Shown: positions 1-48,471 of the stretch, one piece after another
How positions within the stretch are numbered: the stretch's first letter is position 1
Layout: the number at the start of each line of letters is the position of its first letter
Source: a virus
Length of the DNA stretch: 48,471 nt
Reading direction: 5' to 3' (one strand)
IMG/VR virus record: IMGVR_UViG_3300002460_000047
Location: 1 to 48,471 of that record
Made by a program: the position numbers and the translations under genes
Notes under the pieces: generated by a model
What the model was told of the DNA's origin: nothing
Database searches by the model: none
The model's input: the letters and a program-made list of their open reading frames with translations, nothing else

Positions 1-86
1 CCATATTAACTTTATACGTTGAATAATTTGTCGAACTGGTAATGGTAATTTTCATTCTTACCTCTTTTAATAAATACATCTATATA
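1..86. repeat. Terminal direct repeat, copy 1 (identical to 48386..48471)
   Basis: Bases 1..86 (ccatattaacttta...catctatata) recur exactly at 48386..48471. The repeat spans the stop of one gene and the RBS/start of the next. Confidence 0.95.
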
Positions 87-243
87 GTTTTATTAATTTA
101 TCCTTAACTTCATCAGATTCTAAACAATAAATATTACGCTCTTTACATTTACTTACTGCTTCAACATAGCCAAAACAATTCCTCTCTAATCCAATCTCAT
201 TAGCTAAATCAACAACAGTTTTTTCATTTAATACGTGTATCAT
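67..243 (-). CDS. Hypothetical protein (58 aa)
   Basis: ATG at 241..243 forms an ATGA overlap with the polymerase stop (240..242). I preferred it over the longer track ORF start at 261. Confidence 0.55.
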   Translation of the reverse strand: MIHVLNEKTVVDLANEIGLERNCFGYVEAVSKCKERNIYCLESDEVKDKLIKLYRCIY

Positions 244-1577
244 AATCCACACTCCCACCAAGAATCTCCAACTTTAATATCATTATCAATAGTAATAGGG
301 AGATTTAAATTAAATAAATCTTTCATTACCTCATTAGTTAATGATAATACTTTTTTGATCCAACTACAAGTAAAATCTACATATTCTTCTTTACAATCAA
401 ATACAACACTGTCATGAATTGTATTTACAATCAAGAACTTATCCCTATGCTGAATACCTTCTCTAAACAATTTTCCTAACATGATTAACACAATATCTGC
501 AGTTGCAGTGCCTTGCACAATATAATTCTTCAATTTTGTAGGACTAAAAGAATATTTTTCCCCCCGTCTTTGAGCCCACAAAGGCGCCGGTTGTATTTTA
601 AAATAATATCTTCTATTGGTTGGACCAATATAATATCCCCATTCACCTTCTATATGGGCATTAACAAAGTTTTCTAATCTCCGATTATATACTGCTAACT
701 GTGGGTACATAATATCTTCTTTTTTAATTAAATCATAAATTTTTTCTTCAGAGATACCGGATAATTGATTAATTTTTTTAACACCAGCACCATACGCTCT
801 TGCAAAAGAAAATGCTTTTATTGTGCTTCTCTTTTGCACCCATTCTGGATCTTTAGAATTAATTTTATTAACCACGTAGGCATATGGAACTTCCTCGGAT
901 GCAGCTAAACGTTTGATATGAAAATCTACCCCATTAATTATATCTTGTATATAAGCTTTATCTTTAGACAAACATGCTTGAACCACAATTTCTAATTGTT
1001 TGAAATCAACCTCAAGTATCTTACCGTTTTTAAATCTAGATGTAAAATGTTGTTTTACATTTGATTCAAAAGATTTAGGTTGATTTTGAACATTAGGATT
1101 TCTGCAAGATAATCTCCCTGTTTCTGTCTCCACATGAATAAATGAACCCCGTACACAACTATCCTCATATAATAATGATTCAATTGGATTGTAATAAGTA
1201 GATAGTTGCTTAGATATTCGTCTATTATCTAATAGTAATTTACAAAAATTAGAAGCAATATTTGCATTATAATGCTTACGAATCAATGTCTGATTTCTAA
1301 AATTCTCTGAAGCAAAATAAGATAAAACTTCATCATCTACACTATAGATGCCTTCTTTCTTTGTTTTCCACTCATCTAACGATTTTAATCCCAATCCTTT
1401 AATCTTAATAATTTTCTTTACTTTTTTAGTTTTTAATTGCCCTATTCGTTCCCCAGTCTTAAATACAACAGGCTTTCCAAATTCATCACTAATAGGTTCA
1501 ATAACTTCCTTCTTTAATTCTCCTCCAAAAAGAAGACAACTTATATGCTCATTAGATGATAAATTAAATTCTATCAT
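240..1577 (-). CDS. Family A DNA polymerase, polymerase (palm/fingers/thumb) fragment, 445 aa
   Basis: Pol I motifs are present: FNLSS (FNxxSpkQ region), TGRLSCRNPNVQNQP, motif A VDFKQLEI, motif B RSTIKAFSFARAYG (Phe at the E. coli F762 position) and motif C HDSVVFD. The track start at 1589 is TTG. ATG at 1575..1577 makes an ATGA overlap with the upstream ORF. Confidence 0.9.
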   Translation of the reverse strand: MIEFNLSSNEHISCLLFGGELKKEVIEPISDEFGKPVVFKTGERIGQLKTKKVKKIIKIKGLGLKSLDEWKTKKEGIYSVDDEVLSYFASENFRNQTLIRKHYNANIASNFCKLLLDNRRISKQLSTYYNPIESLLYEDSCVRGSFIHVETETGRLSCRNPNVQNQPKSFESNVKQHFTSRFKNGKILEVDFKQLEIVVQACLSKDKAYIQDIINGVDFHIKRLAASEEVPYAYVVNKINSKDPEWVQKRSTIKAFSFARAYGAGVKKINQLSGISEEKIYDLIKKEDIMYPQLAVYNRRLENFVNAHIEGEWGYYIGPTNRRYYFKIQPAPLWAQRRGEKYSFSPTKLKNYIVQGTATADIVLIMLGKLFREGIQHRDKFLIVNTIHDSVVFDCKEEYVDFTCSWIKKVLSLTNEVMKDLFNLNLPITIDNDIKVGDSWWECGL

Positions 1578-1867
1578 GATATCTTCCAACGATCTTGTAA
1601 AATTTTTAATTGTTCTATAAAATCAGTTAAATTTGGTATGCGCACAAATGCTGATTTTGTCACTGCCCCATCAAGAAAAAAAATTTCTAATTTAAGAGAT
1701 GCAACCCTATGTAGTTGATGACAAGGGGTATACCTAATACCGCCCCCCTCTACGCTCGTAGTTGGTACTGAAAAAAATGGAGGAGTAATACCATTAAAAA
1801 GTTTAAATTCAGGCTGTAAAATCTCAAAAGGTTTTAGTAATTTATTATAATCTTCTTTATGTTTCAT
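1574..1867 (-). CDS. Hypothetical protein (97 aa) inside the polymerase split
   Basis: ORF coupled to its neighbours by start/stop overlaps at both ends (ATGA overlap with the downstream gene). No recognisable motif. It contains a locally GC-rich patch. Confidence 0.5.
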   Translation of the reverse strand: MKHKEDYNKLLKPFEILQPEFKLFNGITPPFFSVPTTSVEGGGIRYTPCHQLHRVASLKLEIFFLDGAVTKSAFVRIPNLTDFIEQLKILQDRWKIS

Positions 1868-2199
1868 TTTAATAACTCCGGATTCTCGTATATGTTACCT
1901 ATTACTTCTATATATTTAGAACGTTCGCCTTTTGGATTATAACAAAGTCTTATTTTATCAAGTATATTAAATACATATTCATCAACAATTTGATGGTCAA
2001 ACTGATTTGGTTCAAACACACTGTCAATAATTATGTCGCCCTCATATATCTCTTTACCATTCTTATCTTTTAATCCTGTATACTGTTGTACAACAGCATT
2101 GGGGTACATACATAGAGCAACACTAGTTCCACCTATATTTAATGGTTTAGTTAATTCTTCAGTTATTGGATCATAAACTCTAAACTTAATCTCTCTCAT
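1864..2199 (-). CDS. YopX-domain protein
   Basis: MREIKFRVY...QQYTGLKDKNGKEIYEGDII...VIGNIYENPELL matches the conserved YopX family pattern. Confidence 0.8.
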   Translation of the reverse strand: MREIKFRVYDPITEELTKPLNIGGTSVALCMYPNAVVQQYTGLKDKNGKEIYEGDIIIDSVFEPNQFDHQIVDEYVFNILDKIRLCYNPKGERSKYIEVIGNIYENPELLK

Positions 2200-2409
2200 T
2201 TAATCTATCCTATTATTAGGATTCTTTTTATTCCATAAATTAATTATTTTTGCATATCTCTCAGGATAAAACCAAGCCATGCCCCCTAATAATAAACTAT
2301 TTAAACCTTTATCATAATCTTTATCTGCACTGATTAATTTATGTTTTTTAGCAAGTTCAAAAACACATCTCAGCTTTTCATTATGAGATAATTGTTTAGT
2401 ATTAGTCAT
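2200..2409 (-). CDS. Hypothetical protein (69 aa)
   Basis: ORF abuts the YopX start. Its ATG overlaps the stop of the upstream mini-ORF. Confidence 0.55.
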   Translation of the reverse strand: MTNTKQLSHNEKLRCVFELAKKHKLISADKDYDKGLNSLLLGGMAWFYPERYAKIINLWNKKNPNNRID

Positions 2410-2579
2410 TTTACACCCGCCTTAATACAAATTAGATCACCACTTATAGTATGCCATAAAATACCTGACTCTTTCCAACACTCTATTCTTTCATGTTGAT
2501 GACCATTTACTTGCATATGATAAGCATAAAATATAAAGCCAAATACAAATAACATACCTATAAAATTAATATACTTCAT
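2406..2579 (-). CDS. Hypothetical small membrane protein (57 aa), below the ORF-track cutoff
   Basis: Hand translation gives MKYINFIGMLFVFGFIFYAYHMQVNGHQHERIECWKESGILWHTISGDLICIKAGVK. ATGA overlaps at both ends (2576..2579 and 2406..2409). It has a hydrophobic N-terminal helix. Confidence 0.5.
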   Translation of the reverse strand: MKYINFIGMLFVFGFIFYAYHMQVNGHQHERIECWKESGILWHTISGDLICIKAGVK

Positions 2580-2788
2580 GAATATAACTCATCTAAATCA
2601 ATATTATGACCATGTACAATTTCCCAAAATTCTTCTTTAGTCAGGGGGGCTTTTCCATATTTCTCAACTCCCCTCATATGTTCGCCAATATCATAGAGAG
2701 CCGCACACAATGCGCCTGCTTTAAGCGCTCTTAAATAGGCTTGTGCGTCCTCAGACTTGTTAAGGTTGAATTCTATTGTTATTTTCAT
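2576..2788 (-). CDS. Hypothetical protein (70 aa)
   Basis: ORF coupled to the downstream mini-ORF by an ATGA overlap. Confidence 0.55.
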   Translation of the reverse strand: MKITIEFNLNKSEDAQAYLRALKAGALCAALYDIGEHMRGVEKYGKAPLTKEEFWEIVHGHNIDLDELYS

Positions 2789-2854
2789 TATAATAACTCA
2801 CTAATAAATAATAAAATCATTAACCCACCTATAGCATAAAATAACCAATCACAT

Positions 2855-3181
2855 TCATAATTCAACATTTATATTTTCCTTTTCAAATCTGAGCCAGCAC
2901 TTTACTGTCTCTATTTCTTTTGTTACAGCATATTGAATTGTTTTAATAACTACTTTAGTATATTCAGGATTAACATTAAATACAGGGTGGGGCAATTTTG
3001 TATATAATAACTTTGGAATAGCGCCATGTATTAAATTATACCTATATCTACGATCCTCTTTTAAATTGCCTGTTTTTTTAAATCCTAATGCGTAACAAGT
3101 AAATTTTCCTTCTTGAGAATAATCAATATTCAAAGAAGAATTTTTTAATATGTCATAAATTTTATATACAAATGTAATCAT
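2855..3181 (-). CDS. Hypothetical protein (108 aa)
   Basis: The track start at 3202 is TTG. The first ATG is at 3179..3181, with AGGAG upstream. There is no convincing nuclease motif. Confidence 0.55.
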   Translation of the reverse strand: MITFVYKIYDILKNSSLNIDYSQEGKFTCYALGFKKTGNLKEDRRYRYNLIHGAIPKLLYTKLPHPVFNVNPEYTKVVIKTIQYAVTKEIETVKCWLRFEKENINVEL

Positions 3182-3329
3182 CTTTTCTAAGGCTCCTATC
3201 AATTGGTTTATATTTCGTAGTATTTTCTAATGCTTTTTGAATCCTAACACATAGAAGTAATAGTTGATGTCTAGGTATGCGTTCTAATTGTTTAATAGTA
3301 AGAATTTTTCTTTTTCTGATTAATTTCAT
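3162..3329 (-). CDS. Hypothetical basic mini-protein (55 aa)
   Basis: Hand translation gives MKLIRKRKILTIKQLERIPRHQLLLLCVRIQKALENTTKYKPIDRSLRKDDYICI. ATGA overlap with the stop of the exonuclease-domain gene (3326..3329). Confidence 0.4.
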   Translation of the reverse strand: MKLIRKRKILTIKQLERIPRHQLLLLCVRIQKALENTTKYKPIDRSLRKDDYICI

Positions 3330-4102
3330 ATCCAGTACCTCTTAGCTAAATCTATTAATTGAAGATTTACTCCAAATAACTCAATACCTAATAACTCTTT
3401 ATTTGTTGTTAATATATCTTTATTAACATGTATACCATTATACTCTATCTCAGTTGTAGCTAGCACCGCATCCATCTGTAATTCAATTAATTTAGTCATT
3501 CCAAATTCTTCAGCTTTCTTAATTTGACCTAGATACACTTGCTCAGTAGCTAACACATCATTCATCACATCCTCTAATACTAATTCTTTAGGTAAATCTG
3601 CCATATCTTTGTATTTATAAACTTCTTCTTTAGTTAAATAATAAAACAATCTATATAAATCACTTTTATTAGAATCATTCCAACAATCATCACGATTAAA
3701 TAATAAATTTTCAATATGTTTAGATCTCTCTTTCCAACCATATTTATTAACTGCAATATCTCTAAGTGCAGGATATTTATGTCTTTGCCCAGATAAAATA
3801 TATTCTGCAAGCATAGTATCCCATATTCTACCGCCTTGCTTTATCCAATCTTGTAACTGAGGAGTTTTCCATAAATATAATAAATCAAATTTAATATTAT
3901 GCCCCACTAATAAATCAATACATTGTAAATACGTCCACCATTTACATAAATGATTTGGCTGATCTTTATAAATACTTACCACTTGATTAAGCTTACATAA
4001 TCCCAAAGCAACTATCTCGTTATATTGAGGATTGGCTTTCCTCCCAAACTTTTCCTGAATCCCTGTTTCTAAATCTATAACAATATAGTTTAAATTTATC
4101 AT
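3326..4102 (-). CDS. Family A DNA polymerase, 3'-5' exonuclease fragment (258 aa)
   Basis: DEDD motifs are present: ExoI VIDLETG, ExoII GHNIKFDL and ExoIII-like VMNDVLATEQVY. The C-terminus (...IEYNGIHVNKDIL...LIDLAKRYWI) ends exactly where Pol I proteins continue into the FNxxS segment that opens the 240..1577 ORF. Confidence 0.85.
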   Translation of the reverse strand: MINLNYIVIDLETGIQEKFGRKANPQYNEIVALGLCKLNQVVSIYKDQPNHLCKWWTYLQCIDLLVGHNIKFDLLYLWKTPQLQDWIKQGGRIWDTMLAEYILSGQRHKYPALRDIAVNKYGWKERSKHIENLLFNRDDCWNDSNKSDLYRLFYYLTKEEVYKYKDMADLPKELVLEDVMNDVLATEQVYLGQIKKAEEFGMTKLIELQMDAVLATTEIEYNGIHVNKDILTTNKELLGIELFGVNLQLIDLAKRYWI

Positions 4103-4215
4103 AAAGTCAACACTGCGTAAATAAGTATTAATTCAATTAAAATAGTGTGTAAATATAGTACTACAATATGTTTACATATTATTTCTACCATCTCCCCCTC
4201 AAAAGAGTTACTCAT
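4099..4215 (-). CDS. Hypothetical hydrophobic mini-protein (38 aa)
   Basis: Hand translation gives MSNSFEGEMVEIICKHIVVLYLHTILIELILIYAVLTL. ATGA overlaps at both ends. Confidence 0.4.
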   Translation of the reverse strand: MSNSFEGEMVEIICKHIVVLYLHTILIELILIYAVLTL

Positions 4216-4364
4216 ATTCTATTCCCATTTAGTAACAATATCTTCTCTATATTCTTATAATGTCTTTGATTATTTAACTGCTTTAAATATCGCTTAGCAT
4301 CTGCAATATGTGCAAATGATCTATTTAATCTCCAGATTGATGTGCGAACAAAGTAGATATTCAT
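4212..4364 (-). CDS. Hypothetical mini-protein (50 aa)
   Basis: Hand translation gives MNIYFVRTSIWRLNRSFAHIADAKRYLKQLNNQRHYKNIEKILLLNGNRI. TAATG overlap upstream and ATGA overlap downstream. Confidence 0.4.
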   Translation of the reverse strand: MNIYFVRTSIWRLNRSFAHIADAKRYLKQLNNQRHYKNIEKILLLNGNRI

Positions 4365-4639
4365 TAATTATCAATCTCATCTAATAATTCATCAATTTCT
4401 TTATTAATTTTTATAAGCTCGTGCTCATTATAGATGCTCCATACTTGTGGAAGGCGAGTTATCAGTGTTACTTTCCGATTAATTAACTCCTCTATAGCAC
4501 TCTTTAATATAGTAGATTTTCTAGACTGCCTCAATAATGATACTTTATCACTTACCTTATCTAGTAAATCCTCTGCTTTCTTGGCCTCATCCGCCAATTC
4601 TTTAACTTCTTTTTTAAACCATTTATTTAATATATTCAT
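4364..4639 (-). CDS. Hypothetical coiled-coil protein (91 aa)
   Basis: ORF with a charged heptad-like sequence, coupled to its neighbours. Confidence 0.6.
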   Translation of the reverse strand: MNILNKWFKKEVKELADEAKKAEDLLDKVSDKVSLLRQSRKSTILKSAIEELINRKVTLITRLPQVWSIYNEHELIKINKEIDELLDEIDN

Positions 4640-4818
4640 CTGTTGCCCTTTAATATTCGCTCAACATCAAAAATCAAATGGGCTAAAGCATCTAAGACTT
4701 CAATATCCTTTATTAACTCGTCTTTAGATTTATAAGAACCGTTTGGATTTTGACAATTTGTTTTAATTAAAGTTCTTAAATCATCAGTAAAATTTATAAA
4801 ATCACCAGATTTAATCAT
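4636..4818 (-). CDS. Hypothetical protein (60 aa)
   Basis: ORF with 4-nt overlaps at both ends. Confidence 0.55.
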   Translation of the reverse strand: MIKSGDFINFTDDLRTLIKTNCQNPNGSYKSKDELIKDIEVLDALAHLIFDVERILKGNR

Positions 4819-5033
4819 AATTGTTTTCCTACATCATTAATATTATTCGTCAATGCTTCTATTCCAGATTCAATATCTTTATGTTCTGCAACTAAGTCTA
4901 TTTTACCTTCTCCCATATCTAAAGCAGTATAAATCTTATCCTTATATTCAACTAAATAAATTCCCCAAGTAAAATTCTGGATACCTTTCACATCCGTCCA
5001 ACTAACATTAAGTACTCTATTAAGCCTCTTCAT
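4815..5033 (-). CDS. Hypothetical protein (72 aa)
   Basis: ORF with a 4-nt overlap to the downstream gene. Confidence 0.55.
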   Translation of the reverse strand: MKRLNRVLNVSWTDVKGIQNFTWGIYLVEYKDKIYTALDMGEGKIDLVAEHKDIESGIEALTNNINDVGKQL

Positions 5034-5196
5034 GTTTACTCCAAATAGATTCTAAGTATTCTTTTTGATTATTAATAATCTTATTATCATTTAAACACTT
5101 ATTACATACTTCAATGTAACCTTTATTAAGAGATGTAATAACTACTGCTGATAATAAACCTGTAACACTTTTGTGACACATCTCACATTTACCCAT
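5020..5196 (-). CDS. Zinc-ribbon mini-protein (58 aa)
   Basis: Hand translation gives MGKCEMCHKSVTGLLSAVVITSLNKGYIEVCNKCLNDNKIINNQKEYLESIWSKHEEA, with CxxC...CxxC. TAATG overlap with the upstream gene. Confidence 0.45.
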   Translation of the reverse strand: MGKCEMCHKSVTGLLSAVVITSLNKGYIEVCNKCLNDNKIINNQKEYLESIWSKHEEA

Positions 5197-5432
5197 TAGA
5201 TCTTACCTCTAAGAGTAGACTTAATAATATATGTTTCTGACCTCTCTGTTCTTAAAACAGGTGTTGTTGCTGTGCACATAGCTCGCCAATGATAATCAGA
5301 TTTGTTTTTCCAACAGTGTAACCTATCCTCTCTTTTCATAGCATCGTCATAATTAGTATAAGCTTTATCAACAACCCAAGTTTTCTTCTTAACTTTCATA
5401 TCTTTTACTTTCATTACTACAAATATTTTCAT
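5196..5432 (-). CDS. Hypothetical protein (78 aa)
   Basis: ORF, basic, coupled to its neighbours. Confidence 0.55.
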   Translation of the reverse strand: MKIFVVMKVKDMKVKKKTWVVDKAYTNYDDAMKREDRLHCWKNKSDYHWRAMCTATTPVLRTERSETYIIKSTLRGKI

Positions 5433-5503
5433 ATATCCCCATTATCAATCATAGCTAACAAGATTCCTATTGCAAATCCCCCAGCAAATAACATAAAATT
5501 CAT
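5429..5503 (-). CDS. Possible 24-aa transmembrane micro-protein
   Basis: MNFMLFAGGFAIGILLAMIDNGDI. ATGA overlap with the downstream gene. The RBS is weak, so this is tentative. Confidence 0.25.
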   Translation of the reverse strand: MNFMLFAGGFAIGILLAMIDNGDI

Positions 5504-5517
5504 TAAATCTAATTCCA

Positions 5518-5742
5518 CTATTCTAATCCTTCTAGCCGTTGTTTAAGATCTAATACTTCTAATCTTAATAATTGATTCTCTTTACGTAATAAGTGTAAAA
5601 CCTCTCTATATTGATTTTTATCTTTTTTTTCACAATCATGGCACGTATCCCATTTTTCTCCATTGATAACCGTACAAGTTGTTTCATCAATAGGGCTAAA
5701 ACACAAACAACAATAACATCCTTTACCTAGAATAGTAGTCAT
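5518..5742 (-). CDS. Cys-rich zinc-binding / leucine-zipper protein (74 aa)
   Basis: CYCCLC...C...CHDC cluster followed by a heptad Leu repeat, LLRKENQLLRLEVLDLKQRLEGLE. Confidence 0.55.
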   Translation of the reverse strand: MTTILGKGCYCCLCFSPIDETTCTVINGEKWDTCHDCEKKDKNQYREVLHLLRKENQLLRLEVLDLKQRLEGLE

Positions 5743-5743
5743 C

Positions 5744-6322
5744 TTAATCTTCTTTAATTATATCAAGATTATCGTCACAACCAGGGGATACTTTTGCAGC
5801 GACACTCAATGCAACGCGCAAATCATTTTCAATATGGTCATCTTTACACATATAGTTTAATGCTAATAGGGCGCCCCAAGCCATTAATCCTCCGCAACCC
5901 GTTGCATAGGGTAAAGATAATCTATTAATATGAATACCTTTTTCATGAACACAACATGAAAATAATTCTCCAGAAATCCCTATAAGAATCTCTGAGGAAC
6001 TACAATTTTTAACTTCACTATTTACTAACATGTGTCTTTTTTGTAAACAAGCCACTACTGCATTATAAAAAGAACCCATAACATAATCAAACACAAATTC
6101 TTTTCTTCCTCTTTTAGGAATGGGCATGTATTTAACAATTAAATCACATAAATAAGCATCGCCAGTGCCTGCTAAAATAACTTTATCTCTTTTTGTAATT
6201 TTAGCCCCGGGCATTTCTTGCATCTTTTGCATACCCCAAGAGCAACGTCTATCGGCACCAAAAACTAATTTACCATCTTTATCCTTAACTACAACTATAC
6301 AAGTATTTGATGTTGGCTGCAT
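5744..6322 (-). CDS. HslV / proteasome beta-subunit-like Ntn-hydrolase peptidase
   Basis: By-eye alignment to E. coli HslV: T-CIVVVKDKDGKLVFGADRR vs TTIVSVRRNGHVVIAGDGQ, KVILAGTGDA vs KVIAGFAGGTADA, and ATGCGG vs AIGSGGPYA. A short MQPTSN propeptide precedes the Thr. Confidence 0.6.
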   Translation of the reverse strand: MQPTSNTCIVVVKDKDGKLVFGADRRCSWGMQKMQEMPGAKITKRDKVILAGTGDAYLCDLIVKYMPIPKRGRKEFVFDYVMGSFYNAVVACLQKRHMLVNSEVKNCSSSEILIGISGELFSCCVHEKGIHINRLSLPYATGCGGLMAWGALLALNYMCKDDHIENDLRVALSVAAKVSPGCDDNLDIIKED

Positions 6323-6337
6323 CGATTAATCACCTCT

Positions 6338-7978
6338 TCATTTTAGTAACTTATCTACGGTTACTAACCTACCTGTGTTTTCTATATAATACAAGTTATC
6401 CACATAGCCTGTCAAGCCTGTTATACGATTTTTTAATACTTTCACTTTTGTTTTTGTCTTTTCAATATCATCTGTCATATTACGTTCAAGCGCTATTATA
6501 ACATCGCTAAGCTGCTCAATAGCAGCACTTCCTCTAGCATCAGTCATGTGCACTTCTCTTCCTTCATCCCAAGATTGGCCTCTAAAAGGCCGTTTTAAAT
6601 GGCATACATTAATAATACTAACATTCATATCATGAGCTAATTTTCTTAAATTTTTCATAAGGATATCTATATCTTTTCTTTCTCCTTGCTCTCCCCCCAT
6701 ATCGTAAGTTATCATAGACATATGATCTAATATTAATAATTTACACCCTCCTAATTTTACCAGACATTGCAAATTATACAACAACTCATCGCCATTTAGG
6801 GACATAAAAGAAGCATCAATAAATTGCACTCTTCCAGATCTAATATACTTCTCGTAGGAGATATCGAATTTTTCTTTTAATACTTCCGGATCTTCCTCTA
6901 ATTCAAATAAAGGTAGATTATTATCTATTGCAATAAACCCTAAGCCAGATAAGCGAACGGGCTCCTCTAAATACGCTACCCCAAGTTTTAAATCTTCATT
7001 TGAATTAAGTAATTCATATCCTAATTCTCTAGTAAAACTACTCTTCCCAATTCCTGATCCCGCAAGTAAAGTATAGATACGCCCTAATTTAACACCTCTA
7101 ATGACACCATTTAATTGTGGGAGAAAAGTAATCGATAATCCTTTTGTATCTTTCTTTAACAGTTCTGCTTTAGTTGGTAATACAATTGAAGATGGTACAT
7201 ATTGTTTATAATTTAAACAATCTTTTAATAATGCATCTCTAGTACCTAACGTTAAATACTCATTCGGATCATGGTATCGCAATTCAATAGTATATATCTT
7301 TTCGGGGGTGAATAATCTAGAAGCATCTTTAAGCGCTGTAATACCTGCATCATCAGAATCAAAACAAAATATAAGTTTTTCATATTTATTTAATATATTA
7401 TAGTTGCGCTTAATTTCTGATTTAGTTTGTGAGCCTGCTCCCCCAGTTAAATAAAAAATATCTCCCTTAATAGTTCCCTCTCCAATGTCTGCTTCATATA
7501 AACTCATTGCATCTATGGCTCCCTCACAAATAATAGCTTCCTTTGCACCAATAATGAATGGGGCGTGCCCTAAAACACATTCATTACTGTTGCCTTGCCA
7601 ATAAAACTCTTTAGGGATTAATCTTACTTTTTGAGCGCACAATTCTCCATTCTTATTATAATGATTTTCTAAATGTGCTTTCTTTCCTTTTAATGTAAGA
7701 ACCTGATAATTAAATGCTCTACATGTATCTACTGATATACCCCTATCTTCTAGGCCCTCAAAATAACCAGAAGTAATTAAATTATTATTAATCATAGAGG
7801 TATCTCTAGTATTTGTCACAAAAGATGTAACATTTTGTGACATATTTTTATTACTATTGTACTCACAATTAGGTGTCTGACAACGAGAGCGCTCTTTGCC
7901 ATAGTTATCAGTCCAGAAACAAACATTATTACTGGAACCACAGTAATCACATGATTCCCTGCGGTTAGTGGTTGCCAT
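6338..7978 (-). CDS. Bifunctional primase-helicase (T7 gp4-like)
   Basis: N-terminal Cys4 zinc finger (CDYCGSS...CQTPNC), TOPRIM (ICEGAIDAMS, FDSDDAG), and DnaB-family helicase Walker A (AGSGIGKSS) and Walker B (LLILDH). Confidence 0.9.
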   Translation of the reverse strand: MATTNRRESCDYCGSSNNVCFWTDNYGKERSRCQTPNCEYNSNKNMSQNVTSFVTNTRDTSMINNNLITSGYFEGLEDRGISVDTCRAFNYQVLTLKGKKAHLENHYNKNGELCAQKVRLIPKEFYWQGNSNECVLGHAPFIIGAKEAIICEGAIDAMSLYEADIGEGTIKGDIFYLTGGAGSQTKSEIKRNYNILNKYEKLIFCFDSDDAGITALKDASRLFTPEKIYTIELRYHDPNEYLTLGTRDALLKDCLNYKQYVPSSIVLPTKAELLKKDTKGLSITFLPQLNGVIRGVKLGRIYTLLAGSGIGKSSFTRELGYELLNSNEDLKLGVAYLEEPVRLSGLGFIAIDNNLPLFELEEDPEVLKEKFDISYEKYIRSGRVQFIDASFMSLNGDELLYNLQCLVKLGGCKLLILDHMSMITYDMGGEQGERKDIDILMKNLRKLAHDMNVSIINVCHLKRPFRGQSWDEGREVHMTDARGSAAIEQLSDVIIALERNMTDDIEKTKTKVKVLKNRITGLTGYVDNLYYIENTGRLVTVDKLLK

Positions 7979-8379
7979 TAAATCCCCCTTGGCTTTAAAT
8001 CTTTATCAAAAAAGAAAGTCATAAATACGTCCTCTAAATTAGACACAATCTTTTCCTCTTCTTTAAAAGCCAGTGCAGCCTTAAGAGTTACCATATTAGT
8101 TAGAGAATAAAACTTTACGTGTAATAATTCATGAAATAATGACGCTACGGTATCTTCATAATCTTTTTGTAAATCATAATAAATCAAAATATCAGCGCAT
8201 TTATTATTTGTTAAGCTTATTGCACAACTAGTCTTATCGCTTAATTTATATTGTTTTAACTTCTTTGATTTAGAGTGCATTACATGAAAACAGATTGTAT
8301 AGGATTTTAAATCCAATAACCTAATAAAATCTTTGCTCCATAAATCTATCACTTTAGTTACTTTATTTTTAGGGTACAT
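7978..8379 (-). CDS. Hypothetical protein with HExxH motif (possible small metallopeptidase)
   Basis: LFHELLHVKF is the only recognisable feature. 1-nt overlap with the primase-helicase start. Confidence 0.3.
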   Translation of the reverse strand: MYPKNKVTKVIDLWSKDFIRLLDLKSYTICFHVMHSKSKKLKQYKLSDKTSCAISLTNNKCADILIYYDLQKDYEDTVASLFHELLHVKFYSLTNMVTLKAALAFKEEEKIVSNLEDVFMTFFFDKDLKPRGI

Positions 8380-8393
8380 TATTATTCTCTCAT

Positions 8394-8534
8394 TTATTCT
8401 AATAAGGATTCATCAAAACAATTCTCACATAGCTCTAAATCCTCGTCAAATTTGAATAATAGAAGAAATTCATCGGAAATGATTCCATCACATGCTTTGC
8501 ATCTTTGTAAAAAGATATATTCGTCTCTAATCAT
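8394..8534 (-). CDS. Zinc-ribbon mini-protein (46 aa)
   Basis: Hand translation gives MIRDEYIFLQRCKACDGIISDEFLLLFKFDEDLELCENCFDESLLE, with CxxC...CxxC. Its start overlaps the upstream micro-ORF stop (ATGATTAG). Confidence 0.4.
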   Translation of the reverse strand: MIRDEYIFLQRCKACDGIISDEFLLLFKFDEDLELCENCFDESLLE

Positions 8535-8604
8535 AAATACTCATTAATATCACTAATGACAATAACATAAGCCATATACCAAATGCTGTAATAATTATAC
8601 TCAT
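8527..8604 (-). CDS. Possible 25-aa transmembrane micro-protein
   Basis: MSIIITAFGIWLMLLSLVILMSIYD. ATGA overlap with the upstream gene stop. Confidence 0.3.
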   Translation of the reverse strand: MSIIITAFGIWLMLLSLVILMSIYD

Positions 8605-8885
8605 TTTATTTTACCCATTTCTGATATGCCTTTAAATAATTGCTGAAACTCTAAAGGATTGGGCCACACTGTTATATGTTGATCTACGGGGTTAGCCTCA
8701 CTGGTATTATATTCCAAATTCCAATGTTTATTAGATAAATAATTTACTATAAATTTCATTCGATTAATCGCAATCTCTTTAGTAAGTGCAATACCCCATA
8801 ACTCAAATGATATGGTATTATTTTCAAATGCTACTATTTGATAACCCTCATTCCATTTTTTCATGATCATTATCATAAATTTCAT
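8601..8885 (-). CDS. Hypothetical protein (94 aa)
   Basis: ORF in the early-gene chain. Confidence 0.6.
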   Translation of the reverse strand: MKFMIMIMKKWNEGYQIVAFENNTISFELWGIALTKEIAINRMKFIVNYLSNKHWNLEYNTSEANPVDQHITVWPNPLEFQQLFKGISEMGKIK

Positions 8886-8887
8886 AG

Positions 8888-9202
8888 TTAATTTAACTCC
8901 TCTTCCACCAATAGAGTTGTTATATTACCGTTCTCATATTCCTTTATTGCAAACTTAATTCGTTTTATTAATTCCCCATTTACAAGAATATCACACCTAT
9001 CGTAATTTCGTAAAGGGTTTAATTTAAAAAATTTTAAGTCACTTTGAATGGCTTCTTTTACTGTTTTTAATTGCTCTCCATATTCATTCATTAAAATGGA
9101 ATATGTTCTTTGCACACACTTTCCATCTTTATATAATCTATACAATATCTTAGACTCTTTATTGTAATTAGGTATGTTTCTTACCTTCAATTTATTACGC
9201 AT
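8888..9202 (-). CDS. Hypothetical protein (104 aa)
   Basis: ORF in the early-gene chain. Confidence 0.6.
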   Translation of the reverse strand: MRNKLKVRNIPNYNKESKILYRLYKDGKCVQRTYSILMNEYGEQLKTVKEAIQSDLKFFKLNPLRNYDRCDILVNGELIKRIKFAIKEYENGNITTLLVEEELN

Positions 9203-9217
9203 AAGAACCTCTTTTAA

Positions 9218-9592
9218 TTAGTAGTAATAATATAACTTATTGATTTTATCAAACAGCCAATCAGAAGCTTCAGGTTGCTCTATGGACGACATTAATTTAC
9301 CTAATATCTGTACTAAGCCCCCTCTATGATCGTTTAATGTAGCGAATCTATTAGCGTCTAACGCCATATAATAATCTTCCTTATAAATATCTACAATATT
9401 TTGCACTATTTGTTCATCATATAAAGCAAAACTTTCTCCAATATTATTCTGCTTACATGATGCTATCTCATTGTATTCTATACCTTTCTTCCATAAGAAT
9501 TTAGATAGTAATAACTGATTATTCCTATTCTCTTCTAAAGAATTACTATCTTTCCATATACTTATAATAAATACTGGAGAATAAATATTCAT
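9218..9592 (-). CDS. Hypothetical protein (124 aa)
   Basis: ORF in the early-gene chain. Confidence 0.6.
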   Translation of the reverse strand: MNIYSPVFIISIWKDSNSLEENRNNQLLLSKFLWKKGIEYNEIASCKQNNIGESFALYDEQIVQNIVDIYKEDYYMALDANRFATLNDHRGGLVQILGKLMSSIEQPEASDWLFDKINKLYYYY

Positions 9593-9599
9593 ATAACCT

Positions 9600-9944
9600 C
9601 TATATCATCATTAATAGATAACGAGCATATTCTTTCTGCTCGTCATTAAGATCGCTATAAGGCATTTCCCATATCACTTCTTCTTCTCTTGCCATACTCC
9701 AGTCTTTACAACCGTGATATTCTGGGTTCCTATCAAAGTCTTCTTCATATGCTTCTACTTGAGTTAAATAAACCTTATCTTCAATACTATCATTTATATA
9801 AAGACTATCTAAGTCAGAAGGGTTTCCGGCATCATGTACTAAACAATACTTCCCCTCTTCCCATTTAACTCTTTTAAATTTAACATGTGCTTTATGGAGA
9901 ATATTAGGATTATATTCACATTCATAACGATATTTATAGCACAT
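9600..9944 (-). CDS. Hypothetical acidic protein (114 aa)
   Basis: ORF with a 1-nt overlap to the upstream gene. Confidence 0.6.
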   Translation of the reverse strand: MCYKYRYECEYNPNILHKAHVKFKRVKWEEGKYCLVHDAGNPSDLDSLYINDSIEDKVYLTQVEAYEEDFDRNPEYHGCKDWSMAREEEVIWEMPYSDLNDEQKEYARYLLMMI

Positions 9945-10117
9945 TAAGAACCCTCCTCTGTAATTTTATTAACAATACCCTTCGTTAAATCAAACAATTG
10001 TTTACATTCATCACTGCAAAATTCAAACTCTCCTATGTAATCAATTGCCCACCACTCTTCTTCCCAAATAGGGTTGTATAACTGGCAAGGGCACGGTAGA
10101 ATTCTTTTAAAGGCCAT
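9944..10117 (-). CDS. Hypothetical Cys-containing protein (57 aa), first gene of the early arm
   Basis: The track start at 10126 is GTG. ATG at 10115..10117 lies 8 nt downstream of AGAGGAG. Confidence 0.55.
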   Translation of the reverse strand: MAFKRILPCPCQLYNPIWEEEWWAIDYIGEFEFCSDECKQLFDLTKGIVNKITEEGS

Positions 10118-10197
10118 TATCTTCACTCCTCTTTAATTCTTGCCTACTTTGAGAGCCTAGGTAGGCACTAGGTATAGAGGATACTCTCATACCATTA

Positions 10198-10225
10198 ATA
10201 ATACCATACCTATTAAAAAATACAA
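10198..10225 (-). promoter_or_regulatory. Candidate early leftward sigma70-type promoter
   Basis: On the minus strand, TTGTAT - 16 nt - TATTAT, about 80 nt upstream of the first early gene. It overlaps the 13-mer direct repeats. Confidence 0.3.
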
Positions 10226-10243
10226 GCCCTCTATTAAAAAATA
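10210..10243. repeat. Two copies of CTATTAAAAAATA spaced 21 bp apart
   Basis: Exact 13-mers at 10210..10222 and 10231..10243, two helical turns apart, overlapping the candidate early promoter. Confidence 0.8.
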
Positions 10244-10308
10244 TCTTTTAAGGCTATTTTAAGGTAGAGTAAAAATTATCAGTGTCTAAAATATATTTAT
10301 TTACCCCA

Positions 10309-10337
10309 TTGACAAATAAAGGATTATGGTATATAGT
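10309..10337 (+). promoter_or_regulatory. Rightward sigma70-type promoter
   Basis: TTGACA (10309..10314) - 17 nt - TATAGT (10332..10337). Confidence 0.55.
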
Positions 10338-10343
10338 TAAGTA

Positions 10344-10800
10344 TTCAGGAGCAATATACGTATAAGGCTTTACTATGGGGTATGATTGTTCACTACCTTA
10401 CATAGCATTAGATAAGACAGTCTAATGATGCAAAAGACGAAGCCTAAGGATTACGAAACAGCCTAAAATGCATACTGGGGTTAAGAGCCCTGTCATCAAG
10501 GAAAGAGAAGATGGTTAACTGTCCATCACCTATAAAGCAAGGGTAGGTAAATACAGTGGCTGATAATATTATACGTAAGATAGGATATGAAATAATCAGG
10601 AGGATAGATCACATAGTAGTAATACTGTGTCCAGGTACTAAGGGAGAAGGGAGATAGACGATAAGGTTCTTGATTCTAACTTATTGTCTACCAGATATAA
10701 CTAGCTCTAAAGCATATAAAGCTGTACATTAGTAACAAGATAAGCTATATTATATGTATCCAGGAGCAAGGTATGTCTTTAGACGTAGTATGAAAAAGAG
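10344..10800 (+). ncRNA. Candidate structured non-coding transcript / long leader (about 460 nt)
   Basis: Lies downstream of the 10309 promoter. No ORF longer than about 16 codons has an RBS. Stems: 10406..10427 (7 bp), 10611..10630 (8 bp with G-U) and 10655..10690 (11 bp with one G-U that pairs only on the plus-strand RNA). Confidence 0.3.
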
Positions 10801-10811
10801 GAGATAGGACC

Positions 10812-10925
10812 ATGTTAAGTATATGTAAAATATGTAGAGATGAGATCTATTATACTCAAAGTTATGAAAGAGTATCTGATGGTTATGCTCATGTAGGATG
10901 TTTAAATGATTTATACGAAGATTAA
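10812..10925 (+). CDS. Cys-rich mini-protein (37 aa)
   Basis: Hand translation gives MLSICKICRDEIYYTQSYERVSDGYAHVGCLNDLYED. Preceded by AAGAGGAGATAGG. Confidence 0.45.
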   Translation: MLSICKICRDEIYYTQSYERVSDGYAHVGCLNDLYED

Positions 10926-10966
10926 AGAGTTGTGTAGCTTATATCCTAGTGGGGTAGTATTTATCT

Positions 10967-11152
10967 ATGCCTATATATGATTTTCAGTGCCCTGCGTGTG
11001 GTATTGTACAAGAAGTCTTACAAAAGAACTTTAAATCAGAGATACAACTCTGTGAATGTGGCGCTGAAATGGAAAAGATTACAGGGAGAACTAGCTTATT
11101 ACTTAAGTTTAAAGGTAAGGGTTTCTATGTTAATGATTATAAGAGGAAATAG
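10967..11152 (+). CDS. FmdB-family zinc-ribbon putative regulatory protein
   Basis: MPIYDFQCPACG...CECGAEMEKI matches the FmdB / CxxC_CxxC_SSSS pattern (MPxYxYxCxxCG). Confidence 0.6.
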   Translation: MPIYDFQCPACGIVQEVLQKNFKSEIQLCECGAEMEKITGRTSLLLKFKGKGFYVNDYKRK

Positions 11153-11155
11153 TAT

Positions 11156-11248
11156 ATGTTAATGACATTAGGTTTGGTTCTTCTTACGTTTGTTGCTTAT
11201 TGTGTCGTAGCTGCGGTACTCATTTGTTGCCTTATATTAAAGAAATAG
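11156..11248 (+). CDS. Possible 30-aa transmembrane micro-protein
   Basis: MLMTLGLVLLTFVAYCVVAAVLICCLILKK, with AGAGGAAA upstream. Confidence 0.35.
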   Translation: MLMTLGLVLLTFVAYCVVAAVLICCLILKK

Positions 11249-11260
11249 AGGAATACTATT

Positions 11261-11338
11261 ATGATAACCGTTATGTGCTTAGTTTATGTATATATTGTAG
11301 TTTTATTTATTTTAGGTTATCTTATCTTTAAAGAGTGA
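11261..11338 (+). CDS. Possible 25-aa transmembrane micro-protein
   Basis: MITVMCLVYVYIVVLFILGYLIFKE, with GAGGAA upstream. Confidence 0.3.
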   Translation: MITVMCLVYVYIVVLFILGYLIFKE

Positions 11339-11626
11339 TTATTTCTGTTTTACTACAACCTCTAGATTAAGATTGTGCATATCTTTGATAAACTTCTTAT
11401 GATTACATATCTTAATATTTTTGTTTGTTACCTCTTCATGGATTACACAGTATCCGTAGTGATCTTGTAACCAACGTTTCACAATAGCCTTAGCTTGATC
11501 AGAAGATTCTAAACTACCTTCAACATGGTCGTATATTGTGATAAATACGTTATGTTCTTGATGATCTTTTTTAAGCTTAACTATTTGTAATGTAGGTATA
11601 AACCTATAATATTTGATAGTAGTCAT
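11339..11626 (-). CDS. Hypothetical protein (95 aa) with its own promoter
   Basis: ORF with AAGAGGAG upstream. It sits isolated in the control region, converging on the plus-strand mini-genes. Confidence 0.6.
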   Translation of the reverse strand: MTTIKYYRFIPTLQIVKLKKDHQEHNVFITIYDHVEGSLESSDQAKAIVKRWLQDHYGYCVIHEEVTNKNIKICNHKKFIKDMHNLNLEVVVKQK

Positions 11627-11651
11627 GATTAATACTCCTCTTTATACCTTC

Positions 11652-11679
11652 AGTATATACCTCTTATAAAAAATGTCAA
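11652..11679 (-). promoter_or_regulatory. Leftward sigma70-type promoter for 11339..11626
   Basis: On the minus strand, TTGACA (complement of 11674..11679) - 16 nt - TATACT (complement of 11652..11657). Confidence 0.5.
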
Positions 11680-11930
11680 TACCGTGTGTATTTTATCCTT
11701 TGTGTCGGATAAACATAGACTTATCCGTTATAGGGGATTGTCAACCTTATTCTATACATTGTCAACTAAATAAGTATACAATATTACTAATATTATTTAG
11801 TAATCAAGTACACATAATGGTCAATAGTTCATTCAATACGTGAACTACTGCTCAAAGTAAGTACTATCCGTTAATACCCTAATTATAGGGTTTATTGACA
11901 CACAGAAGGATATTGTGAGTGCCAATAGTG

Positions 11931-12108
11931 GTTATAACATATATAACAAAGCGGATGATATAGTATTACATATTCTATGTCGTGCCACTAATAAGATATG
12001 TATCCCCGGCACAACAGTACATACACATATATAATCATAGTATATACAATAGGTTATAACTATATGATTAATAGTGCATATGTCTACCAACTATCAATGA
12101 GTTATAAC
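11931..12108. repeat. Three copies of the palindrome GTTATAAC
   Basis: Copies at 11931..11938, 12053..12060 and 12101..12108, each followed by A/T-ATA. They flank a very AT-rich tract (12020..12050). Confidence 0.8.
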
Positions 12109-12191
12109 TATGCCCTTTAATGCTCCATTATCGCCCCTTTAGCCAGCGTAATGATGACCTAGTAGGTGACTACTAGTGCTACTAAGATCGT

Positions 12192-12221
12192 TTGACAGAG
12201 GTGATTTATTCTGCCTAGAAT
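12192..12221 (+). promoter_or_regulatory. Rightward sigma70-type promoter
   Basis: TTGACA (12192..12197) - 18 nt - TAGAAT (12216..12221). Confidence 0.45.
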
Positions 12222-12234
12222 AAGGTATTTTTAA

Positions 12235-12265
12235 CACCCCCTAGACCCCCCATAGGGGTGGGGTT
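12235..12265 (+). other. Conspicuous C-run/G-run interrupted hairpin
   Basis: caCCCCCtagaCCCCCCataGGGGtGGGG. The two C runs can pair with the two G runs. It starts about 10 nt after the predicted start site of the 12192 promoter. Confidence 0.5.
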
Positions 12266-12466
12266 GATTTGTAGTGGTATAGGTGGTCAGCTCTATACGA
12301 GGTCAAATTTTCAAGTAATCTTAAGGTTTTCTTAAGAAGAGTTTGTAATACTTGTAATCGACACATATGTCCATATTTGACATTACGAAGAGTGGGAACT
12401 AAAGGTAGTTATTGCTCGTAACTGTCAAAAAATGACAGTAAATAGAAAATATATTTAGATTACCTG

Positions 12467-12495
12467 TTGACAATATTCATTTTATCTGCTACACT
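12467..12495 (+). promoter_or_regulatory. Rightward sigma70-type promoter (candidate late-operon promoter)
   Basis: TTGACA (12467..12472) - 17 nt - TACACT (12490..12495). It is preceded by the hairpin 12422..12438. Confidence 0.55.
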
Positions 12496-12499
12496 TACT

Positions 12500-12960
12500 A
12501 CAAGTGGTGAAATATTGTACTAAAATTACTTAATAAATTTCATCATGAAGCCTCCGGTTGTGGGATAAGTCAACTATGACGCTAGGAAACGAGACTAGTG
12601 ACTCGGGAGAACAGAACCTACGGGCGTGAAGAACGCATTAGTCCCTATAAAGAGGGATATTTATAAGGGCAGATAAACGCTGCCCACTTTTAACTTAGTG
12701 GCTACCTTTATGGTAGCCATATGTATTATCTGGGGGAGATGCTTAGGGCAAGCCTAAAATTTCCTCTAATTGAGGATAACCACGAACCCACTGGTATTAG
12801 GCACGAGTTACGCTGTACTAGGTTCAGTCAGCAATCCTTCCTTAACAAAGAAGGATAGAATTACTCTATAAGTCCTGTCCTCAAGAATAATAACGTTCGC
12901 TATTCGCGAACCAAAGATAACACTAAGTGTCACTTTATGTAACTAAATGGGTAAAATAAT
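12500..12960 (+). ncRNA. Candidate structured leader / ncRNA upstream of the late operon (about 460 nt)
   Basis: No RBS-preceded ORF. Perfect stems at 12667..12685, 12699..12719 (8 bp), 12834..12856 (7 bp) and 12895..12911 (6 bp). G/C content is visibly higher than in flanking genes. Confidence 0.3.
12667..12691 (+). terminator. Terminator-like hairpin inside the late leader
   Basis: GGGCAG-ataaacg-CTGCCC followed by acTTTT. It lies between the 12467 promoter and the first late gene. Confidence 0.35.
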
Positions 12961-12969
12961 AAGAATAAT

Positions 12970-13374
12970 ATGCTCCCAATCTTAGAAACTGCATTAGGAT
13001 CTCTTTTTAAAGGAATAGTCGACAAATTCTTCCCTGATAAATCAGAATCGGAAAAACGCCGAATTGCTGCTGAAATGGCACGCGAAGCACAGCAATTTGA
13101 GCTTTTAAAAGGGCAGTTAGACATAAATAAGGTAGAGGCCGCTAATCCAGATAAATTTATATCTGGCTGGCGCCCCTTTTTAGGTTGGGTGTGTGGATTT
13201 GGTTTAGCATGGGCATGGGTTATTATGCCCATTTTTAATTGGTTAATAGTCATATTAGGATTTCCGGCACCAGAGTTGCCAAAATTTAATACCGAAGAGT
13301 TAATTGCTATGTGTGTCAGCTTATTAGGGTTAGCAGGCTACCGCACGGTTGAAAAAATAAAAAGAAGAGATTAA
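12970..13374 (+). CDS. Holin, 3-TM gene-transfer-agent type (PF11351-like)
   Basis: The N-terminal amphipathic region, INKVEAAN...FISGWRPFLGWVCGFGLAWAWVIMP and the hydrophobic segments match the remembered family pattern (N..EA...F.aGWRP..GW). Confidence 0.5.
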   Translation: MLPILETALGSLFKGIVDKFFPDKSESEKRRIAAEMAREAQQFELLKGQLDINKVEAANPDKFISGWRPFLGWVCGFGLAWAWVIMPIFNWLIVILGFPAPELPKFNTEELIAMCVSLLGLAGYRTVEKIKRRD

Positions 13375-13378
13375 AGCA

Positions 13379-13813
13379 ATGTTAAAATATAAAGAAGAAT
13401 TTCCAGAGCAATTGCTAAAACTTATGCAAGAAGGTAAGAGTTTAACTCAAGTAGCCGCAGAATTTAAAATTAATAAAAATACGATTACCGAATGGTCTCA
13501 TACTCACCCTGAATTTAAAGCAGCTAAGGAATTAGGTATACTTTTAGCAGAAGCTTATTGGGAAGACGTGGGTCAAAAAGGTCTTAAAGGTATTTTAAAT
13601 AAGTTTAACCCGATGGCATGGTCGTATTACATGAAATGTCGATTTAAAGAAGATTGGGTTGAAGCTAATAATCAGAAGATTGAACTTATAGACGGTGTTA
13701 AAAAGCTCTCTAAAGAAGAGTTAGATAAGAAAATTGACGATGCATTAAAGGTTATTATCGCAGCTAAGAAGAAAACCTATTCTTCTGGCTCTGGCGGAAC
13801 ATTTTTAGAATGA
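13379..13813 (+). CDS. terS: Terminase small subunit
   Basis: N-terminal HTH (GKSLTQVAAEFKINKNTITEWS). Positioned immediately upstream of TerL. Confidence 0.65.
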   Translation: MLKYKEEFPEQLLKLMQEGKSLTQVAAEFKINKNTITEWSHTHPEFKAAKELGILLAEAYWEDVGQKGLKGILNKFNPMAWSYYMKCRFKEDWVEANNQKIELIDGVKKLSKEELDKKIDDALKVIIAAKKKTYSSGSGGTFLE

Positions 13814-14052
13814 ATTTCGATTCTTTAGCAGTCAGATATTATTATTGTGAACATTGCAAAGATATCAATGAATATATTGTTGATACGGGCATAATTAAGA
13901 GATTAGAATATCATCATAAACGATTATTCATCTTTCCTTGCACTAAATGTGGCGATCCTAGAACTTTAATGATGTCTACTGAAAAAGACTTTATTAAAGA
14001 ATACTTAAAAAGAGACCCTAGAAGCACAGTTAAAGGGTTAAAAAATGAATGA
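13810..14052 (+). CDS. Zinc-ribbon protein (80 aa)
   Basis: CEHC...CTKC. 4-nt overlap upstream and 8-nt overlap downstream. Confidence 0.55.
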   Translation: MNFDSLAVRYYYCEHCKDINEYIVDTGIIKRLEYHHKRLFIFPCTKCGDPRTLMMSTEKDFIKEYLKRDPRSTVKGLKNE

Positions 14053-14794
14053 TCTTCAAGATTTAAGTAGAAGCGATAAAGAAGAATTACTACTTGTATT
14101 AGAAGAAAACAATAGAAGGGAAAGAGAAAATAAGATCTTTAGTTATTACCCCGAGACTGGTAAATTAAGTAGGGATGCATATAAAAAACACATGATGTTT
14201 TTTAAAGCAGGTAAGCATTATAAAGAAAGAGCGTTAATAGCTGCAAATAGATCTGGTAAATCTTTAGCTGCATCCTTTGAGATGGCGTTACATTTGACTG
14301 GTTTATACGATAAGTTTCCGTGGTGGGAAGGTAAAAGATTTGATGAGCCTATCCAAGCGTGGTCGGTAGGAACAACTCATGAGACTACTAGGGATATTTT
14401 ACAAAGATATCTTTTAGGCCCAAGACATGATTTAGGTACAGGAATGATACCTAAAGATTGTATTATTAGAGTAACGTCTCAGCCAGGTACACAAGATGCT
14501 ATTCATGATGTTTATGTAAAACATGCTTCTGGAGGAACAAGTCAACTTTCCTTTAAAGCTTATATTCAAGAAGTAGAAGCATTTATGGGAACTTCTATGC
14601 ATGTTATTCATTTAGATGAAGAGCCCCATAGAACACAGATTTATTCAGAGTGTTTAACAAGAACTATGACTACCAATGGAATAATTATGTGTACATTTAC
14701 TCCTGTGCAAGGTTTATCAGACGTAGTATTGAGTTTTTTACCTGGTGGACAATTCCCCCCTGATGGTCACGGAGAGGTTAGAGTTTATGAGTAA
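14045..14794 (+). CDS. terL: Terminase large subunit, ATPase fragment (249 aa)
   Basis: Walker A ANRSGKS, Walker B VIHLDEEP and coupling motif CTFTPVQG. The ORF stops right at the ATPase/nuclease domain boundary. Confidence 0.85.
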   Translation: MNDLQDLSRSDKEELLLVLEENNRRERENKIFSYYPETGKLSRDAYKKHMMFFKAGKHYKERALIAANRSGKSLAASFEMALHLTGLYDKFPWWEGKRFDEPIQAWSVGTTHETTRDILQRYLLGPRHDLGTGMIPKDCIIRVTSQPGTQDAIHDVYVKHASGGTSQLSFKAYIQEVEAFMGTSMHVIHLDEEPHRTQIYSECLTRTMTTNGIIMCTFTPVQGLSDVVLSFLPGGQFPPDGHGEVRVYE

Positions 14795-15152
14795 TTTTTT
14801 TATTAAAAAAGAAGGTGAACCTATACAATCTTTAGTACAGATTCTTACTAAAAAAGCTCAAGAGGAATTTAATGTTTATTGTAATTTAAATGACATTTAT
14901 ATTAATCCAGAAATAGAAAATAATAGTTCTGCAGTCACTATAAATAAAATTAACTATCCAAATATAACTTATGCTGTAGGTGTTATGCACCCTATGGATG
15001 TAGAAACTGCAGTTAAAGCGTTAATTAAAGATTCATTACAAGATAAAAAACAAATTAGTATTAGAAAACCCATATCAGTAACTCAAGATGGTGATATATT
15101 AGGTAAATATACAATATATTGTCGTTTCGCAGACATATCGAGTCTTAGGTAA
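14787..15152 (+). CDS. Hypothetical protein (121 aa) inserted between the two terminase fragments
   Basis: The ATG overlaps the TerL-N stop (ATGAGTAA). It is very AT-rich and has no nuclease motif I recognise. Confidence 0.5.
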   Translation: MSNFFIKKEGEPIQSLVQILTKKAQEEFNVYCNLNDIYINPEIENNSSAVTINKINYPNITYAVGVMHPMDVETAVKALIKDSLQDKKQISIRKPISVTQDGDILGKYTIYCRFADISSLR

Positions 15153-15164
15153 AGGAGTTTTCAA

Positions 15165-15917
15165 GTGGCAAAATGGGTAATTAACCTCACTTGGGAAGAT
15201 GCCCCACACCTTTCAGAAGAGGATAAGAAAACTCTTCTCGAAAGTTATGCACCTAATGAGAGAGACGCAAGAAGTAAAGGATTACCAGCTTTAGGAACAG
15301 GTGCAATATACCCAATTCCAGAATCTGATATAGTAGTTCGCCCTTTTGAGATTCCGAAAGAGTGGCCTAGAGCTTACGGAATGGATGTAGGCTGGAAGAA
15401 AACAGCAGCACTTTGGGGTGCTTATAATGAACAAGAAGATACTTGGTATTTATACTCCGAGTACTATAGGGGTTATGCAGAACCCTCAGTTCATGCAGAT
15501 GCTATAAAACAGAGAGGCCCTTGGATCGCAGGCGTTATAGACCCTGCTGCTAGGGGGAGAGGGCAAAAAGACGGTTTAAGTTTATTAGATGAATATTCTA
15601 AATTAGGTTTAGAGTTATCTTTAGCAAATAATTCAGTAGAGCCTGGGATTTTAGAATGTTATCAAAGATTATCAACAGGAAGATGTAAGATTTTTTCTAC
15701 TTTACAACATTTTCTTGCAGAATATAGAATTTACCGCAGAGAAGAAAAGAAAAGCGGTGAGATAAAAGTAGTTAAATCACATGACCATTTAATGGATACA
15801 TTTAGATATTTAATAATGACTGGAATGGATGTTATGCAACCTTATCCTATGGATGAAGATGATGATGTTTCAGATACGATATATTCAACTGGTCGCTCAG
15901 AAGTATGTGGATATTAA
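15165..15917 (+). CDS. terL: Terminase large subunit, nuclease fragment (250 aa)
   Basis: GTG start 7 nt after AAGGAG. INLTWEDAPHL, GMDVGW (RNase H-like Asp), VIDPAA and HDHLMDTFRY are the usual C-terminal nuclease-domain motifs. Confidence 0.85.
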   Translation: MAKWVINLTWEDAPHLSEEDKKTLLESYAPNERDARSKGLPALGTGAIYPIPESDIVVRPFEIPKEWPRAYGMDVGWKKTAALWGAYNEQEDTWYLYSEYYRGYAEPSVHADAIKQRGPWIAGVIDPAARGRGQKDGLSLLDEYSKLGLELSLANNSVEPGILECYQRLSTGRCKIFSTLQHFLAEYRIYRREEKKSGEIKVVKSHDHLMDTFRYLIMTGMDVMQPYPMDEDDDVSDTIYSTGRSEVCGY

Positions 15918-15920
15918 TTA

Positions 15921-18071
15921 ATGCCTAATTACCAAGATCCAGAAATGTCACAAGATATGTCGCAAGACATGTCACAAGTTCCATATGTTGATGAGAATGC
16001 TGTAGACGAATACATGAATCCGACTGAACTTGGTTCCGAAACTGAAGTAAACATGGTTGAGTACGAAGAGCAAGCGCAGTCTATATTAATAGAATATTCA
16101 AAGAAAATAGATTTAACGCCCGAATTAGATGATGATAAGTTAGCAGAAATAGGTAAAAAAGTAATAACTGGGTTTGACGAAGATAAAAGATCATGCAGTG
16201 AATGGTCTATGCAAGTTGAAGAAGCTCAAAAGTTATCAAAACTAGCAAAAGAGCCTAAAAATTACCCACTACCTAGATCGGCCAATATTAAGTTTCCTCT
16301 AATTACTAATGCTTGCTATCAGTTTGCAGCAAGAACTTATCCAGAACTAATTAAAGATGGTAAAATCGTTAAAGCTGCGATTATAGGTACTGACCCAACC
16401 GGAGAGAAAGAAAAATTAGCCGATAGAATCTCTAGACATATGTCTTATCAGCTTTTGTATCAATCCTCAGAATGGGAACAATTATTAGATAAATTATTAG
16501 TATTATTACCAAATGTTGGCTTTTTATGTAAAAAAACATTCTTTGACCCATTACAAAGACGTATACGCAGTGTTCTATGTAATTATGAAGATTTATTTGT
16601 TAATTCAGAAGTGGCCGAATTAAAGCAAGCCCGCCGCATTAGTCATTGTATTCGATTGCATTTAAATGAATTAATTGAGGGTTCTCGTGCAGGAATATAT
16701 AGAAAAGAAAGCGTAGATAAATTAGTAGAAAAATACAAAACAGATGATCTTGACCCTGCGATAGAAATAATTGAGCAGCATCGTTATTTAGATTTAGACG
16801 ATGATGGGTATGAAGAACCCTATATTGTTACAGTTCTGAAAGAAGATCATCAAGTAATACGCATTATTGCTAGATATACTGAGAGCGATATTAGATTTAA
16901 TTCATCTGATGAAGTGACTAGAATAGAACCAATTCATTATTTTACAGATTACCATTTTTTACCATCCCCTGACGGTAAATTCCATAGTATGGGTTTTGGC
17001 ACCTTAATGTTGCACCTAAATGAAACTATTAATACAATTTTAAATCAATTAATAGATTCGGGAACATTAGCCAATTTAAGAGGTGGTTATATTGATGCAC
17101 GTATTAAATTACCTTCCGGACAATCTTTACATAATCCAGGAGAATGGAAACGAGTTAAAACAGTAGGGCTTATCGGTATTAAAGAAGGCATTGTGCCAAT
17201 TGAATATCGAGAACCATCAACTGTTTTATATCAATTATTATCTCTTTTAATCCAAACAGGAAGAGATTTATCATCTGCTACAGATGTATTAAGTGGTAAA
17301 CAGCAAGCAAGTAGGGCGCCCGCCAGTACAGTAGCTACCTTAGTTGAACAAGGATTAAAAATCTTTAATTCTATTCAAAGACGCTTATATAGAAGTATGA
17401 AAGACGAGTTTCAAAAGATATTTAAACTTAATAAGATTTATTTAGATCCTTATGAGTATATTACGATATTGGACGATGAATTTGCAATCGCTCAAAAAGA
17501 TTATGCAAATGAGTCAATAGATATATTACCCATTGCTGATCCTAATTTCTCAAGTGACGCACAAAGATTAGTTAAAGTTCAAGCTATGATGAATATCATT
17601 GATGATCCAGAAGTTAATCGTAAAGAAATTTTAACACGGTTCTTAAAAGCGTTAGATGTATCAGAACCAGAAAAAATAATTAAACCAGAAGACACTAATG
17701 CTCCGCCTCCGTTAGAAGCATTAGAGTTACAGGGTAAATTTGAAGAATCCGCATCTAAATTAGATTTAGAAGGTCGAAAAGTAGATTTGCAAGAAAAACA
17801 AGCTACGGTTCAAATGGCTAAAGTTAAAGCAGAGATTCTTAAATTAGAGGCGGATACGATAAAAGCATTAGCAGATGCAGAATCAGCCGAAGCTGGCAAT
17901 CAATTAGATGTATATAAATCGCATTTAGAAACATTAAAAACGAAATTAGATATGATTCTTAAAGAAAAAGAATTAGATCGAAATATAACGCAGCAAATTA
18001 TAGATGCAAGAAATATAGAAGAAGATAGAAAAGTACAGAGGGTTAAAAATGAAGCACCACCTGTTAGCTGA
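15921..18071 (+). CDS. Portal protein
   Basis: 716 aa, immediately after TerL. It has a long C-terminal coiled-coil (barrel-like) segment, as in P22-type portals. Confidence 0.7.
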   Translation: MPNYQDPEMSQDMSQDMSQVPYVDENAVDEYMNPTELGSETEVNMVEYEEQAQSILIEYSKKIDLTPELDDDKLAEIGKKVITGFDEDKRSCSEWSMQVEEAQKLSKLAKEPKNYPLPRSANIKFPLITNACYQFAARTYPELIKDGKIVKAAIIGTDPTGEKEKLADRISRHMSYQLLYQSSEWEQLLDKLLVLLPNVGFLCKKTFFDPLQRRIRSVLCNYEDLFVNSEVAELKQARRISHCIRLHLNELIEGSRAGIYRKESVDKLVEKYKTDDLDPAIEIIEQHRYLDLDDDGYEEPYIVTVLKEDHQVIRIIARYTESDIRFNSSDEVTRIEPIHYFTDYHFLPSPDGKFHSMGFGTLMLHLNETINTILNQLIDSGTLANLRGGYIDARIKLPSGQSLHNPGEWKRVKTVGLIGIKEGIVPIEYREPSTVLYQLLSLLIQTGRDLSSATDVLSGKQQASRAPASTVATLVEQGLKIFNSIQRRLYRSMKDEFQKIFKLNKIYLDPYEYITILDDEFAIAQKDYANESIDILPIADPNFSSDAQRLVKVQAMMNIIDDPEVNRKEILTRFLKALDVSEPEKIIKPEDTNAPPPLEALELQGKFEESASKLDLEGRKVDLQEKQATVQMAKVKAEILKLEADTIKALADAESAEAGNQLDVYKSHLETLKTKLDMILKEKELDRNITQQIIDARNIEEDRKVQRVKNEAPPVS
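15945..15980 (+). repeat. Three tandem 12-nt units (ATGTCNCAAGAN) encoding MSQD-MSQD-MSQ
   Basis: atgtcacaagat / atgtcgcaagac / atgtcacaagtt at the portal N-terminus. Confidence 0.9.
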
Positions 18072-18288
18072 TTGGTATCAAAATAAAGTTACTCAATTAA
18101 TGTTTGAGTTATTAGAAGAATATAAAAAAGAAGCAGGGGATGTTATTCTTAATTCTCAAGAAATTTATTCGGATGCAGGATGTAAAAATATAGCTAGATT
18201 AATTGGACAGTGTCAATTAATTGAACAGCTAAAAGAAGTAGAAGAATTTTTTCCTAGTGAAAAATTAGAACAAATAGGAGAAGAATAG
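18049..18288 (+). CDS. Hypothetical protein (79 aa)
   Basis: ORF with GAGGG 6 nt upstream. It overlaps the portal 3' end by 23 nt. Confidence 0.5.
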   Translation: MKHHLLADWYQNKVTQLMFELLEEYKKEAGDVILNSQEIYSDAGCKNIARLIGQCQLIEQLKEVEEFFPSEKLEQIGEE

Positions 18289-18291
18289 AGT

Positions 18292-18591
18292 ATGTTAGTC
18301 CCTTTAAGTAATAAAGTTATTATTAAAGTAGGTAAAATTGAAGAGAAAGTAGGGTCAATTTATATGCCCTCCGAAATCGCTGATAGAGAACAATTAGCAA
18401 AAACTACAGGTAAAGTAGTATCAATGGGCCCGTTAGTATTTGCTGATGAAGTACAAAATCCCATTAAAATAGGAGATACTGTATATTTTCTTCGTTATGG
18501 TGGAATGCAACATATAGAAGAAGAAAATGGTGAGAAAGTTGATTATAGAATTGTAAATGATATAGATATAGTCGCAATAAGTAGAGGTTAA
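18292..18591 (+). CDS. groES: GroES/Cpn10-like co-chaperonin
   Basis: By-eye alignment to E. coli GroES: PLSNKVIIKV vs PLHDRVIVKR, GKVVSMGP vs GEVLAVGNG, IKIGDTVYF vs VKVGDIVIF, and DIDIVAI vs ESDILAI. 99 aa. Confidence 0.65.
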   Translation: MLVPLSNKVIIKVGKIEEKVGSIYMPSEIADREQLAKTTGKVVSMGPLVFADEVQNPIKIGDTVYFLRYGGMQHIEEENGEKVDYRIVNDIDIVAISRG

Positions 18592-18592
18592 A

Positions 18593-19390
18593 ATGTCAGA
18601 AGAAAAAGAAGTAAGTGCAGAGAAAGTTGAGACTAAAGCGGATGTAGTCTCTGAATTATCGGATGTAGAAGTACATGCAATGGAATTAGGTTGGAAGCCT
18701 AAATCAGAATTTAAGGATGATAATAAAGAATTTGTTAGTGCCGATGAGTATTTACGCCGCGGCCCATTAATTAAGGAAATAATGTCTAGGAATAAGGAAA
18801 TTCGAGAAATGAAAGATACATTAAAAAAACTTTCAGACCATATGTCTAATGCCGAACAAGCCGCATACCAACGTGGTATGCAAGCTCTTGAACAAAAGAG
18901 AGAAGAGGCAATTTTATCGGGAGATGTTGAAACCGTTAAAGCATTAGATAAACAAAAAAGTGATATGAGGGATCAATTAAATAATGGATCTCCTCAGGAT
19001 AAATTAACTAAGGAAGAAAAAGATTTTATTGATAAACACAGTACTTGGTTTAATGATAAACCTGAAAATAGAGAAATAACAGAGGCAGCAGTATTTTTCG
19101 ATCAATATCTGTTAAAAACAAGAACTGATTTAACTCGAGTAGACCAATTAAAATTAGTTGAAGAAAGAGTAAAGAAATTATATCCGGATCAATTTAGTAA
19201 TCCAAAACAAAGTATGCCACCTTCGGTAGCAGTATCTAGTGGCGGAAAAGGATCATCTCGTAGTTCAGCCGTTGAGAAAATGACGGCACAACAACGAGAT
19301 ATTGCAGAACAATTTGTACGCACTATTCCAGGGTATACATTAGAACGTTATGCAAAAGAATTAGATAAACAAGGTAACTTAGGTAAATAG
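18593..19390 (+). CDS. Putative scaffolding protein
   Basis: Highly charged, helical, 265 aa. Positioned between the portal and coat genes. Confidence 0.45.
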   Translation: MSEEKEVSAEKVETKADVVSELSDVEVHAMELGWKPKSEFKDDNKEFVSADEYLRRGPLIKEIMSRNKEIREMKDTLKKLSDHMSNAEQAAYQRGMQALEQKREEAILSGDVETVKALDKQKSDMRDQLNNGSPQDKLTKEEKDFIDKHSTWFNDKPENREITEAAVFFDQYLLKTRTDLTRVDQLKLVEERVKKLYPDQFSNPKQSMPPSVAVSSGGKGSSRSSAVEKMTAQQRDIAEQFVRTIPGYTLERYAKELDKQGNLGK

Positions 19391-19400
19391 AGAGATAATT

Positions 19401-19907
19401 ATGACTAAAAAATCTAATAAAGTAATAAAAGAAGTTGTAGAAGTGAACTCAGAAGTAGTACAGTCAGAATCTGTAAAAGTAACTTCTGCAAAAGAAGAAA
19501 CAAGAGAAGAGTTAGTGGCTCGTCTGCGAAAACGCAGAGTACCATTACATGAGAGAGGACCTCTATATATTGACCCGAAATATAAAAGACCAGGATTTGT
19601 CTATCGCTGGGTTAAAGATTTAGAAGGTAATTTAGAAAAATTCATGAATGACGGTTATGAACCAGTTAAGAGAAAAGTTGAAGTAGGAGACTCAAAAGTA
19701 GCTATATCGCATAAATTAGGTAGTGTAGTAACAGCTCCATCTGGTGGCGGCATTCTTCTTGTGTTATGTGAAATTCCTGTTGAAATTCATAAAGAAATTC
19801 AAGCTGAAAAAGAGCAAGTAAATACAGAGAACGATAAAGCATTAGGTAAAACAGGTATTCCAACACAAATTGGCGAAATTCAAATAGGGAAAGATACATA
19901 TAAATAA
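19401..19907 (+). CDS. Hypothetical head-module protein (168 aa)
   Basis: ORF with an RBS, in the head module. Confidence 0.55.
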   Translation: MTKKSNKVIKEVVEVNSEVVQSESVKVTSAKEETREELVARLRKRRVPLHERGPLYIDPKYKRPGFVYRWVKDLEGNLEKFMNDGYEPVKRKVEVGDSKVAISHKLGSVVTAPSGGGILLVLCEIPVEIHKEIQAEKEQVNTENDKALGKTGIPTQIGEIQIGKDTYK

Positions 19908-19925
19908 AAATTGGAGAAATAAATT

Positions 19926-20492
19926 ATGGCAAATGTAGATGCAGCCTTTGGTGCGATACCAATTAAACATCTAGATGGCGCTCCTTATAACGGCATGGTA
20001 AATGAATATTCTATACCAGCAGCCGATGGTACTGCAGTTTATCTAGGCGATTTTGTAAAATCCGCCGGATCTGCTGATACTGACGGCGTACCTGATGTTG
20101 CACAAGCAGCAGCAGGTGATGCATTATTAGGAGTAGTTGTCGGATTTAGAGCTGACCCCTCTGATCTTACGTTGCAATACCGTAAGGCAAGCACTTTACG
20201 ATATGCACTAGTTGCTGATGCCCCTGATGTTATTGTAGCAATGCAAGAAGATTCAGATGGCGGCGCACTAGCAGTAGCTGATGTGGGAAATAACGCAGAT
20301 ATTATAGTTGCTGCGGGTAGTACTGTTACAGGTCGTTCCAAAATGGAAGTTGATTCTAGTACTAAAGCAACCACAACGGCTCAAGTTCGCGTTTTACGAT
20401 TATACAAAAATAGTGAAAATGCTACAGGCAATCAAGCTATTTGGGAATGTATGGTTAATGAACATGAACATAAATCAACAACTGGTACTTAA
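19926..20492 (+). CDS. Putative capsid decoration/accessory protein (188 aa)
   Basis: Ala/Gly/Asp-rich, directly upstream of the coat gene. Function is inferred from position only. Confidence 0.35.
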   Translation: MANVDAAFGAIPIKHLDGAPYNGMVNEYSIPAADGTAVYLGDFVKSAGSADTDGVPDVAQAAAGDALLGVVVGFRADPSDLTLQYRKASTLRYALVADAPDVIVAMQEDSDGGALAVADVGNNADIIVAAGSTVTGRSKMEVDSSTKATTTAQVRVLRLYKNSENATGNQAIWECMVNEHEHKSTTGT

Positions 20493-20508
20493 TTAGAGGT
20501 GTAAACTT

Positions 20509-21423
20509 ATGGGTATTATGAATACAGGTTCCTTTCCCCAAGATCTACGCCCCGGCATTAAGGAATGGTTTGGGCTTAAATATAAAGATTGGGAATCTTT
20601 TTACGATAAAATTTTTGAAATGAGAGCTTCATCTCGTAATTATGAAGAAGACGCTTTAGTAAGTAGCTTTGGTCTAGTGGTTGAAAAACCTGAAGGATCA
20701 GCGGTGTCTTACGATACAGCAAATCAAGGCATTACTCCTAGATATAGACATATTTCTTATGGTCTAGGGTTTGTAATCACGCAAGAAATGATGGATGATG
20801 GGATTGCGATGTCAAATGCCGAAAAATTTGTGAAAGCGTTAAAATATTCAGCTCTTCGAACAAAAGAAGTAGTTGCCGCGAATATTCTTAATCGCGCATT
20901 TAACTCCTCATATACAATGAGTGGTGGTGACGGTAAAGAAATGTGTGCAACGGATCATCCTACACGTGCGGGAGATCAATCTAATGAATTAACTACGGCG
21001 GCAGATTTATCTGAAGCTGCTCTAGAACAAGCATTAATTGATATTCATAACGCGAAAGATGATAGAGGTTTAAAAATTGCAATGCGAGCAAAAAAATTAA
21101 TTATTCCTGTGAATTTAATTTTTGAAGCACAGCGCATTTTAAAATCTCCTTTACGTGTTTCGACTGCTGACAATGATATTAATGCTTTAAAGAGCCTTAA
21201 TTATATTCCAGATGGTGTAGTAGCTAGTCCTTATTTAACGGACACTGACGCTTGGTTTTTACTAACTGATTGTCCAGATGGATTAGTTTATTATAACAGA
21301 AAGGATATGGTTGTAGATACTGATAATGATCATGATACAAATAACATGAGAACAAAAGTTTTATACAGATGTTCTTTTGGTCATTCTGATTTTAGAGGTA
21401 TTTTTGGTTCTCCAGGGGCTTAG
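20509..21423 (+). CDS. Major capsid protein
   Basis: 304 aa with a strong RBS (AGAGGTG). It follows the scaffold-like gene and is followed by a 10-bp hairpin. Confidence 0.65.
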   Translation: MGIMNTGSFPQDLRPGIKEWFGLKYKDWESFYDKIFEMRASSRNYEEDALVSSFGLVVEKPEGSAVSYDTANQGITPRYRHISYGLGFVITQEMMDDGIAMSNAEKFVKALKYSALRTKEVVAANILNRAFNSSYTMSGGDGKEMCATDHPTRAGDQSNELTTAADLSEAALEQALIDIHNAKDDRGLKIAMRAKKLIIPVNLIFEAQRILKSPLRVSTADNDINALKSLNYIPDGVVASPYLTDTDAWFLLTDCPDGLVYYNRKDMVVDTDNDHDTNNMRTKVLYRCSFGHSDFRGIFGSPGA

Positions 21424-21451
21424 ATTTAACCTAACTATACGTGTTTGTTGC

Positions 21452-21478
21452 GCCACTTATAGACCTTTTATAAGTGGC
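21452..21478 (+). terminator. Strong hairpin after the coat gene (attenuator or RNA-stabilising element)
   Basis: GCCACTTATA-gaccttt-TATAAGTGGC, a perfect 10-bp stem with no U tract. Confidence 0.4.
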
Positions 21479-21517
21479 CCGACAACCGTACTACGGTGTA
21501 TAACGAGGTAAATAGAT

Positions 21518-23164
21518 ATGCCAAGATCAAAATATTCAAGATTTAAAGATGGTTTACAGGTGGGTGGACTAGCTATTCAAGTTCCTCACGCTGGCCGTAC
21601 TTATTATGTAAATGGCAGCACAACCGCTGCTGAATTACAGCCTTTAGGTATAGGCGGGAGTGATGGAAATAGTGGCTTAACCCCTGAACAACCATTAGCG
21701 ACAATTGATGCTGCAATTAATAAATGTAGCGCGGGGAGAGGGGATACAATTATTGTATTACCTGGTCACACCGAATCTATTACAACTGCAACTGGGATTG
21801 TTCCAGATGTTTCACATGTAAAAATTGTTGGTATGGGTAAAGGTGAAAAACGTCCAGTTATTACTTTTGCGACTAATACTACTGCAAATATTCCAGTTAG
21901 TGGTGCTAATGTCGAAATTTCAGGTTTAGTATTTAAATGTAATGTTGCTTCGCAAGTCGCAATGATTACAGTTACTGCTAAAGACGTAGAAATCCATGAT
22001 TGTTCCTTCCGTGAAGGTACAGCCACAGGGTTAAATTTCGTTACAATTGGTGCAGCAGATAATGATGCAGATCGTTTTCATATTCATGATTGCGATTTCT
22101 ACATGCCAACTGCTGGTAACGGGGATCATGCAATTGAAGTTCTCTTTGATATGGTTAATGGTCGTATTGAAGATTGCGAAATTGACGGTGATTTCGATGA
22201 AGGTGGTATTTTAATTCCTGCAGCAGGTGATGCTCAGGTTAATTTACGTATTCTTCGTTGCAATGTTAAAAACAGATTAACAAACGTAGGCGCAATTGAT
22301 ATTGATGGTACTGCTTCAAGTGGTATTATTCAAGATTGCTTACTTAGAACTGACACTCAGGCAACAGCATTAGATAGTGGCTCATTAGCCGTTGATAATG
22401 TTCGCTGGGCTGACGAAACAGATCAAGTTGCAGCCGTGGTTTCTGTTATTGCAGAGCAAGACAGTGTTTCAAATGCTATTGGTGTAGACGATGCAGATAA
22501 TCTATTTGCATCTACTAACGTAGCAGCTAATCGAGATGGGTCTGTATTAGAACGCTTAGAAGCGATCTATGCAGCTCAAGTAGATGATGTAGCTGCTAAT
22601 ATGATAGGTATTGATGATGCTAATAATGTTGCAGCTACTACAAATGTAGTAGCAAACGTAGATGGTTCCATTCTGGAACGTTTAGAAGCTCTTATGGATC
22701 CTACTGGCGGTTATCACCCAGGGTTAGGGTTTAGAGTGACTAAAACATCTAATTTAGCCGATGGTGCAGGCACAGACGATCTCTTTACTGTAACAGGAAG
22801 TGTTCTTGTAAATTTACTAATTGGTGAAGTAACTACGGCAGTAGCTACAACTACAACGATGAAATTACGAGACACTACTAATTCAGTAGATTTATGTGCA
22901 GCAACTACTATTACATCAGATGCTGATGGAACGCAATATATGCTAACAGGTGTTATTTCTGAAATTCTTAATGGTGCAGCAAATGCTCCCGTTATTGGAA
23001 ATGCATCTATGGTAAATGGCGGTACAAGCAGACTTGTATTAGGAAACGTTGCAGGATCAAGTACAATTTCACATGTACTAGATGCAGCAGGAACAGGTGC
23101 AGTTTTGTGGACAATGTATTATTTACCTTTGTCTTCAACAGCAACTGTTGCAGCAGCAGCTTAA
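21518..23164 (+). CDS. Tail spike / fibre with predicted right-handed beta-helix
   Basis: The N-terminal pattern YYVNGS...SDGNSGLTPEQPLATIDAAINKCSAGRGDTIIVLPGHTE is typical of beta-helix (pectate-lyase-fold) proteins. There is an internal 41-aa duplication. Confidence 0.5.
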   Translation: MPRSKYSRFKDGLQVGGLAIQVPHAGRTYYVNGSTTAAELQPLGIGGSDGNSGLTPEQPLATIDAAINKCSAGRGDTIIVLPGHTESITTATGIVPDVSHVKIVGMGKGEKRPVITFATNTTANIPVSGANVEISGLVFKCNVASQVAMITVTAKDVEIHDCSFREGTATGLNFVTIGAADNDADRFHIHDCDFYMPTAGNGDHAIEVLFDMVNGRIEDCEIDGDFDEGGILIPAAGDAQVNLRILRCNVKNRLTNVGAIDIDGTASSGIIQDCLLRTDTQATALDSGSLAVDNVRWADETDQVAAVVSVIAEQDSVSNAIGVDDADNLFASTNVAANRDGSVLERLEAIYAAQVDDVAANMIGIDDANNVAATTNVVANVDGSILERLEALMDPTGGYHPGLGFRVTKTSNLADGAGTDDLFTVTGSVLVNLLIGEVTTAVATTTTMKLRDTTNSVDLCAATTITSDADGTQYMLTGVISEILNGAANAPVIGNASMVNGGTSRLVLGNVAGSSTISHVLDAAGTGAVLWTMYYLPLSSTATVAAAA

Positions 23165-23176
23165 CTTTAAAACTCA

Positions 23177-23206
23177 GGGGAGGAGTATATCTCCCCACTA
23201 ATTTTT
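23177..23206 (+). terminator. Rho-independent terminator
   Basis: GGGGAG-gagtatat-CTCCCC followed by actaaTTTTT. Confidence 0.55.
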
Positions 23207-23260
23207 AAAGATTGAATGGAGACAATCTAGTATAACTCGAATATAACAGAGGATAATATT

Positions 23261-23668
23261 TTGCCAAACACAATTACAAATACAAGACAAATTGCGGGAA
23301 CACGTAATATTGTTCAATATCTAACTATTGTAAGCGATGGGTCTGAAGAAACTGATTATCTGGTTTATGATTCCTCCGCTGTAGCAACAGTTATTGGGAT
23401 CTCTGATCCATTAGATAGCACTATTAAAAAGGTTTATGCAAGTTTAAGTGCAGCCTCCACCGCCCGCGCAAGACTAGAATTTGATGCTGATACTGATATA
23501 TTAGCATTAGATATTCCAGCTGGTCAGATAATTGATAAAGATTTTAGAGAAATCGGCGGGTTAGAAAATACAGCAGGTACAGGTATTACCGGAGATATTA
23601 CATTGACTACGACTGGTTTAGAGTCTGGTGATTTAATAACTATCATTCTTGAAGTAATTCCTAACTAA
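23261..23668 (+). CDS. Hypothetical virion protein (135 aa)
   Basis: TTG start with GAGGA upstream, in the fibre module. Confidence 0.5.
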   Translation: MPNTITNTRQIAGTRNIVQYLTIVSDGSEETDYLVYDSSAVATVIGISDPLDSTIKKVYASLSAASTARARLEFDADTDILALDIPAGQIIDKDFREIGGLENTAGTGITGDITLTTTGLESGDLITIILEVIPN

Positions 23669-23678
23669 TAGGTGTTAA

Positions 23679-25187
23679 ATGGGAACTCTAACTGGAAGTA
23701 CAATTGCCTCTACATATAAGGATTTAATACAAACAGGGAATTCGGGCGGAGGTGTTGCAGGCACATTAACCGCTTTAAATGACGGTAATGGCACAGCTTT
23801 AGCTGTTAAAATTACCTCTAGCCTGTTTCAATTTGGAAATACTGGGTTTGGTATTGCAGGTACGGATGGTACATATACATTAAAGGTTGTACCAGGGTCA
23901 AGTTTGACCGCAGATCGTACATTAACAGTTACTACTGGAGATGCGGCTAGAACACTAACGTTTTCCGGCGATTTAAATATTGCTGCAAATTTTACTACAA
24001 GCGGCGCTAATGCATTAACGTTAACAACTACGGGAGCAACTAATGTTACTCTCCCAACTACTGGTACTTTAAGTACAGTAAGTGGTACAGAAACACTTAC
24101 AAATAAGACAATTAATTTAACCAGCAATACGTTTGTTAGTACATTAGGACAAATAAACACTGCAATTAGTGATGATGATCTAGTTGGCGAAGCGGCAACT
24201 CAAACGTTAACAAATAAGACAATTGCTTTAGGCAGTAATACTGTTAGTGGTACGCTAGCCCAATTTAATACAGCAGTCACAGATGCAGACTTAGTCAGTC
24301 TTACTGGAGCAGAAACATTAACTAGCAAAACATTAACAGCCCCTGTAATTAATGTTAATGATAATGATTTATCAATTCGTGATACTGCTGACACTACTAA
24401 AATAGCTCAATTTGAATGTGCCAGTATTACTACAGGAACTACGAGAACATTCACATTACCAAATGCGACTACTACACTTGTTGGTATTGATGTAACCCAA
24501 ACCCTCACTAATAAAACGTTAACTGCGCCAGTAATTGCAACTATTGTTAATACTGGCACATTAACGTTACCTACCAGTACAGATACATTGGTTGGGCGCG
24601 CCACAACTGATACTTTAACTAATAAAACACTTACTTCCCCCACATTAACTACTCCAGCATTAGGAACCCCTGCTTCTGGTGCATTAACAAATTGTACAAG
24701 TATTCCTGTAGCTCAAGCTACAGGAAATTTACCAGTTGCTAATTTGAATAGTGGAACTGGGGCAACATCTTCTACTTTTTGGAGAGGGGATGCAACATGG
24801 GCATCCGCCGGATTAGTAGCAGCAACACAAGCCGAAATGGAAACCGCCTCAAGCACTACAGTTGCAGTTACTCCTGGGCGACAAAAGAATCATCCAAGTC
24901 ATGCGAAAGCATTTGCCGAAGCTACCTCTGTTGGTCCGACTATTGAAGAATCTTATGGTATTACATCATTAACAGATATTTCAACAGGCATTGTAGATTA
25001 CACTCTATCAACAGCCATGACTACTACAACTTATGGTATCCAATGTGCTATTAGAGGAGCTACTGCAGGAATTATATCAGCAAATCAAAGCTCAACTACC
25101 GTTTCTAGAGTACGAAGTTGGTCAGATTTTGGTGTTACACTAGCTTATTTTCCACAAGCACTTTCTTGGTATGGGGATCACGCATAA
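23679..25187 (+). CDS. Tail fibre protein with TLTNKT repeats
   Basis: At least six (E/Q/D)TLT(N/S)KT(I/L) repeat units, Thr/Gly/Ala-rich. Confidence 0.65.
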
Positions 25188-25726
25188 TGAGTAAAGTTAT
25201 TATAATAAAAAATTTAGACGGCACATGTTATATTACGCGACCCGCCCCTAATATGTTTATTACAGATTTAAATGATATCCGTTCCAGAACTCGTGTAGAA
25301 CTGGCCGAAAAAAAGATTTTAAAATTAGATGCGACTGACGCTGAAGTTTTAGAATGGGTTCGTAATGACGTTACCTCAAAATATCCAAATTCATCTAGTA
25401 GAATTACTGATGATAGTAATTTACCTAATAAAAACAGTTCAGTTGATATATTTAGAAATGCTTGGACAGATGATAATCCAACAGAAACTGTAGATGTAGA
25501 GATCACTAGAGCGCACCAAATTAAGAAAACACATTTTCGTGCGCTTCGTAAACCAATATTAGAAAAATTAGACGTTGAATCTATGAAAGCCGTCGAAGAT
25601 AATAATACTGCTTTAGTAAACGCAATCTCAACTAAAAAACAAGAATTACGAGACGTTACATTATTAACTTTACCAGATGATATAGAACAATTAAGAAGCT
25701 TTAAACCTTCTTGTTTAGATTATTAA
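25187..25726 (+). CDS. Hypothetical protein (179 aa)
   Basis: ATG at 25187 forms a TAATG overlap with the fibre stop. I preferred it over the track start at 25118. Confidence 0.55.
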   Translation: MSKVIIIKNLDGTCYITRPAPNMFITDLNDIRSRTRVELAEKKILKLDATDAEVLEWVRNDVTSKYPNSSSRITDDSNLPNKNSSVDIFRNAWTDDNPTETVDVEITRAHQIKKTHFRALRKPILEKLDVESMKAVEDNNTALVNAISTKKQELRDVTLLTLPDDIEQLRSFKPSCLDY

Positions 25727-25727
25727 T

Positions 25728-26045
25728 ATGGCAAATTATCCTCAATATTACAAACGTAATGATTACAAAGTAGAATGTGATATTTGTGGACGTACTAGAA
25801 AACGTTCACAATGCCGCCTTACTTGGGATAAATGGTTAGCCTGTATCTCTGATCCAGGATGCTGGTATCCAAAACATCCTTTAGATTCCCCACCTCCAGT
25901 TATACTGGATGGGAGACCCGTTAAAGACGCGCGACCAATATCCACAACTTATGTTTATGTTAGTGGTGCTGGACGTACTTGGGAAACATGTTTCTATCCA
26001 TGGGAATCTTTTACCGAAACTTTATCAACGTGGAATAATGTCTAA
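25728..26045 (+). CDS. Hypothetical Cys/Trp-rich protein (105 aa)
   Basis: ORF coupled to its neighbours. Confidence 0.55.
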   Translation: MANYPQYYKRNDYKVECDICGRTRKRSQCRLTWDKWLACISDPGCWYPKHPLDSPPPVILDGRPVKDARPISTTYVYVSGAGRTWETCFYPWESFTETLSTWNNV

Positions 26046-26992
26046 TGGCTACTTCTAGTTCAACAAATTTTAATCAAACTAGGGATAATATTATTACAGA
26101 TGCTCTATCTTTATTGGGAATTCTTAGAAAGGGAGGTACGGCTGGTTCTGATGAAATATCTTTCGCTTCTAATATTTTAAATAAAATGATTAAAGCGTGG
26201 CAAGCCTCAGGTGTTAATTTATGGAGTGAAGACGAGGGAGTTTTGTTTTTAACTAATGATAAAAATACATATACGCTTTCAGCCACGGGGGATAAAGCCT
26301 CTAATGAAAATATTAAAACAGAATTAAGCGCAGCAGGCGGTGCAAGCGCAACTACTATTACAGTAGACAGCGTTACTGATATGGCTACATCAGATAATAT
26401 AGGTGTAGAACTAGATGATAATACTATTCATTGGACTACGATTTCAGCAATAAACACTACTACAAAAGTAATAACCTTAGCAGCAGGTTTAGCCAGTGCC
26501 GCTGCAGTAGATAATAATGTATATGTGTATACTACTATTTTAAATAGACCAAGAGATATTTTACAAGTTAGATATAAATATGATGATGGAAAAGAACGAG
26601 AATTAAGATCATTAGGTAGAAACGAATACTTTGCTTTACCTGATAAAGATACTAATGCTCCTCCTACAGCATATTATTTTAGTCCTCAATTAAATTCAGG
26701 CAAACTCTATCTTTGGCCGACACCAGATGATGTAAGTGATCGAATTTTATTTACATATATCCGCACGCTGGAAGATTTCGATGCGGCTGGTGATAACCCT
26801 GATCTTCCTCAAGAATGGTTAGAGACTTTAACCTACAATTTAGCTGTACGATTAGCACCTAGTTATCAAATTAATTTAGCTAGAGCTTATCCTGATTTAA
26901 TATTACTTGCTACTACTAGCTTTCAAACTTTACAATTAGCAGATAGTGAATCAAGCTCTGTTTTTATGATTCCAAATTATGATTTGACTTAA
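26045..26992 (+). CDS. Head-to-tail adaptor, P22 gp4-like, paralog 1 (with large insertion)
   Basis: The N-terminus DNIITDALSLLGIL...SFASNILNKMIKAWQASG and C-terminus LPQEWLETLTYNLAVRLAPSY resemble the remembered P22 gp4 sequence (DLVRAALRKLGV...LEAMMAEWYQDG, ...VFHNLACRIAPDY). Confidence 0.5.
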   Translation: MATSSSTNFNQTRDNIITDALSLLGILRKGGTAGSDEISFASNILNKMIKAWQASGVNLWSEDEGVLFLTNDKNTYTLSATGDKASNENIKTELSAAGGASATTITVDSVTDMATSDNIGVELDDNTIHWTTISAINTTTKVITLAAGLASAAAVDNNVYVYTTILNRPRDILQVRYKYDDGKERELRSLGRNEYFALPDKDTNAPPTAYYFSPQLNSGKLYLWPTPDDVSDRILFTYIRTLEDFDAAGDNPDLPQEWLETLTYNLAVRLAPSYQINLARAYPDLILLATTSFQTLQLADSESSSVFMIPNYDLT

Positions 26993-27004
26993 AGGTATAT
27001 TTTA

Positions 27005-28030
27005 ATGGCAACTTCTGGTTCAATTAATTTTAATTTAACACGCGATAATATTATTGGTCATTCTTTACAATTATTAGGGATATTAGCAGCTGGAGAAACG
27101 GCAGCAGCAAATGACGTTACTTTTTGTAGTAATTCATTAAATATGATGGTAAAGCATTGGCAAGCTAAGAGTATTTATATTTGGAAAAAAAGTGAATGTA
27201 TTATTGGTTTACGAAATGGTATTAATGCGTATACATTAGCTACGTCAGGGGGAGATCGGGCAGGGGATGTTGGAGCAGTTTATACTACTGTAACCCCAGC
27301 AGAAGCCTCTGGTCAAACCGTTATATCATTAGCTGATACTACGGGAATGACTGCTGCTGATGTGATAGGAATTGAATTAGATAACAATACGAGACAATTT
27401 ACTACTATTAGTACTGTAGATAGTTCAACTCAAGTAACTATTGCTGCAGCCTTAACTGCAGCTGCTGCTGCTGGAAATTCCGTATTTTCATATACTACAA
27501 TTTTGTCTAGACCAATGAAGATTACCTCTTTACGATATAAAGAAAGAGCAGGGGTTGAAAGAGAATTAGAATTTTTACCAAGAGAGAAATTCTTTGCTCT
27601 CCCTAATCGTGCCACTCTTGGTCCGCCTTCTCATTTTTACTATGCTCCTCAATTAACATCTGGTAAATTATATGTATGGCCTACGCCTAATGATGCTGGA
27701 GATTTATTAACAGCTAGTTATATTAAAACATTAGATGATTTTGACGCTGCAACTGATGATCCAGATTTGCCACAAGAATGGCTAGATCCTGTAGCTTATA
27801 ATTTAGCTGTAAGAATTGCTCCAGCATTTGGAATATCTTTAAGTCAATCTAATCCTGATGTTATTATTTTAGCTAAAGAAATGTTAGATGATATTTTATT
27901 ATGGGATGATGATAGATCACCCTTTGACAGGAATGGTATGAGATTATTAAAAGAATCTGGACAATCTTCTACACAGTTAGGAGAAAATATGTCGTCCTCA
28001 CCATCTTCTAATCCATTAGTAAATAAATAA
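27005..28030 (+). CDS. Head-to-tail adaptor, P22 gp4-like, paralog 2
   Basis: Collinear with 26045..26992 (MATSGSINFNLTRDNIIGHSLQLLGIL..., LPQEWLDPVAYNLAVRIAPAF). Confidence 0.5.
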   Translation: MATSGSINFNLTRDNIIGHSLQLLGILAAGETAAANDVTFCSNSLNMMVKHWQAKSIYIWKKSECIIGLRNGINAYTLATSGGDRAGDVGAVYTTVTPAEASGQTVISLADTTGMTAADVIGIELDNNTRQFTTISTVDSSTQVTIAAALTAAAAAGNSVFSYTTILSRPMKITSLRYKERAGVERELEFLPREKFFALPNRATLGPPSHFYYAPQLTSGKLYVWPTPNDAGDLLTASYIKTLDDFDAATDDPDLPQEWLDPVAYNLAVRIAPAFGISLSQSNPDVIILAKEMLDDILLWDDDRSPFDRNGMRLLKESGQSSTQLGENMSSSPSSNPLVNK

Positions 28031-29466
28031 TGAAAGTAGAATTTTTAAATCCTTCTCATCCATCAAGGCCTTTAGATCAAAATCAATCGGCTTTGATTAA
28101 TCTCTATTTAGAGCAAGATCAGTCATATGGTAGATATGATGTATTTGCTCTTCCTACCCCGGGATTTGGAACACCTTTTGTTACTTTAGCAGCAGGGGGC
28201 GTAGTTAGAGGATTATTTGAACATAATGGTACTTTATATGCTGTTGCAGGAAATAAATTTTATTCTATTACATCTACTCCGACTGCAACAGAAAGAGGCA
28301 CTCTAAATACGTCTACCGGCTTAGTGTATTTTTCAGGAATTGTAGATTATATTACTATAGTAGACGGAACAAATGGTTATACTTATAGGCCGTCTACTAC
28401 AACATTTGCAGAAATTACAGATGTAGATTTTCCAGATAATGCAACATCTATTACTGATTTAGATGAATATGTTATAGCTACGCTAGGAGGTTCTAATCAG
28501 TTTCAAATTTCTGCGGTAGGAAATCCTACCTCCTGGGCAGCAGCCGATATAGCAACAATAACTACAAATTCAAATAATATAGTTAGGGGTATTGTTAATA
28601 GGCATGTATTATGGTTCTTTGGCCCTTTTACTACAGAAATTTGGTTTAATTCGGGGGCTACTTTTCCATTTGAACGAGTGGAAGGTACAGACATTGATTG
28701 GGGTCTTGCCGCAGCAGGATCATTAGCTTCAGGAGATAATACTTTAATATTTTTAGGCCAATCCGTAAATGGGGGTCCCGCCGTAGTTCAAATGGATAGT
28801 TATAAACCAAATATTATATCTAATCCTGGTATTAATTATGAAATTAGTACGTATGCCACAATTAGTGATGCTGTTGGATTTATATATGCCCAAGACGGTC
28901 ACGCTTTTTATGTGATTACTTTTCCTACAGCAGCAAAAACTTGGGTTTACGATTTAACAACTAAAGTATGGCACGAACGACAATCTAATGTAAGTGCCGC
29001 TTATACCCGTTGGCTCCCTAATTGTTACGCTTATAATTATGATAAACATTTAATTGGAGCCTATAATTCAGGTAAAGTTTATGATCTTGATACCGCAACT
29101 TATCAAGAAGATGGTACAGCAATAAGACGAAGATTAACTACTCATCCTTTTACATTAAATGAAAAACGATATACAATAGATAAATTTCAAATTGTATTTC
29201 AATCAGCAGTGGCAGCAAGCCCTGAATTTGATTTAGAAGTCTCTAGAGATGGTGGGAGAACCTTTTCGACTGCTATAACTAAAAATTTAGGTACAACTAC
29301 TGATTATGGAAAAAGAATCATGTATGATAGATTAGGGCAATGCAGAAGTTGTGTTTTTAGAGTTACTTCTACTATGAATGCTCAATTTACTATTTTAGGA
29401 GCGCAAGCAGATCTTAGAATTCAAGATATGACAGTTTCAGAGAACATAGCTGGAGGAGCTAAGTAA
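28030..29466 (+). CDS. Tail hub / packaged-DNA stabilisation protein, P22 gp10-like
   Basis: 478 aa. VRGLFEHNGTLYAVAGNKFY, HAFYVITFPTAAKTWVYD, FDLEVSRDGG and the C-terminal RIMYDRLGQCRSCVFRV parallel the remembered P22 gp10 segments. The gene order gp4-like then gp10-like is the same as in P22. Confidence 0.6.
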   Translation: MKVEFLNPSHPSRPLDQNQSALINLYLEQDQSYGRYDVFALPTPGFGTPFVTLAAGGVVRGLFEHNGTLYAVAGNKFYSITSTPTATERGTLNTSTGLVYFSGIVDYITIVDGTNGYTYRPSTTTFAEITDVDFPDNATSITDLDEYVIATLGGSNQFQISAVGNPTSWAAADIATITTNSNNIVRGIVNRHVLWFFGPFTTEIWFNSGATFPFERVEGTDIDWGLAAAGSLASGDNTLIFLGQSVNGGPAVVQMDSYKPNIISNPGINYEISTYATISDAVGFIYAQDGHAFYVITFPTAAKTWVYDLTTKVWHERQSNVSAAYTRWLPNCYAYNYDKHLIGAYNSGKVYDLDTATYQEDGTAIRRRLTTHPFTLNEKRYTIDKFQIVFQSAVAASPEFDLEVSRDGGRTFSTAITKNLGTTTDYGKRIMYDRLGQCRSCVFRVTSTMNAQFTILGAQADLRIQDMTVSENIAGGAK

Positions 29467-30380
29467 TGCCAGTTACAGTTCCGCCACCACCAATTGCAAC
29501 AGAGGCCGTAACTGCAGAAGGCTATTTTGCTCCAGCTATGCAGGGCTGGTTAATTACTTTATATAAAGCATTGGGCAGCGCTACATTTGTAGGTACTGCT
29601 CCAGCTAATGCGACTTATATTGTAAAAGAAACACATACAGATTTAACCGCGGAGTTTGCCCTAGGCTCTTTAGCGACTGGGATATTAAAAAATACTACAA
29701 GTGCTGGTGTTGGTACTCCCAGTATTGCTACTGCAGGAACAGATTATTATGCTCCAAGTGGCACAGATGTTGCTGTAGTAGATGGGGGTACAGGTGCCAG
29801 TACAGCAGCAGCAGCACGAACGAATTTAGGTTTAGTAATTGGAACAGATGTACAGGCATATGATGCAACTTTAGATTCTTTTGCAGCTTATAATACAAAT
29901 GGGTTAATAACCCAAACGGCTGCGAATACTTTTACAGGTAGAACTATTACTGGTACTGCAAATGAAATTACTGTTACTAATGGAAATGGGGTTTCTGGAA
30001 ATCCTACATTAAGTTTAGGAGTTACGGTTGCTCATGGAACATATAGTGCAGCATTTACTAATGCTGCTAATTTAGACGGTACTCCCGCGAATGTTACTTG
30101 TCAATATTTACGAATAGGGAATACAGTAACAGTTAGTGGTTCTGTAACGGTTGATCCAACGTTGACAGCAACAGCTACTAAAGTAGGTATTGCGCTACCT
30201 ATAGCGTCAGATTTTGCAGCCGCAGAACAATGTTCGGGAACAGCATCCGCCCCCAGTATAGCTGGTCAAAGCGCCGCTATTACAGCAGATGCGACTAATA
30301 ATAGAGCAGAAATGCAATGGGTTTCTGGTGATGTAACATCTCAATATATGGCGTTTACGTTTACGTACCTAGTTATATGA
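29466..30380 (+). CDS. Tail fibre / needle-like protein (304 aa)
   Basis: The VDGGTGASTAAAARTNLGL motif is common in phage fibre proteins. The protein is Thr/Ala/Gly-rich. Confidence 0.45.
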   Translation: MPVTVPPPPIATEAVTAEGYFAPAMQGWLITLYKALGSATFVGTAPANATYIVKETHTDLTAEFALGSLATGILKNTTSAGVGTPSIATAGTDYYAPSGTDVAVVDGGTGASTAAAARTNLGLVIGTDVQAYDATLDSFAAYNTNGLITQTAANTFTGRTITGTANEITVTNGNGVSGNPTLSLGVTVAHGTYSAAFTNAANLDGTPANVTCQYLRIGNTVTVSGSVTVDPTLTATATKVGIALPIASDFAAAEQCSGTASAPSIAGQSAAITADATNNRAEMQWVSGDVTSQYMAFTFTYLVI

Positions 30381-30859
30381 TAAAAATAGAACTTACAGAT
30401 AATATAGATTTAATAAAAGAAGTTGTTCAAAACCCTATAGTTTTTGCTAAATTATTTGGAAATCCAACTTTAAATCCGAAAGACTGGGAACCAGAACCAG
30501 GTTTTCAATATTTAAAAATTATGTATAACGATAAATTAATGGGATTATTTCCATATAAAGTAAAAAGTGAGTTATTATTAGAAGTGCATATTTTTATCTT
30601 ACCTAAGTATTGTACTAAACATTATGTGCATAAAGCTATTTCTAAAGCTGTAAAATGGGTGAAAACTAATATAAGTGGAGTTAAAACATTAATGACATGG
30701 TGTCCAGATAATTGTTTACATATCATTAATTTCTTAACTACTCTTGGGTTTAAGCCGAGAGGACATATTCCTAATGCAGTTATATATAATCAACAAATCG
30801 CTGGAATGTTGATTTGGGATATAGATTTAGATTCATTTAATTTAATGAGGTCGGAATAA
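30377..30859 (+). CDS. Hypothetical protein (160 aa), possibly GNAT-fold
   Basis: ORF embedded in the tail module. The GNAT assignment rests only on the overall pattern. Confidence 0.4.
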   Translation: MIKIELTDNIDLIKEVVQNPIVFAKLFGNPTLNPKDWEPEPGFQYLKIMYNDKLMGLFPYKVKSELLLEVHIFILPKYCTKHYVHKAISKAVKWVKTNISGVKTLMTWCPDNCLHIINFLTTLGFKPRGHIPNAVIYNQQIAGMLIWDIDLDSFNLMRSE

Positions 30860-30860
30860 T

Positions 30861-33188
30861 ATGGGTGGTTCTTCAAAAATAAAGCAGCCAGAGTTAATAA
30901 ATACACAAAGAGTTGATACAAATCAAACAACAACCCAAGATGTATTTTTACAAAAACCTTCTGGTCTTGCTGCATCTCAAGCTATTTCCGCACAAAGTGA
31001 TGCAATTAACGCGGCTATACGTGCAGCTCAAACTAATACCCAACAGGCGGTAGATTTTTTAGGTAGGGGTATTGGAGCAGGCATACAACAAAATATTATT
31101 AACTCTGAACGAGGCGCTTCGTTATTAAACCAAAATTCTCAAAAAGCATTAGATGCACTAACTCAAAGTGTAATGAGCGCTACGAATGAATTAAAAACAA
31201 ATTTTACCCAGGCTAAAAGTCAATTTGTGCCTTTCCAATCTAGCGGATTAACCGCATTAGATGAAATGACCTCTCTATTAGGTCTTCCTGGCGCACCCGG
31301 CGCTGAATATAAATACCAAGATTATATTCAAAATCGTCCAGAAAAATTAAATGAATATGTTAATGAATATTCTGCTACTAGAGAAGCAGCCCCTACTAGA
31401 CCCGAAAGTTTAAATGCAGGGGTGCCTAGATATATACCAGCAGAATTTAAAGCTTCTGGACAAGCACCAACTATAAAAATGCCAGGGCAACCACAACCTT
31501 TCTTACCTTTACCTGCTGGATTTGCTTCTGGAAGTACAAACACTACCTCTAGTACGCAGCCAGGTACGAGCATATCCTCAACCCCTCCGCCTGGGATGAC
31601 GGCGTTTGATTGGCAGCAATATTTAGCAGCTACAGGACAAAGTGCAACAACGTCCCCTACTACAACTACATCAACTTCTTTTATTCCTCCAACAATTGAG
31701 CGTAGAAATCCTTTACAGCCCTCTAATTATTTAGAACCAATCAATAACTGGGGCGATAATGAATTTCTTGAAATGGCAAGAAGCTATGGAAGCATTGTTT
31801 CTGAAGGGCCGGGAAAACCAGAATTCTTTGTTTATTATGGTCCTGGTGCCGAAAGAATGACTCATATTCCTCAAGCGAATGATAATGTAAGAAATATGGC
31901 AAACAGTGTAGGCGGAGTTGCATTAGCAAAAGACCCTAATCCACAAATTCTTCGTGATAAATTATCTGAAGCTATTCCTAATACTGAAGCTTATAAAAAT
32001 AGCCGCTTATATGATACACAAGCAAAAGATTATAATGATCAATGGACTGCTTATACTAAACAATCAGAAGATGCAAGAAATATTTATGCACGAGAAGAAG
32101 AAAATAGACAACGAGAGTTTCAAATTCAAATTGATAGATATAATAAAGAATTAGGTGATTATAATACCTTAAAATCAGGTCAGGAAACTAGAGCGGGGCA
32201 ATATGCTGAACAGCAATATGCTAATCAATTAACCCCTCTGCAAGAAGCTGCCGCGAGGCCCGCTTTAACTGGCGAAGAAATTTATAGTAAATTATCTAAT
32301 ACTCCTGGCTACCAATTCCAATTGGGAGAAGGTTTAAAGGAGATTCAAAATCAAGCATCTAGAAAAGGATTATTATATTCTGGAAGATTATTAAAAGAAT
32401 TAGAAGAATACGGTCAAGGCTTAGCAAATCAAACATATGGACAACGTCTTTCGCATTTAGCAGATTTAGTACAAAGGGGATATGATGCCTCTGGACAAAT
32501 CTCTGCTGTAAACGCTAATCAAGGTACTTTATTAGCTGATTTATTAAAAACTAAAGGATTAGCCGCCTCTGATATTTATAGTAATACTGGGAGTGGTTTA
32601 GCTTCTATTTATACTAATCTAGGACAATCTAATTTAGGTGCATATTCTGCTTTAGGCTCTCAAGCCGGGGAATATCAAAGACAATTAGGAGATAATATTG
32701 CCAATCTTGAAGCTGGTAGAGGATTAGGCAAATCAGATATTTTATTACAATCTGGTCAGATATTAGAACCATATAAAACTACAAGTACAACTACTGGTTC
32801 TTCTAAGAAATTTGAAATCCCTCAACAAGGTCAGGGAGATCTATCCATTGGAGATAGGTTAAAATTAGGCGGCGCTAGCGCAGGGATTAGTGGGGCATTA
32901 GCTGGTATATCTTTCTTATCATCTAAATTATTAAAAGATGAAATTAATTCTGACATTACACAAGAACGTATTCTAGCTGGTATAGATATTTTAAAAATTC
33001 CTACATGGAAATACTTTGATAGTAACAATCCACATATAGGCCCTTATGCTGAAGATGTGCAAAAACTCTTCGGGGTTGGTAATGGCAAAGAGCTTCCTGT
33101 AGTTGATATGTTTGGAATATTATTTGTCATTATTAAAGATTTAAAAAACAAAGTTAGAAAGTTAGAGGAGACTGCTAATGGCAATTGA
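30861..33188 (+). CDS. Large virion protein with C-terminal S74-type intramolecular chaperone domain
   Basis: The last ~100 aa (SSKLLKDEI...IGPYAEDVQKLFGV...IIKDLKNKVRKLEE) resemble the autoproteolytic chaperone domain of fibres and endosialidases. The rest is Q/S/T-rich. Confidence 0.45.
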   Translation: MGGSSKIKQPELINTQRVDTNQTTTQDVFLQKPSGLAASQAISAQSDAINAAIRAAQTNTQQAVDFLGRGIGAGIQQNIINSERGASLLNQNSQKALDALTQSVMSATNELKTNFTQAKSQFVPFQSSGLTALDEMTSLLGLPGAPGAEYKYQDYIQNRPEKLNEYVNEYSATREAAPTRPESLNAGVPRYIPAEFKASGQAPTIKMPGQPQPFLPLPAGFASGSTNTTSSTQPGTSISSTPPPGMTAFDWQQYLAATGQSATTSPTTTTSTSFIPPTIERRNPLQPSNYLEPINNWGDNEFLEMARSYGSIVSEGPGKPEFFVYYGPGAERMTHIPQANDNVRNMANSVGGVALAKDPNPQILRDKLSEAIPNTEAYKNSRLYDTQAKDYNDQWTAYTKQSEDARNIYAREEENRQREFQIQIDRYNKELGDYNTLKSGQETRAGQYAEQQYANQLTPLQEAAARPALTGEEIYSKLSNTPGYQFQLGEGLKEIQNQASRKGLLYSGRLLKELEEYGQGLANQTYGQRLSHLADLVQRGYDASGQISAVNANQGTLLADLLKTKGLAASDIYSNTGSGLASIYTNLGQSNLGAYSALGSQAGEYQRQLGDNIANLEAGRGLGKSDILLQSGQILEPYKTTSTTTGSSKKFEIPQQGQGDLSIGDRLKLGGASAGISGALAGISFLSSKLLKDEINSDITQERILAGIDILKIPTWKYFDSNNPHIGPYAEDVQKLFGVGNGKELPVVDMFGILFVIIKDLKNKVRKLEETANGN

Positions 33189-34890
33189 TCCAAGAATGTT
33201 TATGCGACAACGTCAGCCTGTAAAGCCTCTAACAGTGCCAGAAGGTCCAGATCTTAGTAATCTAGCTATCCCGTTTTCTGAAACTGGTGCAGCAAGCCCA
33301 GCACCTGTTGGAAGAGGTGGAATGCCTAATTTAGGTTTATCTTCTGCTGCAGGTGGGACAGACACCGCTGCACTACAAAATCAAAAATCTAATTTAGCAG
33401 CATTATTAGAATCTCAACCCGAATTAAAAGATATCTTAGGAAATAATTACTTACCTCAATCAGAAGTAGGGAGATTAACTGATTTACAAGTAGCTAGAGA
33501 GTTAGAAAAAGCATCTCGATTAAAAGACACTCTTAAAGAACGTAATTCTCTTGCTTATCAAGAGGGGGGTTTTCCTGCAGTCGTTAAACAAATGCATGAA
33601 ATGGGTTTAACTGATATGGCTATAGATTTAGAAGAAAAGCACGAAAAATTAAAATCTAGTATTACCGGGAATAAAAGAAGTTTAATTGATTTAGATGAAA
33701 AAGAATTTGATGTAGCAATGAAAAAAATATCTGCTTTTGGTAATGCGGCTTCAGTAATTGAAAGTTTACCTCCTGAACAAAGATCTGGGGCGTATCAACA
33801 ATTAAAGCCTGAGGTTGAAAAATACATGAAACTTAAATTACCAGATCAATATAATCAATTATTTTCTTTAATGGCATTAACAACTGTTATGGATTTTAAA
33901 TCCCAAGTTGATAAAAACCCTTACTTAATGGCAAGACTGGTACCTGAAGGCGCTAAAGCTTCAAATCCAGATGCCGAAGTTCCTACTGCCCGAGGAGGTG
34001 CCGTTACTACAGGACCTAGCGCTGGTTTTGGATCGTTACCTCGCCATGTAACTAATATGAGCAGTACAGAATCTCCAAATGTACTATTTGGCGGTCAAAA
34101 TTTATACAATGCTCAATCTCTTCCGGGAGGAGGTCGTACTTTTAATACAAATATTTATGCTCCTGGTGGAAATGAAGTTTATGGTTCTAACTTTTCAGCT
34201 AAACAGCAAATGGCTAACCAAATTGGAAGACAGCATGATCCAGTAGTACAGGGCGGTTATCAAGCTCAAAATCAAATGCAGCTTTTACAACAACAAGGTC
34301 AATCGGCTCAAGAATTGGCTAAAATTAAAGGAACCTTTGATTTAATGCAAGCTGGTCAATCAAATCAAAAAGAGATTTTTGATCAAGAAGCTAAATTAAG
34401 AGGTAATTATATTAATGAATCTGGAGAATTTCAGAAAATTAATTCTGCTTATGGAAGAATACAGGGCTCTGCACAAAATCCATCTGCAGCTGGAGATCTA
34501 GCTCTTATATTTAATTATATGAAAATGCTAGATCCTGGGAGTACAGTTCGTGAAGGAGAATTTGCTAATGCTGAAAATAGTGCTGGAATTCCAACTAGAA
34601 TACGTGCACAATATAATAAACTTATAAATGGCGAACGACTTGCACCAACACAACGACAAGATTTTCTAAATCAAGCCGGAGCAATTTATAAACAACAAGA
34701 ATCAATTTATAATCAATTGCGCTCTCAATATGAAGGGATTTCTATCCGTTCTGGAGTAAATCCTCAAAATGTTATGCCAGATTATAGAGTACAATCAGGA
34801 CAGCCAAGTTATTCACAAGAAGATTTAGATTTTACGGCTAAAAAACATGGTATTAGTGTTGATGAAGTTAAACGCCGTTTAGGTAAATAA
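33178..34890 (+). CDS. Putative internal virion / ejection protein (570 aa)
   Basis: Size, low complexity and position after the hub genes, as for P22 gp7/20/16. Confidence 0.4.
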   Translation: MAIDPRMFMRQRQPVKPLTVPEGPDLSNLAIPFSETGAASPAPVGRGGMPNLGLSSAAGGTDTAALQNQKSNLAALLESQPELKDILGNNYLPQSEVGRLTDLQVARELEKASRLKDTLKERNSLAYQEGGFPAVVKQMHEMGLTDMAIDLEEKHEKLKSSITGNKRSLIDLDEKEFDVAMKKISAFGNAASVIESLPPEQRSGAYQQLKPEVEKYMKLKLPDQYNQLFSLMALTTVMDFKSQVDKNPYLMARLVPEGAKASNPDAEVPTARGGAVTTGPSAGFGSLPRHVTNMSSTESPNVLFGGQNLYNAQSLPGGGRTFNTNIYAPGGNEVYGSNFSAKQQMANQIGRQHDPVVQGGYQAQNQMQLLQQQGQSAQELAKIKGTFDLMQAGQSNQKEIFDQEAKLRGNYINESGEFQKINSAYGRIQGSAQNPSAAGDLALIFNYMKMLDPGSTVREGEFANAENSAGIPTRIRAQYNKLINGERLAPTQRQDFLNQAGAIYKQQESIYNQLRSQYEGISIRSGVNPQNVMPDYRVQSGQPSYSQEDLDFTAKKHGISVDEVKRRLGK

Positions 34891-34892
34891 TA

Positions 34893-36794
34893 ATGCCACG
34901 TGATTTATTAGCTACACCAATTAACTCACCTAGAGATCTATTAGCATCTCCGCGTGATTTATTAGCGACTAAACCTATGTTTAGCCCAGTAACTCCAGAA
35001 GAAGCTCAAGCTCCTATGGATCCTATGTTCTATAATATAGGTAAAGCAGTATCACCTATTATGGAAAAGAGTCCTGAACTAGCAGCAATGACTGCTGGTG
35101 CGTCTAACGTTGCTACAGCTATTGGCACAGTTCCTTTTAAAGCAGGAAATTTTATTGCAGGACTAACTGGTTTTATTAGTCCTAAAACAAAACAACAAAT
35201 AGATACTTATATAAATAAAGGTTCTAAACCATTTGAAACATCTCCAGATGAAGAATCTACGGATGTATTTAATAGAAGCGCAGCGGAACAACCTTTACAT
35301 TATTATGGTACTCAAGCAGGTATGGCTGTACCAGCATTAGCTAAATCAATGCCTGACACATTGGCTAAAGCCTCAGGTATAGTGGGAGGATTAGGAAGAG
35401 CTGGGTATAATGCAACGTTATCTGCAGGATTATCTGATCCTGAGAATCAAAATTTAGCAGCAGGATTAGGGGCTGGGGTTAGTCTAGGTGTAGATATTAT
35501 TGCAAAAGGTGTACAAAGTGCAGGTCATTATTTAACCAAACAACCTAGAGTTGAAAGACTTATTGATAAATCATATGCTAAATTAGATAAATTTGTAACT
35601 GATACTAAACAATGGCTACAAGGTAAAACCAGTGCAGAAATCAACGCTGGGGCATTATCTAATAGATATCAAGCCGCACACAATGCTGAACAAAAATTAT
35701 ACAGTCAATTAAAAGAGATACCTCTGGAATCAAAACAATTGACAGAATTCCCTAAATTTAGTAAAATGATAGATACAGTTATTACTAAAGGGGAGAAAGA
35801 TATCTTGACTTCTACCCAAAAAACCGTATTAAAAAATGCTTCTACTCGTTTAAAATCAGCTAAGACTATGTCTGATTTATTAAATGTTAGATATAATCTA
35901 TCTACAGGTTTTAATAAATTCGATAAAGGTAAATCAACAGATAGTACTTACGCATTATATAGTCAAATTAGAAATCAAGTTGATGATATTATAAGCAGTA
36001 ATGCTACTAAAGCTGGCAAAGGTAAAATCTGGGAAATGGGAAAGAAAATGCATGAAAATGTTATTCTTCCTATGAGAGAACATAAATTAAACATTATTAA
36101 CCAAGGTTTAAAAACAGATCCAACAAGCCCACTTAAAGGTCTTGCAAATGAAACTAAATCTCTTAATTTAAGCGAATTAAAAATAGGAACAGGTAAAACT
36201 ACTTCAGCTACTGCATTAAAAAATCAATTAAAATTCTTACCTCCTAAAGATAGAGAAATTGCGGGGCATGAAATTGTTAAAAAAACACTTTATAATTTAA
36301 CTGATGATCCAGAACATTTTAATTTATTAACAGCAGATAAAGATCTAACACAATATATAACTAGGTATAAAACTGCTTTACCTAAAAAATCTCTTACAGT
36401 ATTAAAAGGCGCTCACAGAATTATCAATCAAATACAGAGATTAGAAAAAATAGCTAATGCTCCTAAATTACAAGGCGGTGGGGGCTATACTGCAAGAATG
36501 ACTACAGCTATGGGGGCAGGGGCATCCTTAGGGGCTGGTATAGGTGGGGCTGAGGGGTATCGAAGAGGGGGTGCAACAGGTGCATTATTAGGCACTTTAG
36601 GTGGTGGTGCAATTGGTGCATTTGGAGGTTATGCTGGTGCATTAAAATTTAATAAATTTATACGAACTGAATATGGGTTTAAACTATTGGAAGGTATAGG
36701 AGAAGGAAAACCGTGGGCATCCGAAATTGCCCAAGCAATAAGGATGACCCCTTCCGCCGGATTGGAGACTTTATCTGATGAGGATACTGAATGA
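34893..36794 (+). CDS. Putative internal virion / ejection protein (633 aa)
   Basis: Has an N-terminal triple PRDLLA repeat and a C-terminal glycine-zipper segment (GAGASLGAGIGGAEG...GGGAIGAFGGYAG). Confidence 0.4.
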   Translation: MPRDLLATPINSPRDLLASPRDLLATKPMFSPVTPEEAQAPMDPMFYNIGKAVSPIMEKSPELAAMTAGASNVATAIGTVPFKAGNFIAGLTGFISPKTKQQIDTYINKGSKPFETSPDEESTDVFNRSAAEQPLHYYGTQAGMAVPALAKSMPDTLAKASGIVGGLGRAGYNATLSAGLSDPENQNLAAGLGAGVSLGVDIIAKGVQSAGHYLTKQPRVERLIDKSYAKLDKFVTDTKQWLQGKTSAEINAGALSNRYQAAHNAEQKLYSQLKEIPLESKQLTEFPKFSKMIDTVITKGEKDILTSTQKTVLKNASTRLKSAKTMSDLLNVRYNLSTGFNKFDKGKSTDSTYALYSQIRNQVDDIISSNATKAGKGKIWEMGKKMHENVILPMREHKLNIINQGLKTDPTSPLKGLANETKSLNLSELKIGTGKTTSATALKNQLKFLPPKDREIAGHEIVKKTLYNLTDDPEHFNLLTADKDLTQYITRYKTALPKKSLTVLKGAHRIINQIQRLEKIANAPKLQGGGGYTARMTTAMGAGASLGAGIGGAEGYRRGGATGALLGTLGGGAIGAFGGYAGALKFNKFIRTEYGFKLLEGIGEGKPWASEIAQAIRMTPSAGLETLSDEDTE

Positions 36795-37287
36795 TATATT
36801 ATTATTTATCTTATTATCAATCTCTACCGTATCACATGGGTATAAACTACCAATGTTAATTCATGATGTTAAAATTTCGATTAAACAAGTGTATACCACA
36901 ACTCCTATCATAGGTCAGTTAGCATATGCACAAGCTATATTAGAATCTAATTTATTAGATAAACCGTCTAAACTTGCGGCAAAATATTATAATTTCTTTG
37001 GAATTAAAAAAGCAGGAACAAATGGATATGCTACAATGAGCACAGCCGAATATATTAATAATAAACATATAACAATTAAAGCCACTTTTGGATGGAATAA
37101 AACGATTAGTGATTCTGTATTACAACATAAACAAGTACTTAGTCTTCCTAGATATAATAAAGTTCACACTTCTACTACATTTGTAGAAGCAGCAGAAGAG
37201 GTTCAAAAAGCGGGTTATGCAACAGATCCTAAATACGCTAAAAAATTAATAGAGATATATAATAATCATATTAAAAATAAATGGTAA
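36778..37287 (+). CDS. Glucosaminidase-family (GH73/FlgJ-like) peptidoglycan hydrolase with signal/anchor
   Basis: AYAQAILESNL...YNFFGIKK...GYATDPKYAKKLIEIY, with an N-terminal hydrophobic segment. Confidence 0.6.
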   Translation: MRILNDILLFILLSISTVSHGYKLPMLIHDVKISIKQVYTTTPIIGQLAYAQAILESNLLDKPSKLAAKYYNFFGIKKAGTNGYATMSTAEYINNKHITIKATFGWNKTISDSVLQHKQVLSLPRYNKVHTSTTFVEAAEEVQKAGYATDPKYAKKLIEIYNNHIKNKW

Positions 37288-37290
37288 TTT

Positions 37291-37698
37291 ATGGTTGGGT
37301 ACGAGATTGCAAAGAAATACAAAGGGTTACATGAGGTTCGAGATAATCGAACTCTTCGGAAAATCCTAACAGTTGACCCTGCCGACACTGCGTGGTGTGC
37401 TGATTTTGTTAATTTCTGTGAACATGAGGTAGGACATCCTGGTACTGGGAGATTATTAGCAAGATCCTTTTTAAAATATGGTAAACCAATTGAATTAAAA
37501 AATGCTAAAAAGGGAGATATCATAATTTTAGCAAGGGGTGGGAGTGCTTGGCAAGGGCATGTAGCCTACTTAGATGGTATAGAACAAGTGGATGGTAAAA
37601 CATTGATAAGAACCTTAGGTGGTAATCAATCAAATTCAGTATCTATCAGCTGGTATCCGATAGAACGATTATTAGGAATCAGACGTTATGAGCAATAA
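37291..37698 (+). CDS. TIGR02594-type NlpC/P60-like cell-wall peptidase
   Basis: GLHEVRDN...TAWCADFVNFC...KKGDIIILARGGSAWQGHVAY...GGNQSNSVS. Confidence 0.55.
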   Translation: MVGYEIAKKYKGLHEVRDNRTLRKILTVDPADTAWCADFVNFCEHEVGHPGTGRLLARSFLKYGKPIELKNAKKGDIIILARGGSAWQGHVAYLDGIEQVDGKTLIRTLGGNQSNSVSISWYPIERLLGIRRYEQ

Positions 37699-37870
37699 CA
37701 AATTAAGCGATGAAGAAATAGATCAAATTGTCTTAAAAGTATGTGATACTATTGAAGACCGATTATATCATAATGTTGGGCATGGAGTAATCCGATTAGC
37801 TTGGCGAGCCGTTCTTATTGGTTTAATCGTACTAGCGGCATATGGGGCAGGGATTCATTTTTTTAAATAA
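37688..37870 (+). CDS. Small membrane protein (60 aa), holin or spanin-like candidate
   Basis: Has a C-terminal TM helix (LAWRAVLIGLIVLAAYGAGI). It is the last gene of the late operon, next to the lysis enzymes. Confidence 0.4.
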   Translation: MSNNKLSDEEIDQIVLKVCDTIEDRLYHNVGHGVIRLAWRAVLIGLIVLAAYGAGIHFFK

Positions 37871-38439
37871 TATAAATAAATATTTTTTGGTTTAGTTTTC
37901 ACATATATAGCTAAACCTTCTTCTAAGTCTTTTTTTAATCTTGCTGCAAACGGCTTCAATTTACCTTTATATGTTGTTCTAATGGTTTTATCATGGTATC
38001 GTTTACCGTCAGATAACCTCAGAATAATTTTATTAGCGGGCGATTGTCCTACTAACATAAAATTACTTGCTTTATAAATAACTCCTGTATGACCGTAACT
38101 TAAATCGCTATAACTAATAATCACTTTTACATCTGTATATTTTCTTAAATAGCGCAATGCTTTACCAATAAACCAACTCTCTGTATTTTTAGGAGTGTTA
38201 TCAATACAAACTAATCTTCTAAGTTCCATGATTTCCTGTTCAGATGCTACATATTTTTTCCATTGATTTTTCATCGCCAATCTTCCAAATATCATTCCTC
38301 CAATTAATAACCCTTCTGCATCATTAATTTTAAAACAATAATCTGAAATCACTCCATTAATATTATGGCTATAATGATATTTTTCAATAAAATCTCGAAT
38401 ATCATCTCGACCACAAGAAGAAAAATGATATGGGATCAT
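37855..38439 (-). CDS. GNAT-like protein resembling Mom-family DNA adenine-modification enzymes
   Basis: The N-terminal pattern IEKYHYSHNINGVISDYCFKI...LLIGGMIFG fits the HY(L/S)H...fg...l.G...fG signature I associate with Mom-like/GNAT phage proteins. This is from memory only. Confidence 0.3.
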   Translation of the reverse strand: MIPYHFSSCGRDDIRDFIEKYHYSHNINGVISDYCFKINDAEGLLIGGMIFGRLAMKNQWKKYVASEQEIMELRRLVCIDNTPKNTESWFIGKALRYLRKYTDVKVIISYSDLSYGHTGVIYKASNFMLVGQSPANKIILRLSDGKRYHDKTIRTTYKGKLKPFAARLKKDLEEGLAIYVKTKPKNIYLYYLKK

Positions 38440-38443
38440 TTCT

Positions 38444-38671
38444 TTAAATAAAACCTAAATAAAGCATTAAATAGAAACCTGCAATTTGGCCTGCAGAAGT
38501 TATAATAGGCATACTAAAAATTCCTAATAATATTAATTCACTTATAAGCCTCACTCTACGATTAAATATCACATCTTCTTTTCTAATTTTAGTGAGCTTT
38601 TTTCTACGTTTACTTAGTATATCTTTGACATCTTTAATTGTTTTATCAAAATAATTGCGGTCACCTATCAT
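38444..38671 (-). CDS. Small membrane protein (75 aa)
   Basis: Basic N-terminal half and two C-terminal hydrophobic segments. 4-nt overlap with the upstream gene. Confidence 0.55.
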   Translation of the reverse strand: MIGDRNYFDKTIKDVKDILSKRRKKLTKIRKEDVIFNRRVRLISELILLGIFSMPIITSAGQIAGFYLMLYLGFI

Positions 38672-39225
38672 ATACGTCTCCTTGGATCAACTATATAACG
38701 TTTAATAACTTTACCATCTCGTTTTGTTACGTGTACTTCATAATGCACACTTGATTTATACACATCATCCATTGTTATAAGCCCTTGATCTATACATCCC
38801 TGCATCCGAATTTGATTTTCTTTAATCATATCATAAGTAGGTTGAATTACTCCGCCCTTATCTACTGGATGAAACACGATTTTATGCCTATTAAAAATAA
38901 CATTATCTCCATGACATACAGTATCTGCGTGCATAGACCATGCATCTCCAATTAAGTCAAATATAATTACTTTATATTTAACAGAATCTAATACATCTAT
39001 TACATCATCTCCCATGTGAACTAATCCTCCTCCTCCTTGCCACCTAATAATAATAGGATCATTATTAGGGTCTTTAATTTGATCTATAAAAATACTCCAT
39101 TCCAAAGCATATTTATAAAAATATAATGGTGGGGCGGATATAGTCACTAATTTAGCAAAAACAGGTAAATTGAAGAAAATTAAAGCTAATGTGAGTAATC
39201 CCCTTAATATCATTTTAGATTTCAC
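38668..39225 (-). CDS. Secreted ClpP-fold (S14/S49-like) serine protease candidate
   Basis: Signal peptide (MILRGLLTLALIFFNLPVFA). IIIRWQGGGGLVHMGDDVIDVL...GDAWSMH...VFHPV aligns by eye to ClpP (YINSPGGVITAGMSIYDTM...GQAASMG...MIHQP), with the Ser and His conserved. The track start is GTG. An alternative ATG lies at 39213. Confidence 0.4.
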   Translation of the reverse strand: MKSKMILRGLLTLALIFFNLPVFAKLVTISAPPLYFYKYALEWSIFIDQIKDPNNDPIIIRWQGGGGLVHMGDDVIDVLDSVKYKVIIFDLIGDAWSMHADTVCHGDNVIFNRHKIVFHPVDKGGVIQPTYDMIKENQIRMQGCIDQGLITMDDVYKSSVHYEVHVTKRDGKVIKRYIVDPRRRI

Positions 39226-39284
39226 TACAGAGCACCTTTTTATAAAAGTATAATATTAATCAATAAGTTACGTACAAATCATTT

Positions 39285-39313
39285 ATTATAATATCTCTAG
39301 TACAATCAATCAT
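39285..39313 (-). promoter_or_regulatory. Possible internal promoter for the distal three-gene cassette
   Basis: On the minus strand, ATGATT - 17 nt - TATAAT (perfect -10, weak -35), in the only intergenic gap of this block. Confidence 0.25.
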
Positions 39314-39728
39314 TTAGCTCTTCTACCGTAGTTGCCCCAAATAAATGCAGCAAGCCGCCCATTGATATATGTAATGGGATACAAGTCCTAGGATCTACTA
39401 CACGAATCAATATATTATGTGACATAGCATACTTTACTTCTCCTTTAATCCCTCTGGATGATTCCCACCCATCTAATTGGCATATCCATAACTCATCACA
39501 TCTACTTAACATATCCAGATCAGAATTTCTCCAATCCTCCCAAGTAGTAGTTAATAATTCTGAATGGCGAGCTAAGGCACTCGTTTCTGCTATAGGACAA
39601 TACACATGTACTTCCCCCCTATCCTTTAATTCTAAAGCGCATCTACATACATCCCTTTCCCTTTTCTCCATCACTTCTTTAGACGAATGGGTATATGGAG
39701 ATGCTAAATATATTCGTAATTTACTCAT
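39306..39728 (-). CDS. DUF1937 / nucleoside 2-deoxyribosyltransferase-like protein
   Basis: IYLASPYTHSS...YCPIAETS...WEDW...CDELWICQLDGWESSRGIKGEVKYA fits the DUF1937 pattern. The ATG at 39728 gives an ATGAGTAA overlap with the upstream gene. Confidence 0.5.
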   Translation of the reverse strand: MSKLRIYLASPYTHSSKEVMEKRERDVCRCALELKDRGEVHVYCPIAETSALARHSELLTTTWEDWRNSDLDMLSRCDELWICQLDGWESSRGIKGEVKYAMSHNILIRVVDPRTCIPLHISMGGLLHLFGATTVEELND

Positions 39729-39978
39729 ATACATCTCCGTTTCTTTCTATAGCCTTATCTTCATAAGGAGCAACAAGTCTTCTATAGAACTCTAATTTAC
39801 AACACTCTAATGCACCAATAATATCATTAATCTGCTGATACCTGCCGCCTCTAGCTATAAAGTACTGCTGACACATAGTAGTAAGCATAAAATTTAACTC
39901 TCCTACCTCTGTAGCAACCTTTGTATCATCTGGTATTAACTTTATTCTTTGCTTTTGTTGAATGTACGGCACTCCCAC
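39721..39978 (-). CDS. Small conserved phage protein, N4 gp49 / Sf6 gp66-like (family that I believe includes Acb2)
   Basis: GELNFMLT...Y...INDIIGALECCKLEFYRRLVAPYEDKAIERNGDVY matches the remembered PF13876-like signature (GALE..K.E.YRR..PYED.K...NGDV). GTG start. Confidence 0.3.
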   Translation of the reverse strand: MGVPYIQQKQRIKLIPDDTKVATEVGELNFMLTTMCQQYFIARGGRYQQINDIIGALECCKLEFYRRLVAPYEDKAIERNGDVYE

Positions 39979-39979
39979 C

Positions 39980-40384
39980 TCAACTACAATTAGGAACTAA
40001 TGGAGTTTTTAAAACTGTTATAGTAGCTGATTTAGAAACTTTCTTAATAGGGCGATCATCTAAATCATGCCTGTTCCGCATTATCTGAGTTACCATAGCT
40101 GATAAATGCCAATGTGCATGTTGTAAATGATTTAATCCAGATTCTTGATCAACATCTATCCCCATTTCCCACGAATTTATATGTCTTTTGAATGCGGCTA
40201 AATGGGCGGCAACTAAAGGAAGCCCCACTTCCCAATTACGATCTGGATTAGTAACTCCAAATTTCCTCAATTTTTCAATGCCAAACGTAGCTACTTGTGC
40301 AAAAGATAAATCCATCTCAGGAGGAATAAGATCAAATCTAAGTTTTCCGGTCATATCTTTAAAAGGTTTTTCTGACATAATCAC
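39980..40384 (-). CDS. dATP/dGTP diphosphohydrolase-like protein (DUF5664/MazG-related)
   Basis: KDMTGKLRFDLIPPE...VATFGIEK...NWEVGLP...FKRHINSW..G.DVDQESGLNHLQHAHWHL fits the family pattern (K.D.gK....L.P......GA.KY...NW..G....A..RH...W..G...D.eSGl.HL.H). Confidence 0.5.
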   Translation of the reverse strand: MIMSEKPFKDMTGKLRFDLIPPEMDLSFAQVATFGIEKLRKFGVTNPDRNWEVGLPLVAAHLAAFKRHINSWEMGIDVDQESGLNHLQHAHWHLSAMVTQIMRNRHDLDDRPIKKVSKSATITVLKTPLVPNCS

Positions 40385-40541
40385 CTCTAATTTGAGACTT
40401 TTTATTCAAGTGTATAACTGTAACTGTGGTACGATCTACTTGAACACCTAATTTAATTAATAATTGGGTTATTATAATTTTAATAACATCGTAAACTCCA
40501 GCACCGATAATAAAGGCTAAAATAAATTCGACCATACTCAT
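40359..40541 (-). CDS. Small membrane protein (60 aa)
   Basis: Hydrophobic N-terminus (MSMVEFILAFIIGAGVYDVIKIIITQLLI). It overlaps the downstream gene start. Confidence 0.45.
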   Translation of the reverse strand: MSMVEFILAFIIGAGVYDVIKIIITQLLIKLGVQVDRTTVTVIHLNKKSQIRGDYVRKTF

Positions 40542-40542
40542 A

Positions 40543-41364
40543 TTATTTCCACCTATTATTACAAGTTAAACATTTAAAACCAACATTACTCTTTTTTACA
40601 TTAGTGCTAAGACGATGCCTTGCTCTACATAATTCACACCGAATCTTTACTTTTTTTACTTTTTCGGGTCTAGAAGTATAATGTGGGAGAAAGGATAATA
40701 TTACTCTCTCTACGGCTACGGGTAAATCTTTATAATAAGGTAATTCTTTCCACATTAATTTTTCTGTATCCATAGTATCTTTCAACCCATATGGGATCAT
40801 TTTCTTACGCGCAGATACACCCCTCTCTTCCACGTCCACCCAGTCGTCATCCACCATTTTAATTTTACCACCTAAACCTTGCTGAACTGATCTATAGTCT
40901 AATTTATGACTGGCGGCTCTAAAAGATTTACGTGATAACTTTAAAATATCTATAGAAGGTTTTTGATCTAAGGTTAATAAATGTAAGGCTTTAGCTCTTT
41001 CATTCAATACTAAACAATCAAATCTATCCCCATTTTGAGTTACAATTATATCTGCTCTAGAAAAAACATTTTCTATAAACTCTTCAATCATACTAGAATC
41101 ATCAAAATTTCTCGTATCATCGTATTTAGTGCAAACCTTATCCCACTGTAAATATTTAGCCTCTTTCTCATGCATCCATTTATATTGTATAGTAATAACT
41201 TTATTGGGAATCTTAACTTGGTTATGAGATAAAAAAACCTTTTGTCCAATATAAAATGATCTGACCAGCATGTGACTTGTTTCTATATCATACGTCAACA
41301 CTTTAAGACCCTTTTTTATGGCCTCTCTAATAAATTTTATTCTTAAACTAGCTGGAATCCTCAA
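40543..41364 (-). CDS. DEDD-type 3'-5' exonuclease with C-terminal zinc ribbon
   Basis: LTYDIETS (ExoI), QNGDRFD (ExoII) and the C-terminal CELC...CLTC. TTG start 8 nt after GGAG. Confidence 0.5.
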   Translation of the reverse strand: MRIPASLRIKFIREAIKKGLKVLTYDIETSHMLVRSFYIGQKVFLSHNQVKIPNKVITIQYKWMHEKEAKYLQWDKVCTKYDDTRNFDDSSMIEEFIENVFSRADIIVTQNGDRFDCLVLNERAKALHLLTLDQKPSIDILKLSRKSFRAASHKLDYRSVQQGLGGKIKMVDDDWVDVEERGVSARKKMIPYGLKDTMDTEKLMWKELPYYKDLPVAVERVILSFLPHYTSRPEKVKKVKIRCELCRARHRLSTNVKKSNVGFKCLTCNNRWK

Positions 41365-41378
41365 GTAAAATACTCCAA

Positions 41379-41552
41379 TTATGTCTTCGTATTAGAATTA
41401 TATTTTTTAGCGTATTCTTCAATTTTCTTATAACAATGTGCACATAAAATTGCACCACTATACTTAAGTAATAGGTTGGATGCGATCATACACGCTAAAA
41501 ATAAAATAGCGAGATATAATAATAAAGACATCACCATATGTGCAAATTCCAT
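41379..41552 (-). CDS. Small membrane protein (57 aa)
   Basis: Hand translation gives MEFAHMVMSLLLYLAILFLACMIASNLLLKYSGAILCAHCYKKIEEYAKKYNSNTKT. The start may be the internal ATG. Confidence 0.4.
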   Translation of the reverse strand: MEFAHMVMSLLLYLAILFLACMIASNLLLKYSGAILCAHCYKKIEEYAKKYNSNTKT

Positions 41553-41556
41553 CCTC

Positions 41557-41868
41557 TTAGCCTCTTTTTAAAAAATCTGCTAATTTCATTAAAATATAAA
41601 TTTCCCCTCGATCTTCTTTAATACAGACTGCGTCTACATGTTCTGTAAAACCTAAATAATCGGGTAATTTAGCTTTCCTCTTACACTGCACTTTCCAAAT
41701 CTCAGAATTTCTATTTGACAACATTACATCTACTTCTCGATGTTGTCCTAACGATTCTCCATTACTAGCATAGGCACGTTTAGCATCCCACTTCGGAAAA
41801 TAAAGTTTGGCTAAGTTAACAACTGATCTCTCAAAATTTGAACCTTTGATCTTACTCTTGCTTGACAT
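41557..41868 (-). CDS. Hjc-like PD-(D/E)xK nuclease (Holliday-junction resolvase candidate)
   Basis: KGSNFERSVVNL...R...SNG...EVDVML...KVQCKRK fits the archaeal Hjc-type pattern (KG..fER...G...DV...vEvK). Confidence 0.5.
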   Translation of the reverse strand: MSSKSKIKGSNFERSVVNLAKLYFPKWDAKRAYASNGESLGQHREVDVMLSNRNSEIWKVQCKRKAKLPDYLGFTEHVDAVCIKEDRGEIYILMKLADFLKRG

Positions 41869-42106
41869 TAGGTTCTTCCACTGTGGTAGATGTTGAGCAT
41901 AAAATATCTTCTAATGTAAGAATTCTGTTTTCTAATTGTTTTAATAATATTTGATTATAAACAAACATATCTACAACAATCTGAATAGGGGTAATAGGCA
42001 CGGATTCAAGGGAAGGAGTTAAATTAACTACATTTCCTGACGAATCCATTACCGAAGCATAAACTTGTTTTAAAGAAGTAGAACTAGGCATTCTTGCATC
42101 ACTCAT
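41852..42106 (-). CDS. Hypothetical protein (84 aa)
   Basis: ORF coupled to its neighbours. Confidence 0.55.
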   Translation of the reverse strand: MSDARMPSSTSLKQVYASVMDSSGNVVNLTPSLESVPITPIQIVVDMFVYNQILLKQLENRILTLEDILCSTSTTVEEPNVKQE

Positions 42107-42306
42107 AATTTATCCTCAGTAATAGTAGTTAATTTTCCTAAATCTTTTGTGCATTCACGATCTAAATCTTCAAAATGGAATAATAAAGCTAAATTGTGAA
42201 GCTCCTTATCCGATAAATTTATCAAAATAGAATCTGGATCATCTGCTATAGTTAAAATACGCAACGCTTCTAATATAATTTTTCTTTCAGCATCAGCGGT
42301 TTTCAT
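42103..42306 (-). CDS. Hypothetical protein (67 aa)
   Basis: ORF with a 4-nt overlap downstream. Confidence 0.55.
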   Translation of the reverse strand: MKTADAERKIILEALRILTIADDPDSILINLSDKELHNLALLFHFEDLDRECTKDLGKLTTITEDKL

Positions 42307-42311
42307 TTATT

Positions 42312-43145
42312 TTACCTCCGGATCTTAATCAATTCTTTAACTTCATTAAACACAGTCTCTGGAATATGCCATTTCTGGTATAACTCTCTCACCTTCATTT
42401 CGTGTTGAGACATATCAACATCTTTCAATTCTTCTTTAAGTTTCTTAAGATATCTCGATTTCTTTAATTCTTTTGCTTGATCAACTTTTCCTTGCAATAC
42501 TAGCCAATTATATATGCCGGGAATATTATCAATTCGATCACCAGTAACTACTTGCATCCAAAAATTAAAACTAGCTTCTTGCTCATCAATATAGACTAAG
42601 ACTCTAGATTTTAAATTATAATGATATCCGGGTATCATTCGTAAATCCTTATCTATACTAGCAATATAGAGCATTTCATAATTATTATACAGATTATATT
42701 GCTCTGTTGCAAGTTTTCCGATAGCATCGTCCGCCTCTTCCCCTTCGATAATTTCCGCACTGTAGTCACGCACCAATAAATTTCTAACTTGTTGATAAAA
42801 ATGGGGTTTAGGTTTATGCGCTCTATTTTCTTTATATACCTTAATAGACGCTAAATTATATCTAAAATTCTTTTTAATATTCGGATGAGTGATGTATAAT
42901 CTATAGTTACGAATGTTTAAATCCGAAAAAATAGAATTCATTTTAGAACGTAAATTTATTTGTAATTGAGCTTCTGGACAAAGTCGTCTATATCTATAGA
43001 TTTCTCCACCATTTTGGGTTTGTGCGTGTTCTGCTTTACCTTTTGTTTTATATAAATGCCCATTACAACAATAAAAAGATCGTTCATTCGATAAAGCAAT
43101 CATATAGACTAAAATATCGCCATCAATTGCTAATAGCTTACTCAT
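42312..43145 (-). CDS. 5'-3' exonuclease / flap endonuclease (T7 gp6-like, PIN + H3TH)
   Basis: LLAIDGDILVY, EADDAIG and VTGDRIDNIPGI. The ATG at 43143..43145 overlaps the SpoVR stop (ATGAGTAA). The longer track start is hydrophobic and unlikely. Confidence 0.75.
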   Translation of the reverse strand: MSKLLAIDGDILVYMIALSNERSFYCCNGHLYKTKGKAEHAQTQNGGEIYRYRRLCPEAQLQINLRSKMNSIFSDLNIRNYRLYITHPNIKKNFRYNLASIKVYKENRAHKPKPHFYQQVRNLLVRDYSAEIIEGEEADDAIGKLATEQYNLYNNYEMLYIASIDKDLRMIPGYHYNLKSRVLVYIDEQEASFNFWMQVVTGDRIDNIPGIYNWLVLQGKVDQAKELKKSRYLKKLKEELKDVDMSQHEMKVRELYQKWHIPETVFNEVKELIKIRR

Positions 43146-44577
43146 TGCCGTTTCCTTTATACACAAGGTCATCATCATTATATAAATAATAAAAGATAGG
43201 GTGACCCCACAATTTACGTAAAGCTTTAAATACCTCTGCTGCAGGATCAATTAACTGTCTGTTTTTATTGCATTTAATAGTTATATACAATGTTCTAGAC
43301 TTTTTAAAATCGCAACCGTTAATATAAACTGTAGGTGAATTAGAAATATAATCAAATTGCATAGCTAATCTATGCCTAATTTGCTCATATCCTTCATAAT
43401 CATGGATATTATTAATTAAATTAGCATCGTCATAACGATTATGATCAATGCTAAATAACTTTAAATCTCTCATTACTTTAGGAGATAAATACTGTAAAAT
43501 AAAACTAGAATCTCTAAAATTATATGCAGCATAGCATATTTCATCAATCCAATTTTTACCAATTAATTGCGGAAACCATTTTTTATCCTCTTCAGTAGGA
43601 GAGGTGCATATCCTTTTGATATCTTCAAAAATCTTATATCCTAATGCATAAGGATTAAACCCAGAATAATATTTAGAATCCCAATCTAATTGATGATTAG
43701 AGCTCGCTTTCATTATTAAATATTCTATATATTCTCCGTCTGAAAGTACCTTCTGATCATACAAATCATCCATTAATTCACTTTCCCAAAAGTTTGCAAA
43801 CCCCTCATGTATAATTTTCATAAGGGGTTGCGGATATAAATACTGTCTAAGCGCACAATAACCATTAACAATCTCTCTTTGCCATGGTTTTAATCGAGAT
43901 GAATTTTTACCTACAAAAGCTAATACGTTTTCTTCATAAAATCTAGATTTTACATTGGGCAAATTCTTTTTATTCAAATTTAAGGTATTAGATAATCTAG
44001 ATTCAGAGTTAAGTAATTCTTGTTGTCTTTTTTTAATTCGTTTCTCATATGTTTTATTAGTTCTGTTTACATTACAATGATGTACAGCTAAACTAGAGAG
44101 TGCGTGACAAAGGTCTAAAAAATCTTCTACTTGCTTTTCTCCGTGCAGCTCCTCACATTCTGTTACTAATGTTTGAAATTGTTTCATCATAGACAAAGCG
44201 CTGCGAGCCTTTGTATGCTCTTGAAAAATTACATTATTTTTAAACACTGTAGAATGGCCTACTGCGGCATGGCACATAACGAGAATTTGTTTAACTCTCG
44301 TATTAGTCTCTAATAAGTAACATAACGTGGGATCAGTATTAAAAATACACTCTAAGGCTACGGGTAAAGTATTTGCTTTATATTTATTATATAATTCAAC
44401 ATATTCTTTACCAAAATACCAATGATTATAACATATTGGAAGCCCACTACAAAAAATACGAATCATATCGTCAAAAGTAACTAATTCAAACAATGGCTCA
44501 TAAAAAGTAAGCCCATATTTCTTAGTGGCTATTTCTTTTATTTTTAGCCACAAATCATCAATATCATAATCCATCAT
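43138..44577 (-). CDS. spoVR: SpoVR/YcgB-family protein
   Basis: 479 aa. The N-terminal pattern YGL.FYEP.FE......M, the CHAAVGHSTVFKNN motif (bacterial AH..GHndFFknN) and the overall length match. Confidence 0.75.
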   Translation of the reverse strand: MMDYDIDDLWLKIKEIATKKYGLTFYEPLFELVTFDDMIRIFCSGLPICYNHWYFGKEYVELYNKYKANTLPVALECIFNTDPTLCYLLETNTRVKQILVMCHAAVGHSTVFKNNVIFQEHTKARSALSMMKQFQTLVTECEELHGEKQVEDFLDLCHALSSLAVHHCNVNRTNKTYEKRIKKRQQELLNSESRLSNTLNLNKKNLPNVKSRFYEENVLAFVGKNSSRLKPWQREIVNGYCALRQYLYPQPLMKIIHEGFANFWESELMDDLYDQKVLSDGEYIEYLIMKASSNHQLDWDSKYYSGFNPYALGYKIFEDIKRICTSPTEEDKKWFPQLIGKNWIDEICYAAYNFRDSSFILQYLSPKVMRDLKLFSIDHNRYDDANLINNIHDYEGYEQIRHRLAMQFDYISNSPTVYINGCDFKKSRTLYITIKCNKNRQLIDPAAEVFKALRKLWGHPIFYYLYNDDDLVYKGNGNE

Positions 44578-45725
44578 GTTTTTTTCACCTCAAAAAATGA
44601 TCGAAAAACAGGATAAATTTCTTTATAATTTCTCACTTTCTTATAAGACATGTTTACAAATTGTTTCTTTAATTTATCAAATAAAGGAAAAACTTCATCT
44701 TCAACATATTCAAATTCACTCACATGAATATAAAATAAATATTGAGCTTTAGGCAAGATCGCATTAGATAAAATCGCCATTAAGTTAGGGGTATCTTCTA
44801 CCCAGTTTCCCCCGTCACTGGCTTGTGCAATATAAATATTGTAATCATTTGCAGAATATTTTTGATTTATTAAAGAATTAATCACTTCATATCCAGAAGA
44901 CATTATAGTACCACCACTCTTTGTACCATAAAAAAATTCTTTTTCTGACACTTCTTCGGCAGTCTCAGTATGCCGAACAAATACTACTTCTACCTGATCA
45001 TAATGTTTATTTAAAAATAAATTAAGAAGTAAGAAAAACCTTTTAGCTAAATCTTTTTCAAATTCTCCCATACTTCCCGACACATCCAATAAACAGAACA
45101 TGACTGCTTTAGTATCAGGAATCTCTTGCAAGGTTTTATAATTATACCTTAAATCATCTTCAATTAAAAAAGCAGGCTGGTATGTGGGGTTATTAACTTT
45201 AAGGGCTGTTCGGCGGGCTATAGAATTTAACATGGTTTTTTTAATATTTAATAGGGCTGGATTCCCTTTTTTACAGAACCCCGCTCTTTTTAACTCGTAT
45301 TTATTATGGGTTAATGTTTGTTTAACAAAATTAGGTAATTCTAAATCATCAAAAAATAAATTAGCAAATTCAGCGCTAGTTAACGTAAAGTCAAAATCAT
45401 CATTATCATTGCCGGAAGGTCCTCCTGCCGTTCCTCCCCCCTCACCTGTTGGTTTCGGCACTTTTGAGCCCTTAGTAAATTTTTTATTCCCGGGATAAAC
45501 TCTAATAATTTCTCCCACATCCGGCCTATATTTTATATCCGGCACGTCTAACCCTGCTAATTTAATTTTAACCTTCTTCCCTTTTAAATCAAATCCGCCA
45601 ATAGATGCTGTATCAATTATAGTCTTAACTTTAGACTTTAAATGATCTTTATATTTTCTAATAAACTTTTCTCTATTAGAAAAAGAAGTGCTCTTTAATC
45701 TATTCGGATTAGTAATTACTGTCAT
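44574..45725 (-). CDS. yeaH: YeaH/YhbH-family protein (DUF444, vWA-like)
   Basis: 383 aa, with a Gly-rich acidic loop (GEGGGTAGGPSGNDNDDFDF) and a MIDAS-like LLDVSGSMG. ATGA overlaps with both neighbours. Confidence 0.75.
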   Translation of the reverse strand: MTVITNPNRLKSTSFSNREKFIRKYKDHLKSKVKTIIDTASIGGFDLKGKKVKIKLAGLDVPDIKYRPDVGEIIRVYPGNKKFTKGSKVPKPTGEGGGTAGGPSGNDNDDFDFTLTSAEFANLFFDDLELPNFVKQTLTHNKYELKRAGFCKKGNPALLNIKKTMLNSIARRTALKVNNPTYQPAFLIEDDLRYNYKTLQEIPDTKAVMFCLLDVSGSMGEFEKDLAKRFFLLLNLFLNKHYDQVEVVFVRHTETAEEVSEKEFFYGTKSGGTIMSSGYEVINSLINQKYSANDYNIYIAQASDGGNWVEDTPNLMAILSNAILPKAQYLFYIHVSEFEYVEDEVFPLFDKLKKQFVNMSYKKVRNYKEIYPVFRSFFEVKKT

Positions 45726-47635
45726 TTAGTTGCACTTTTAATATACCAATCAATTAATATTTGAGTCTGTTTAGGTGTATACCCATTAGACACCATTCTA
45801 TCAATAAACTCTTGATGCTTCTTTTGATCGGATTTAGATGCCTGACTAGACGTAGAAATAATAGGTAACATCTCATCAAAATTACTAAATATCTTAGCCT
45901 CAATAACCTCTTTTAATTTTTGATATGCTGTCCATCTTAAATCTTTCCCAGCTTGAGATTTATACCTAAGGGCAAATTTAACAATCTCATTTCTAAAATC
46001 TTTCTTATTAGATACGCCCAATGGAACCTCAATTTCTACTAACCACGAATCTAAATCTTCAGGGGTTAATAGCATATTAGACAGGGGGTCGCGGTAGTCA
46101 TCCTCATTCAACCAAGAATCAGCGTATAAAATATACCTATCTGCAATGTTTTGACCGTGTTGATCATAAGTTTCAATACTAGCTTTTTTAATATCTTCTT
46201 CTAAAGTTTGACGATATTTTTTAGTTAAATATTGGATTACACTTAAATACAAAACCTCAGTATCCTTTGGTAAATCCTCTTGTGGTATTTTCTCACTTAA
46301 AGCACACAATAAATGTAAAGGATTGGCCGCAACCTCTGTAGTATCCATATTGTATGTTTGTGCCAATACTTTAAACGCAAAACGGGTAGACACACCAAAA
46401 AATCCCTCTTGTCCAGAATCCTTATTCTCATGCGCCTCTTGCTTATATTCAAATACGTTCTTAATATTGGGAACAGTATGCTTTAAATTATCCCCATTAT
46501 AAACCTCTAACTTATTCTCTAACTTTCCATCGGAAGGTTTAATTAATCGAGTTAATACACTAAACTTCGAAAGTATAGTTAAAGTTTGTGGCGCACAAGG
46601 TGCTTTATTTAATTCACTATTATCAATTAATTTTTTATAAATTAACGTTTCTTCCGTATATCGCAAACAATATGGAATATTAATAATACAGATACGATCA
46701 ATCAATGCTTCGTTACGTTGATTATTTCTAAATTGATTCCACTCTGCTTCATTACTATGTGCGACAATTAATCCCTCAAATGGTAATGCGCCTATATTTT
46801 CAGTACCATTATAAAAACGTGACTGTGTGGCTTCATATAGAGGATTTAAAGTTTTCGGAGGTGCTTTAAACATTTCTGTAAATTCAAGCAACCCTCGATT
46901 CGCTACGCATAAACCTCCGCTATATGAATAACAATCAGGGTCATCTTGTGGAAAATTTCCTAATTCATTAATATTTAATTTTCCAACTAACGTAGTGATG
47001 TCTTGATTATTTTCATCCCCCGCCTCAATATGCACAATCCCAACACGTTTTAATTCATTTGGATAAATCTTAACAACTTTTAATTTAGAAATATCCCCAT
47101 TTAATTCTTGGATTCTTTTCATTAACCAGCTAGATGGTACAGTATTAAGATATCGCTCAGGAATATGAAGCCTTTCTGAATCCTCTGGAGAAAATAATGA
47201 TAAAGGATTATCATATACAGGAGAATCTTTAATGGAATAAAAAGGATAAACCTCCATCAACCGTTTTAAAATGCGGGCAATAGTAGATTTTCCTCCCCCC
47301 ACCGGTCCTTTTAAATAAAGAATTTGTTTCTCTTCTTCCATACCTTGAGCAGCATGTTTAATAACAGATACTACCTCTCTTAAAGGTACTTCTAAACCAT
47401 ATAAATTTTTAAAAGGTTTATAAACAGGGATTATCTCGTTGCTAAAAATCTTTGATAATCTTTCATTTTTCCTAGTATCGATTAATTCCGGCTCTCCTAT
47501 AGCTTTTAATAAACGCTGTGCCGGAGTTGCATATACAAAATTATCCTTTTTAGCTAATTCTAAATACTCTTGTAAAGACATTTCCTCAGGGCGAGCCCCG
47601 ACCAGTTTTTGCCCTATACCTTTTAGATTTACCAT
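45722..47635 (-). CDS. prkA: PrkA/YeaG-family AAA+ serine protein kinase
   Basis: 637 aa from the ATG at 47633..47635 (GAGGAG 7 nt upstream; the track start at 47650 is TTG). SLQEYLEL...AQRLLKAIGEP, Walker A LKGPVGGGKST. Confidence 0.85.
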   Translation of the reverse strand: MVNLKGIGQKLVGARPEEMSLQEYLELAKKDNFVYATPAQRLLKAIGEPELIDTRKNERLSKIFSNEIIPVYKPFKNLYGLEVPLREVVSVIKHAAQGMEEEKQILYLKGPVGGGKSTIARILKRLMEVYPFYSIKDSPVYDNPLSLFSPEDSERLHIPERYLNTVPSSWLMKRIQELNGDISKLKVVKIYPNELKRVGIVHIEAGDENNQDITTLVGKLNINELGNFPQDDPDCYSYSGGLCVANRGLLEFTEMFKAPPKTLNPLYEATQSRFYNGTENIGALPFEGLIVAHSNEAEWNQFRNNQRNEALIDRICIINIPYCLRYTEETLIYKKLIDNSELNKAPCAPQTLTILSKFSVLTRLIKPSDGKLENKLEVYNGDNLKHTVPNIKNVFEYKQEAHENKDSGQEGFFGVSTRFAFKVLAQTYNMDTTEVAANPLHLLCALSEKIPQEDLPKDTEVLYLSVIQYLTKKYRQTLEEDIKKASIETYDQHGQNIADRYILYADSWLNEDDYRDPLSNMLLTPEDLDSWLVEIEVPLGVSNKKDFRNEIVKFALRYKSQAGKDLRWTAYQKLKEVIEAKIFSNFDEMLPIISTSSQASKSDQKKHQEFIDRMVSNGYTPKQTQILIDWYIKSATK

Positions 47636-47646
47636 GAAGTTACTCC

Positions 47647-48150
47647 TCAAACCCCTTCTTCAGCTTCTTTTGTAAGATTTTGTACCAACTCTAATGCTTC
47701 TGATAATTCTGTAGCCGTAATGCTCCTAGTTCCCGAACGGCAATTTGCAATAGCAAGATCAACCGCTGCTTTGACCATCATTCCCGTACGAGCACCGTTT
47801 GAATCATATCTTGTAGTTTTAGAACTCGCAGTAAATGGCGGCTTTTCGGAGCTTCTCGATGTGCTTGGTTTTGATGACTTAGTAGTAGTTGTTTCGGTTA
47901 CCTCTCCTAAAATTTTAATAATTTTATTTGATGTGCCTGTAGCGGTTGTTTGCTTATCTACATAAGCTTGGACACTGTCGCCAGCTTTTAATGCCGGAGG
48001 AACATCTATTCCTGCAAATTGAAAGAACTCTTCATTATCATCTGTTGTATAAACATGTCTATTATATTTATCACCACTAACTTTCGCAGTAAACGGACCT
48101 TTTACTTCTACATCTACAACTGTAAATTTAACTTCATTCAAATGTTTCAT
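47647..48150 (-). CDS. Hypothetical protein: N-terminal beta-rich (OB-like?) domain, Ser/Thr-rich linker, acidic C-terminus
   Basis: The composition and architecture resemble an SSB-like layout. No SSB is recognised elsewhere in the genome. This is speculative. Confidence 0.3.
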   Translation of the reverse strand: MKHLNEVKFTVVDVEVKGPFTAKVSGDKYNRHVYTTDDNEEFFQFAGIDVPPALKAGDSVQAYVDKQTTATGTSNKIIKILGEVTETTTTKSSKPSTSRSSEKPPFTASSKTTRYDSNGARTGMMVKAAVDLAIANCRSGTRSITATELSEALELVQNLTKEAEEGV

Positions 48151-48200
48151 TTATTACCTCTTTTAGTTTTAGTATGACACATTGTACGTACCAATTCATA

Positions 48201-48440
48201 TTATATTAATTCTTTATAACCACCATCTAACTTCTTATGCTCTGTACTTTCCTCACTTTCTTTACTTAAAGAAGCCGCGCCCTCTAATAACCACTTATAC
48301 TCATACCCGGCCTTTACCAACAAATGAAATAACCCATTTACAAAATTATGAGCATTAGAAGACTTGTTTTGTACTAATTCAAGCTCCATATTAACTTTAT
48401 ACGTTGAATAATTTGTCGAACTGGTAATGGTAATTTTCAT
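48201..48440 (-). CDS. Hypothetical protein (79 aa)
   Basis: ATG at 48438..48440, preceded by AAGAGGTAAGA. Its start and RBS lie inside the terminal repeat, directly after the stop of the 67..243 gene in the circular map. Confidence 0.55.
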   Translation of the reverse strand: MKITITSSTNYSTYKVNMELELVQNKSSNAHNFVNGLFHLLVKAGYEYKWLLEGAASLSKESEESTEHKKLDGGYKELI

Positions 48441-48471
48441 TCTTACCTCTTTTAATAAATACATCTATATA
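48386..48471. repeat. Terminal direct repeat, copy 2 (identical to 1..86)
   Basis: Exact 86-bp match to the window start. Confidence 0.95.

Follow-up and report, generated by a model that had tools for sequence, protein, structure and literature searches.

Family A polymerases are textbook single-chain polymerases, and exonuclease and polymerase usually reside on one polypeptide. In the 48,471-nucleotide stretch of phage DNA analyzed here (hereafter, the window), these functions are found in two ORFs that are 1748 nt apart, with seven other ORFs between them. This arrangement raises the question of whether the two ORFs are parts of one enzyme and, if so, how such an enzyme is put together.

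The 258-aa and 445-aa ORFs (pieces 1 and 2, Table 1) together form one complete family A polymerase. Piece 2 matched PF00476 (E 4e-40) and contains the remaining thumb, a beta-hairpin insertion (residues 277-317 of the fused sequence), the TGR/PNxQN motif and motifs A, B and C. Piece 1 matched PHROG 9556 ("DNA polymerase", E 9e-38) and, weakly, PF01612. Alignment with Klenow showed intact Exo I-III, TGR/PNxQN and motifs A, B and C; D10, E12, D73 and D182, which are invariant in the alignment of homologs, correspond to the Klenow Exo I-III carboxylates. All polymerase motif residues of Klenow are present except E883, which is serine in the window. Serine also occupies this position in the displayed split and intact relatives, with the exception of L005 (D) and L003 (C). 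The window has exactly one PolA, seen as two matches. The claim of the initial annotation that a family A polymerase is encoded here by two genes is borne out by the PF00476 match, the motifs and the fold.

Table 1. Coordinates of the two PolA pieces and of the features between them.
Feature	Length	Position	Strand	Remarks
PolA piece 1	258 aa	3326..4102	minus	C-terminal end ...LIDLAKRYWI (stop)
Insert ORF 1	55 aa	3162-3329	minus	No family match; ATG overlaps piece 1 stop (ATGA, 3326-3329)
Insert ORF 2	108 aa from ATG	2855-3181	minus	115 aa if TTG at 3202 is the start; no significant family match, the best being faint and restriction-endonuclease-like (E 0.05)
Non-coding spacer	66 nt	2789-2854		Sole untranslated break in the gene chain
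Insert ORF 3	70 aa	2576-2788	minus	Homolog in relative L010
Insert ORF 4	57 aa	2406-2579	minus	Hydrophobic N-terminus; no family match
Insert ORF 5	69 aa	2200-2409	minus	No family match
Insert ORF 6	111 aa	1864-2199	minus	YopX-domain; PF09643 E 3e-18, phrog_98 E 5e-30
Insert ORF 7	97 aa	1574-1867	minus	No family match; stop overlaps piece 2 start (ATGA)
PolA piece 2	445 aa	240..1577	minus	ATG start, N-terminus MIEFNLSS; 449 aa if upstream in-frame TTG at 1589 is used

The cut lies between fused residues 258 and 259, where the window's YW is aligned with ...ELAGQE/FNINSP of Bst Pol I and where the intact relative L010 reads NKHWN-PATPFNSGS. As initially proposed, the break is located exactly before the FN(L/I)xS motif, and comparison with intact relatives and with Klenow/Bst Pol I revealed a seamless junction with nothing missing and nothing duplicated. 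The 258-aa ORF had also been regarded as the exonuclease domain. The exonuclease is indeed present; however, the cut is within the polymerase domain rather than at a clean exo/pol domain boundary, and the exonuclease piece thus carries ~55 polymerase-domain residues at its end. An AF2 model of the artificially joined chain had a pLDDT of only 33 with single-sequence input and was redone with the homolog alignment (pLDDT 94.7, pTM 0.92). This model predicts, with high confidence, a Klenow-like overall fold for the joined sequence; in Foldseek it superimposed on the entire large fragment of Bst Pol I with a TM of 0.83, and the cut fell in a coil (255-266). A correspondence between the cut site and the insertion point of the thioredoxin-binding domain of T7 gp5 was also considered and then dropped, as the helix correspondence was not confirmed.

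The seven insert ORFs are on the same strand, make the gap 96% coding and have a GC content (0.294) equal to that of both PolA pieces. They had been described as a chain that includes a YopX-domain protein. This description stands with regard to the ORFs and their ATGA or TAAATG junctions, but the spacer at 2789-2854 interrupts the chain. Coupling of the polymerase piece to the preceding ORF by ATGA was confirmed at 1574-1577. A promoter scan of the region yielded promoter-like sites only at chance rate, and there was no terminator on its coding strand. Gene packing and the lack of a terminator suggest that the nine genes are probably transcribed together. A mobile-element signature was sought in the form of repeats, direct or inverted, on both sides of the insert, but only AT-rich chance matches were detected.

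Megablast analysis of window positions 1..6500 against 50,697 phage records produced no match, which suggests a lineage without a close sequenced isolate. A search of viral contigs with the single polymerase piece found no related loci, and these were retrieved with a profile query. A scan of the genome collection for hosts yielded only whole phage contigs that had been binned in unrelated MAGs (Gallionella, Pedobacter, Coriobacteriia and Aquiluna) and thus pointed to no host. Relatives were surveyed for intact versus split polA, a check named in the initial annotation, and both forms were found. Among the 81 nearest 50%-identity protein-cluster representatives identified by an exhaustive search, 39 share the window's break, with a stop after (R/K)YW, 23 have an intact polA and 16 are cut elsewhere. 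Overall, about two in three of the window's nearest relatives in its clade have a split polA. A word-indexed search, whose best 120 matches included no intact gene, had given the impression that close relatives are all split; this was overturned by the exhaustive search. In the alignment of homologs, the stop of piece 1 occurs at one common column in about 24 of 30 sequences.

Three cut sites could be distinguished: site 1, before the FN(L/I)xS motif, which is the one used in the window; site 2, after the PNLQNIP motif; and site 3, around fused residues 347-363. The 16 representatives cut elsewhere are cut only at site 2 (13 cases) or only at site 3 (3 cases), and some relatives have PolA in three or four pieces. 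At site 1, the gap ranges from -23 nt to 1748 nt, the window having the largest found; in L008, L009 and L014 the pieces are adjacent, and other relatives have unrelated genes in this gap (CHAP, ClpP, RNase T and small ORFs). Homologs of insert ORFs 3 and 6 are found upstream of an intact polA (L010) and outside an intact polA (L016), respectively. A neighbor-joining tree of the 50%-identity representatives was star-like and poorly resolved, and we therefore make no claim on how many times fission or fusion occurred independently.

Since the searches revealed neither an intron nor an intein nor a homing endonuclease, the best reading, in line with the initial annotation, is that of two polypeptides which assemble non-covalently. 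Specifically, we infer, with a probability of roughly 80%, that a single family A replicative polymerase underwent gene fission and that its products form one enzyme. The phage's only family A polymerase gene would have been split at a surface loop, the coil between the long helix preceding FN(L/I)xS and the short helix following it, and the new gene junction would later have taken up seven ordinary accessory genes. Expressed from probably co-transcribed and translationally chained genes, the 258-aa and 445-aa products would then associate into an active, Klenow-like enzyme. Besides the exonuclease domain, piece 1 would bring the polymerase domain's first helix, strand and long helix; this long helix is predicted to pack onto parts of piece 2, among them long helix 361-392. 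Such packing would imply that the heterodimer is intertwined and obligate, and that the proofreader is not just loosely tethered.

It is unlikely that the pieces instead work separately, piece 2 as an exonuclease-less polymerase and piece 1 as a free-standing 3'-5' exonuclease acting in trans. PolAs without the exonuclease domain and stand-alone DnaQ-like exonucleases both occur, CCPol being a case in point (PMC10201439), and the 1.75 kb separation of the pieces would be consistent with this arrangement. However, the ~55 polymerase-domain residues of piece 1, including the long helix, would serve no function or be unstable in isolation, and piece 2 would be deprived of this helix. In addition, the cut is in a loop of one continuous, confidently modeled fold, and the exonuclease domain is reportedly required for PolA stability (PMC10201439). 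A decaying pseudogene, with another polymerase being used by the phage, is very unlikely. The gene is interrupted, and some T7-like cyanophage clades lack DNA polymerase altogether (PMC12695635). On the other hand, both pieces are full-length ORFs that conserve all catalytic residues; dozens of lineages at 40-58% identity keep this break with their pieces intact; the phage retains a complete primase-helicase of T7 type along with further replication genes; and no second polymerase was found in the window.

That the pieces become a single polypeptide, whether through a group I/II intron, through trans-splicing, through a split intein or through ribosomal bypassing, appears highly improbable, even though group I introns and inteins are frequent in phage polymerase genes (PMC10580990) and one relative (L021) has a Pfam Intein_splicing match, albeit at a different site, site 2. 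Rfam gave no match, including to group I/II ribozymes as in the intron-interrupted polymerase genes of SPO1, Bastille and phiL7, at E <= 1 in positions 1..5000 on both strands; searches against Pfam, PHROGs and NCBIfam detected no HNH, GIY-YIG or LAGLIDADG homing endonuclease in the seven insert ORFs; and neither the C-terminal end of piece 1 nor the N-terminal end of piece 2 has surplus residues that could represent intein splicing blocks. The density of chained ORFs in the gap also argues against joining, as does the presence in relatives of unrelated genes or none at this place, unlike a conserved ribozyme. The earlier view that the insert is not intron-like holds. Finally, the probability of a sequencing or assembly artefact is negligible. 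Although the window comes from a metagenome assembly and its ends overlap by 86 nt, the layout of 258-aa ORF, seven ORFs and 445-aa ORF was observed in 16 independently assembled contigs (99.8-100% identical) from ENA, JGI and other sources, with differing samples and assemblers, thus excluding an assembly error, and relatives share the break. An apparent 16-nt indel in a sibling contig (L089) was only a run of scaffold Ns.

A broader version of the fission and non-covalent assembly model is more tentative, and we give it slightly less than an even chance. In this uncultured clade of ~42-48-kb phages, PolA might be a truly modular multi-subunit enzyme, with fission recurring at no fewer than three defined loops (sites 1, 3 and 2) and replicases of two, three or four polypeptides (L004, L005, L011, L014, L093 and L102). 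Its junctions may be preferred landing sites for accessory genes, of up to 1.75 kb, and splitting inside the polymerase domain may be tolerated or even selected rather than being a rare accident. If so, natural PolAs of three and four pieces would be seen here for the first time.

The only dedicated analysis of split PolA, published in 2023, presented it as an oddity with a clean cut at the domain boundary and adjacent genes (PMC10201439). The window has a cut within the polymerase domain and kilobase-scale unrelated genes between the pieces, and its clade has three recurrent split loops and up to four pieces per polymerase. Provided that the pieces reassemble, these loops would be natural, evolution-tested split points, which could help in designing Klenow/T7-type polymerases that are split or assemble conditionally. 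It should also be noted that automated annotation that expects one ORF will miscall such phages, as the proofreading domain or a complete polymerase will appear to be absent.

The precedents offered in the initial annotation, Aeromonas phage Aeh1 nrdA split by mobE and T4 topoisomerase genes 39/60, are functional enzymes reassembled as subunits and are appropriate as examples of genes in pieces, but closer ones had been missed. These enzymes differ from a polymerase, and in Aeh1 a single homing endonuclease gene both causes and occupies the split, whereas the window's insert has no detectable endonuclease. A replicative PolB-type polymerase split in two cistrons, gp43A/gp43B of Aeromonas phages 44RR and 25, was reportedly described by Petrov, Ratnayaka and Karam in 2010; its products are said to form an active complex, and mobile DNA is said to occupy the gap in phage 25. 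However, this polymerase is of family B, and its gap holds an untranslated spacer, in some cases together with the gene of a homing endonuclease, and not a multi-gene accessory set.

The closer cases are the published split PolAs of S-SBP1/P-SSP7-type cyanophages, ICP2 and MEP401, whose pieces are adjacent or nearly so (PMC10201439; PMC10580990). Like the window, S-SBP1/S-TIP37/P-SSP7-type T7-like cyanophages (clade B) encode a family A polymerase in two ORFs, one with the exonuclease and one with the polymerase, and neither an intron nor an intein is involved (Czernecki et al. 2023, PMC10201439; PMC12695635; NC_006882), and non-covalent reassembly is predicted for them as well, in the case of S-SBP1 by AF2 (PMC10201439). 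However, their ORFs are adjacent, overlapping (by 40 nt in P-SSP7, NC_006882) and frameshift-created, whereas in the window seven genes intervene. The cyanophage cut is at the exo/pol interdomain linker; residues 21-56 of the P-SSP7 polymerase subunit are equivalent to fused residues 216-251 of the window, which places the P-SSP7 cut ~55-60 residues upstream of the window's. The window has no ORF large enough for a T7-type RNA polymerase and thus belongs to a different lineage from these cyanophages. ICP2/VP41s3 (Zobellviridae) and the MEP401-type OM43 phage, which are among the best-matching annotated phage relatives (~32% protein identity), also encode PolA in two ORFs, in some cases separated by a single small ORF (PMC10580990). 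They are cut at site 2, between TGRLSS..PNLQNIP and motif A (~400 + ~295 aa), with gaps of 9-243 nt, whereas the window reads through this site, its polymerase piece being continuous over fused residues 258-703. Split PolA is already known; what is new here is the position of the cut and the set of genes in the gap.

The window is a complete, circularly assembled genome of ~48,385 bp, with bases 1-86 identical to 48386-48471 (an exact 86-nt terminal overlap), and the early/replication module lies on the minus strand, running across the window ends. PolA is encoded there in two pieces (see table). The exonuclease-bearing piece 1 matched PHROG 9556 'DNA polymerase' (E 9e-38), and the polymerase piece 2 matched PF00476 (E 4e-40). 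The 1748-nt gap between them holds seven ORFs on the same strand (55, 108, 70, 57, 69, 111 and 97 aa), which are linked by ATGA or TAAATG junctions with a single 66-nt spacer; ATGA overlaps also link the stop of piece 1 to the start of the first gap ORF and the stop of the last gap ORF to the start of piece 2. One gap ORF contains a YopX domain (PF09643 E 3e-18; phrog_98 E 5e-30), and the other six had no significant match in Pfam, PHROGs or NCBIfam. The GC content of the insert (0.294) equals that of the pieces (0.287 and 0.300). No terminator was found on the coding strand of the split region, promoter-like sites were at chance level, and the two pieces are probably co-transcribed.

Features of the window and polA layouts in related phage contigs (L numbers, loci; P0015, a representative in the protein-cluster tree); layouts list successive PolA pieces and what lies between them
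Genome	Feature	Coordinates	Strand	Details
Window	PolA piece 1	3326..4102	-	258 aa; C-terminus ...LIDLAKRYWI*
Window	PolA piece 2	240..1577	-	445 aa; N-terminus MIEFNLSS
Window	Mom-family protein	37855-38439	-	PF25680, E 7.6e-32
Window	SpoVR/YcgB	43138-44577	-	
Window	DUF444/YeaH protein	44574-45725	-	
Window	PrkA/YeaG serine kinase	45722-47650	-	Pfam E 2.5e-137
L008, L009	PolA cut at site 1 only			ORFs overlap (-8 and -23 nt)
L012	PolA			230 aa, 225 nt, 420 aa
L101	PolA			230 aa, CHAP-domain gene, 441 aa
L100	PolA			242 aa, three small ORFs, 428 aa
L011	PolA, three pieces			238, 153, 279 aa
L005	PolA			231 aa, one ORF, 165 aa, five ORFs, 284 aa
L004	PolA			266 aa, five genes incl. RNase T, 174 aa, Endonuclease VII + more small ORFs, 245 aa
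L102	PolA			257 aa, five ORFs, 163 aa, three ORFs, 525 aa
L102	last PolA piece	8557-10134	+	525 aa
P0015's contig	PolA			233 aa, ClpP + one ORF, 163 aa, Endonuclease VII, 286 aa
L014	PolA, four consecutive ORFs	4410-6892		235, 100, 82, 245 aa
L093	PolA, four consecutive ORFs	7956-10925		273, 114, 68, 273 aa
L021	PolA with intein	9855-12719	+	954 aa
L006	ORF downstream of last PolA piece	9252-9542	+	96 aa

The initial annotation had placed the break directly before the FN(L/I)xS motif. When a profile of 30 homologs was compared with solved structures, the terminal 'YW' of piece 1 indeed aligned with '...ELAGQE' of Bst Pol I, where 'FNINSP' follows. The further claim that nothing is lost or duplicated held when the joined pieces were aligned to intact relatives and to Klenow; for example, the intact PolA of L010 is continuous across the cut ('NKHWN-PATPFNSGSPKQ'). 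The joined pieces retain intact versions of Exo I-III, TGR/PNxQN and motifs A, B and C. At the position of Klenow E883 the window has S, as do most of the relatives compared, whether split or intact. An AlphaFold2 model of the joined 703-aa chain (82-row alignment) had a mean pLDDT of 94.7 and a pTM of 0.92, and matched the complete Bst Pol I large fragment with a TM of 0.83 (normalised to target). In this model the cut (site 1, between residues 258 and 259 of the joined chain) lies within a 12-residue coil (255-266) that joins a long helix (228-254) to a short one (267-275); therefore, piece 1 extends into the polymerase domain by ~55 residues, which comprise helix 203-222, strand 224-226 and helix 228-254. 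We take helix 228-254 to be thumb helix H, the partner of long helix I (361-392, piece 2), by Klenow/Bst nomenclature. With the cut falling within the polymerase domain, the two chains would be expected to interlace instead of simply docking.

A survey of intact and split polA genes in relatives had also been proposed. In a collection of 5.8 billion proteins, homologs of piece 1 were mostly stand-alone (224-285 aa) and stopped at one alignment column after '(R/K)YW', and others (~380-440 aa) ran past site 1 and ended after 'TGRLSS..PNLQNIP'. Counts of the different states came from searching 1.84 billion 50%-identity representatives exhaustively, which corrects the bias of the indexed search; all matches were mapped to window coordinates, and the 81 with E <= 1e-30 were counted. 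The window's cut was present in 39 of these 81, and 23 were intact; the rest were cut only at site 2, after PNLQNIP and before motif A (13/81), or only at site 3, at ~residue 347 (3/81), or were fragments (3/81). Split and intact states were intermixed on a poorly resolved NJ tree, in which, for example, the split L009 was paired with the intact P0139.

The largest site 1 gap found was that of the window. Only two of its seven gap genes had homologs in the fetched relatives, both located outside an intact polA (L010 and L016), and the gap genes are therefore ordinary, interchangeable accessory genes, not a polymerase-associated cassette. The four ORFs of L014 and of L093 jointly span the whole PolA except for ~15-20 unmatched positions at the site 3 junction. 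In L006, the ORF downstream of the last piece repeats part of the motif A region (residues 448-497 of the window's joined chain) and looks like a leftover partial copy.

Several mobile elements were located at site 2. L052 has an HNH gene in the site 2 gap, and the L021 enzyme is intact apart from an intein at residues ~445-687 (Pfam Intein_splicing E 2.3e-6, below the family's curated cut-off), which is positioned just before motif A, where ICP2-type enzymes are cut. The last piece of L102 is extended at its N-terminus by 274 aa, and a weak intein-like match (E 0.0057) in this extension immediately precedes the motif A region; it may reflect a degenerate intein, or a split one, at site 2. Inspection of 13 genomes cut at site 1 revealed nothing comparable at that position.

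Other genes were also observed. The polA flanks of L004, L005, L006, L100 and L101 recurrently contain AAA+/ClpB-like ATPases, ClpP/proteasome-like proteases and SbmA/BacA-like membrane proteins; ClpB-like/ClpP/SbmA-type genes in a replication module are unusual for ~45-kb phages. The Mom-family protein of the window suggests a DNA-modification function, and a Mom gene is present in the early region of L100, too. The window, a 48-kb phage, also encodes a contiguous PrkA/YeaG, DUF444/YeaH and SpoVR/YcgB trio (43138-47650); PrkA homologs were detected by tblastn in 17 of 50,697 phage records, mostly jumbo/huge phages and Thermus phages.

We consider the following scenario likely as a whole (a probability of about 80%). 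Fission of polA would have taken place at a loop whose structure permits it, leaving two ORFs that were adjacent at first, a state still observed in L008, L009 and L014; accessory genes would have gathered later in the new intergenic junction, and the enzyme would assemble from the two chains as a non-covalent heterodimer.

Four other explanations were weighed, and all are disfavoured. An assembly artefact has a negligible probability: 16 contigs, originating from several samples and different assemblers, carry the identical layout at 99.8-100% identity, and the lone apparent indel among them was a scaffold N run, so the split is real. It is highly improbable that the pieces are united at the RNA or protein level. 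As the initial annotation held, the insert is not intron-like: an Rfam scan of 1..5000 gave no match at E <= 1, and the gap is 96% coding. Neither terminus carries the surplus residues of split-intein halves, no homing endonuclease domain was detectable in the insert (Pfam, PHROGs, NCBIfam), and no meaningful repeats flank it. That the polymerase is a pseudogene is very unlikely, and that the pieces act independently of each other is somewhat less so, but still unlikely. The split is confirmed, and the seamless junction, the intact motifs and the lack of intron, intein and endonuclease signals support the earlier interpretation of an enzyme made of two polypeptides.

A split PolA alone is no longer surprising to specialists. 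According to Czernecki et al. 2023, the first case was the exo/pol gene fission of S-SBP1-like T7-like cyanophages; this split was of frameshift origin, and its AF2 complex agreed with the authors' AF2 model for Syn5, whose PolA is uninterrupted (PMC10201439). The P-SSP7 record is annotated with a 'DNA polymerase exonuclease subunit' and a 'DNA polymerase I', a PolA split is a marker of clade B (PMC12695635), and a split polymerase was reported in another cyanophage lineage by Flores-Uribe et al. (10.1101/325100). PolA is cut at site 2 in MEP401-type OM43 phages (PMC10580990), and likewise in ICP2. However, the window belongs to a different lineage, having no ORF big enough for a T7-type RNA polymerase and best annotated relatives that are only ~32% identical. 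P-SSP7 is cut at the domain linker, ~55-60 residues upstream of the window's cut, and ICP2 ~170 residues downstream of it. The S-SBP1-like ORFs are adjacent, whereas those of the window are separated by 1.75 kb and seven genes. Neither PolAs in three or four pieces nor gene sets of kilobase scale lying between the pieces of a PolA were described in the literature searched, whose coverage was incomplete so that this is absence of evidence only. It is noteworthy here that the cut falls within a domain, that the gap is so large and that fragmentation, into as many as four pieces, recurs across the clade; these features provide natural split points that are directly testable.

Follow-up and report, generated by a model that had tools for sequence, protein, structure and literature searches.

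A putative long, purine-rich 5' untranslated leader with ribosome-binding-like motifs at the divergent control point of an uncultured phage genome

The plus-strand interval 10344-10811 of this phage genome is read here, tentatively and with somewhat less than even confidence, as a long, purine-rich 5' UTR of the small-gene operon at 10812-11338; in this reading, the leader opens with an orphan SD and a three-way junction and closes with coupled micro-ORFs. Taken as a whole, the leader looks like mostly unfolded mRNA dotted with ribosome-binding-like motifs rather than a new structured RNA, and the leader behind the 10309 promoter belongs to a familiar type, a few of its details being statistically odd. 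In the mechanism we propose, the host sigma-70 RNA polymerase probably transcribes the leader from a strong, UP-element-assisted promoter at a divergent control point, and the transcript would work at the RNA level, chiefly by means of its ribosome-binding-type motifs rather than any elaborate conserved fold. If true, a phage would here combine a non-initiating SD stabilizer with coupled micro-ORFs, at the master point of divergent control in an uncultured lineage. It would also aid the reading of early-gene control in metagenomic phages and might provide a portable 5' UTR part.

The window, that is, the whole stretch of DNA that was analyzed, is an IMG/VR record that holds a complete virus genome of 48,471 bp (GC content of 34%; mean, 33.7%). 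An exact 86-bp repeat occupies both record ends (1-86 and 48386-48471). Despite its look of a direct terminal repeat, the simplest reading suggests a circular assembly overlap, in which case the leftward genes form one unbroken block across the record ends. This block extends from 37855 through the record ends to 10126, and the rightward block runs from approximately 10812 to 37698. Since the two blocks part there, the 10309 promoter and its leader lie at the genome's single divergent switch. For the first leftward gene, an ATG at 10117 (AGAGGAG, 8-nt spacer) is a likelier start than the listed GTG at 10126. The control elements of the rightward side and the operon behind them are as follows.

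10288..10308, plus strand: UP-element-like A/T block of 21 nt with the palindrome AAATATATTT, directly upstream of the -35 hexamer
10309..10337, plus strand: sigma-70-type promoter TTGACA-17-TATAGT, with 11/12 positions matching
10723..10751, plus strand: weak second promoter-like site TGTACA-17-TATATT (9/12), directly upstream of the second copy of a 24-nt repeat
10812..11338, plus strand: mini-gene operon behind the leader, four tiny genes in the ORF list

The rightward-facing promoter at 10309..10337 had been proposed in a preliminary description of this DNA, and the match at 11 of the 12 positions bears it out. Outside the long ORFs of the central control region, comparably strong sigma-70-like promoters were found only at 11679(-), 12192(+), and 12467(+). 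From the usual 7-nt distance to the -10 hexamer, transcription is predicted to start near 10343-10345. The block upstream of the promoter is repeated in the genome (10288-10315 versus 12446-12473; 79% identical, with the exact 12-mer AAAATATATTTA), and its spacing to the -35 hexamer is identical at the 10309 and 12467 promoters. The shared block looks like a UP element or a common operator. The minus strand of both copies also carries weak leftward promoters (TTGTCA-16-TATTTT, 9/12), in which the leftward -35 overlaps the rightward -35, an arrangement that would make back-to-back promoters. Farther upstream from the rightward promoter, at 10210-10243, the 13-mer CTATTAAAAAATA is present in two exact copies 21 bp apart, as phased A-tract repeats.

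Downstream of the promoter, the interval is noncoding, and it is neither a gene nor a recent pseudogene by frame, codon usage, or protein similarity. The longest plus-strand stop-to-stop frame within 10338-10811 has 36 aa (table 11). This agrees with the earlier claim that the first ORF with a credible RBS starts only at 10812, given that no ORF of more than 36 codons lies between the promoter and that ATG. Reading the interval with genetic code 4 or with TAG as Q added no credible ORF, and a Pfam and PHROG search of its open frames matched no family. Codon usage was also evaluated by a log-odds score trained on the genes of the same phage; even when stops were ignored, the interval scored at background (0.03 to 0.15), versus 0.51 ± 0.17 for genes. 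Over the whole genome, ARAGORN reported no tRNA or tmRNA.

The composition of the interval is strand specific. Its plus strand is 60% purine, which corresponds to the 91st percentile among sense-strand windows, and has a GC skew of +0.23 (67 C versus 107 G) at a GC content of 36.7%, compared with the genome mean of 33.7%. GGAG occurs 6 times in 474 nt, versus 1.35 ± 1.24 in coding sense windows (top 0.8%) and 2.96 ± 1.5 in shuffles. The longer motif CAGGAG is found 3 times in the interval versus 15 times on both strands genome-wide (P of 0.001 against shuffles, for an enrichment spotted post hoc), and AGGA is found 9 times versus 3.3 expected. Two of the six GGAG copies are the RBSs of micro-ORF 1 and of the 10812 gene, and the remaining four lack a start codon at a distance suited to initiation. 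The following motif positions are referred to below.

10346-10354, plus strand: orphan SD-like motif CAGGAGCAA, inside the unpaired 5' tail
10643..10658, plus strand: tandem GGGAG motifs GGGAGAAGGGAGATAG, orphan SD-like, placed by their GGAG positions
10753..10776, plus strand: second copy of the 24-nt repeat, TATGTATCCAGGAGCAAGGTATGT, with CAGGAG as the SD for micro-ORF 1

The AGGAG at 10347-10351 is separated by 3-4 nt from the predicted 5' end, and the fold prediction leaves it unpaired. No ATG, GTG, or TTG is present 4-12 nt downstream of the 10346 motif, and ACG (10358-10360) occupies the place where the second repeat copy has ATG. The preliminary description had pointed out that CAGGAGCAA occurs twice; it is indeed present at 10346 and 10761, within a 24-nt direct repeat (10338-10361 and 10753-10776) that is 79% identical and brackets 391 nt. 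On sequence statistics alone, this repeat is not significant (P of 0.14). The second copy (10754-10776) may fold into a hairpin of 7 bp, 3 of them G-U, with the SD in its loop, and GGAGATAG, from the tandem GGGAG region, recurs as a real RBS at 10800. Another proposed link, the sequence AGCCTAAAAT shared by two noncoding blocks, was present at 10460 and 12751, but cross-alignment shuffles (P of 0.24) showed that chance alone would give the two blocks a 10-12-mer in common, and AGCCTAAAAT was rejected as a common element.

A pattern scan of IMG/VR with TTGACA-N16-18-TATADT-N4-12-YCAGGAGCAA returned 24 unrelated phage contigs, and in most of them an ATG lies within about 12 nt of the motif. Since the promoter plus YCAGGAGCAA is usually followed by an ATG elsewhere, the arrangement belongs to a genuine type of promoter-RBS cassette, found here without a start codon. 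A highly conserved cassette, aaacaaaatttaaaata-TTGACAATAACGG...TATAAT...TCAGGAGCAA...ATG, was also observed in the unrelated IMG/VR phages L055, L057, L059, L060, L062, L067, and L072, and it is present twice in some contigs of this family.

Relatives were sought in IMG/VR with the 546-aa protein, the portal, the 114-aa neighbor, the holin, the Zn-ribbon protein, and two DNA patterns, as well as in metagenome contigs with TerL and in bacterial genomes with the portal. The nearest relatives found share 30-53% amino acid identity in the portal, TerL, holin, or 546-aa protein, with none closer than about 40-50% in the portal or TerL. A DNA search of phage and plasmid collections gave no match, and the bacterial genomes searched with the portal gave no relative. 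By blastn and nhmmer, the relatives' loci showed no similarity to 10100-13000, and the small neighboring genes are not conserved in the relatives, save for a Zn-ribbon homologue in L004 (IMGVR_UViG_3300033121_000824). At its divergent point, this one syntenic distant relative carries identical promoter hexamers with identical spacing, followed by a 34-nt leader. In L004:6146-8444, the order is TTGACA-17-TATAGT, a GTA-type holin (34 nt on), a 67-aa membrane protein, the Zn-ribbon homologue, and a second promoter (TTGACA-17-TACTAT), followed by a roughly 364-nt ORF-poor leader before TerS. The gene order places the holin on the opposite side of the late promoter compared with the present phage. 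In the other relatives, the leaders of strong promoters span 25-197 nt, which, together with the 34 nt of L004, indicates that a long leader is neither required nor conserved in this phage group.

These comparisons bear on a different reading of the interval, as evolutionary debris, in which small early gene(s) or an inserted segment, their start codons and reading frames now lost, left remains behind, the promoter reads through, and the orphan SDs are fossil RBSs. We consider this reading unlikely, although several observations speak for it. Triplets one mutation away from ATG follow orphan SDs at normal spacing (ACG at 10358, ATA at 10613, and ACG at 10659), each of them with an open frame of 14-24 codons behind it; such triplets at such spacing, however, are likely by chance. 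In other phages, promoter plus CAGGAGCAA normally forms part of a promoter-RBS-ATG module, and L004 has a gene 34 nt behind the same promoter hexamers, but the interval shows no similarity to the L004 holin or to any protein family and no leftover codon usage signal. An insertion or duplication would leave direct repeats such as the 24-nt copies around the 391 nt, and most of the interval is no more structured than random. Nevertheless, 470 nt of useless DNA is rarely kept in a compact phage genome, and the strand-specific purine excess is above that of real genes. A decayed holin in the interval was considered separately and rejected, since tblastn gave no signal to the holin that occupies the equivalent place in L004.

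The folding of the leader was evaluated on both strands. The structures and regions concerned are listed below.

10344..10364, plus strand: predicted single-stranded 5' tail of 21 nt, unpaired in the MFE and centroid structures
10365..10445, plus strand: predicted three-way junction, with the closing helix 10365-10371/10439-10445 and the hairpins 10373-10404 and 10406-10427 inside
10406-10427, plus strand: hairpin stem of 8 bp with 1 G-U, from the stem search, inside the three-way junction
10446..10650, plus strand: purine-rich middle part, holding the third CAGGAG (10597) and the 10611-10630 hairpin
10510..10527, minus strand: weak terminator-like hairpin, a 5-bp stem and then TTCTCTTTCC, from the terminator search
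10611-10630, plus strand: hairpin stem of 8 bp with 1 G-U, from the stem search, in the purine-rich middle part
10655..10690, plus strand: hairpin with an 11-bp stem, 1 G-U, and a 14-nt loop, from the stem search

The stem search recovered all three of the stems described previously, at 10406..10427, 10611..10630, and 10655..10690. Nevertheless, the claim that they mark a structured noncoding RNA was only partly borne out. Stems of at least 7 bp number 6 in the leader, versus 3.9 ± 1.9 in dinucleotide shuffles (P of 0.21), which is a chance-level count, and a stem of at least 11 bp occurs in 5% of shuffles, so that the 11-bp stem is borderline (P of about 0.05). When 100-nt windows were folded (24 per strand), only 10350-10449 (z of -2.6) and 10700-10799 (z of -2.3) stood out, most being near 0, and as a structure only the 5' domain stands out. 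The 5' fold (10344-10450; junction at 10365-10445) has a predicted energy of -25.7 kcal/mol (z of -2.82; 0/200 shuffles as stable; MFE frequency of 0.32), its window being one of several tried, with few windows at z < -2 among many. In contrast, the middle part (10445-10660) folds like random sequence (z of -0.08 and -0.14).

An RNA-level function had also been argued from the G-U pairs, which leave the minus strand at a disadvantage. The plus strand does fold better: the whole leader has a z of -1.85 (antisense strand, -0.47), the stems with a G-U pair are 1-3 kcal/mol less stable on the minus strand, and the 10655-10690 hairpin changes from -13.0 kcal/mol (z of -2.9) on the plus strand to -10.4 kcal/mol (z of -2.4) on the minus strand. 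However, two of the three stems still fold on the minus strand (z of -2.4 and -1.7), and one G-U per stem is weak evidence for RNA-level function. An Rfam 15/Infernal scan of the whole genome gave no match, and in a permissive scan of 10100-13000 the only hit was Termite-leu at 16.5 bits (threshold of 51; E of 4.4). A plus-strand search for intrinsic terminators over 10338-10811 found none; the 10655-10690 hairpin is not an intrinsic terminator because no T-run follows it. The lack of a plus-strand terminator in the leader counts against attenuation or antitermination of the trp-, lambda nut-, or HK022 put-like kind.

The folding results and the motif counts are both relevant to a stand-alone, trans-acting RNA, which would be either a processed 5' UTR-derived sRNA or a sponge titrating the 30S subunit or an RNA-binding protein via (Y)CAGGAG or via the junction. 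Such a role strikes us as improbable. [quoted passage not shown] However, no terminator or obvious processing site delimits a short RNA, and complementarity to the translation-initiation regions of the phage is no better than in shuffled controls. In addition, no Rfam family was matched, and a covariance model of the 5' domain recovered only the domain itself when run against the genome and 42 related or fetched loci. A sponge of the CsrB/RsmZ type was rejected because GGA is not enriched in the interval (11 versus 9.0 ± 2.5 expected) and only the 10761 CAGGAG lies in a predicted hairpin loop.

In the untranslated-leader reading that we prefer, the accessible orphan CAGGAGCAA and the compact junction would together bind the 30S subunit and block 5'-end-dependent decay, as in STAB-SD-type stabilization. 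The G-rich, C-poor, purine-rich, and weakly structured body, with its further orphan SD-like motifs, would offer little for Rho loading. A comparable system is the cry3A leader of Bacillus thuringiensis, which has 558 nt and a non-initiating SD near its processed 5' end (Agaisse & Lereclus 1996; PMC4113751). In this STAB-SD, the bound 30S subunit was proposed to block 5'-3' decay by RNase J1 (PMC4113751). Like cry3A, the present leader spans several hundred nucleotides and has an SD-like sequence near its predicted 5' end without a start codon. Unlike cry3A, it contains several other orphan SD-like motifs, and the two leaders are not homologous in sequence.

Two other phage systems provide points of comparison. 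In virulent Pseudomonas phages, 5' UTR-derived ncRNA candidates mapped by ONT-cappable-seq are common; they are mostly <250 nt, are associated with premature terminators in the 5' UTR, and are conserved in close relatives (bioRxiv 10.1101/2023.10.13.562163). The present leader resembles them in that untranslated sequence behind a phage promoter may give rise to a regulatory RNA besides mRNA, and it differs from them in having no plus-strand terminator. The early leader of T7 combines the tandem host promoters A1-A3 with some hundreds of untranslated nucleotides before gene 0.3. The present leader likewise has a strong predicted promoter for host RNAP, a long untranslated stretch, and a weaker second promoter-like site inside (10723-10751). 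In contrast to T7, this second site matches at only 9/12 positions, the leader showed no long duplex of the RNase III type, and the two phages belong to unrelated groups.

At its 3' end, the leader carries the two micro-ORFs listed here.

10773-10793, plus strand: micro-ORF 1 (MSLDVV*), with AGGAG, a 6-nt spacer, and ATG
10790-10807, plus strand: micro-ORF 2 (MKKRR*), with an ATGA overlap with micro-ORF 1

Two micro-ORFs of 5-6 codons upstream of 10812 were part of the preliminary description, whose approximate coordinates differ from the measured ones by small offsets only. The SD of the 10812 gene (GAGGAG, 10798-10803) lies within micro-ORF 2, whose stop codon is 4 nt short of the ATG at 10812. 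A weak 7-bp pairing (3 G-U) is predicted between the micro-ORF 1 codons at 10774-10780 and the main SD at 10800-10806 (z of -2.25 for 10750-10830). A leader-peptide role for these putative micro-ORFs is plausible. If translated, the coupled micro-ORFs would run into the RBS of the first mini-gene and could open the weak pairing that covers it. The products of the operon behind them are a 37-aa Cys/His mini-protein, a 61-aa protein (10967-11152) assigned to Zn_ribbon_8 (E of 6.9e-10), and hydrophobic peptides of 30 and 25 aa.

The position of the interval in the genome also raises the question of a role at the DNA level, as a replication origin or transcription-activated origin (cf. the T7 primary origin and ColE1 RNA II) or as a buffer between the convergent promoters 10309(+) and 11679(-). 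We assign such a role a low probability. The cumulative GC skew of the whole genome reaches its minimum at ~10,100-10,400, as would suit an origin, but the skew switch is fully accounted for by the switch in gene orientation. Immediately upstream there are phased A-tract repeats (10210-10243); the interval itself, however, is not AT-rich (36.7% GC versus the genome mean of 33.7%) and contains no iterons. A convergent leftward transcript from the 11679(-) promoter could end at the weak minus-strand hairpin (10527-10510), which would place the end of an antisense transcript inside the interval, whereas the strand-asymmetric purine load and the G-U-dependent stems fit RNA better than DNA.

A second leader of the same length is present in the genome.

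12496-12969, plus strand: leader of the late/packaging operon, downstream of the 12467 promoter

At both the 10309 and the 12467 promoters, exactly 474 nt separate the -10 hexamer from the first start codon (10337-10812 and 12495-12970), and the offset between the two promoters equals the offset between the two ATGs, 2158 bp. Besides its length, the late leader shares with the 10309 leader the UP-like block plus TTGACAA module, and it differs in having two terminator-like hairpins versus none. Homology of the two 474-nt leaders was rejected, since they are not alignable and their identity in register (31%) is at background. A more ambitious reading, of a phage regulatory RNA of ~470 nt, would draw on this match in length to the late-operon leader (474 nt). 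In such an RNA, start-codon-less (Y)CAGGAG and GGAG(G)ATAG repeats would bind the 30S subunit or an SD-recognizing factor early, and the 5' junction would be a stability or recognition module; we regard it as very doubtful.

The opposite end of the operon shows a layout of its own. The two hydrophobic mini-peptides at its 3' end (11156-11248, 30 aa, and 11261-11338, 25 aa; both on the plus strand) have near-identical RBSs. A 95-aa gene under the strong 11679(-) promoter faces the operon, and a convergent transcript from this promoter (11679-11652, minus strand) would be antisense to both mini-peptides. This arrangement is reminiscent of type I toxin-antitoxin pairs or of small membrane effectors.

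Follow-up and report, generated by a model that had tools for sequence, protein, structure and literature searches.

A putative composite control region with a conserved leader RNA ahead of the late operon of a metagenomic podovirus-like phage

Genome organization

The window, that is, the whole stretch of 48,471 nucleotides analyzed here (IMG/VR record IMGVR_UViG_3300002460_000047), is a circularly assembled phage genome of ~48.4 kb with overlapping ends and a G+C content of 33.7%. Several bioreactor-type metagenome assemblies carry identical copies of it. The leftward genes (37855-48471, continuing into 1-10126) include those for a DNA polymerase A, a T7-like primase-helicase, exonucleases and a PrkA/DUF444/SpoVR trio. 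On the rightward side, a holin gene is followed by genes for the small and large terminase, an SU10-type portal and structural proteins, which together form a late operon of ~25 kb. The portal is only ~38% identical to those of the nearest isolated phages. From this layout, the region 10127-12969 is therefore the hub of two divergent transcription units of ~20-25 kb each; its features are listed in Table 1.

Family scans of ~40 ORFs detected no RNA polymerase, sigma factor or antiterminator family, in agreement with the original prediction, which had recognized no phage RNA polymerase, sigma factor or N/Q-like protein by eye. The upstream and early ORFs likewise gave no Q-family or other antiterminator in PHROG, Pfam and NCBIfam scans, and a tRNA/tmRNA search returned none. 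On these data, the phage is best read as one that relies on the host RNA polymerase. The ORFs ahead of the late promoter encode a 61-aa FmdB-type zinc ribbon, a 37-aa CxxC peptide and a 95-aa product without a family assignment; the zinc ribbon had no informative match among PDB sequences.

Table 1. Features of the region between the leftward genes and the late operon. Coordinates are those of the window; positions with a plus sign are counted from the predicted transcription start.
Feature	Coordinates	Strand	Remarks
Promoter P_A	10309..10337	+	TTGACA-17-TATAGT; outside the ORF-free segment; conserved in L036
RNA-A	10344..10811	+	Conserved structured leader, ~450 nt, downstream of P_A; outside the segment, same hub
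Leftward promoter of the 95-aa gene	11652..11679	-	TTGACA-16-TATACT; 11/12 matches
Palindrome-rich spacer	11680..12190		Specific to this phage
Promoter-like site	12192..12221	+	TTGACA-18-TAGAAT; palindrome 12206-12223 overlaps; not conserved in relatives
G+C-rich hairpin	12238..12272	+	C-runs/G-runs, -14 kcal/mol, UUGAUUUGU tail; terminator- or insulator-like
Perfect palindrome	12421..12439		ACTGTCA-N5-TGACAGT; centre ~72 nt upstream of the predicted P_B start
Late promoter P_B	12446..12495	+	A/T-rich upstream element, then TTGACA-17-TACACT (12467-12495) with upstream TG
RNA-B	12502..12969	+	Untranslated late-operon leader, ~470 nt; start site predicted
P1	12505..12545	+	Hairpin at transcript 5' end, 9-10 bp stem (9-13 bp when the phages are compared); stem sequence different in each phage, 7/9 pairs changed on both sides
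Conserved core	12576..12601	+	ATGACRCTRGGAAANNAGACTAGTGA; 26 nt, almost invariant; contains P3
P4	12642..12657	+	Hairpin UCCCU-AUAAAG-AGGGA, 5-bp stem; GCCUU...AAGGC in L035; 2/5 pairs changed on both sides
T1	12667..12694	+	Terminator-like hairpin, -9.5 kcal/mol; stem 12667-12685, then ACTTTTAAC; tail ACUUUUAAC; ends at +183
T2	12698..12730	+	9-bp hairpin (12698-12720), -15 kcal/mol; weak U-rich tail; ends at +218
Holin start region	12957..12972	+	A/U-rich, AUAAGAAUAAUAU-AUG; conserved; no Shine-Dalgarno sequence
First late gene	12970..13374	+	Three-transmembrane holin (GTA_holin_3TM); then terminase, portal and structural genes

Hairpins, promoters and terminators of the ORF-free segment

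There is no ORF of at least 60 aa within 11627-12929, the longest having 56 aa on the + strand and 52 aa on the - strand. All the stems first noticed by eye in 11627-12969 are present (11706..11727, 12235..12265, 12422..12438, 12667..12685, 12699..12719, 12834..12856 and 12895..12911). When hairpins were counted as perfect stems (6 bp or longer, loop length 3-9 nt), this segment had 19, compared with 3.4±1.9 in dinucleotide shuffles (0 of 500 reached 19), which is the genome-wide maximum for stretches of 1343 nt (median 4). The G/C richness attributed to the segment amounts to a marginal overall excess (35.4%, compared with a genome value of 33.7%) and holds for local peaks of 40-43%. The description of the rest of the genome as almost gap-free was not borne out: a second ORF-free stretch was found at 10127-10811.

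Both rightward promoters seen by eye were recovered, TTGACA-18-TAGAAT at 12192 (11 of 12 matches) and TTGACA-17-TACACT with an upstream TG at 12467 (10 of 12), using E. coli-type rules for promoters and terminators, which may not suit the host. Ten sites genome-wide combine a perfect TTGACA with 10 or more of 12 matches, and half of these fall in 10309-12495. At a threshold of at least 9/12, the total of 21 promoter-like sites is only a slight excess over chance (15.5±3.2 expected). Terminator-like sites in 10000-13500 number 7, with 1.6±1.7 expected.

The Rfam search that had been proposed for the segment gave no family match at gathering thresholds, and neither did the whole window with Rfam 15 at gathering scores, with GOLLD, ROOL, riboswitches, ribozymes and group I/II introns included. 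With E values up to 10, the region 10000-13200 gave only chance-level hits to Termite-leu (16.5 bits) and SNORD48 (14.3 bits). The suggestion of a large non-coding RNA like GOLLD or ROOL was not upheld, as the segment resembles neither of them nor any other Rfam family.

Homologous regions in related phages

Searches with holin and TerL homologues yielded two informative relatives, L035 (holin 72% identical) and L036 (57%; the same phage as L037 and L038), so that all comparative inference is drawn from three distinct sequences. Both relatives have the layout of the window: a zinc-ribbon gene, an ORF-free stretch of 0.95-1.3 kb and the holin gene. The homologous intergenic regions that the original prediction proposed to collect were found for the right third of the segment, which blastn and nhmmer show to be conserved in L035 and L036, and not for the left two-thirds; conservation of 11627-12466 in these relatives is not above background. 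These searches defined two conserved non-coding blocks, one downstream of the 12467 promoter, inside the segment, and the other downstream of the 10309 promoter, outside it. They are referred to here as RNA-B and RNA-A, respectively.

More distant relatives (L039-L044) have ORF-free gaps of 0.9-1.4 kb without homologous RNA. One of them, L040, has an analogous, non-homologous arrangement in which a perfect promoter is followed by 770 nt of ORF-free leader and a terminator. When the segment and 20 kb from the late genes were compared by BLAST with 50,697 phage records, there was no match, and nucleotide similarity to the segment was absent from L001-L029, the IMG/VR sequences retrieved via holin and TerL. 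Exact-pattern scans for the conserved cores of RNA-A and RNA-B found nothing in viral contigs and, in metagenome and genome contigs, chance matches only, in contigs of high G+C. Finally, nhmmer profiles and the covariance models R1 and R2, run on 38 loci, recovered no members besides the window, L035 and L036.

The idea of a structured RNA thus survives for ~12446-12969, the conserved promoter and leader, and fails for a single RNA of 1.3 kb, the remainder being specific to this phage. The segment is best read as a patchwork, a composite control region between a phage-specific leftward gene and the late operon.

A phage-specific spacer in the left part of the segment

The 95-aa leftward gene (11339-11626) is absent from the corresponding position in L035 and L036. 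Homology of its product to a 100-aa ORF of L036 was considered and rejected, as the match spans 13 residues only (E = 0.002 for a single comparison). In the spacer next to this gene, TTATCC occurs three times in alternating orientation (11693-11727) beside the leftward promoter, ATTGTCAAC occurs twice (11739 and 11760), and GTTATAAC three times (11931, 12053 and 12101), with no other copies in the genome. Perfect palindromic hairpins number 14 in the spacer, against 2.7 expected, and one each in the spacers of L035 and L036. Folding is likewise in excess over shuffles on both strands of the spacer (z = -5.0 and -3.4), and the spacers of the relatives are without such an excess (z = +0.07 and -1.65). 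The stems stop abruptly, and their extensions show no G-U preference on either strand, although this strand-asymmetry test was uninformative.

Since the palindrome and folding excess is absent in the relatives, the stems end abruptly and G-U pairs are not preferred, 11627-12466 was read at the level of DNA and not as a conserved RNA; it probably contains operators or other binding sites, possibly tied to the inserted leftward gene. A wider account of this kind would make the segment, and 11627-12466 especially, a replication origin, a pac site, the genome termini or an operator array, with the hairpins being palindromic DNA sites. The perfect Watson-Crick stems with their abrupt ends and lack of G-U preference, the good folding of both strands, the three copies of GTTATAAC unique to the spacer, the TTATCC repeats adjoining the leftward promoter and the location, shortly before the terminase genes and adjacent to T7-like replication genes, are all consistent with it. 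However, no two of the palindromes are the same and the relatives lack them, there are neither iterons nor a long A/T-rich unwinding element, an assembled contig cannot place genome termini, and for RNA-B compensatory and G-U changes point to RNA. We consider this account distinctly unlikely.

Towards its right end, the left part carries the hairpin at 12238-12272, which resembles a terminator or insulator that would close off the upstream unit. Hairpins with C- and G-runs also occur ~185-205 nt upstream of P_B in L035 and L036, and L036 has a terminator-like site at 7528-7545. The perfect palindrome at 12421..12439 is a possible regulator site.

The late promoter and its leader RNA-B

The late promoter is kept in the relatives, as TTGACA-17-TATACT in L035 and TTGACA-16-TATAAT in L036. 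The leader downstream of it has an nhmmer match to L035 (E = 1e-6) as well as profile matches. Outside the 26-nt core and the promoter, RNA-B is 47-59% identical among the phages, which is barely over background. In the window, folding is strong for 12502-12735 (z = -4.6) and for the whole leader (z = -3.8); it is weak for the leaders of L035 and L036 (z = -1.4 and -1.6).

Independent single-sequence folds recovered three hairpins, P1, P3 and P4, in all three phages. They start at +9/+84/+146 in the window, +6/+76/+141 in L035 and +10/+84/+139 in L036, and they are arranged as P1 (~41 nt), a linker of 34 nt, P3 (21 nt), a linker of 41 nt and P4. P3, within the conserved core, has a 6-bp stem (12580-12585 paired with 12595-12600) and a conserved 9-nt loop, GAAANNAGA. 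Between the phages, A-U and G-U pairs of P3 exchange places, so that pairing is kept only in the + strand RNA, which a DNA palindrome would not explain. In the alignment of RNA-B, all 60 of 60 pair cells are standard and nine pairs are changed on both sides, while controls in which the 3' partner was slid by 1-3 columns reached ~40%. These counts lean towards structure and are supportive, not decisive, because the helices themselves served to anchor the alignment; the covariation support is also thin because there are only three sequences. Taken together, the comparison supports RNA-B as a conserved structured non-coding RNA that would be transcribed from the 12467 promoter.

Small conserved ORFs or recoded-stop genes could in principle explain the segment instead. 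There is a 17-codon ORF at 12576 (MTLGNETSD...), in which the first differences of L036 from the window are at the third positions of codons. But L035 has a stop at codon 6 of this ORF, and it lacks a Shine-Dalgarno sequence where other genes have strong ones. In six-frame tblastn the conserved blocks of RNA-B translate equally well, with similar scores, in several frames and on both strands, with stops in the homologues, and coding in them was rejected; the late genes, moreover, are intact in the standard code. Hidden coding is thus extremely improbable.

Two further observations were made by eye. Hexamers like a -10 element occur in the first 25 nt of the leaders (TATAAT at ~+12 in L036), at no single conserved position; in lambda-type control by Q, such an element in the early transcribed region accompanies a sigma-dependent pause close to the promoter. 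An alternative pairing, of the kind that sets an antiterminator against a terminator, would join the 5' strand of P4 to the 5' side of T1; it can form in the window and L036 but not in L035.

Terminator-like hairpins and the expression of the late genes

A terminator-like hairpin between the last promoter and the first late gene, noted from the window, was seen in L035 and L036 as well. The counterparts of T2 end at +235 in L035 and +201 in L036; both have strong U tracts, which are poorer in the window, and the hairpin energies across the three phages range from -9.5 to -15 kcal/mol. No + strand promoter with at least 9/12 matches lies between T2 and the holin start. Transcription of the late operon must pass T1/T2, since there is no other strong rightward promoter ahead of the holin gene; the original prediction had concluded this for the hairpin at 12667..12691.

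In the window, L035 and L036 alike, a late promoter, a terminator within ~200 nt and a lysis/morphogenesis operon follow one another, with termination being predicted. From the computed positions of the promoter, helices and terminator-like hairpins, and from their conservation, we infer a transcription start, termination and an antitermination switch, and we propose, at a probability of roughly one half, that the promoter and its terminator-bearing leader form a late control unit like lambda PR'-tR', in which control is exerted after initiation. P_B, which is conserved, would be a strong and apparently constitutive sigma-70 promoter, and a polymerase starting from it would meet one or two intrinsic terminators ending 183-235 nt downstream. 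With P_B seemingly constitutive and no second strong promoter ahead of the holin gene, late expression would require readthrough, and the late genes would be expressed only when these terminators are passed. P1, P3 and P4 may be the cis site enabling this, acting on the polymerase alone or with a small phage protein, for example the zinc-ribbon proteins encoded just upstream. The last ~500 bases of the segment probably control the timing at which the late genes are switched on.

RNA-B may also be a passive leader, i.e. an ordinary long 5' untranslated region that stabilizes or processes the late mRNA, its hairpins being leaky attenuators that set a fixed level without a switch. A hairpin at the very 5' end is a classic mRNA stabilizer, and P1 is of this type; the weak U tracts of T1 and T2 in the window, the low conservation of RNA-B outside the core and the lack of a regulator in the scans fit as well. 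Against this, the 26-nt core and its loop sequence are kept although the holins are only 57-72% identical, canonical strong terminators stand at the same position in L035 and L036, and a strong promoter without temporal control of lysis and packaging genes would be unusual. We regard the passive leader as unlikely.

Another reading takes the unit from P_B to T1/T2 as the source of a stand-alone, trans-acting RNA of ~180-235 nt with targets in the host or the phage, while the late genes are expressed by incidental readthrough. Such a discrete promoter-to-terminator unit with conserved helices would suit a small RNA, and the lambda late promoter also yields a short terminated RNA. But no alternative late promoter was found, the unit keeps its position directly ahead of the late operon, no target is known, and a crude duplex-folding search for pairing between RNA-A and RNA-B did no better than shuffles, which makes this reading very unlikely.

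The preferred reading remains the late control unit with control after initiation. Inside the late operon, a terminator-like hairpin at 23177-23196 has no strong promoter after it; this, like the analogous arrangement in L040, fits processive readthrough and is no demonstration of it.

A second conserved leader, RNA-A

The other ORF-free stretch of the hub contains RNA-A. Judged by sequence comparison, RNA-A is better conserved than RNA-B: its 5' domain is 67-72% identical between the phages, compared with 57-68% for the holin gene. RNAalifold recovered a three-way junction (10366-10444) with the structure unconstrained, on a helix-anchored alignment in which 60 of 60 pair cells are standard and four pairs are changed on both sides. 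RNA-A ends in a conserved Shine-Dalgarno sequence and a mini-ORF beginning AUG UCU UUA, of variable length, and genes for small zinc-finger proteins follow, the FmdB-family zinc ribbon among them. No Rfam family matched RNA-A at E values up to 10. P_A has an A/T-rich upstream element (10288-10315) in common with P_B. Paralogy of RNA-A and RNA-B was rejected, since this promoter element is the only thing that they share.

As a quite doubtful extension, this clade, in which no transcription factor of its own was recognized, may time two giant divergent operons by two undescribed structured leader RNAs. In RNA-A, the three-way junction would work in the manner of a riboswitch and control small zinc-finger proteins, and RNA-B would be a put-like element that, alone or with a small zinc protein, would make the host polymerase resistant to termination across 25 kb. 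If true, RNA-centred processive antitermination would gain a new class beyond the lambdoid phages.

Phages that rely wholly on the host RNA polymerase still must delay their lysis and packaging genes, and to our knowledge the mechanisms of this delay outside lambdoid phages are largely unknown. The architecture described here, with a consensus promoter, a conserved folded leader, terminators and the holin and terminase genes, points to post-initiation control. Should RNA-A or RNA-B modify the polymerase or sense a signal, RNA-based antitermination would extend to environmental podovirus-like phages, in the form of a compact element. If not, the finding that most of the "1.3-kb structured RNA" is phage-specific spacer is still useful.

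Comparison with known systems

The late unit of lambda consists of the promoter PR', which gives a short terminated '6S' RNA, the terminator tR' and the antiterminator Q. The unit described here has in common with it a strong, apparently constitutive late promoter, a terminator ~200 nt downstream and a long untranslated leader, and in both the holin gene comes first, followed by terminase and structural genes in one long operon. There are differences, however. In lambda-type control the Q gene stands immediately upstream of the late promoter; here a Q homologue was not found in family scans of the upstream and early ORFs. The conserved element is part of the RNA (+75 to +160), whereas the Q binding site is at the promoter. 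The phage is also unrelated to lambda: its genome is podovirus-like and of lytic type, and it encodes an SU10-type portal and T7-like replication proteins.

Antitermination by lambda N uses a boxA-boxB RNA site (nut) and a small arginine-rich protein. P3, a short hairpin with a conserved purine-rich loop, is loosely boxB-like, but no conserved boxA was seen, and the sole arginine-rich small ORF (75 aa, 38444-38671) is far from the leader and of no family. GOLLD and ROOL are multi-domain phage-associated non-coding RNAs of 600-800 nt; RNA-B shares with them the trait of being a phage-encoded structured non-coding RNA and differs in being a leader of ~470 nt with few conserved helices and no Rfam match at E = 10.

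Antitermination by put requires no protein factor; the RNA acts in cis, by way of the zinc-binding domain in the beta' subunit of the polymerase. The put site of phage HK022 is a cis-acting structured RNA of ~70 nt, two adjacent stem-loops downstream of the promoter, which lets the polymerase pass downstream terminators without a dedicated protein (PMC9378689). A put-like action would fit the lack of a recognizable antiterminator here, and RNA-only antitermination by RNA-B is, by this analogy, a possibility. By description, RNA-B departs from the put architecture, with three separated hairpins over ~160 nt and terminators that follow at once.

In the conAn system of Gram-positive conjugative plasmids, a large leader RNA with an essential G+C-rich region and an inverted repeat acts with the small protein ConAn1, both from the start of a very long operon, in processive readthrough (PMC8191782). 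The likeness to the present leader is by description only, and conAn comes from a different kind of mobile element (PMC8191782). Set beside these systems, lambda-type late control is a familiar concept, and RNA-A and RNA-B are undescribed elements from three metagenomic phages.

A second leader and the leftward gene

A second region without ORFs was found in the window (see table). In it, the promoter P_A drives a leader of about 450 nt, RNA-A, whose three-way junction shows higher conservation among phages than the adjacent protein genes do. No Rfam family matched RNA-A. At its 3' end there is a conserved Shine-Dalgarno sequence with an AUG UCU UUA mini-ORF.

A leftward gene of 95 aa, which has its own strong promoter, is placed amid rightward units and is not found at that position in the relatives. 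Its transcript would cross the zinc-ribbon genes and the 3' half of RNA-A in antisense orientation, and could end at a leftward terminator-like hairpin, an insertion inside RNA-A specific to the window phage.

Spacer, holin start and late operon

The palindrome-rich spacer ahead of RNA-B, the untranslated leader of the late operon, carries three copies of the 8-bp palindrome GTTATAAC in 180 nt, with no other copy across the 48-kb genome. L036, one of the two relatives sharing this layout, has one related site, CAATAGGTTATAGG, at the corresponding place. Upstream of the holin start codon a conserved AUAAGAAUAAUAU is present in all three phages (window, L035 and L036), and a Shine-Dalgarno sequence is absent from this start in each of them; strong GGAG-type sites were seen at the start regions read for other genes. 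Midway through the late operon there is a bidirectional, terminator-like hairpin rich in G+C, and no strong promoter follows it. A co-chaperonin gene, Cpn10/GroES-like, lies immediately downstream of the portal region and is conserved clade-wide.

Table. Coordinates of the features described (window unless stated)
Feature	Position	Strand	Remark
DNA polymerase A ORFs	240-1589; 3326-4102	-	about 1.7 kb apart
Second region without ORFs	10127-10811		
P_A	10309-10337		
RNA-A three-way junction	10366-10444		
Terminator-like hairpin	10510-10527	-	within RNA-A
95-aa gene	11339-11626	-	promoter 11652-11679
GTTATAAC copies	11931-12108		
Holin start region	12957-12972		L035 1611-1626; L036 8282-8297
Terminase ATPase ORF	14045-14794		
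135-aa ORF	14745-15152		
Terminase nuclease ORF	15165-15917		
Co-chaperonin gene	18292-18591		
Terminator-like hairpin	23177-23196	both	gap after 548-aa late gene
Mom-like protein and nucleoside 2-deoxyribosyltransferase	37855-38439; 39306-39734	-	
PrkA kinase-like, DUF444 and SpoVR-like genes	43138-47650	-	phage-borne trio
L040 promoter and leader	971-1770		hairpin 1552-1568
L043 promoter and leader	8410-8664		

Split genes and DNA modification

The large terminase is encoded by two ORFs, ATPase and nuclease, and between them lies an ORF of 135 aa that belongs to no known family. In relatives the halves lie side by side or flank a different small ORF, and nearly all TerL-N homologues among the matches listed are about 250 aa; the split looks clade-wide. 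DNA polymerase A also appears split into two ORFs, with small ORFs in the interval. The Mom-like DNA modification protein and the nucleoside 2-deoxyribosyltransferase together suggest modified DNA bases. The genome also carries a PrkA kinase-like, DUF444 and SpoVR-like trio.

Leaders in distant relatives

The leaders of the more distant relatives L040 and L043 have no sequence homology to RNA-B. Each is ORF-free and follows a promoter that matches the consensus perfectly (TTGACA and TATAAT, plus an upstream TG). The leader extends 770 nt in L040, where a terminator-like hairpin lies within it, and 220 nt in L043.

Follow-up and report, generated by a model that had tools for sequence, protein, structure and literature searches.

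Organization of the packaging operon

The DNA analysed, hereafter the window, is a viral stretch of 48,471 nucleotides (IMG/VR record IMGVR_UViG_3300002460_000047). Its large terminase (TerL) is encoded by two genes, TerL-N and TerL-C, which are separated by a small ORF within the packaging operon. Genes and signals of the operon are the following.

13379..13813, + strand: candidate TerS (small terminase subunit), with which the packaging operon opens; matches PHROG 309 'terminase small subunit' with E 1e-13
13810..14052, + strand: ORF of 80 aa with a CxxC...CxxC pattern, overlapping both neighbours
14045..14794, + strand: TerL-N (249 aa), the large-terminase half bearing the ATPase core: Walker A, Walker B and motif III (TFTP)
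14771..14777, + strand: Shine-Dalgarno-like GGAGAGG, within the TerL-N tail codons (G-E-V), 9 nt before the insert ATG
14787..15152, + strand: insert ORF (family A), 121 aa; its ATG at 14787 overlaps the TerL-N stop (ATGAGTAA), TAA at 15150-15152
15152..15157, + strand: Shine-Dalgarno AAGGAG for TerL-C, overlapping the insert TAA, 7 nt before the GTG at 15165
15165..15917, + strand: TerL-C, 250 aa, GTG start; about residues 1-41 are the last ATPase β-strand and the lid/linker, followed by the RNase-H-like nuclease domain
15921..18071, + strand: portal protein, next gene of the operon (PF23899 SU10_portal on an identical protein)

The candidate TerS also gives weak Sf6_terminase and HTH matches in Pfam. 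A short ORF occupies the position of the 80-aa ORF in relatives too, and no family match was found for the latter in Pfam or PHROG. Relatives keep the gene order of the window around the portal gene.

TerL-N carries AANRSGKS as Walker A, VIHLDEE as Walker B and TFTP. It ends with the 14-aa tail QFPPDGHGEVRVYE, and its 3' end reads TAT GAG TAA; TerL-C begins with VAKWVINLTWEDAPHL. TerL-N matches positions 3-150 of the 215 of the Pfam model Terminase_6N (E 1.6e-14, 54.5 bits, cutoff 22) and PHROG 31467 (E 4.5e-60). TerL-C matches positions 164-212 of the same model, Terminase_6C (22.8 bits, cutoff 22.6) and PHROG 5653 (E 4e-26). The two halves are 370 nt apart, TerL-N being in frame 2 and TerL-C in frame 0, and the insert ORF fills the gap with the exception of 12 non-coding nt. 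The GC content of the gap is 27%, versus 36% in the flanks. Promoter-like sites are fewer in the gap than in shuffled sequences, and no terminator was found there on the + strand. The same layout, with halves in different frames, had been described in the first-pass annotation, and all its sequence statements hold.

Position of the break in the TerL chain

Large terminases are usually viewed as one chain, whose covalent linker couples ATP hydrolysis, DNA translocation and cutting to one another. In the window both a P-loop ATPase and a C-terminal RNase-H-like nuclease with conserved acidic residues are found, and Terminase_6N, Terminase_6C and the catalytic motifs follow the order seen in the one-chain terminases P22 gp2, Sf6 gp2 and T4 gp17. 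In contrast to these, the two domains are not carried by one polypeptide, in the window as in about 26 related loci, and in the window the break separates motif III from the final ATPase strand and the lid. Since the chain is broken in the ATPase domain, communication between ATPase and nuclease would have to cross a non-covalent interface.

The break had been located at the ATPase/nuclease boundary, which is imprecise. It falls inside the Terminase_6N model, about 40 aa upstream of the border between the two domains, and the structure of the P22 nuclease domain (4DKW), matched by an intact homolog with E 2e-20, finds its counterpart in TerL-C only from about residue 42 onwards. The nuclease half carries the final strand of the ATPase domain and the linker. 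The loop hosting the break lies between motif III (TFTP ... FLPGG) and the conserved strand W-[DE]-D-A-P-H-L. Its length differs by 0-9 aa among intact proteins, and in P0142 it accommodates an in-frame insertion of about 75 aa; it is a permissive surface loop of variable length. In a comparison of 95 loci, residues K72, D191, E192, E193 and T217-P220 show conservation of at least 93%. The aspartates of MDVGW, VIDPA and DHLMD in the nuclease half are conserved as well, and the catalytic residues of both halves are kept at this level (at least 93%) in split and intact loci alike.

Routes that could lead back to one polypeptide were considered. No intron or other RNA family was detected by Rfam in the whole window at the gathering threshold, nor in the 14400..15500 interval at E <= 10, in line with the earlier remark that group I intron helices are not apparent; the RNA of the 14770..15180 interval is less structured than its shuffles (z = +1.19). 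These results, together with the 12 nt of non-coding DNA and the zero-length gaps found in relatives, argue against group I and group II introns. A programmed frameshift or bypass is contradicted by the frame relation of the halves, which is 0 (same frame, with stops), +1 or -1 according to the lineage, by the constant position of an initiation codon in the alignment, and by the 370-nt distance, far longer than the 50 nt bypassed in T4 gene 60. Insert and TerL-C are in one frame, set apart by the TAA and four codons. Their fusion by readthrough was also taken into account, and the arrangement is treated as a chance one because the frame relation is not kept in L027, the only other locus hosting a family A ORF. 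Neither TerL-N nor TerL-C has a Hint or intein domain in Pfam, and the tails lacking homology at the break measure 14 aa (TerL-N) and 3 aa (TerL-C). In split inteins the N-intein spans 88-105 aa, and the C-intein, ending with HN plus Cys/Ser/Thr, spans 33-54 aa (PMC2677866); the TerL tails are far below these sizes, and an intein, split or not, is rejected on both grounds. Intron, intein or a consistent recoding route are thus absent. At the locus the window agrees, with 100% identity, with seven independent assemblies obtained from different samples, and an assembly artefact, which had been named as a possible refutation, is dismissed for this reason. As the seven copies show no variation at all, they provide no microdiversity signal for selection.

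Split terminases and slot contents among relatives

Homologs of TerL-N were searched in a database of 5.8 billion proteins, and the best 120 were assessed. As many as 118 are half-size (201-286 aa), and roughly a quarter of the TerL-C representatives are half-size as well. Among roughly 100 related loci, about 26 have their break in the same loop. In the TerL tree the window belongs to a clade of 10 loci, supported by 99.7% bootstrap, all split at the loop. A lineage-specific tolerance for split enzymes, one of the two explanations advanced in the first-pass annotation, is strongly supported by these figures. Intact TerL proteins are found only at about 55% identity or less to the window, and no close relative has the uninterrupted gene. 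A single origin of all split TerLs receives 0% bootstrap in the tree, the deep nodes of which are weak. Across split loci the start codon is always at the same alignment position, and is usually preceded by a GGAG-like motif. No description of a TerL split of this type was found in full-text searches of the literature.

The slot between the halves varies in content. In the 10-locus clade it hosts family A in two loci, family B in three, another ORF in one, a spacer in one, and nothing in the remaining three. In L106, L108 and L109 (74, 64 and 62% identity to the window), which are among the closest relatives and have no insert, stop and start overlap by 8-20 nt, and the codons equivalent to the GGAGAGG stretch precede TerL-C, as tabulated for insert-free relatives. 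The spacer, in L004 (63% identity), is 36 nt long and includes three in-frame stops. Non-coding spacers of 36-133 nt separate the halves in L004, L066, L082 and MW202785.1, and in L043 a TAA is immediately followed by ATG. Family B, unrelated to family A, resides in the same slot in the sister clade. In the more distant split lineage L072, the slot is filled by a T5orf172/MUG113 gene of the GIY-YIG superfamily. The GC content of the gap is lower than that of the flanks at every cargo-bearing locus.

Comparison with relatives, suggested in the first-pass annotation as a way of detecting a homing signature, shows that the insert is polymorphic, being present in the window and L027 and missing in L106, L108, L109 and L004, while L107 has a different ORF. 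None of the close relatives offers an uninterrupted homing target. TerL had been described as split by the 121-aa ORF, a statement that is not supported, as relatives with 62-74% identity are split at the same place without it. For the same reason the split is independent of the 121-aa ORF, and is most parsimoniously older than it. A sister relationship of window and L027 receives 27% bootstrap only. Family A could therefore have arisen earlier than its present distribution suggests and have disappeared repeatedly, making the split-first order less clear-cut in the inner clade.

Family A counts two members. The L027 homolog is found at the same place (38% identity, E 2e-18), and position and orientation are kept in two genomes whose TerL proteins are only 71-73% identical. 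Its ORF overlaps both neighbours, through ATGA.. upstream and ATGTCTAA downstream. Single-sequence and profile searches of the 5.8 billion proteins, and a scan of viral contigs, revealed no further members. The chance of a 121-codon open frame at 27% GC is about 2e-5 by our own arithmetic. The AF2 model of the insert protein is of the α/β type (pLDDT 77, pTM 0.67). No match was found for the protein in Pfam, PHROG or NCBIfam, for the model in PDB or BFVD by Foldseek at E <= 1e-3, or in a profile search of PDB sequences even at E <= 10. HNH, GIY-YIG, LAGLIDADG, PD-(D/E)xK and Vsr-like signatures are all missing in the window ORF, and the earlier remark that the first three are not visible is confirmed. 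The sole signal is a weak REase_II match given by PADLOC (E 0.002, 15.6 bits), not shared by the L027 homolog. Given one such match in one of two homologs, and the empty searches, the notion that the insert is a nuclease was rejected. On the strength of the model, the insert is predicted to be a structured α/β ORFan without detectable similarity to nucleases, and it is probably accessory and non-essential. The protein is similar neither to cargo families at other loci nor to other ORFs of the window.

Origin and possible role of the split

We hold it probable that the locus encodes a genuine, inherited two-polypeptide terminase within a translationally coupled operon, and that small cargo genes use the slot between the halves as a landing pad. 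The ATPase core would come from one gene; the nuclease, preceded by the final strand of the ATPase domain and the lid/linker, would come from the other. Coupling would depend on the Shine-Dalgarno sequence embedded in the TerL-N tail codons and on the stop overlapping the next start; each junction has kept its start codon and its Shine-Dalgarno site. TerL-N and TerL-C would reassemble non-covalently, the N-terminal strand and lid of TerL-C presumably completing the ATPase fold of TerL-N. When the joined halves were modelled by AF2 in single-sequence mode, pLDDT was 32. The slot would gather small low-GC genes, gained and lost between lineages, and the 121-aa ORF would be one such cargo, fast-evolving and common to only one known relative. 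It would have captured the coupling site of TerL-N, TerL-C now restarting from its own AAGGAG and GTG.

The order of events may be reversed, a free-standing mobile gene, either a homing endonuclease or similar, having invaded an intact ancestral terL and provided stop, start and ribosome-binding signals, to be later lost, degraded or replaced. The window ORF would then be a degenerate descendant of the invader or its replacement. In the published model for fractured genes the invader supplies the upstream stop and the downstream Met (PMC2677866), and the splitting of nrdA by mobE in phage Aeh1 is a precedent (PMC3045599). The GIY-YIG superfamily gene in the L072 slot fits this scenario, as do the low GC content of the cargo genes relative to the flanks, the REase_II match of the window insert, and the 36-133 nt spacers, which could be deletion scars. 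However, neither the window ORF nor its L027 homolog has an endonuclease domain, even by Foldseek on a model with pLDDT 77, the REase_II match is missing in L027, the intact terL expected as homing target is found in no close relative, and cargo families are unrelated to one another. Moreover, a stop and an ATG replacing the Gly codon of G-S-K-[FY] in the loop suffice to produce the split, as the TAA-ATG of L043 illustrates. We therefore regard an origin by invasion as unlikely. The first-pass annotation had proposed a recurrent insertion of free-standing mobile genes. This is supported only in a weaker form, by the unrelated small ORFs that the slot holds in different lineages, the T5orf172 gene of L072 included; the window ORF shows no nuclease signature.

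The 121-aa protein might instead be a terminase assembly factor or regulator, joining the halves or timing their action, and kept between them for stoichiometric co-translation. Its role would be analogous to that of the insertion-derived tails of split NrdA. Both in the window and in L027 translational coupling links the insert to its two neighbours, place and orientation persist in spite of the distance between the two TerL proteins, a folded α/β domain is confidently predicted, and family B sits in the same slot in the sister clade. Yet L106, L108 and L109, which are equally close, have no gene in the slot, and the protein cannot be required for terminase function. It evolves far faster than its neighbours (38% versus 71-73% identity), has only two detectable members, and its low GC content suggests a foreign origin. 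On balance a role of this kind is quite unlikely.

Very unlikely, in our opinion, is the broader proposal that the split is adaptive, creating a regulated, assembly-dependent terminase whose assembly is tuned by slot genes (family A, family B) acting as lineage-specific third subunits. If true, nuclease and ATPase might act together only once procapsids are available, or TerL-sensing defence proteins such as Avs might recognise the terminase differently; the same loop would also have been split independently several times, by convergent evolution.

Restoration of a single full-length TerL, by a group I/II intron, an intein (split or not), bypassing or programmed frameshift, or the dismissal of the locus as an assembly error or pseudogene, can be set aside as highly improbable: phage terL genes often contain introns and inteins, the P-loop and the DHLMD motif are intein sites in relatives within the TerL family, and a gp17-type terminase fractured by a split intein is on record (PMC2677866), but the ORF leaves only 12 nt of the gap free, Rfam and folding are negative, the tails are too short for split-intein halves and no Hint/intein match is found, no single recoding event fits frame relations that vary by lineage, seven independent assemblies are identical, and catalytic residues are kept in both halves across dozens of lineages.

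The proposed two-polypeptide terminase of the window belongs to the known kind of "genes-in-pieces". In the Aeromonas phage Aeh1, mobE, a free-standing endonuclease gene, interrupts nrdA (Crona et al. 2011, PMC3045599). Also there an essential enzyme is encoded by two adjacent genes on the same strand with a small ORF between them, RNA and protein splicing are absent, each half has a short extra tail at the break, and function is presumably regained via non-covalent assembly. In contrast, mobE is a recognisable HNH-type mobile endonuclease and close relatives of Aeh1 have an intact gene, whereas the TerL insert lacks a nuclease signature and close relatives are all split; the intervening gene is optional and variable in TerL; and assembly and activity of NrdA were shown experimentally, while assembly of the TerL halves is what we infer here.

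Fractured genes have been described in marine and freshwater phage metagenomes, one gp17-type terminase included (Dassa et al. 2009, PMC2677866). These similarly line up an N part, a free-standing ORF and a C part on the same strand, with an overlap between the inserted ORF and the gene part that follows it, and loss of the intervening gene leaves adjacent halves (step III of their scheme). They differ in that split-intein halves flank the endonuclease and trans-splicing yields one protein, while no intein sequence is present in the TerL analysed here. The break of the latter is in a poorly conserved loop and not at a conserved catalytic motif, and the terminase itself is P22/Sf6/EBPR-podovirus-like rather than myovirus gp17-like.

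In MEP401-type OM43 phages the DNA polymerase is split, with a small ORF of unknown function, and TerL is reported as a single gene (PMC10580990). There too a core enzyme, in this case of replication, is encoded by two ORFs, with a small ORF lacking known homology, and a group of related uncultured aquatic phages shares the arrangement; the enzyme is a different one, and age of the split and age of the insert are not separated in that work (PMC10580990). The window likewise has a split PolA. This had been correctly observed in the first-pass annotation; the PolA gap is 1.7 kb long and hosts several ORFs, none related to the TerL insert.

A large, apparently successful phage clade in which the chain is broken inside the ATPase domain is a natural experiment on the need for covalent continuity, and split TerLs provide biochemistry with fragments that are already separate. 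Gain and loss of small ORFans within an essential, translationally coupled operon can be followed cleanly in the variable slot. Half-size TerL genes mislead annotation, marker-gene phylogenies and completeness estimates. The N half of TerL is listed by PHROGs as 'unknown function', and GenBank entry MW202785.1 features two adjacent CDSs both labelled 'large terminase protein'.

Organization of the terminase genes

The large terminase of the window is encoded by two genes, TerL-N and TerL-C, separated by a small ORF (the insert):

14045..14794, + strand: TerL-N, 249 aa, C-terminal end GEVRVYE followed by TAA
14787..15152, + strand: insert, 121 aa, ATG at 14787 within ATGAGTAA, TAA at 15150-15152
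15152-15157, + strand: AAGGAG, 7 nt 5' of the GTG at 15165
15165..15917, + strand: TerL-C, 250 aa, GTG start, opening with VAKWVINLTWEDAPHL, ending 3 nt short of the portal gene

The ORF map and the raw sequence exactly match the anatomy given in the first-pass annotation, including the location of the halves in different frames. Terminase_6N (Pfam) is matched at positions 3-150 of 215 by TerL-N and at positions 164-212 by TerL-C, which also matches Terminase_6C; PHROGs assignments are concordant. Misassembly and sequencing frameshift, artefacts earlier contemplated, are ruled out because the nucleotide sequence of 11787..18152 recurs with 100% identity, over 1-6.4 kb, in seven contigs (L020-L026) of different ENA and Logan samples. 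The identical protein is encoded by 21 contigs, drawn from several samples of ENA and Logan. An environmental phage would not usually show such a lack of microdiversity as that among the window and the seven contigs, unless the samples represent one site or bloom.

The halves were aligned with the intact TerLs of EBPR podovirus 1, Pseudomonas phage JB8 and Chlorobiaceae phage CV-1-33. The break falls in the loop that joins F-L-P-G-G to the strand W-[DE]-D-A-P-H-L. On an intact homolog, the alignment of the P22 nuclease crystal structure (4DKW) begins only at the equivalent of about residue 42 of TerL-C, which therefore carries, besides the nuclease, the last strand of the ATPase domain and the lid/linker. 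The break thus lies inside the ATPase domain, about 40 residues off the ATPase/nuclease boundary where it had been placed. The loop is naturally variable, its length differing by 0-9 residues among intact proteins, and in the relative P0142 an in-frame insertion adds about 75 aa at this very site.

The insert and TerL-C (14787..15917, +) are in the same frame, only TAA plus four codons apart, and stop-codon readthrough would fuse them. The shared frame is probably coincidental, as it is not kept in L027, a related locus. A GTA_holin_3TM (PF11351) gene (12970..13374, +) lies directly 5' of the terminase genes, an order kept in the related loci L027, L106 and L109. An 80-aa ORF (13810..14052, +), zinc-ribbon-like for its two CxxC pairs, lies in between, overlapping TerS on one side and TerL-N on the other; its position is held by short ORFs in L027 (64 aa), L106 (55 aa) and L107 (65 aa).

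Distribution of the split and contents of the slot

The closest IMG/VR relative (L004, a 46-kb contig, 61-63% identity) has the same split point, and a 36-nt spacer with three in-frame stops and no ORF in the gap. In a database of 5.8 billion proteins, the 120 best homologs of TerL-N extend to about 52% identity and 118 of them measure 201-286 aa; roughly a quarter of the 150 best TerL-C representatives are half-size. About 100 loci were collected by a profile-guided scan of viral contigs and targeted look-ups; some 26 are split, all in the same loop as the window. Two adjacent 'large terminase protein' CDSs (255 and 243 aa) are already annotated in GenBank MW202785.1, a complete MAG, and PHROG 31467, a 261-position family labelled 'unknown function', amounts to the N half of TerL.

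Contents of the slot between the TerL halves (percentages are TerL-N identities to the window)
L027, 73%: 136-aa ORF, 38% identical to the insert (E 2e-18; family A), with stop/start overlaps coupling it at either end
L106, L108 and L109, 74%, 64% and 62%: empty; TerL-C overlaps TerL-N by 8-20 nt
L107, 74%: ORF unrelated to the insert
L029, L031 and L040 (sister clade), 53-59%: small unrelated ORF (family B)
L072 (distant), about 51%: 142-aa T5orf172/MUG113 protein (GIY-YIG superfamily), above Pfam thresholds
L062 (distant IMG/VR relative), about 49%: 3.3 kb (L062:1499-4812) with several ORFs, one encoding a GroES-like co-chaperonin

In MW202785.1 a groES gene is found just downstream of the portal gene.

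In a neighbor-joining bootstrap tree of TerL-N, a clade of ten loci, all split, has 99.7% support, in strong support of the proposed lineage-specific tolerance for split enzymes; the family-B trio (98.7%) and an inner group of six (98.3%) are also supported, and the branching among the window, L027, L106 and L107 is left without resolution. It would be most parsimonious to regard the split as ancestral to this clade, and cargo as acquired, lost or swapped afterwards. The split was hence probably not caused by the 121-aa ORF, as had been supposed, relatives being split at the same loop with an empty slot. The suggested insertion of free-standing genes holds in part: unrelated ORFs, including the GIY-YIG-superfamily one, do fill the slot, which behaves as a landing pad for small genes, but the split reads as older than the insert. 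In every cargo-bearing locus GC content is lower in the gap than in the flanks (27% vs 36% in the window). No similarity was detectable among cargo families or to other window ORFs.

Outside the ten-locus clade split and intact loci are intermixed; because the deeper nodes are weak, one origin, several origins or re-fusions would all be compatible with the tree. In L028, a 398-kb bacterial contig (ena:ERZ25039605 contig_59433), a truncated TerL of the same family (394 aa, 58% identical) adjoins a phage integrase. This TerL probably marks a prophage or satellite in decay, which could give a hint of host range.

The insert has no match in Pfam, PHROG or NCBIfam, in line with the GIY-YIG, HNH and LAGLIDADG motifs not having been seen earlier, and profile searches found no family A member beyond the window and L027. 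AlphaFold2, run on the two-sequence alignment, predicts a compact α/β domain (α-β-β-β-α-β-β-β; mean pLDDT 77, pTM 0.67). Foldseek returned nothing at E <= 1e-3 in PDB or BFVD, the best TM-scores (about 0.5) being to uncharacterised phage proteins, and a profile search of PDB sequences gave nothing at E <= 10. A 15.6-bit PADLOC match (E 0.002) to a type II restriction enzyme model, in its C-terminal part, is taken as unsupported, since it is not shared by the L027 homolog. Because equally close relatives manage without it, the insert is most likely accessory cargo with no required terminase function; its tight translational coupling on both sides leaves a terminase-associated role as a minority possibility.

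Possible origin and expression of the split

In intact relatives the sequence is P-G-G-K-x-P-(variable)-G-S-K-[FY]-v-v-x-a-t-W-D-D-A-P-H-L; split genes have their stop within the variable stretch, and the restart is M-[SA]-K-[FYW]. From these positions, a stop codon in the loop and an ATG replacing the Gly codon would be sufficient to make the split; in L043 TAA is directly followed by ATG. The 'MSK' start of distant split lineages would accordingly need no common descent. Nearly every restart is preceded by a GGAG-like motif lying within the codons of the TerL-N tail (GGAGAAG in L106, AGGAGAAG in L108, GGAGAGG at 14771-14777 in the window). In the window and L027 this coupling site now serves the insert, and the window TerL-C has an AAGGAG of its own. 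The relative frame of the halves varies among lineages and the initiation codon is fixed, which fits re-initiation and is a misfit with frameshifting or bypassing.

A split intein is rejected, as no intein or Hint domain is found in the halves (Pfam) and the extra tails at the break (14 and 3 aa) are far shorter than published split-intein halves (PMC2677866). Inteins of the TerL family sit in the P-loop and the DHLMD motif, not in the break loop. Walker-A P-loop inteins (ANR|C...HN|TGKT) occur among the relatives P0125, P0128, P0142, P0143 and P0165, one with a LAGLIDADG domain, and P0125, itself a half-size TerL-C, carries an intein in the nuclease DHLMD motif. The earlier view that the gap lacks intron signals is sustained: Rfam gave no family match, whatever the threshold, and the fold of the gap RNA is weaker than that of shuffled sequence (z = +1.19). 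Nor are the halves pseudogenes, since the Walker A Lys, Walker B D-E-E, motif III and nuclease aspartates are conserved at >=93% over 95 loci.

Related systems and other genes of the window

The locus belongs to the known class of genes in pieces. The nearest mechanistic precedent is Aeh1 nrdA, split by mobE, whose two polypeptides assemble through insertion-derived tails (PMC3045599). The 'fractured genes' of Dassa et al., which include one gp17-type terminase, have as their defining feature an endonuclease gene with split inteins on either side; loss of the endonuclease, in their model, would leave adjacent halves (PMC2677866); in contrast, the window TerL has no intein domain. No description of a two-gene TerL without intein or intron, broken at this loop, was found in the full-text literature, most subscription journals being outside coverage. 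It is worth noting that the gene in pieces encodes the packaging motor, that the split state is fixed across a large clade, and that unrelated small genes use the slot as a landing pad.

PolA is also split, as first reported, in the same manner as the DNA polymerase of OM43 phages, which is split with a small unknown ORF (PMC10580990):

3326..4102, - strand: N-terminal part of PolA, PHROG 9556/17 'DNA polymerase'
240..1589, - strand: second PolA piece, DNA_pol_A domain
1574..1867, 1864..2199 (phrog_98), 2576..2788 and 2855..3202: small ORFs between the pieces

A gap of about 1.7 kb separates the pieces (240..4102, -) and holds at least four small ORFs, none of which resembles the TerL insert. 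At 43138..47650 (-) the window also hosts a PrkA (AAA_PrkA plus PrkA, E 2.5e-137), DUF444 (E 7e-111) and SpoVR (E 1e-102) trio, a bacterial stress/sporulation-associated operon that the phage apparently carries as auxiliary genes.

Follow-up and report, generated by a model that had tools for sequence, protein, structure and literature searches.

Organization of the locus

We analysed a viral DNA window of 48,471 nt. The first 86 nt of this window recur at its end, so the genome comprises 48,385 nt. Three bacterial starvation-response genes, linked and intact, are present in this phage, which is a well-supported example of such carriage. The sequence and its open reading frames (ORFs) place the three genes next to each other on one strand in the order prkA-yeaH-spoVR, flanked by a gene for a 167-aa protein and an exonuclease gene:

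47647..48150, minus strand: 167-aa protein, with a predicted OB fold (residues 1-85), a disordered S/T-rich linker and a C-terminal helical hairpin
47643..47648, minus strand: GAGGAG Shine-Dalgarno sequence of prkA, read directly; it overlaps the stop codon of the 167-aa gene
[quoted passage not shown]
44574..45725, minus strand: yeaH/yhbH homologue (DUF444), 383 aa, with a MIDAS-type motif set at the C-terminal side
43138..44577, minus strand: spoVR/ycgB homologue, 479 aa
42312..43145, minus strand: FEN-type 5'-3' exonuclease, 277 aa, with a start codon that overlaps the stop of spoVR (ATGAGTAA)

The sequence-only reading had placed three genes here, coupled to one another by ATGA overlaps and to the FEN gene by an ATGAGTAA overlap. 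ORFs were found at these positions on the minus strand, and both kinds of overlap are real. Read base by base, the PrkA stop and DUF444 start overlap at 45722-45725 ('actaaATGAcag'), the DUF444 stop and SpoVR start at 44574-44577 ('aacATGAtgg'), and the SpoVR stop and FEN start at 43138-43145 ('ggcaATGAGTAAgc'), which sets the FEN start at ATG 43145. The block was estimated at about 4.5 kb, or about 9 percent of the genome; it measures 4,498 nt and 9.3% of the 48,385 nt. The mechanical ORF start of prkA, TTG 47650, would overlap the 167-aa gene. Judging from the Shine-Dalgarno sequence 7 nt upstream, the true start is most likely ATG 47635, which leaves the two genes 11 nt apart without overlap. 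Promoters and terminators are not enriched within the block.

Protein families and conserved motifs

We assessed the family assignments by profile searches and motif alignments. PrkA matches AAA_PrkA (PF08298, 2.5e-137, profile positions 1-355 of 358) and the PrkA C-terminal domain (PF06798, 9e-54, positions 3-255 of 255), and it exceeds the cut-off of the proteobacterial-type NCBIfam equivalog PRK15455 (823 bits vs 576). In an alignment of 24 sequences, including those of Legionella, Enterobacter, RsoM2USA and phiYS40, Walker A (G110-P-V-G-x-x-K116-S), E251/E254, N295 and R314 are invariant. The AAA+ set of Walker A lysine, Walker B acidic residues, sensor 1 and arginine finger is thus intact. 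The phage protein is homologous to a solved structure, 9xip (profile E=3e-101).

DUF444 matches PF04285 above the gathering cut-off (6.7e-111). The match falls in two stretches because the phage protein does not have the central coiled-coil segment, which takes up about 53 columns of the alignment in the majority consensus; its length is 383 aa, against ~420-435 aa in most homologues. Of 57 columns with ≥95% conservation among 68 homologues, it retains 55, and it has the MIDAS-motif residues D214-x-S216-x-S218, T273 and D304, each conserved at that level. The score is slightly under the equivalog cut-off of the proteobacterial YeaH family NF003707 (382.5 vs 396 bits).

SpoVR matches PF04293 (1.1e-102); like the matches of PrkA and DUF444, this one exceeds the gathering cut-off by far. 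The protein keeps all 46 columns that are invariant in 67 homologues, including H52, E76, H103, H108 and E258. The SpoVR_C domain (PF24755) scored below its cut-off (21.7 vs 27.6 bits), as did the whole protein against NF008737 (423 vs 679 bits). The AlphaFold2 model predicts the fold with confidence (pLDDT 87, pTM 0.85); it has no structural neighbours in the PDB, the best E being 0.2. In two unrelated contigs, inteins are inserted at the NEG(F/W)A motif of SpoVR, and insertions of this kind point to a functionally critical site.

The three full-length homologues in canonical order that had been proposed from the letters were thereby confirmed as complete members of the PrkA/YeaG, YeaH/YhbH and SpoVR/YcgB families. 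Both motifs cited for them, GPVGGGKST and DVSGSMG, are present, and the catalytic motifs are not degenerate.

Activity of PrkA and likeness to MoxR-type systems

Although the family assignment of PrkA stands, its designation as a kinase is contested, and we regard this label as doubtful for the phage protein. The literature on PrkA enzymatic activity is divided (PMC9512850; PMC13001217; 10.1101/072470). The B. subtilis protein is described as an AAA+ ATPase with ATP-dependent protease activity, no autophosphorylation and no kinase activity. Its Walker A is the sole ATP site and its C-terminal Hanks-type motifs are degenerate; K108, the equivalent of phage K116, is needed for ATPase activity and sporulation (PMC9512850). 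For B. anthracis PrkA, protease and kinase activity were both negligible (PMC13001217). Profile searches of the phage protein detected no Lon-type protease domain.

These data bear on the possibility that PrkA is a Ser/Thr kinase acting on host or phage proteins in a takeover like that of T7 gp0.7, with YeaH and SpoVR as regulators and the adjacent OB-fold protein possibly among its substrates. In its favour, in vitro phosphorylation of casein and of YeaG itself by E. coli YeaG has been reported (cited in 10.1101/072470), a study of the YeaG-dependent phosphoproteome has been published (PMC8055822), and the linker of the 167-aa protein is S/T-rich. The Bacillus results argue against this explanation, which we consider unlikely. 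Moreover, unrelated proteins lie upstream of prkA in relatives, so no specific kinase-substrate relationship is conserved. The comparison with T7 gp0.7 is a functional analogy only, between host-takeover enzymes in phages with T7-type replication genes: the two proteins are not homologous, and gp0.7 is an early, proven kinase whereas the kinase activity of PrkA is in dispute.

An AAA+ ATPase gene followed by a MIDAS-motif gene also recalls RavA-ViaA and other MoxR-vWA pairs. The PrkA profile aligned with RavA over a stretch from Walker B through sensor 1 to the arginine finger (hhalign 86%, E=6e-6), and DUF444 with E. coli ViaA over the MIDAS segment (DxSGSMG...GGT; hhalign probability only 38%, E=3e-4); both similarities are short, local and weak. 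The DUF444 profile had no sequence match among solved vWA structures. Unlike MoxR systems, PrkA has a large additional C-terminal domain, and SpoVR is a third obligatory partner without a MoxR counterpart. Such an AAA+/vWA machine could conceivably remove or inactivate host anti-phage or toxin-antitoxin proteins, as the protease activity reported for PrkA (PMC9512850) might allow. We consider this very improbable: PADLOC models gave no match for PrkA, DUF444 or SpoVR, nor for the 167-aa protein, and no known anti-defence genes were identified within the block.

The 167-aa protein in the SSB slot

The 167-aa protein belongs to a small family (16 representatives) with no match in Pfam, PHROG, NCBIfam or PDB sequences. 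Its N-terminal domain was modelled by AlphaFold2 with a pLDDT of ~95, and the best PDB neighbours found by Foldseek are ssDNA-binding OB folds (E 3.6e-3 to 0.1, probability 1.0), namely RPA 2k5v, PrgE, Stn1, POT1, SSB and PriB. The OB-like domain and S/T-rich linker noticed by the sequence-only reading are thus borne out. Of the acidic tail, only ...KEAEEGV is present (C-terminus ...TKEAEEGV), and it has no terminal aromatic residue of the kind typical of SSB tails.

The gene sits in the replication module between PolA and the next gene. In one relative (L014), this slot is occupied by a gp2.5-like SSB (phrog_112, 1.3e-16), and in others by phrog_862 proteins with acidic-aromatic tails; the slot proteins of relatives terminate in ...DPVADF, ...NDPDFI, ...DTDY and ...DSLEF. 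Predicted fold and synteny support a role for the 167-aa protein as the phage single-stranded DNA-binding protein, proposed earlier as the missing SSB, but neither homology nor the tail motif does.

Conservation across the phage family

We compared the locus with related genomes. At least 14 genomes of ~46-50 kb share the order primase/helicase, PolA, SSB-slot protein, PrkA, DUF444, SpoVR and FEN, with PrkA identities down to 50%. T7-type replication genes and a P22-type virion module occur together in these phages. The 45 PrkA proteins of the family form one split (neighbour-joining bootstrap 76/100) and are not nested among the Legionella sequences, and the triad carriers form a clade in the primase/helicase tree (bootstrap 84/100); both trees are neighbour-joining only, with sparsely sampled cellular sequences. 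PrkA is the most conserved of the six proteins compared (59.5% vs 47.2% for primase/helicase), and its pairwise identities follow those of the replication genes (Pearson ~0.8). On the basis of sequence comparison, the module was captured once by the ancestor of this podovirus-like family.

It had been argued from the window that the triad is no detachable moron, and this is upheld by the same slot in at least 14 genomes and by the monophyly of carriers with two markers. The related proposal that the triad is hard-wired into the replication operon survives for the slot, which is conserved in the family, but not for the coupling by overlaps: the tight ATGA/ATGAGTAA overlaps are specific to this genome, and in relatives small ORFs separate the triad genes from one another and from FEN. 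In triad operons generally, DUF444/SpoVR overlaps are common. Of 80 IMG/VR PrkA loci, 65 have the prkA-yeaH-spoVR order, and most others end at contig edges.

The block could instead be a dispensable passenger that confers at most a conditional advantage and is lost without cost. It was originally taken horizontally from a cell, and the ORF insertions are tolerated. In the nearly identical contig L007, moreover, DUF444 has lost 73 nt, which shifts the reading frame and eliminates the MIDAS motif. This deletion may mean that phages can do without the module in certain circumstances, or it may be an assembly artefact, L007 being a single short contig. We give the passenger explanation little credence, given that every examined family member keeps the triad although their replication proteins are just 30-47% identical, that PrkA is the best conserved of the proteins compared, and that all invariant residues are retained.

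Genome context of the replication arm

Further replication and nucleotide-modification genes lie on the minus strand of the genome:

240..4102, minus strand: split family-A DNA polymerase (phrog_17/9556); N part 3326-4102, C part 240-1589
6338..7978, minus strand: T7-type primase/helicase (phrog_239, 1.6e-115), in the same minus-strand arm
39980-40384, minus strand: MazZ-like dATP/dGTP diphosphohydrolase, downstream of the triad (context block 39980..41364)
40543-41364, minus strand: RNase-H-fold exonuclease, downstream of the triad (same context block)

Six small ORFs separate the two polymerase parts, and with the circle closed the polymerase is directly upstream of genes for 58-, 87- and 167-aa proteins. 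A related contig, L004, carries an identical primase/helicase gene (Pfam Helic-prim_T7_N/Toprim_2/DnaB_C) and a DNA_pol_A match, and its gene order displays the wrap-around. Genes of the context block matched phrog_403 (7e-31) and dGTP_diPhyd_N (2.9e-20). The FEN exonuclease matched phrog_107 (2.5e-41), and Pfam 5_3_exonuc_N under the cut-off (5.8e-6).

A role of the triad in phage DNA metabolism, for example in replisome remodelling or a DNA hypermodification step, would explain its place among these genes. Its conserved position, with the SSB-slot gene on one side and FEN on the other, is consistent with this, as are the Mom-like, MazZ-like and deoxyribosyltransferase-like genes in the same arm and, on other viral contigs, the proximity of the triad to DNA polymerase, ligases and a homing endonuclease. 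Even so, we judge such a role improbable. A further 80 T7-type contigs have no triad and replicate without it. Gene position in T7-like genomes mirrors expression timing as much as function. No connection of the bacterial triad with DNA metabolism is known; its phenotypes relate to starvation and to the use of nitrogen and carbon sources (10.1101/072470, PMC4664914).

Relation to bacterial and phage triads

The phage genes represent the same three families, in the same order, as the starvation/sporulation module of E. coli (YeaG-YeaH/YcgB) and B. subtilis (PrkA-YhbH-SpoVR). Compared with Enterobacter proteins on the LAU1 record, phage PrkA is 50% and YeaH 36% identical. In six bacteria, strong cofitness links yeaG, yeaH and ycgB (10.1101/072470), and yeaG is activated by NtrC and required to survive sustained nitrogen starvation (PMC4664914). 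E. coli YeaG also reduces metabolic activity in a subpopulation of cells (PMC4664914); the benefit of this for a replicating phage is not obvious. Unlike the bacterial module, the phage triad lies in a replication arm and is not under NtrC/RpoS/sigma-E control, DUF444 is without the central coiled-coil, DUF444 and SpoVR fall below NCBIfam equivalog cut-offs, and the PrkA proteins of the family form their own clade.

Phage triads are already on record in phiYS40, RsoM2USA, PHROGs and 262 IMG/VR contigs, which lowers the novelty of the present case. Ralstonia jumbo phage RsoM2USA has the whole triad in canonical order (ORF30-29-28; PMC8504454). Thermus phage phiYS40/TMA also has all three genes (YS40_056, DUF444-like; 057, SpoVR; 059, serine kinase), in a different order and with 21-29% identity to the proteins of this phage. 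These myoviruses have genomes of 150-340 kb, with hundreds of genes besides the triad, whereas here it is a family-defining block that occupies close to a tenth of a 48-kb genome.

Proposed role in starved hosts

We lean, by a modest degree, towards an old, single capture by the family ancestor followed by retention as a core module, an AAA+/vWA machine that overrides the starvation state of the host. Kept between the SSB-slot gene and FEN, the module would be expressed together with the replication genes. PrkA would act as an AAA+ ATPase motor rather than a proven kinase, YeaH as its putative vWA/MIDAS adaptor on the model of RavA-ViaA and similar MoxR-vWA pairs, and SpoVR as a His/Glu-rich partner or effector. 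Together they may constitute an ATP-driven machine for protein remodelling or degradation. The bacterial three-gene pathway resets physiology in starvation; the phage copy, expressed from the replication arm, could impose or override that state independently of host NtrC/RpoS control and so secure replication in nutrient-limited, slow-growing hosts. A stronger version would make the triad indispensable to these small phages, a family-defining machine of MoxR-like motor, MIDAS adaptor and SpoVR enzyme, with the SpoVR active site marked by the recurrent inteins at NEG(F/W)A, that enables replication in starved cells; this is distinctly less likely, and we put it forward as tentative. If true, the regulation-free 4.5-kb phage triad would provide the minimal system for clarifying the biochemistry of the widespread YeaG/YeaH/YcgB pathway.

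In marine viromes, spoVR was reported as the most abundant viral 'sporulation' auxiliary metabolic gene (AMG), likewise on contigs of viruses from environments under nutrient or redox stress (PMC8940887). That report used Pfam counts, interpreted the hits as sporulation genes and left PrkA unmentioned, whereas spoVR here is part of a full triad.

The triad and its junctions

Identical ends (86 nt; 1-86 and 48386-48471) show that the window is a complete phage genome with a unit length of 48,385 nt, in a circularly closed or terminally redundant assembly. An 87-aa ORF (48201-48464) runs into the repeated end. The genome, with a G+C content of ~30-39%, is mosaic, pairing a replication module of T7 type with a virion module of P22 type. 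The virion arm occupies the plus strand from ~13.0 to 37.7 kb, and a minus-strand arm (1-9.9 kb and 37.9-48.5 kb), unbroken across the window ends, carries the triad. No phage RNA polymerase was identified among the window ORFs scanned, and no tRNAs were found.

The triad and the gene preceding it
43138-44577, minus strand: SpoVR/YcgB
44574-45725, minus strand: DUF444/YeaH
45722-47635, minus strand: PrkA/YeaG
47647-48150, minus strand: 167-aa protein in the slot for a single-stranded DNA-binding protein (SSB)

The three ORFs lie where the sequence-only reading had placed them, and its family assignments were borne out by Pfam profiles: AAA_PrkA (2.5e-137) and PrkA (9e-54), DUF444 (6.7e-111) and SpoVR (1.1e-102). 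On alignment the catalytic motifs are not degenerate. We read the junctions base by base and confirmed the ATGA overlaps of prkA with DUF444 and of DUF444 with spoVR, as well as the overlap of spoVR with the FEN exonuclease gene (common bases ATGAGTAA). Together the three genes cover 4,498 nt (9.3% of the genome). A mechanical ORF call that starts prkA at TTG 47650 is unlikely to be right: the ATG at 47635 has a GAGGAG Shine-Dalgarno sequence 7 nt upstream, and with this start 11 nt separate prkA from the 167-aa gene. Because internal promoter- and terminator-like sites are no commoner in the region than in shuffled controls, the sequence is consistent with read-through transcription of the triad region, which it does not prove.

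The triad is a fixed block in a family of compact phages

In a search of 5.8 billion proteins, no named cellular PrkA was as close to the query as ~38 PrkAs with 52-100% identity, many of which are on contigs of 46-50 kb. This search scores only the candidates with the most words in common with the query and may favour AT-rich genomes, e.g., Legionella. The contexts of the close PrkAs, together with IMG/VR loci, yielded 14 distinct genomes with a common layout: T7-type primase/helicase, family-A polymerase, a 160-198-aa protein, PrkA, DUF444, SpoVR, FEN exonuclease, RNase-H-fold exonuclease and MazZ-like hydrolase. The mean pairwise identity among family genomes is highest for PrkA (59.5%), followed by primase/helicase (47.2%), SpoVR (46.9%), DUF444 (45.0%), FEN (39.9%) and the exonuclease (34.7%). 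PrkA identity rises and falls with that of primase/helicase (Pearson 0.82) and that of FEN (Pearson 0.81); Spearman is 0.50, and the pairs are not independent. The nearest relatives are just 67-68% identical at the protein level, so synonymous sites would be saturated for dN/dS.

We placed the family in neighbour-joining trees with limited cellular sampling. In the tree of 129 PrkAs, a single split (bootstrap 76/100) separates the 45 members of the family from the rest, and the family does not nest within Legionella. The primase/helicase tree agrees with the PrkA tree, the triad carriers forming a clade (bootstrap 84/100). Triad genes are present in none of 80 further T7-type viral contigs retrieved with the primase/helicase profile; in 79 of the 80, the distance from primase/helicase to FEN is ~3.3-5.7 kb. 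These sequences are most simply read as a single acquisition in the ancestor of the family, with the triad kept since then; this supports the earlier view that it is no detachable moron. The description of the triad as hard-wired holds for its slot, which is fixed in the 14 genomes, and fails for the tight coupling of its genes, which is not conserved in relatives. Small ORFs lie between PrkA and DUF444 in three related contigs (L091, L092 and L094). DUF444 and SpoVR are separated by ORFs in L094 and by four in the related contig L095, one of which encodes a 2OG-Fe(II) oxygenase. The SpoVR-FEN interval holds a ClpP-like gene in L092 and YopX-type genes in other relatives. Across all kinds of triad loci, DUF444 and SpoVR often overlap by 1, 4 or 8 nt.

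The region had no megablast match among 50,697 phage records, and the best protein matches of the primase/helicase and the Hc3 head-closure protein in these deposited genomes are only 30-36% identical. A primase/helicase profile scan of 185,579 genomes found no family members. The window phage appears to represent an uncultured family, with T7-type replication and a P22-type virion, that has no cultured relative. The closest named PrkAs are nearly all from Legionella (54-55%), and in L091, whose PrkA is 67% identical, two tiny ankyrin-repeat ORFs (422-616 and 10224-10427) flank the module. Together these hint at a Legionellales-like host. Against this hint, the closest named SpoVRs are from other Gammaproteobacteria (Oceanospirillales, Pseudomonas and Methylobacter), the family PrkAs are not nested within the Legionella sequences, and the genome scan found no family member.

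Conserved residues and structural comparisons

We aligned 24 PrkAs, including those of Legionella, Caldichromatium, Enterobacter, Ralstonia phage RsoM2USA and Thermus phage phiYS40. Walker A (G110-P-V-G-x-x-K116-S), E251 and E254 of the Walker B region, sensor-1 N295 and R314, a candidate arginine finger, are all invariant. K116 is equivalent to K108 of Bacillus subtilis PrkA, which is required for ATPase activity and sporulation (PMC9512850). The protein passes the NCBIfam equivalog for proteobacterial-type PrkA (823 bits vs. a cut-off of 576), and the PrkA profile gives a full-length match to the recently deposited structures 9xip-9xir (E=3e-101); we found no publication for these entries. 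The name "kinase" should be used with caution because the B. subtilis protein, which binds and hydrolyses ATP only via its AAA+ Walker A site, showed slow ATP-dependent protease activity and no autophosphorylation or kinase activity (PMC9512850). We rejected the idea that PrkA contains a recognisable Lon-type protease domain: its match with Lon is confined to the P-loop region, and Lon_C gave no hit. With hhalign, the PrkA profile aligned to RavA, the MoxR-type AAA+ ATPase of the RavA-ViaA pair, from Walker B through sensor 1 to the arginine finger (probability 86%, E=6e-6).

DUF444 retains D214-x-S216-x-S218, T273 and D304. Of 57 columns with ≥95% conservation in 68 homologues, it keeps 55. 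It lacks a central coiled-coil segment (~53 alignment columns of the majority consensus) and scores slightly below the NCBIfam equivalog cut-off. Its profile aligned weakly with ViaA, the vWA partner of RavA, in the MIDAS segment (hhalign 38%, E=3e-4) and matched no solved vWA structure by sequence. In a near-identical contig from a sister sample (L007:2205-3283, compared with window 44574-45725), a 73-nt deletion (gene nt 628-700) takes out the DVSGSMG MIDAS motif and shifts the frame; the contig represents either a knock-out variant that occurs in nature or an error of assembly.

SpoVR keeps every column that is invariant in 67 homologues, including H52, E76, H103, H108 and E258, and these conserved His and Glu residues are suggestive of a metal site. 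A known metallohydrolase fold was dropped as an explanation: the confident AlphaFold2 model (pLDDT 87, pTM 0.85) has no structural neighbour in the PDB by Foldseek (best E 0.2, TM ~0.1). Three family SpoVRs (P0146, P0147 at L095:14687-17062, and P0153) carry a ~295-aa insertion inside the most conserved motif, NEGFA|SFW. The insertion begins with Cys, ends in ...GN before Ser, and contains a LAGLIDADG-like segment (AVISDGHF). An unrelated viral contig has a ~347-aa insertion at essentially the same site, ending ...HN|C. The insertion loci listed are that of P0147 and L045:13262-16012, and the site corresponds to window SpoVR residues 257-264 (~43786-43809). Pfam gives only a weak Intein_splicing match (E=0.003). 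The insertions look like inteins, and inteins thus seem to have targeted the NEGFA motif more than once.

The protein in the SSB slot

The 167-aa protein had no match in Pfam, PHROG, NCBIfam or PDB sequences, and an exhaustive HMMER search recovered a family of only 16 cluster representatives. The OB-like domain and S/T-rich linker proposed for it are present in the AlphaFold2 model, in which residues 1-85 form a five-stranded beta-barrel (pLDDT ~95), followed by the disordered linker and a helical hairpin. Its best PDB neighbours are OB folds that bind ssDNA (archaeal RPA, PrgE, Stn1, POT1, Sulfolobus SSB and PriB), with probability 1.0, although the E-values (3.6e-3 to 0.1) are modest. In the compared locus L014 this slot is occupied by a gp2.5-like SSB (phrog_112, 1.3e-16), and in other relatives by phrog_862 proteins with acidic-aromatic tails, e.g., ...DPVADF; the window protein ends in ...EAEEGV. 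Given the modelled fold and the slot contents in relatives, the protein is plausibly the missing SSB, as a non-homologous replacement. Nothing supports the other suggestion, that it is a kinase substrate.

Other viral copies of the triad

Triads in phages had been recorded before. PHROGs families exist for all three proteins, and 17 of 50,697 GenBank phage records, four of them 0.6-Mb metagenomic phages, encode a PrkA homologue. Thermus phages phiYS40 and TMA have all three genes in an order that differs from that of the window, whereas ORF30-29-28 of the Ralstonia jumbo phage RsoM2USA share its canonical order. Enterobacter phage LAU1 (L002, record positions 1-3308), another match, has yeaG-yeaH at the very end of its record. 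In this record and in two IMG/VR loci (L029 and L041), the pair lacks an adjoining spoVR and is spaced as in enterobacteria (71 nt apart in L041 and L002); these are probably host DNA beside a prophage and not phage genes.

An alignment-based scan identified 262 IMG/VR contigs with a PrkA relative; a single-protein scan of IMG/VR returned nothing. Among the best 80 of the 262, the complete ordered triad is present in 65, and contig ends truncate most of the others. The contigs are plausibly viral because sampled flanks hold a major head protein, family-B polymerase, ligases and a homing endonuclease. A marine virome study reported spoVR as the most abundant "sporulation" AMG (PMC8940887), and treating viral spoVR as a sporulation gene is a habit of viromics that the triad corrects. 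In the literature searched, the triad appears to be undescribed as a fixed, highly conserved core block of a compact phage family.

Possible function of the triad

Many bacteria conserve YeaG/PrkA, YeaH and YcgB/SpoVR, which work as one pathway in starvation and sporulation. [quoted passage not shown] The three genes are linked genetically by cofitness (r > 0.7) in six bacteria (10.1101/072470), and E. coli yeaG is activated by NtrC and required for survival of sustained nitrogen starvation (PMC4664914). We rejected membership of a defence system, as there were no PADLOC matches. By analogy, we favour a model in which PrkA would be an AAA+ motor, YeaH a MIDAS adaptor and SpoVR a third effector of a machine that may act on host proteins and lead to a starvation-type physiological state. 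The share of a compact genome given to the triad (9%), its fixed slot and the conservation of PrkA above that of primase/helicase argue for a strong and general benefit during infection. The phage triad also offers biochemical and structural work a stripped-down version without host regulation.

Other features of the genome

Features outside the triad
240-1589 (C part) and 3326-4102 (N part), minus strand: split family-A DNA polymerase, with ~1.7 kb and six small ORFs, including a YopX-domain protein, between the parts
5744-6322, minus strand: small peptidase gene in the replication arm, not the virion arm (weak HslV-family match; phrog_1040, 2e-8)
~13.0-37.7 kb, plus strand: virion-arm genes (split terminase, portal, major head protein, P22-type head-closure Hc3, DNA-ejection protein, glucosaminidase and CHAP lysis genes)
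14045-15917, plus strand: interrupted large terminase subunit (Terminase_6N positions 3-150 in 14045-14794; remaining Terminase_6N and Terminase_6C in 15165-15917)
37855-38439, minus strand: Mom-like protein (phrog_1384, 2e-57)
39306-39734, minus strand: nucleoside 2-deoxyribosyltransferase-like/DUF1937 protein
39980-40384, minus strand: MazZ-like dATP/dGTP diphosphohydrolase

CLP_protease counterparts of the peptidase occur in five related contigs (L008:4564-5256, L093:895-1488, L094:4058-4633, L095:3906-4502 and L092:13608-14282), and that of L092 is directly 3' of spoVR. The genome encodes no unfoldase to partner the window peptidase other than the AAA+ PrkA, and a functional link between peptidase and PrkA is speculative. 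The polymerase of relatives is either unsplit, at 593-655 aa (L008 and L093-L095), or in two adjoining pieces (L091 and L092). The two terminase parts are separated by an unassigned 135-aa ORF (14745-15152), and the interruption may stem from an intron, a mobile insertion or a frameshift. The minus-strand cluster at 37855-40384 is suggestive of DNA base modification.
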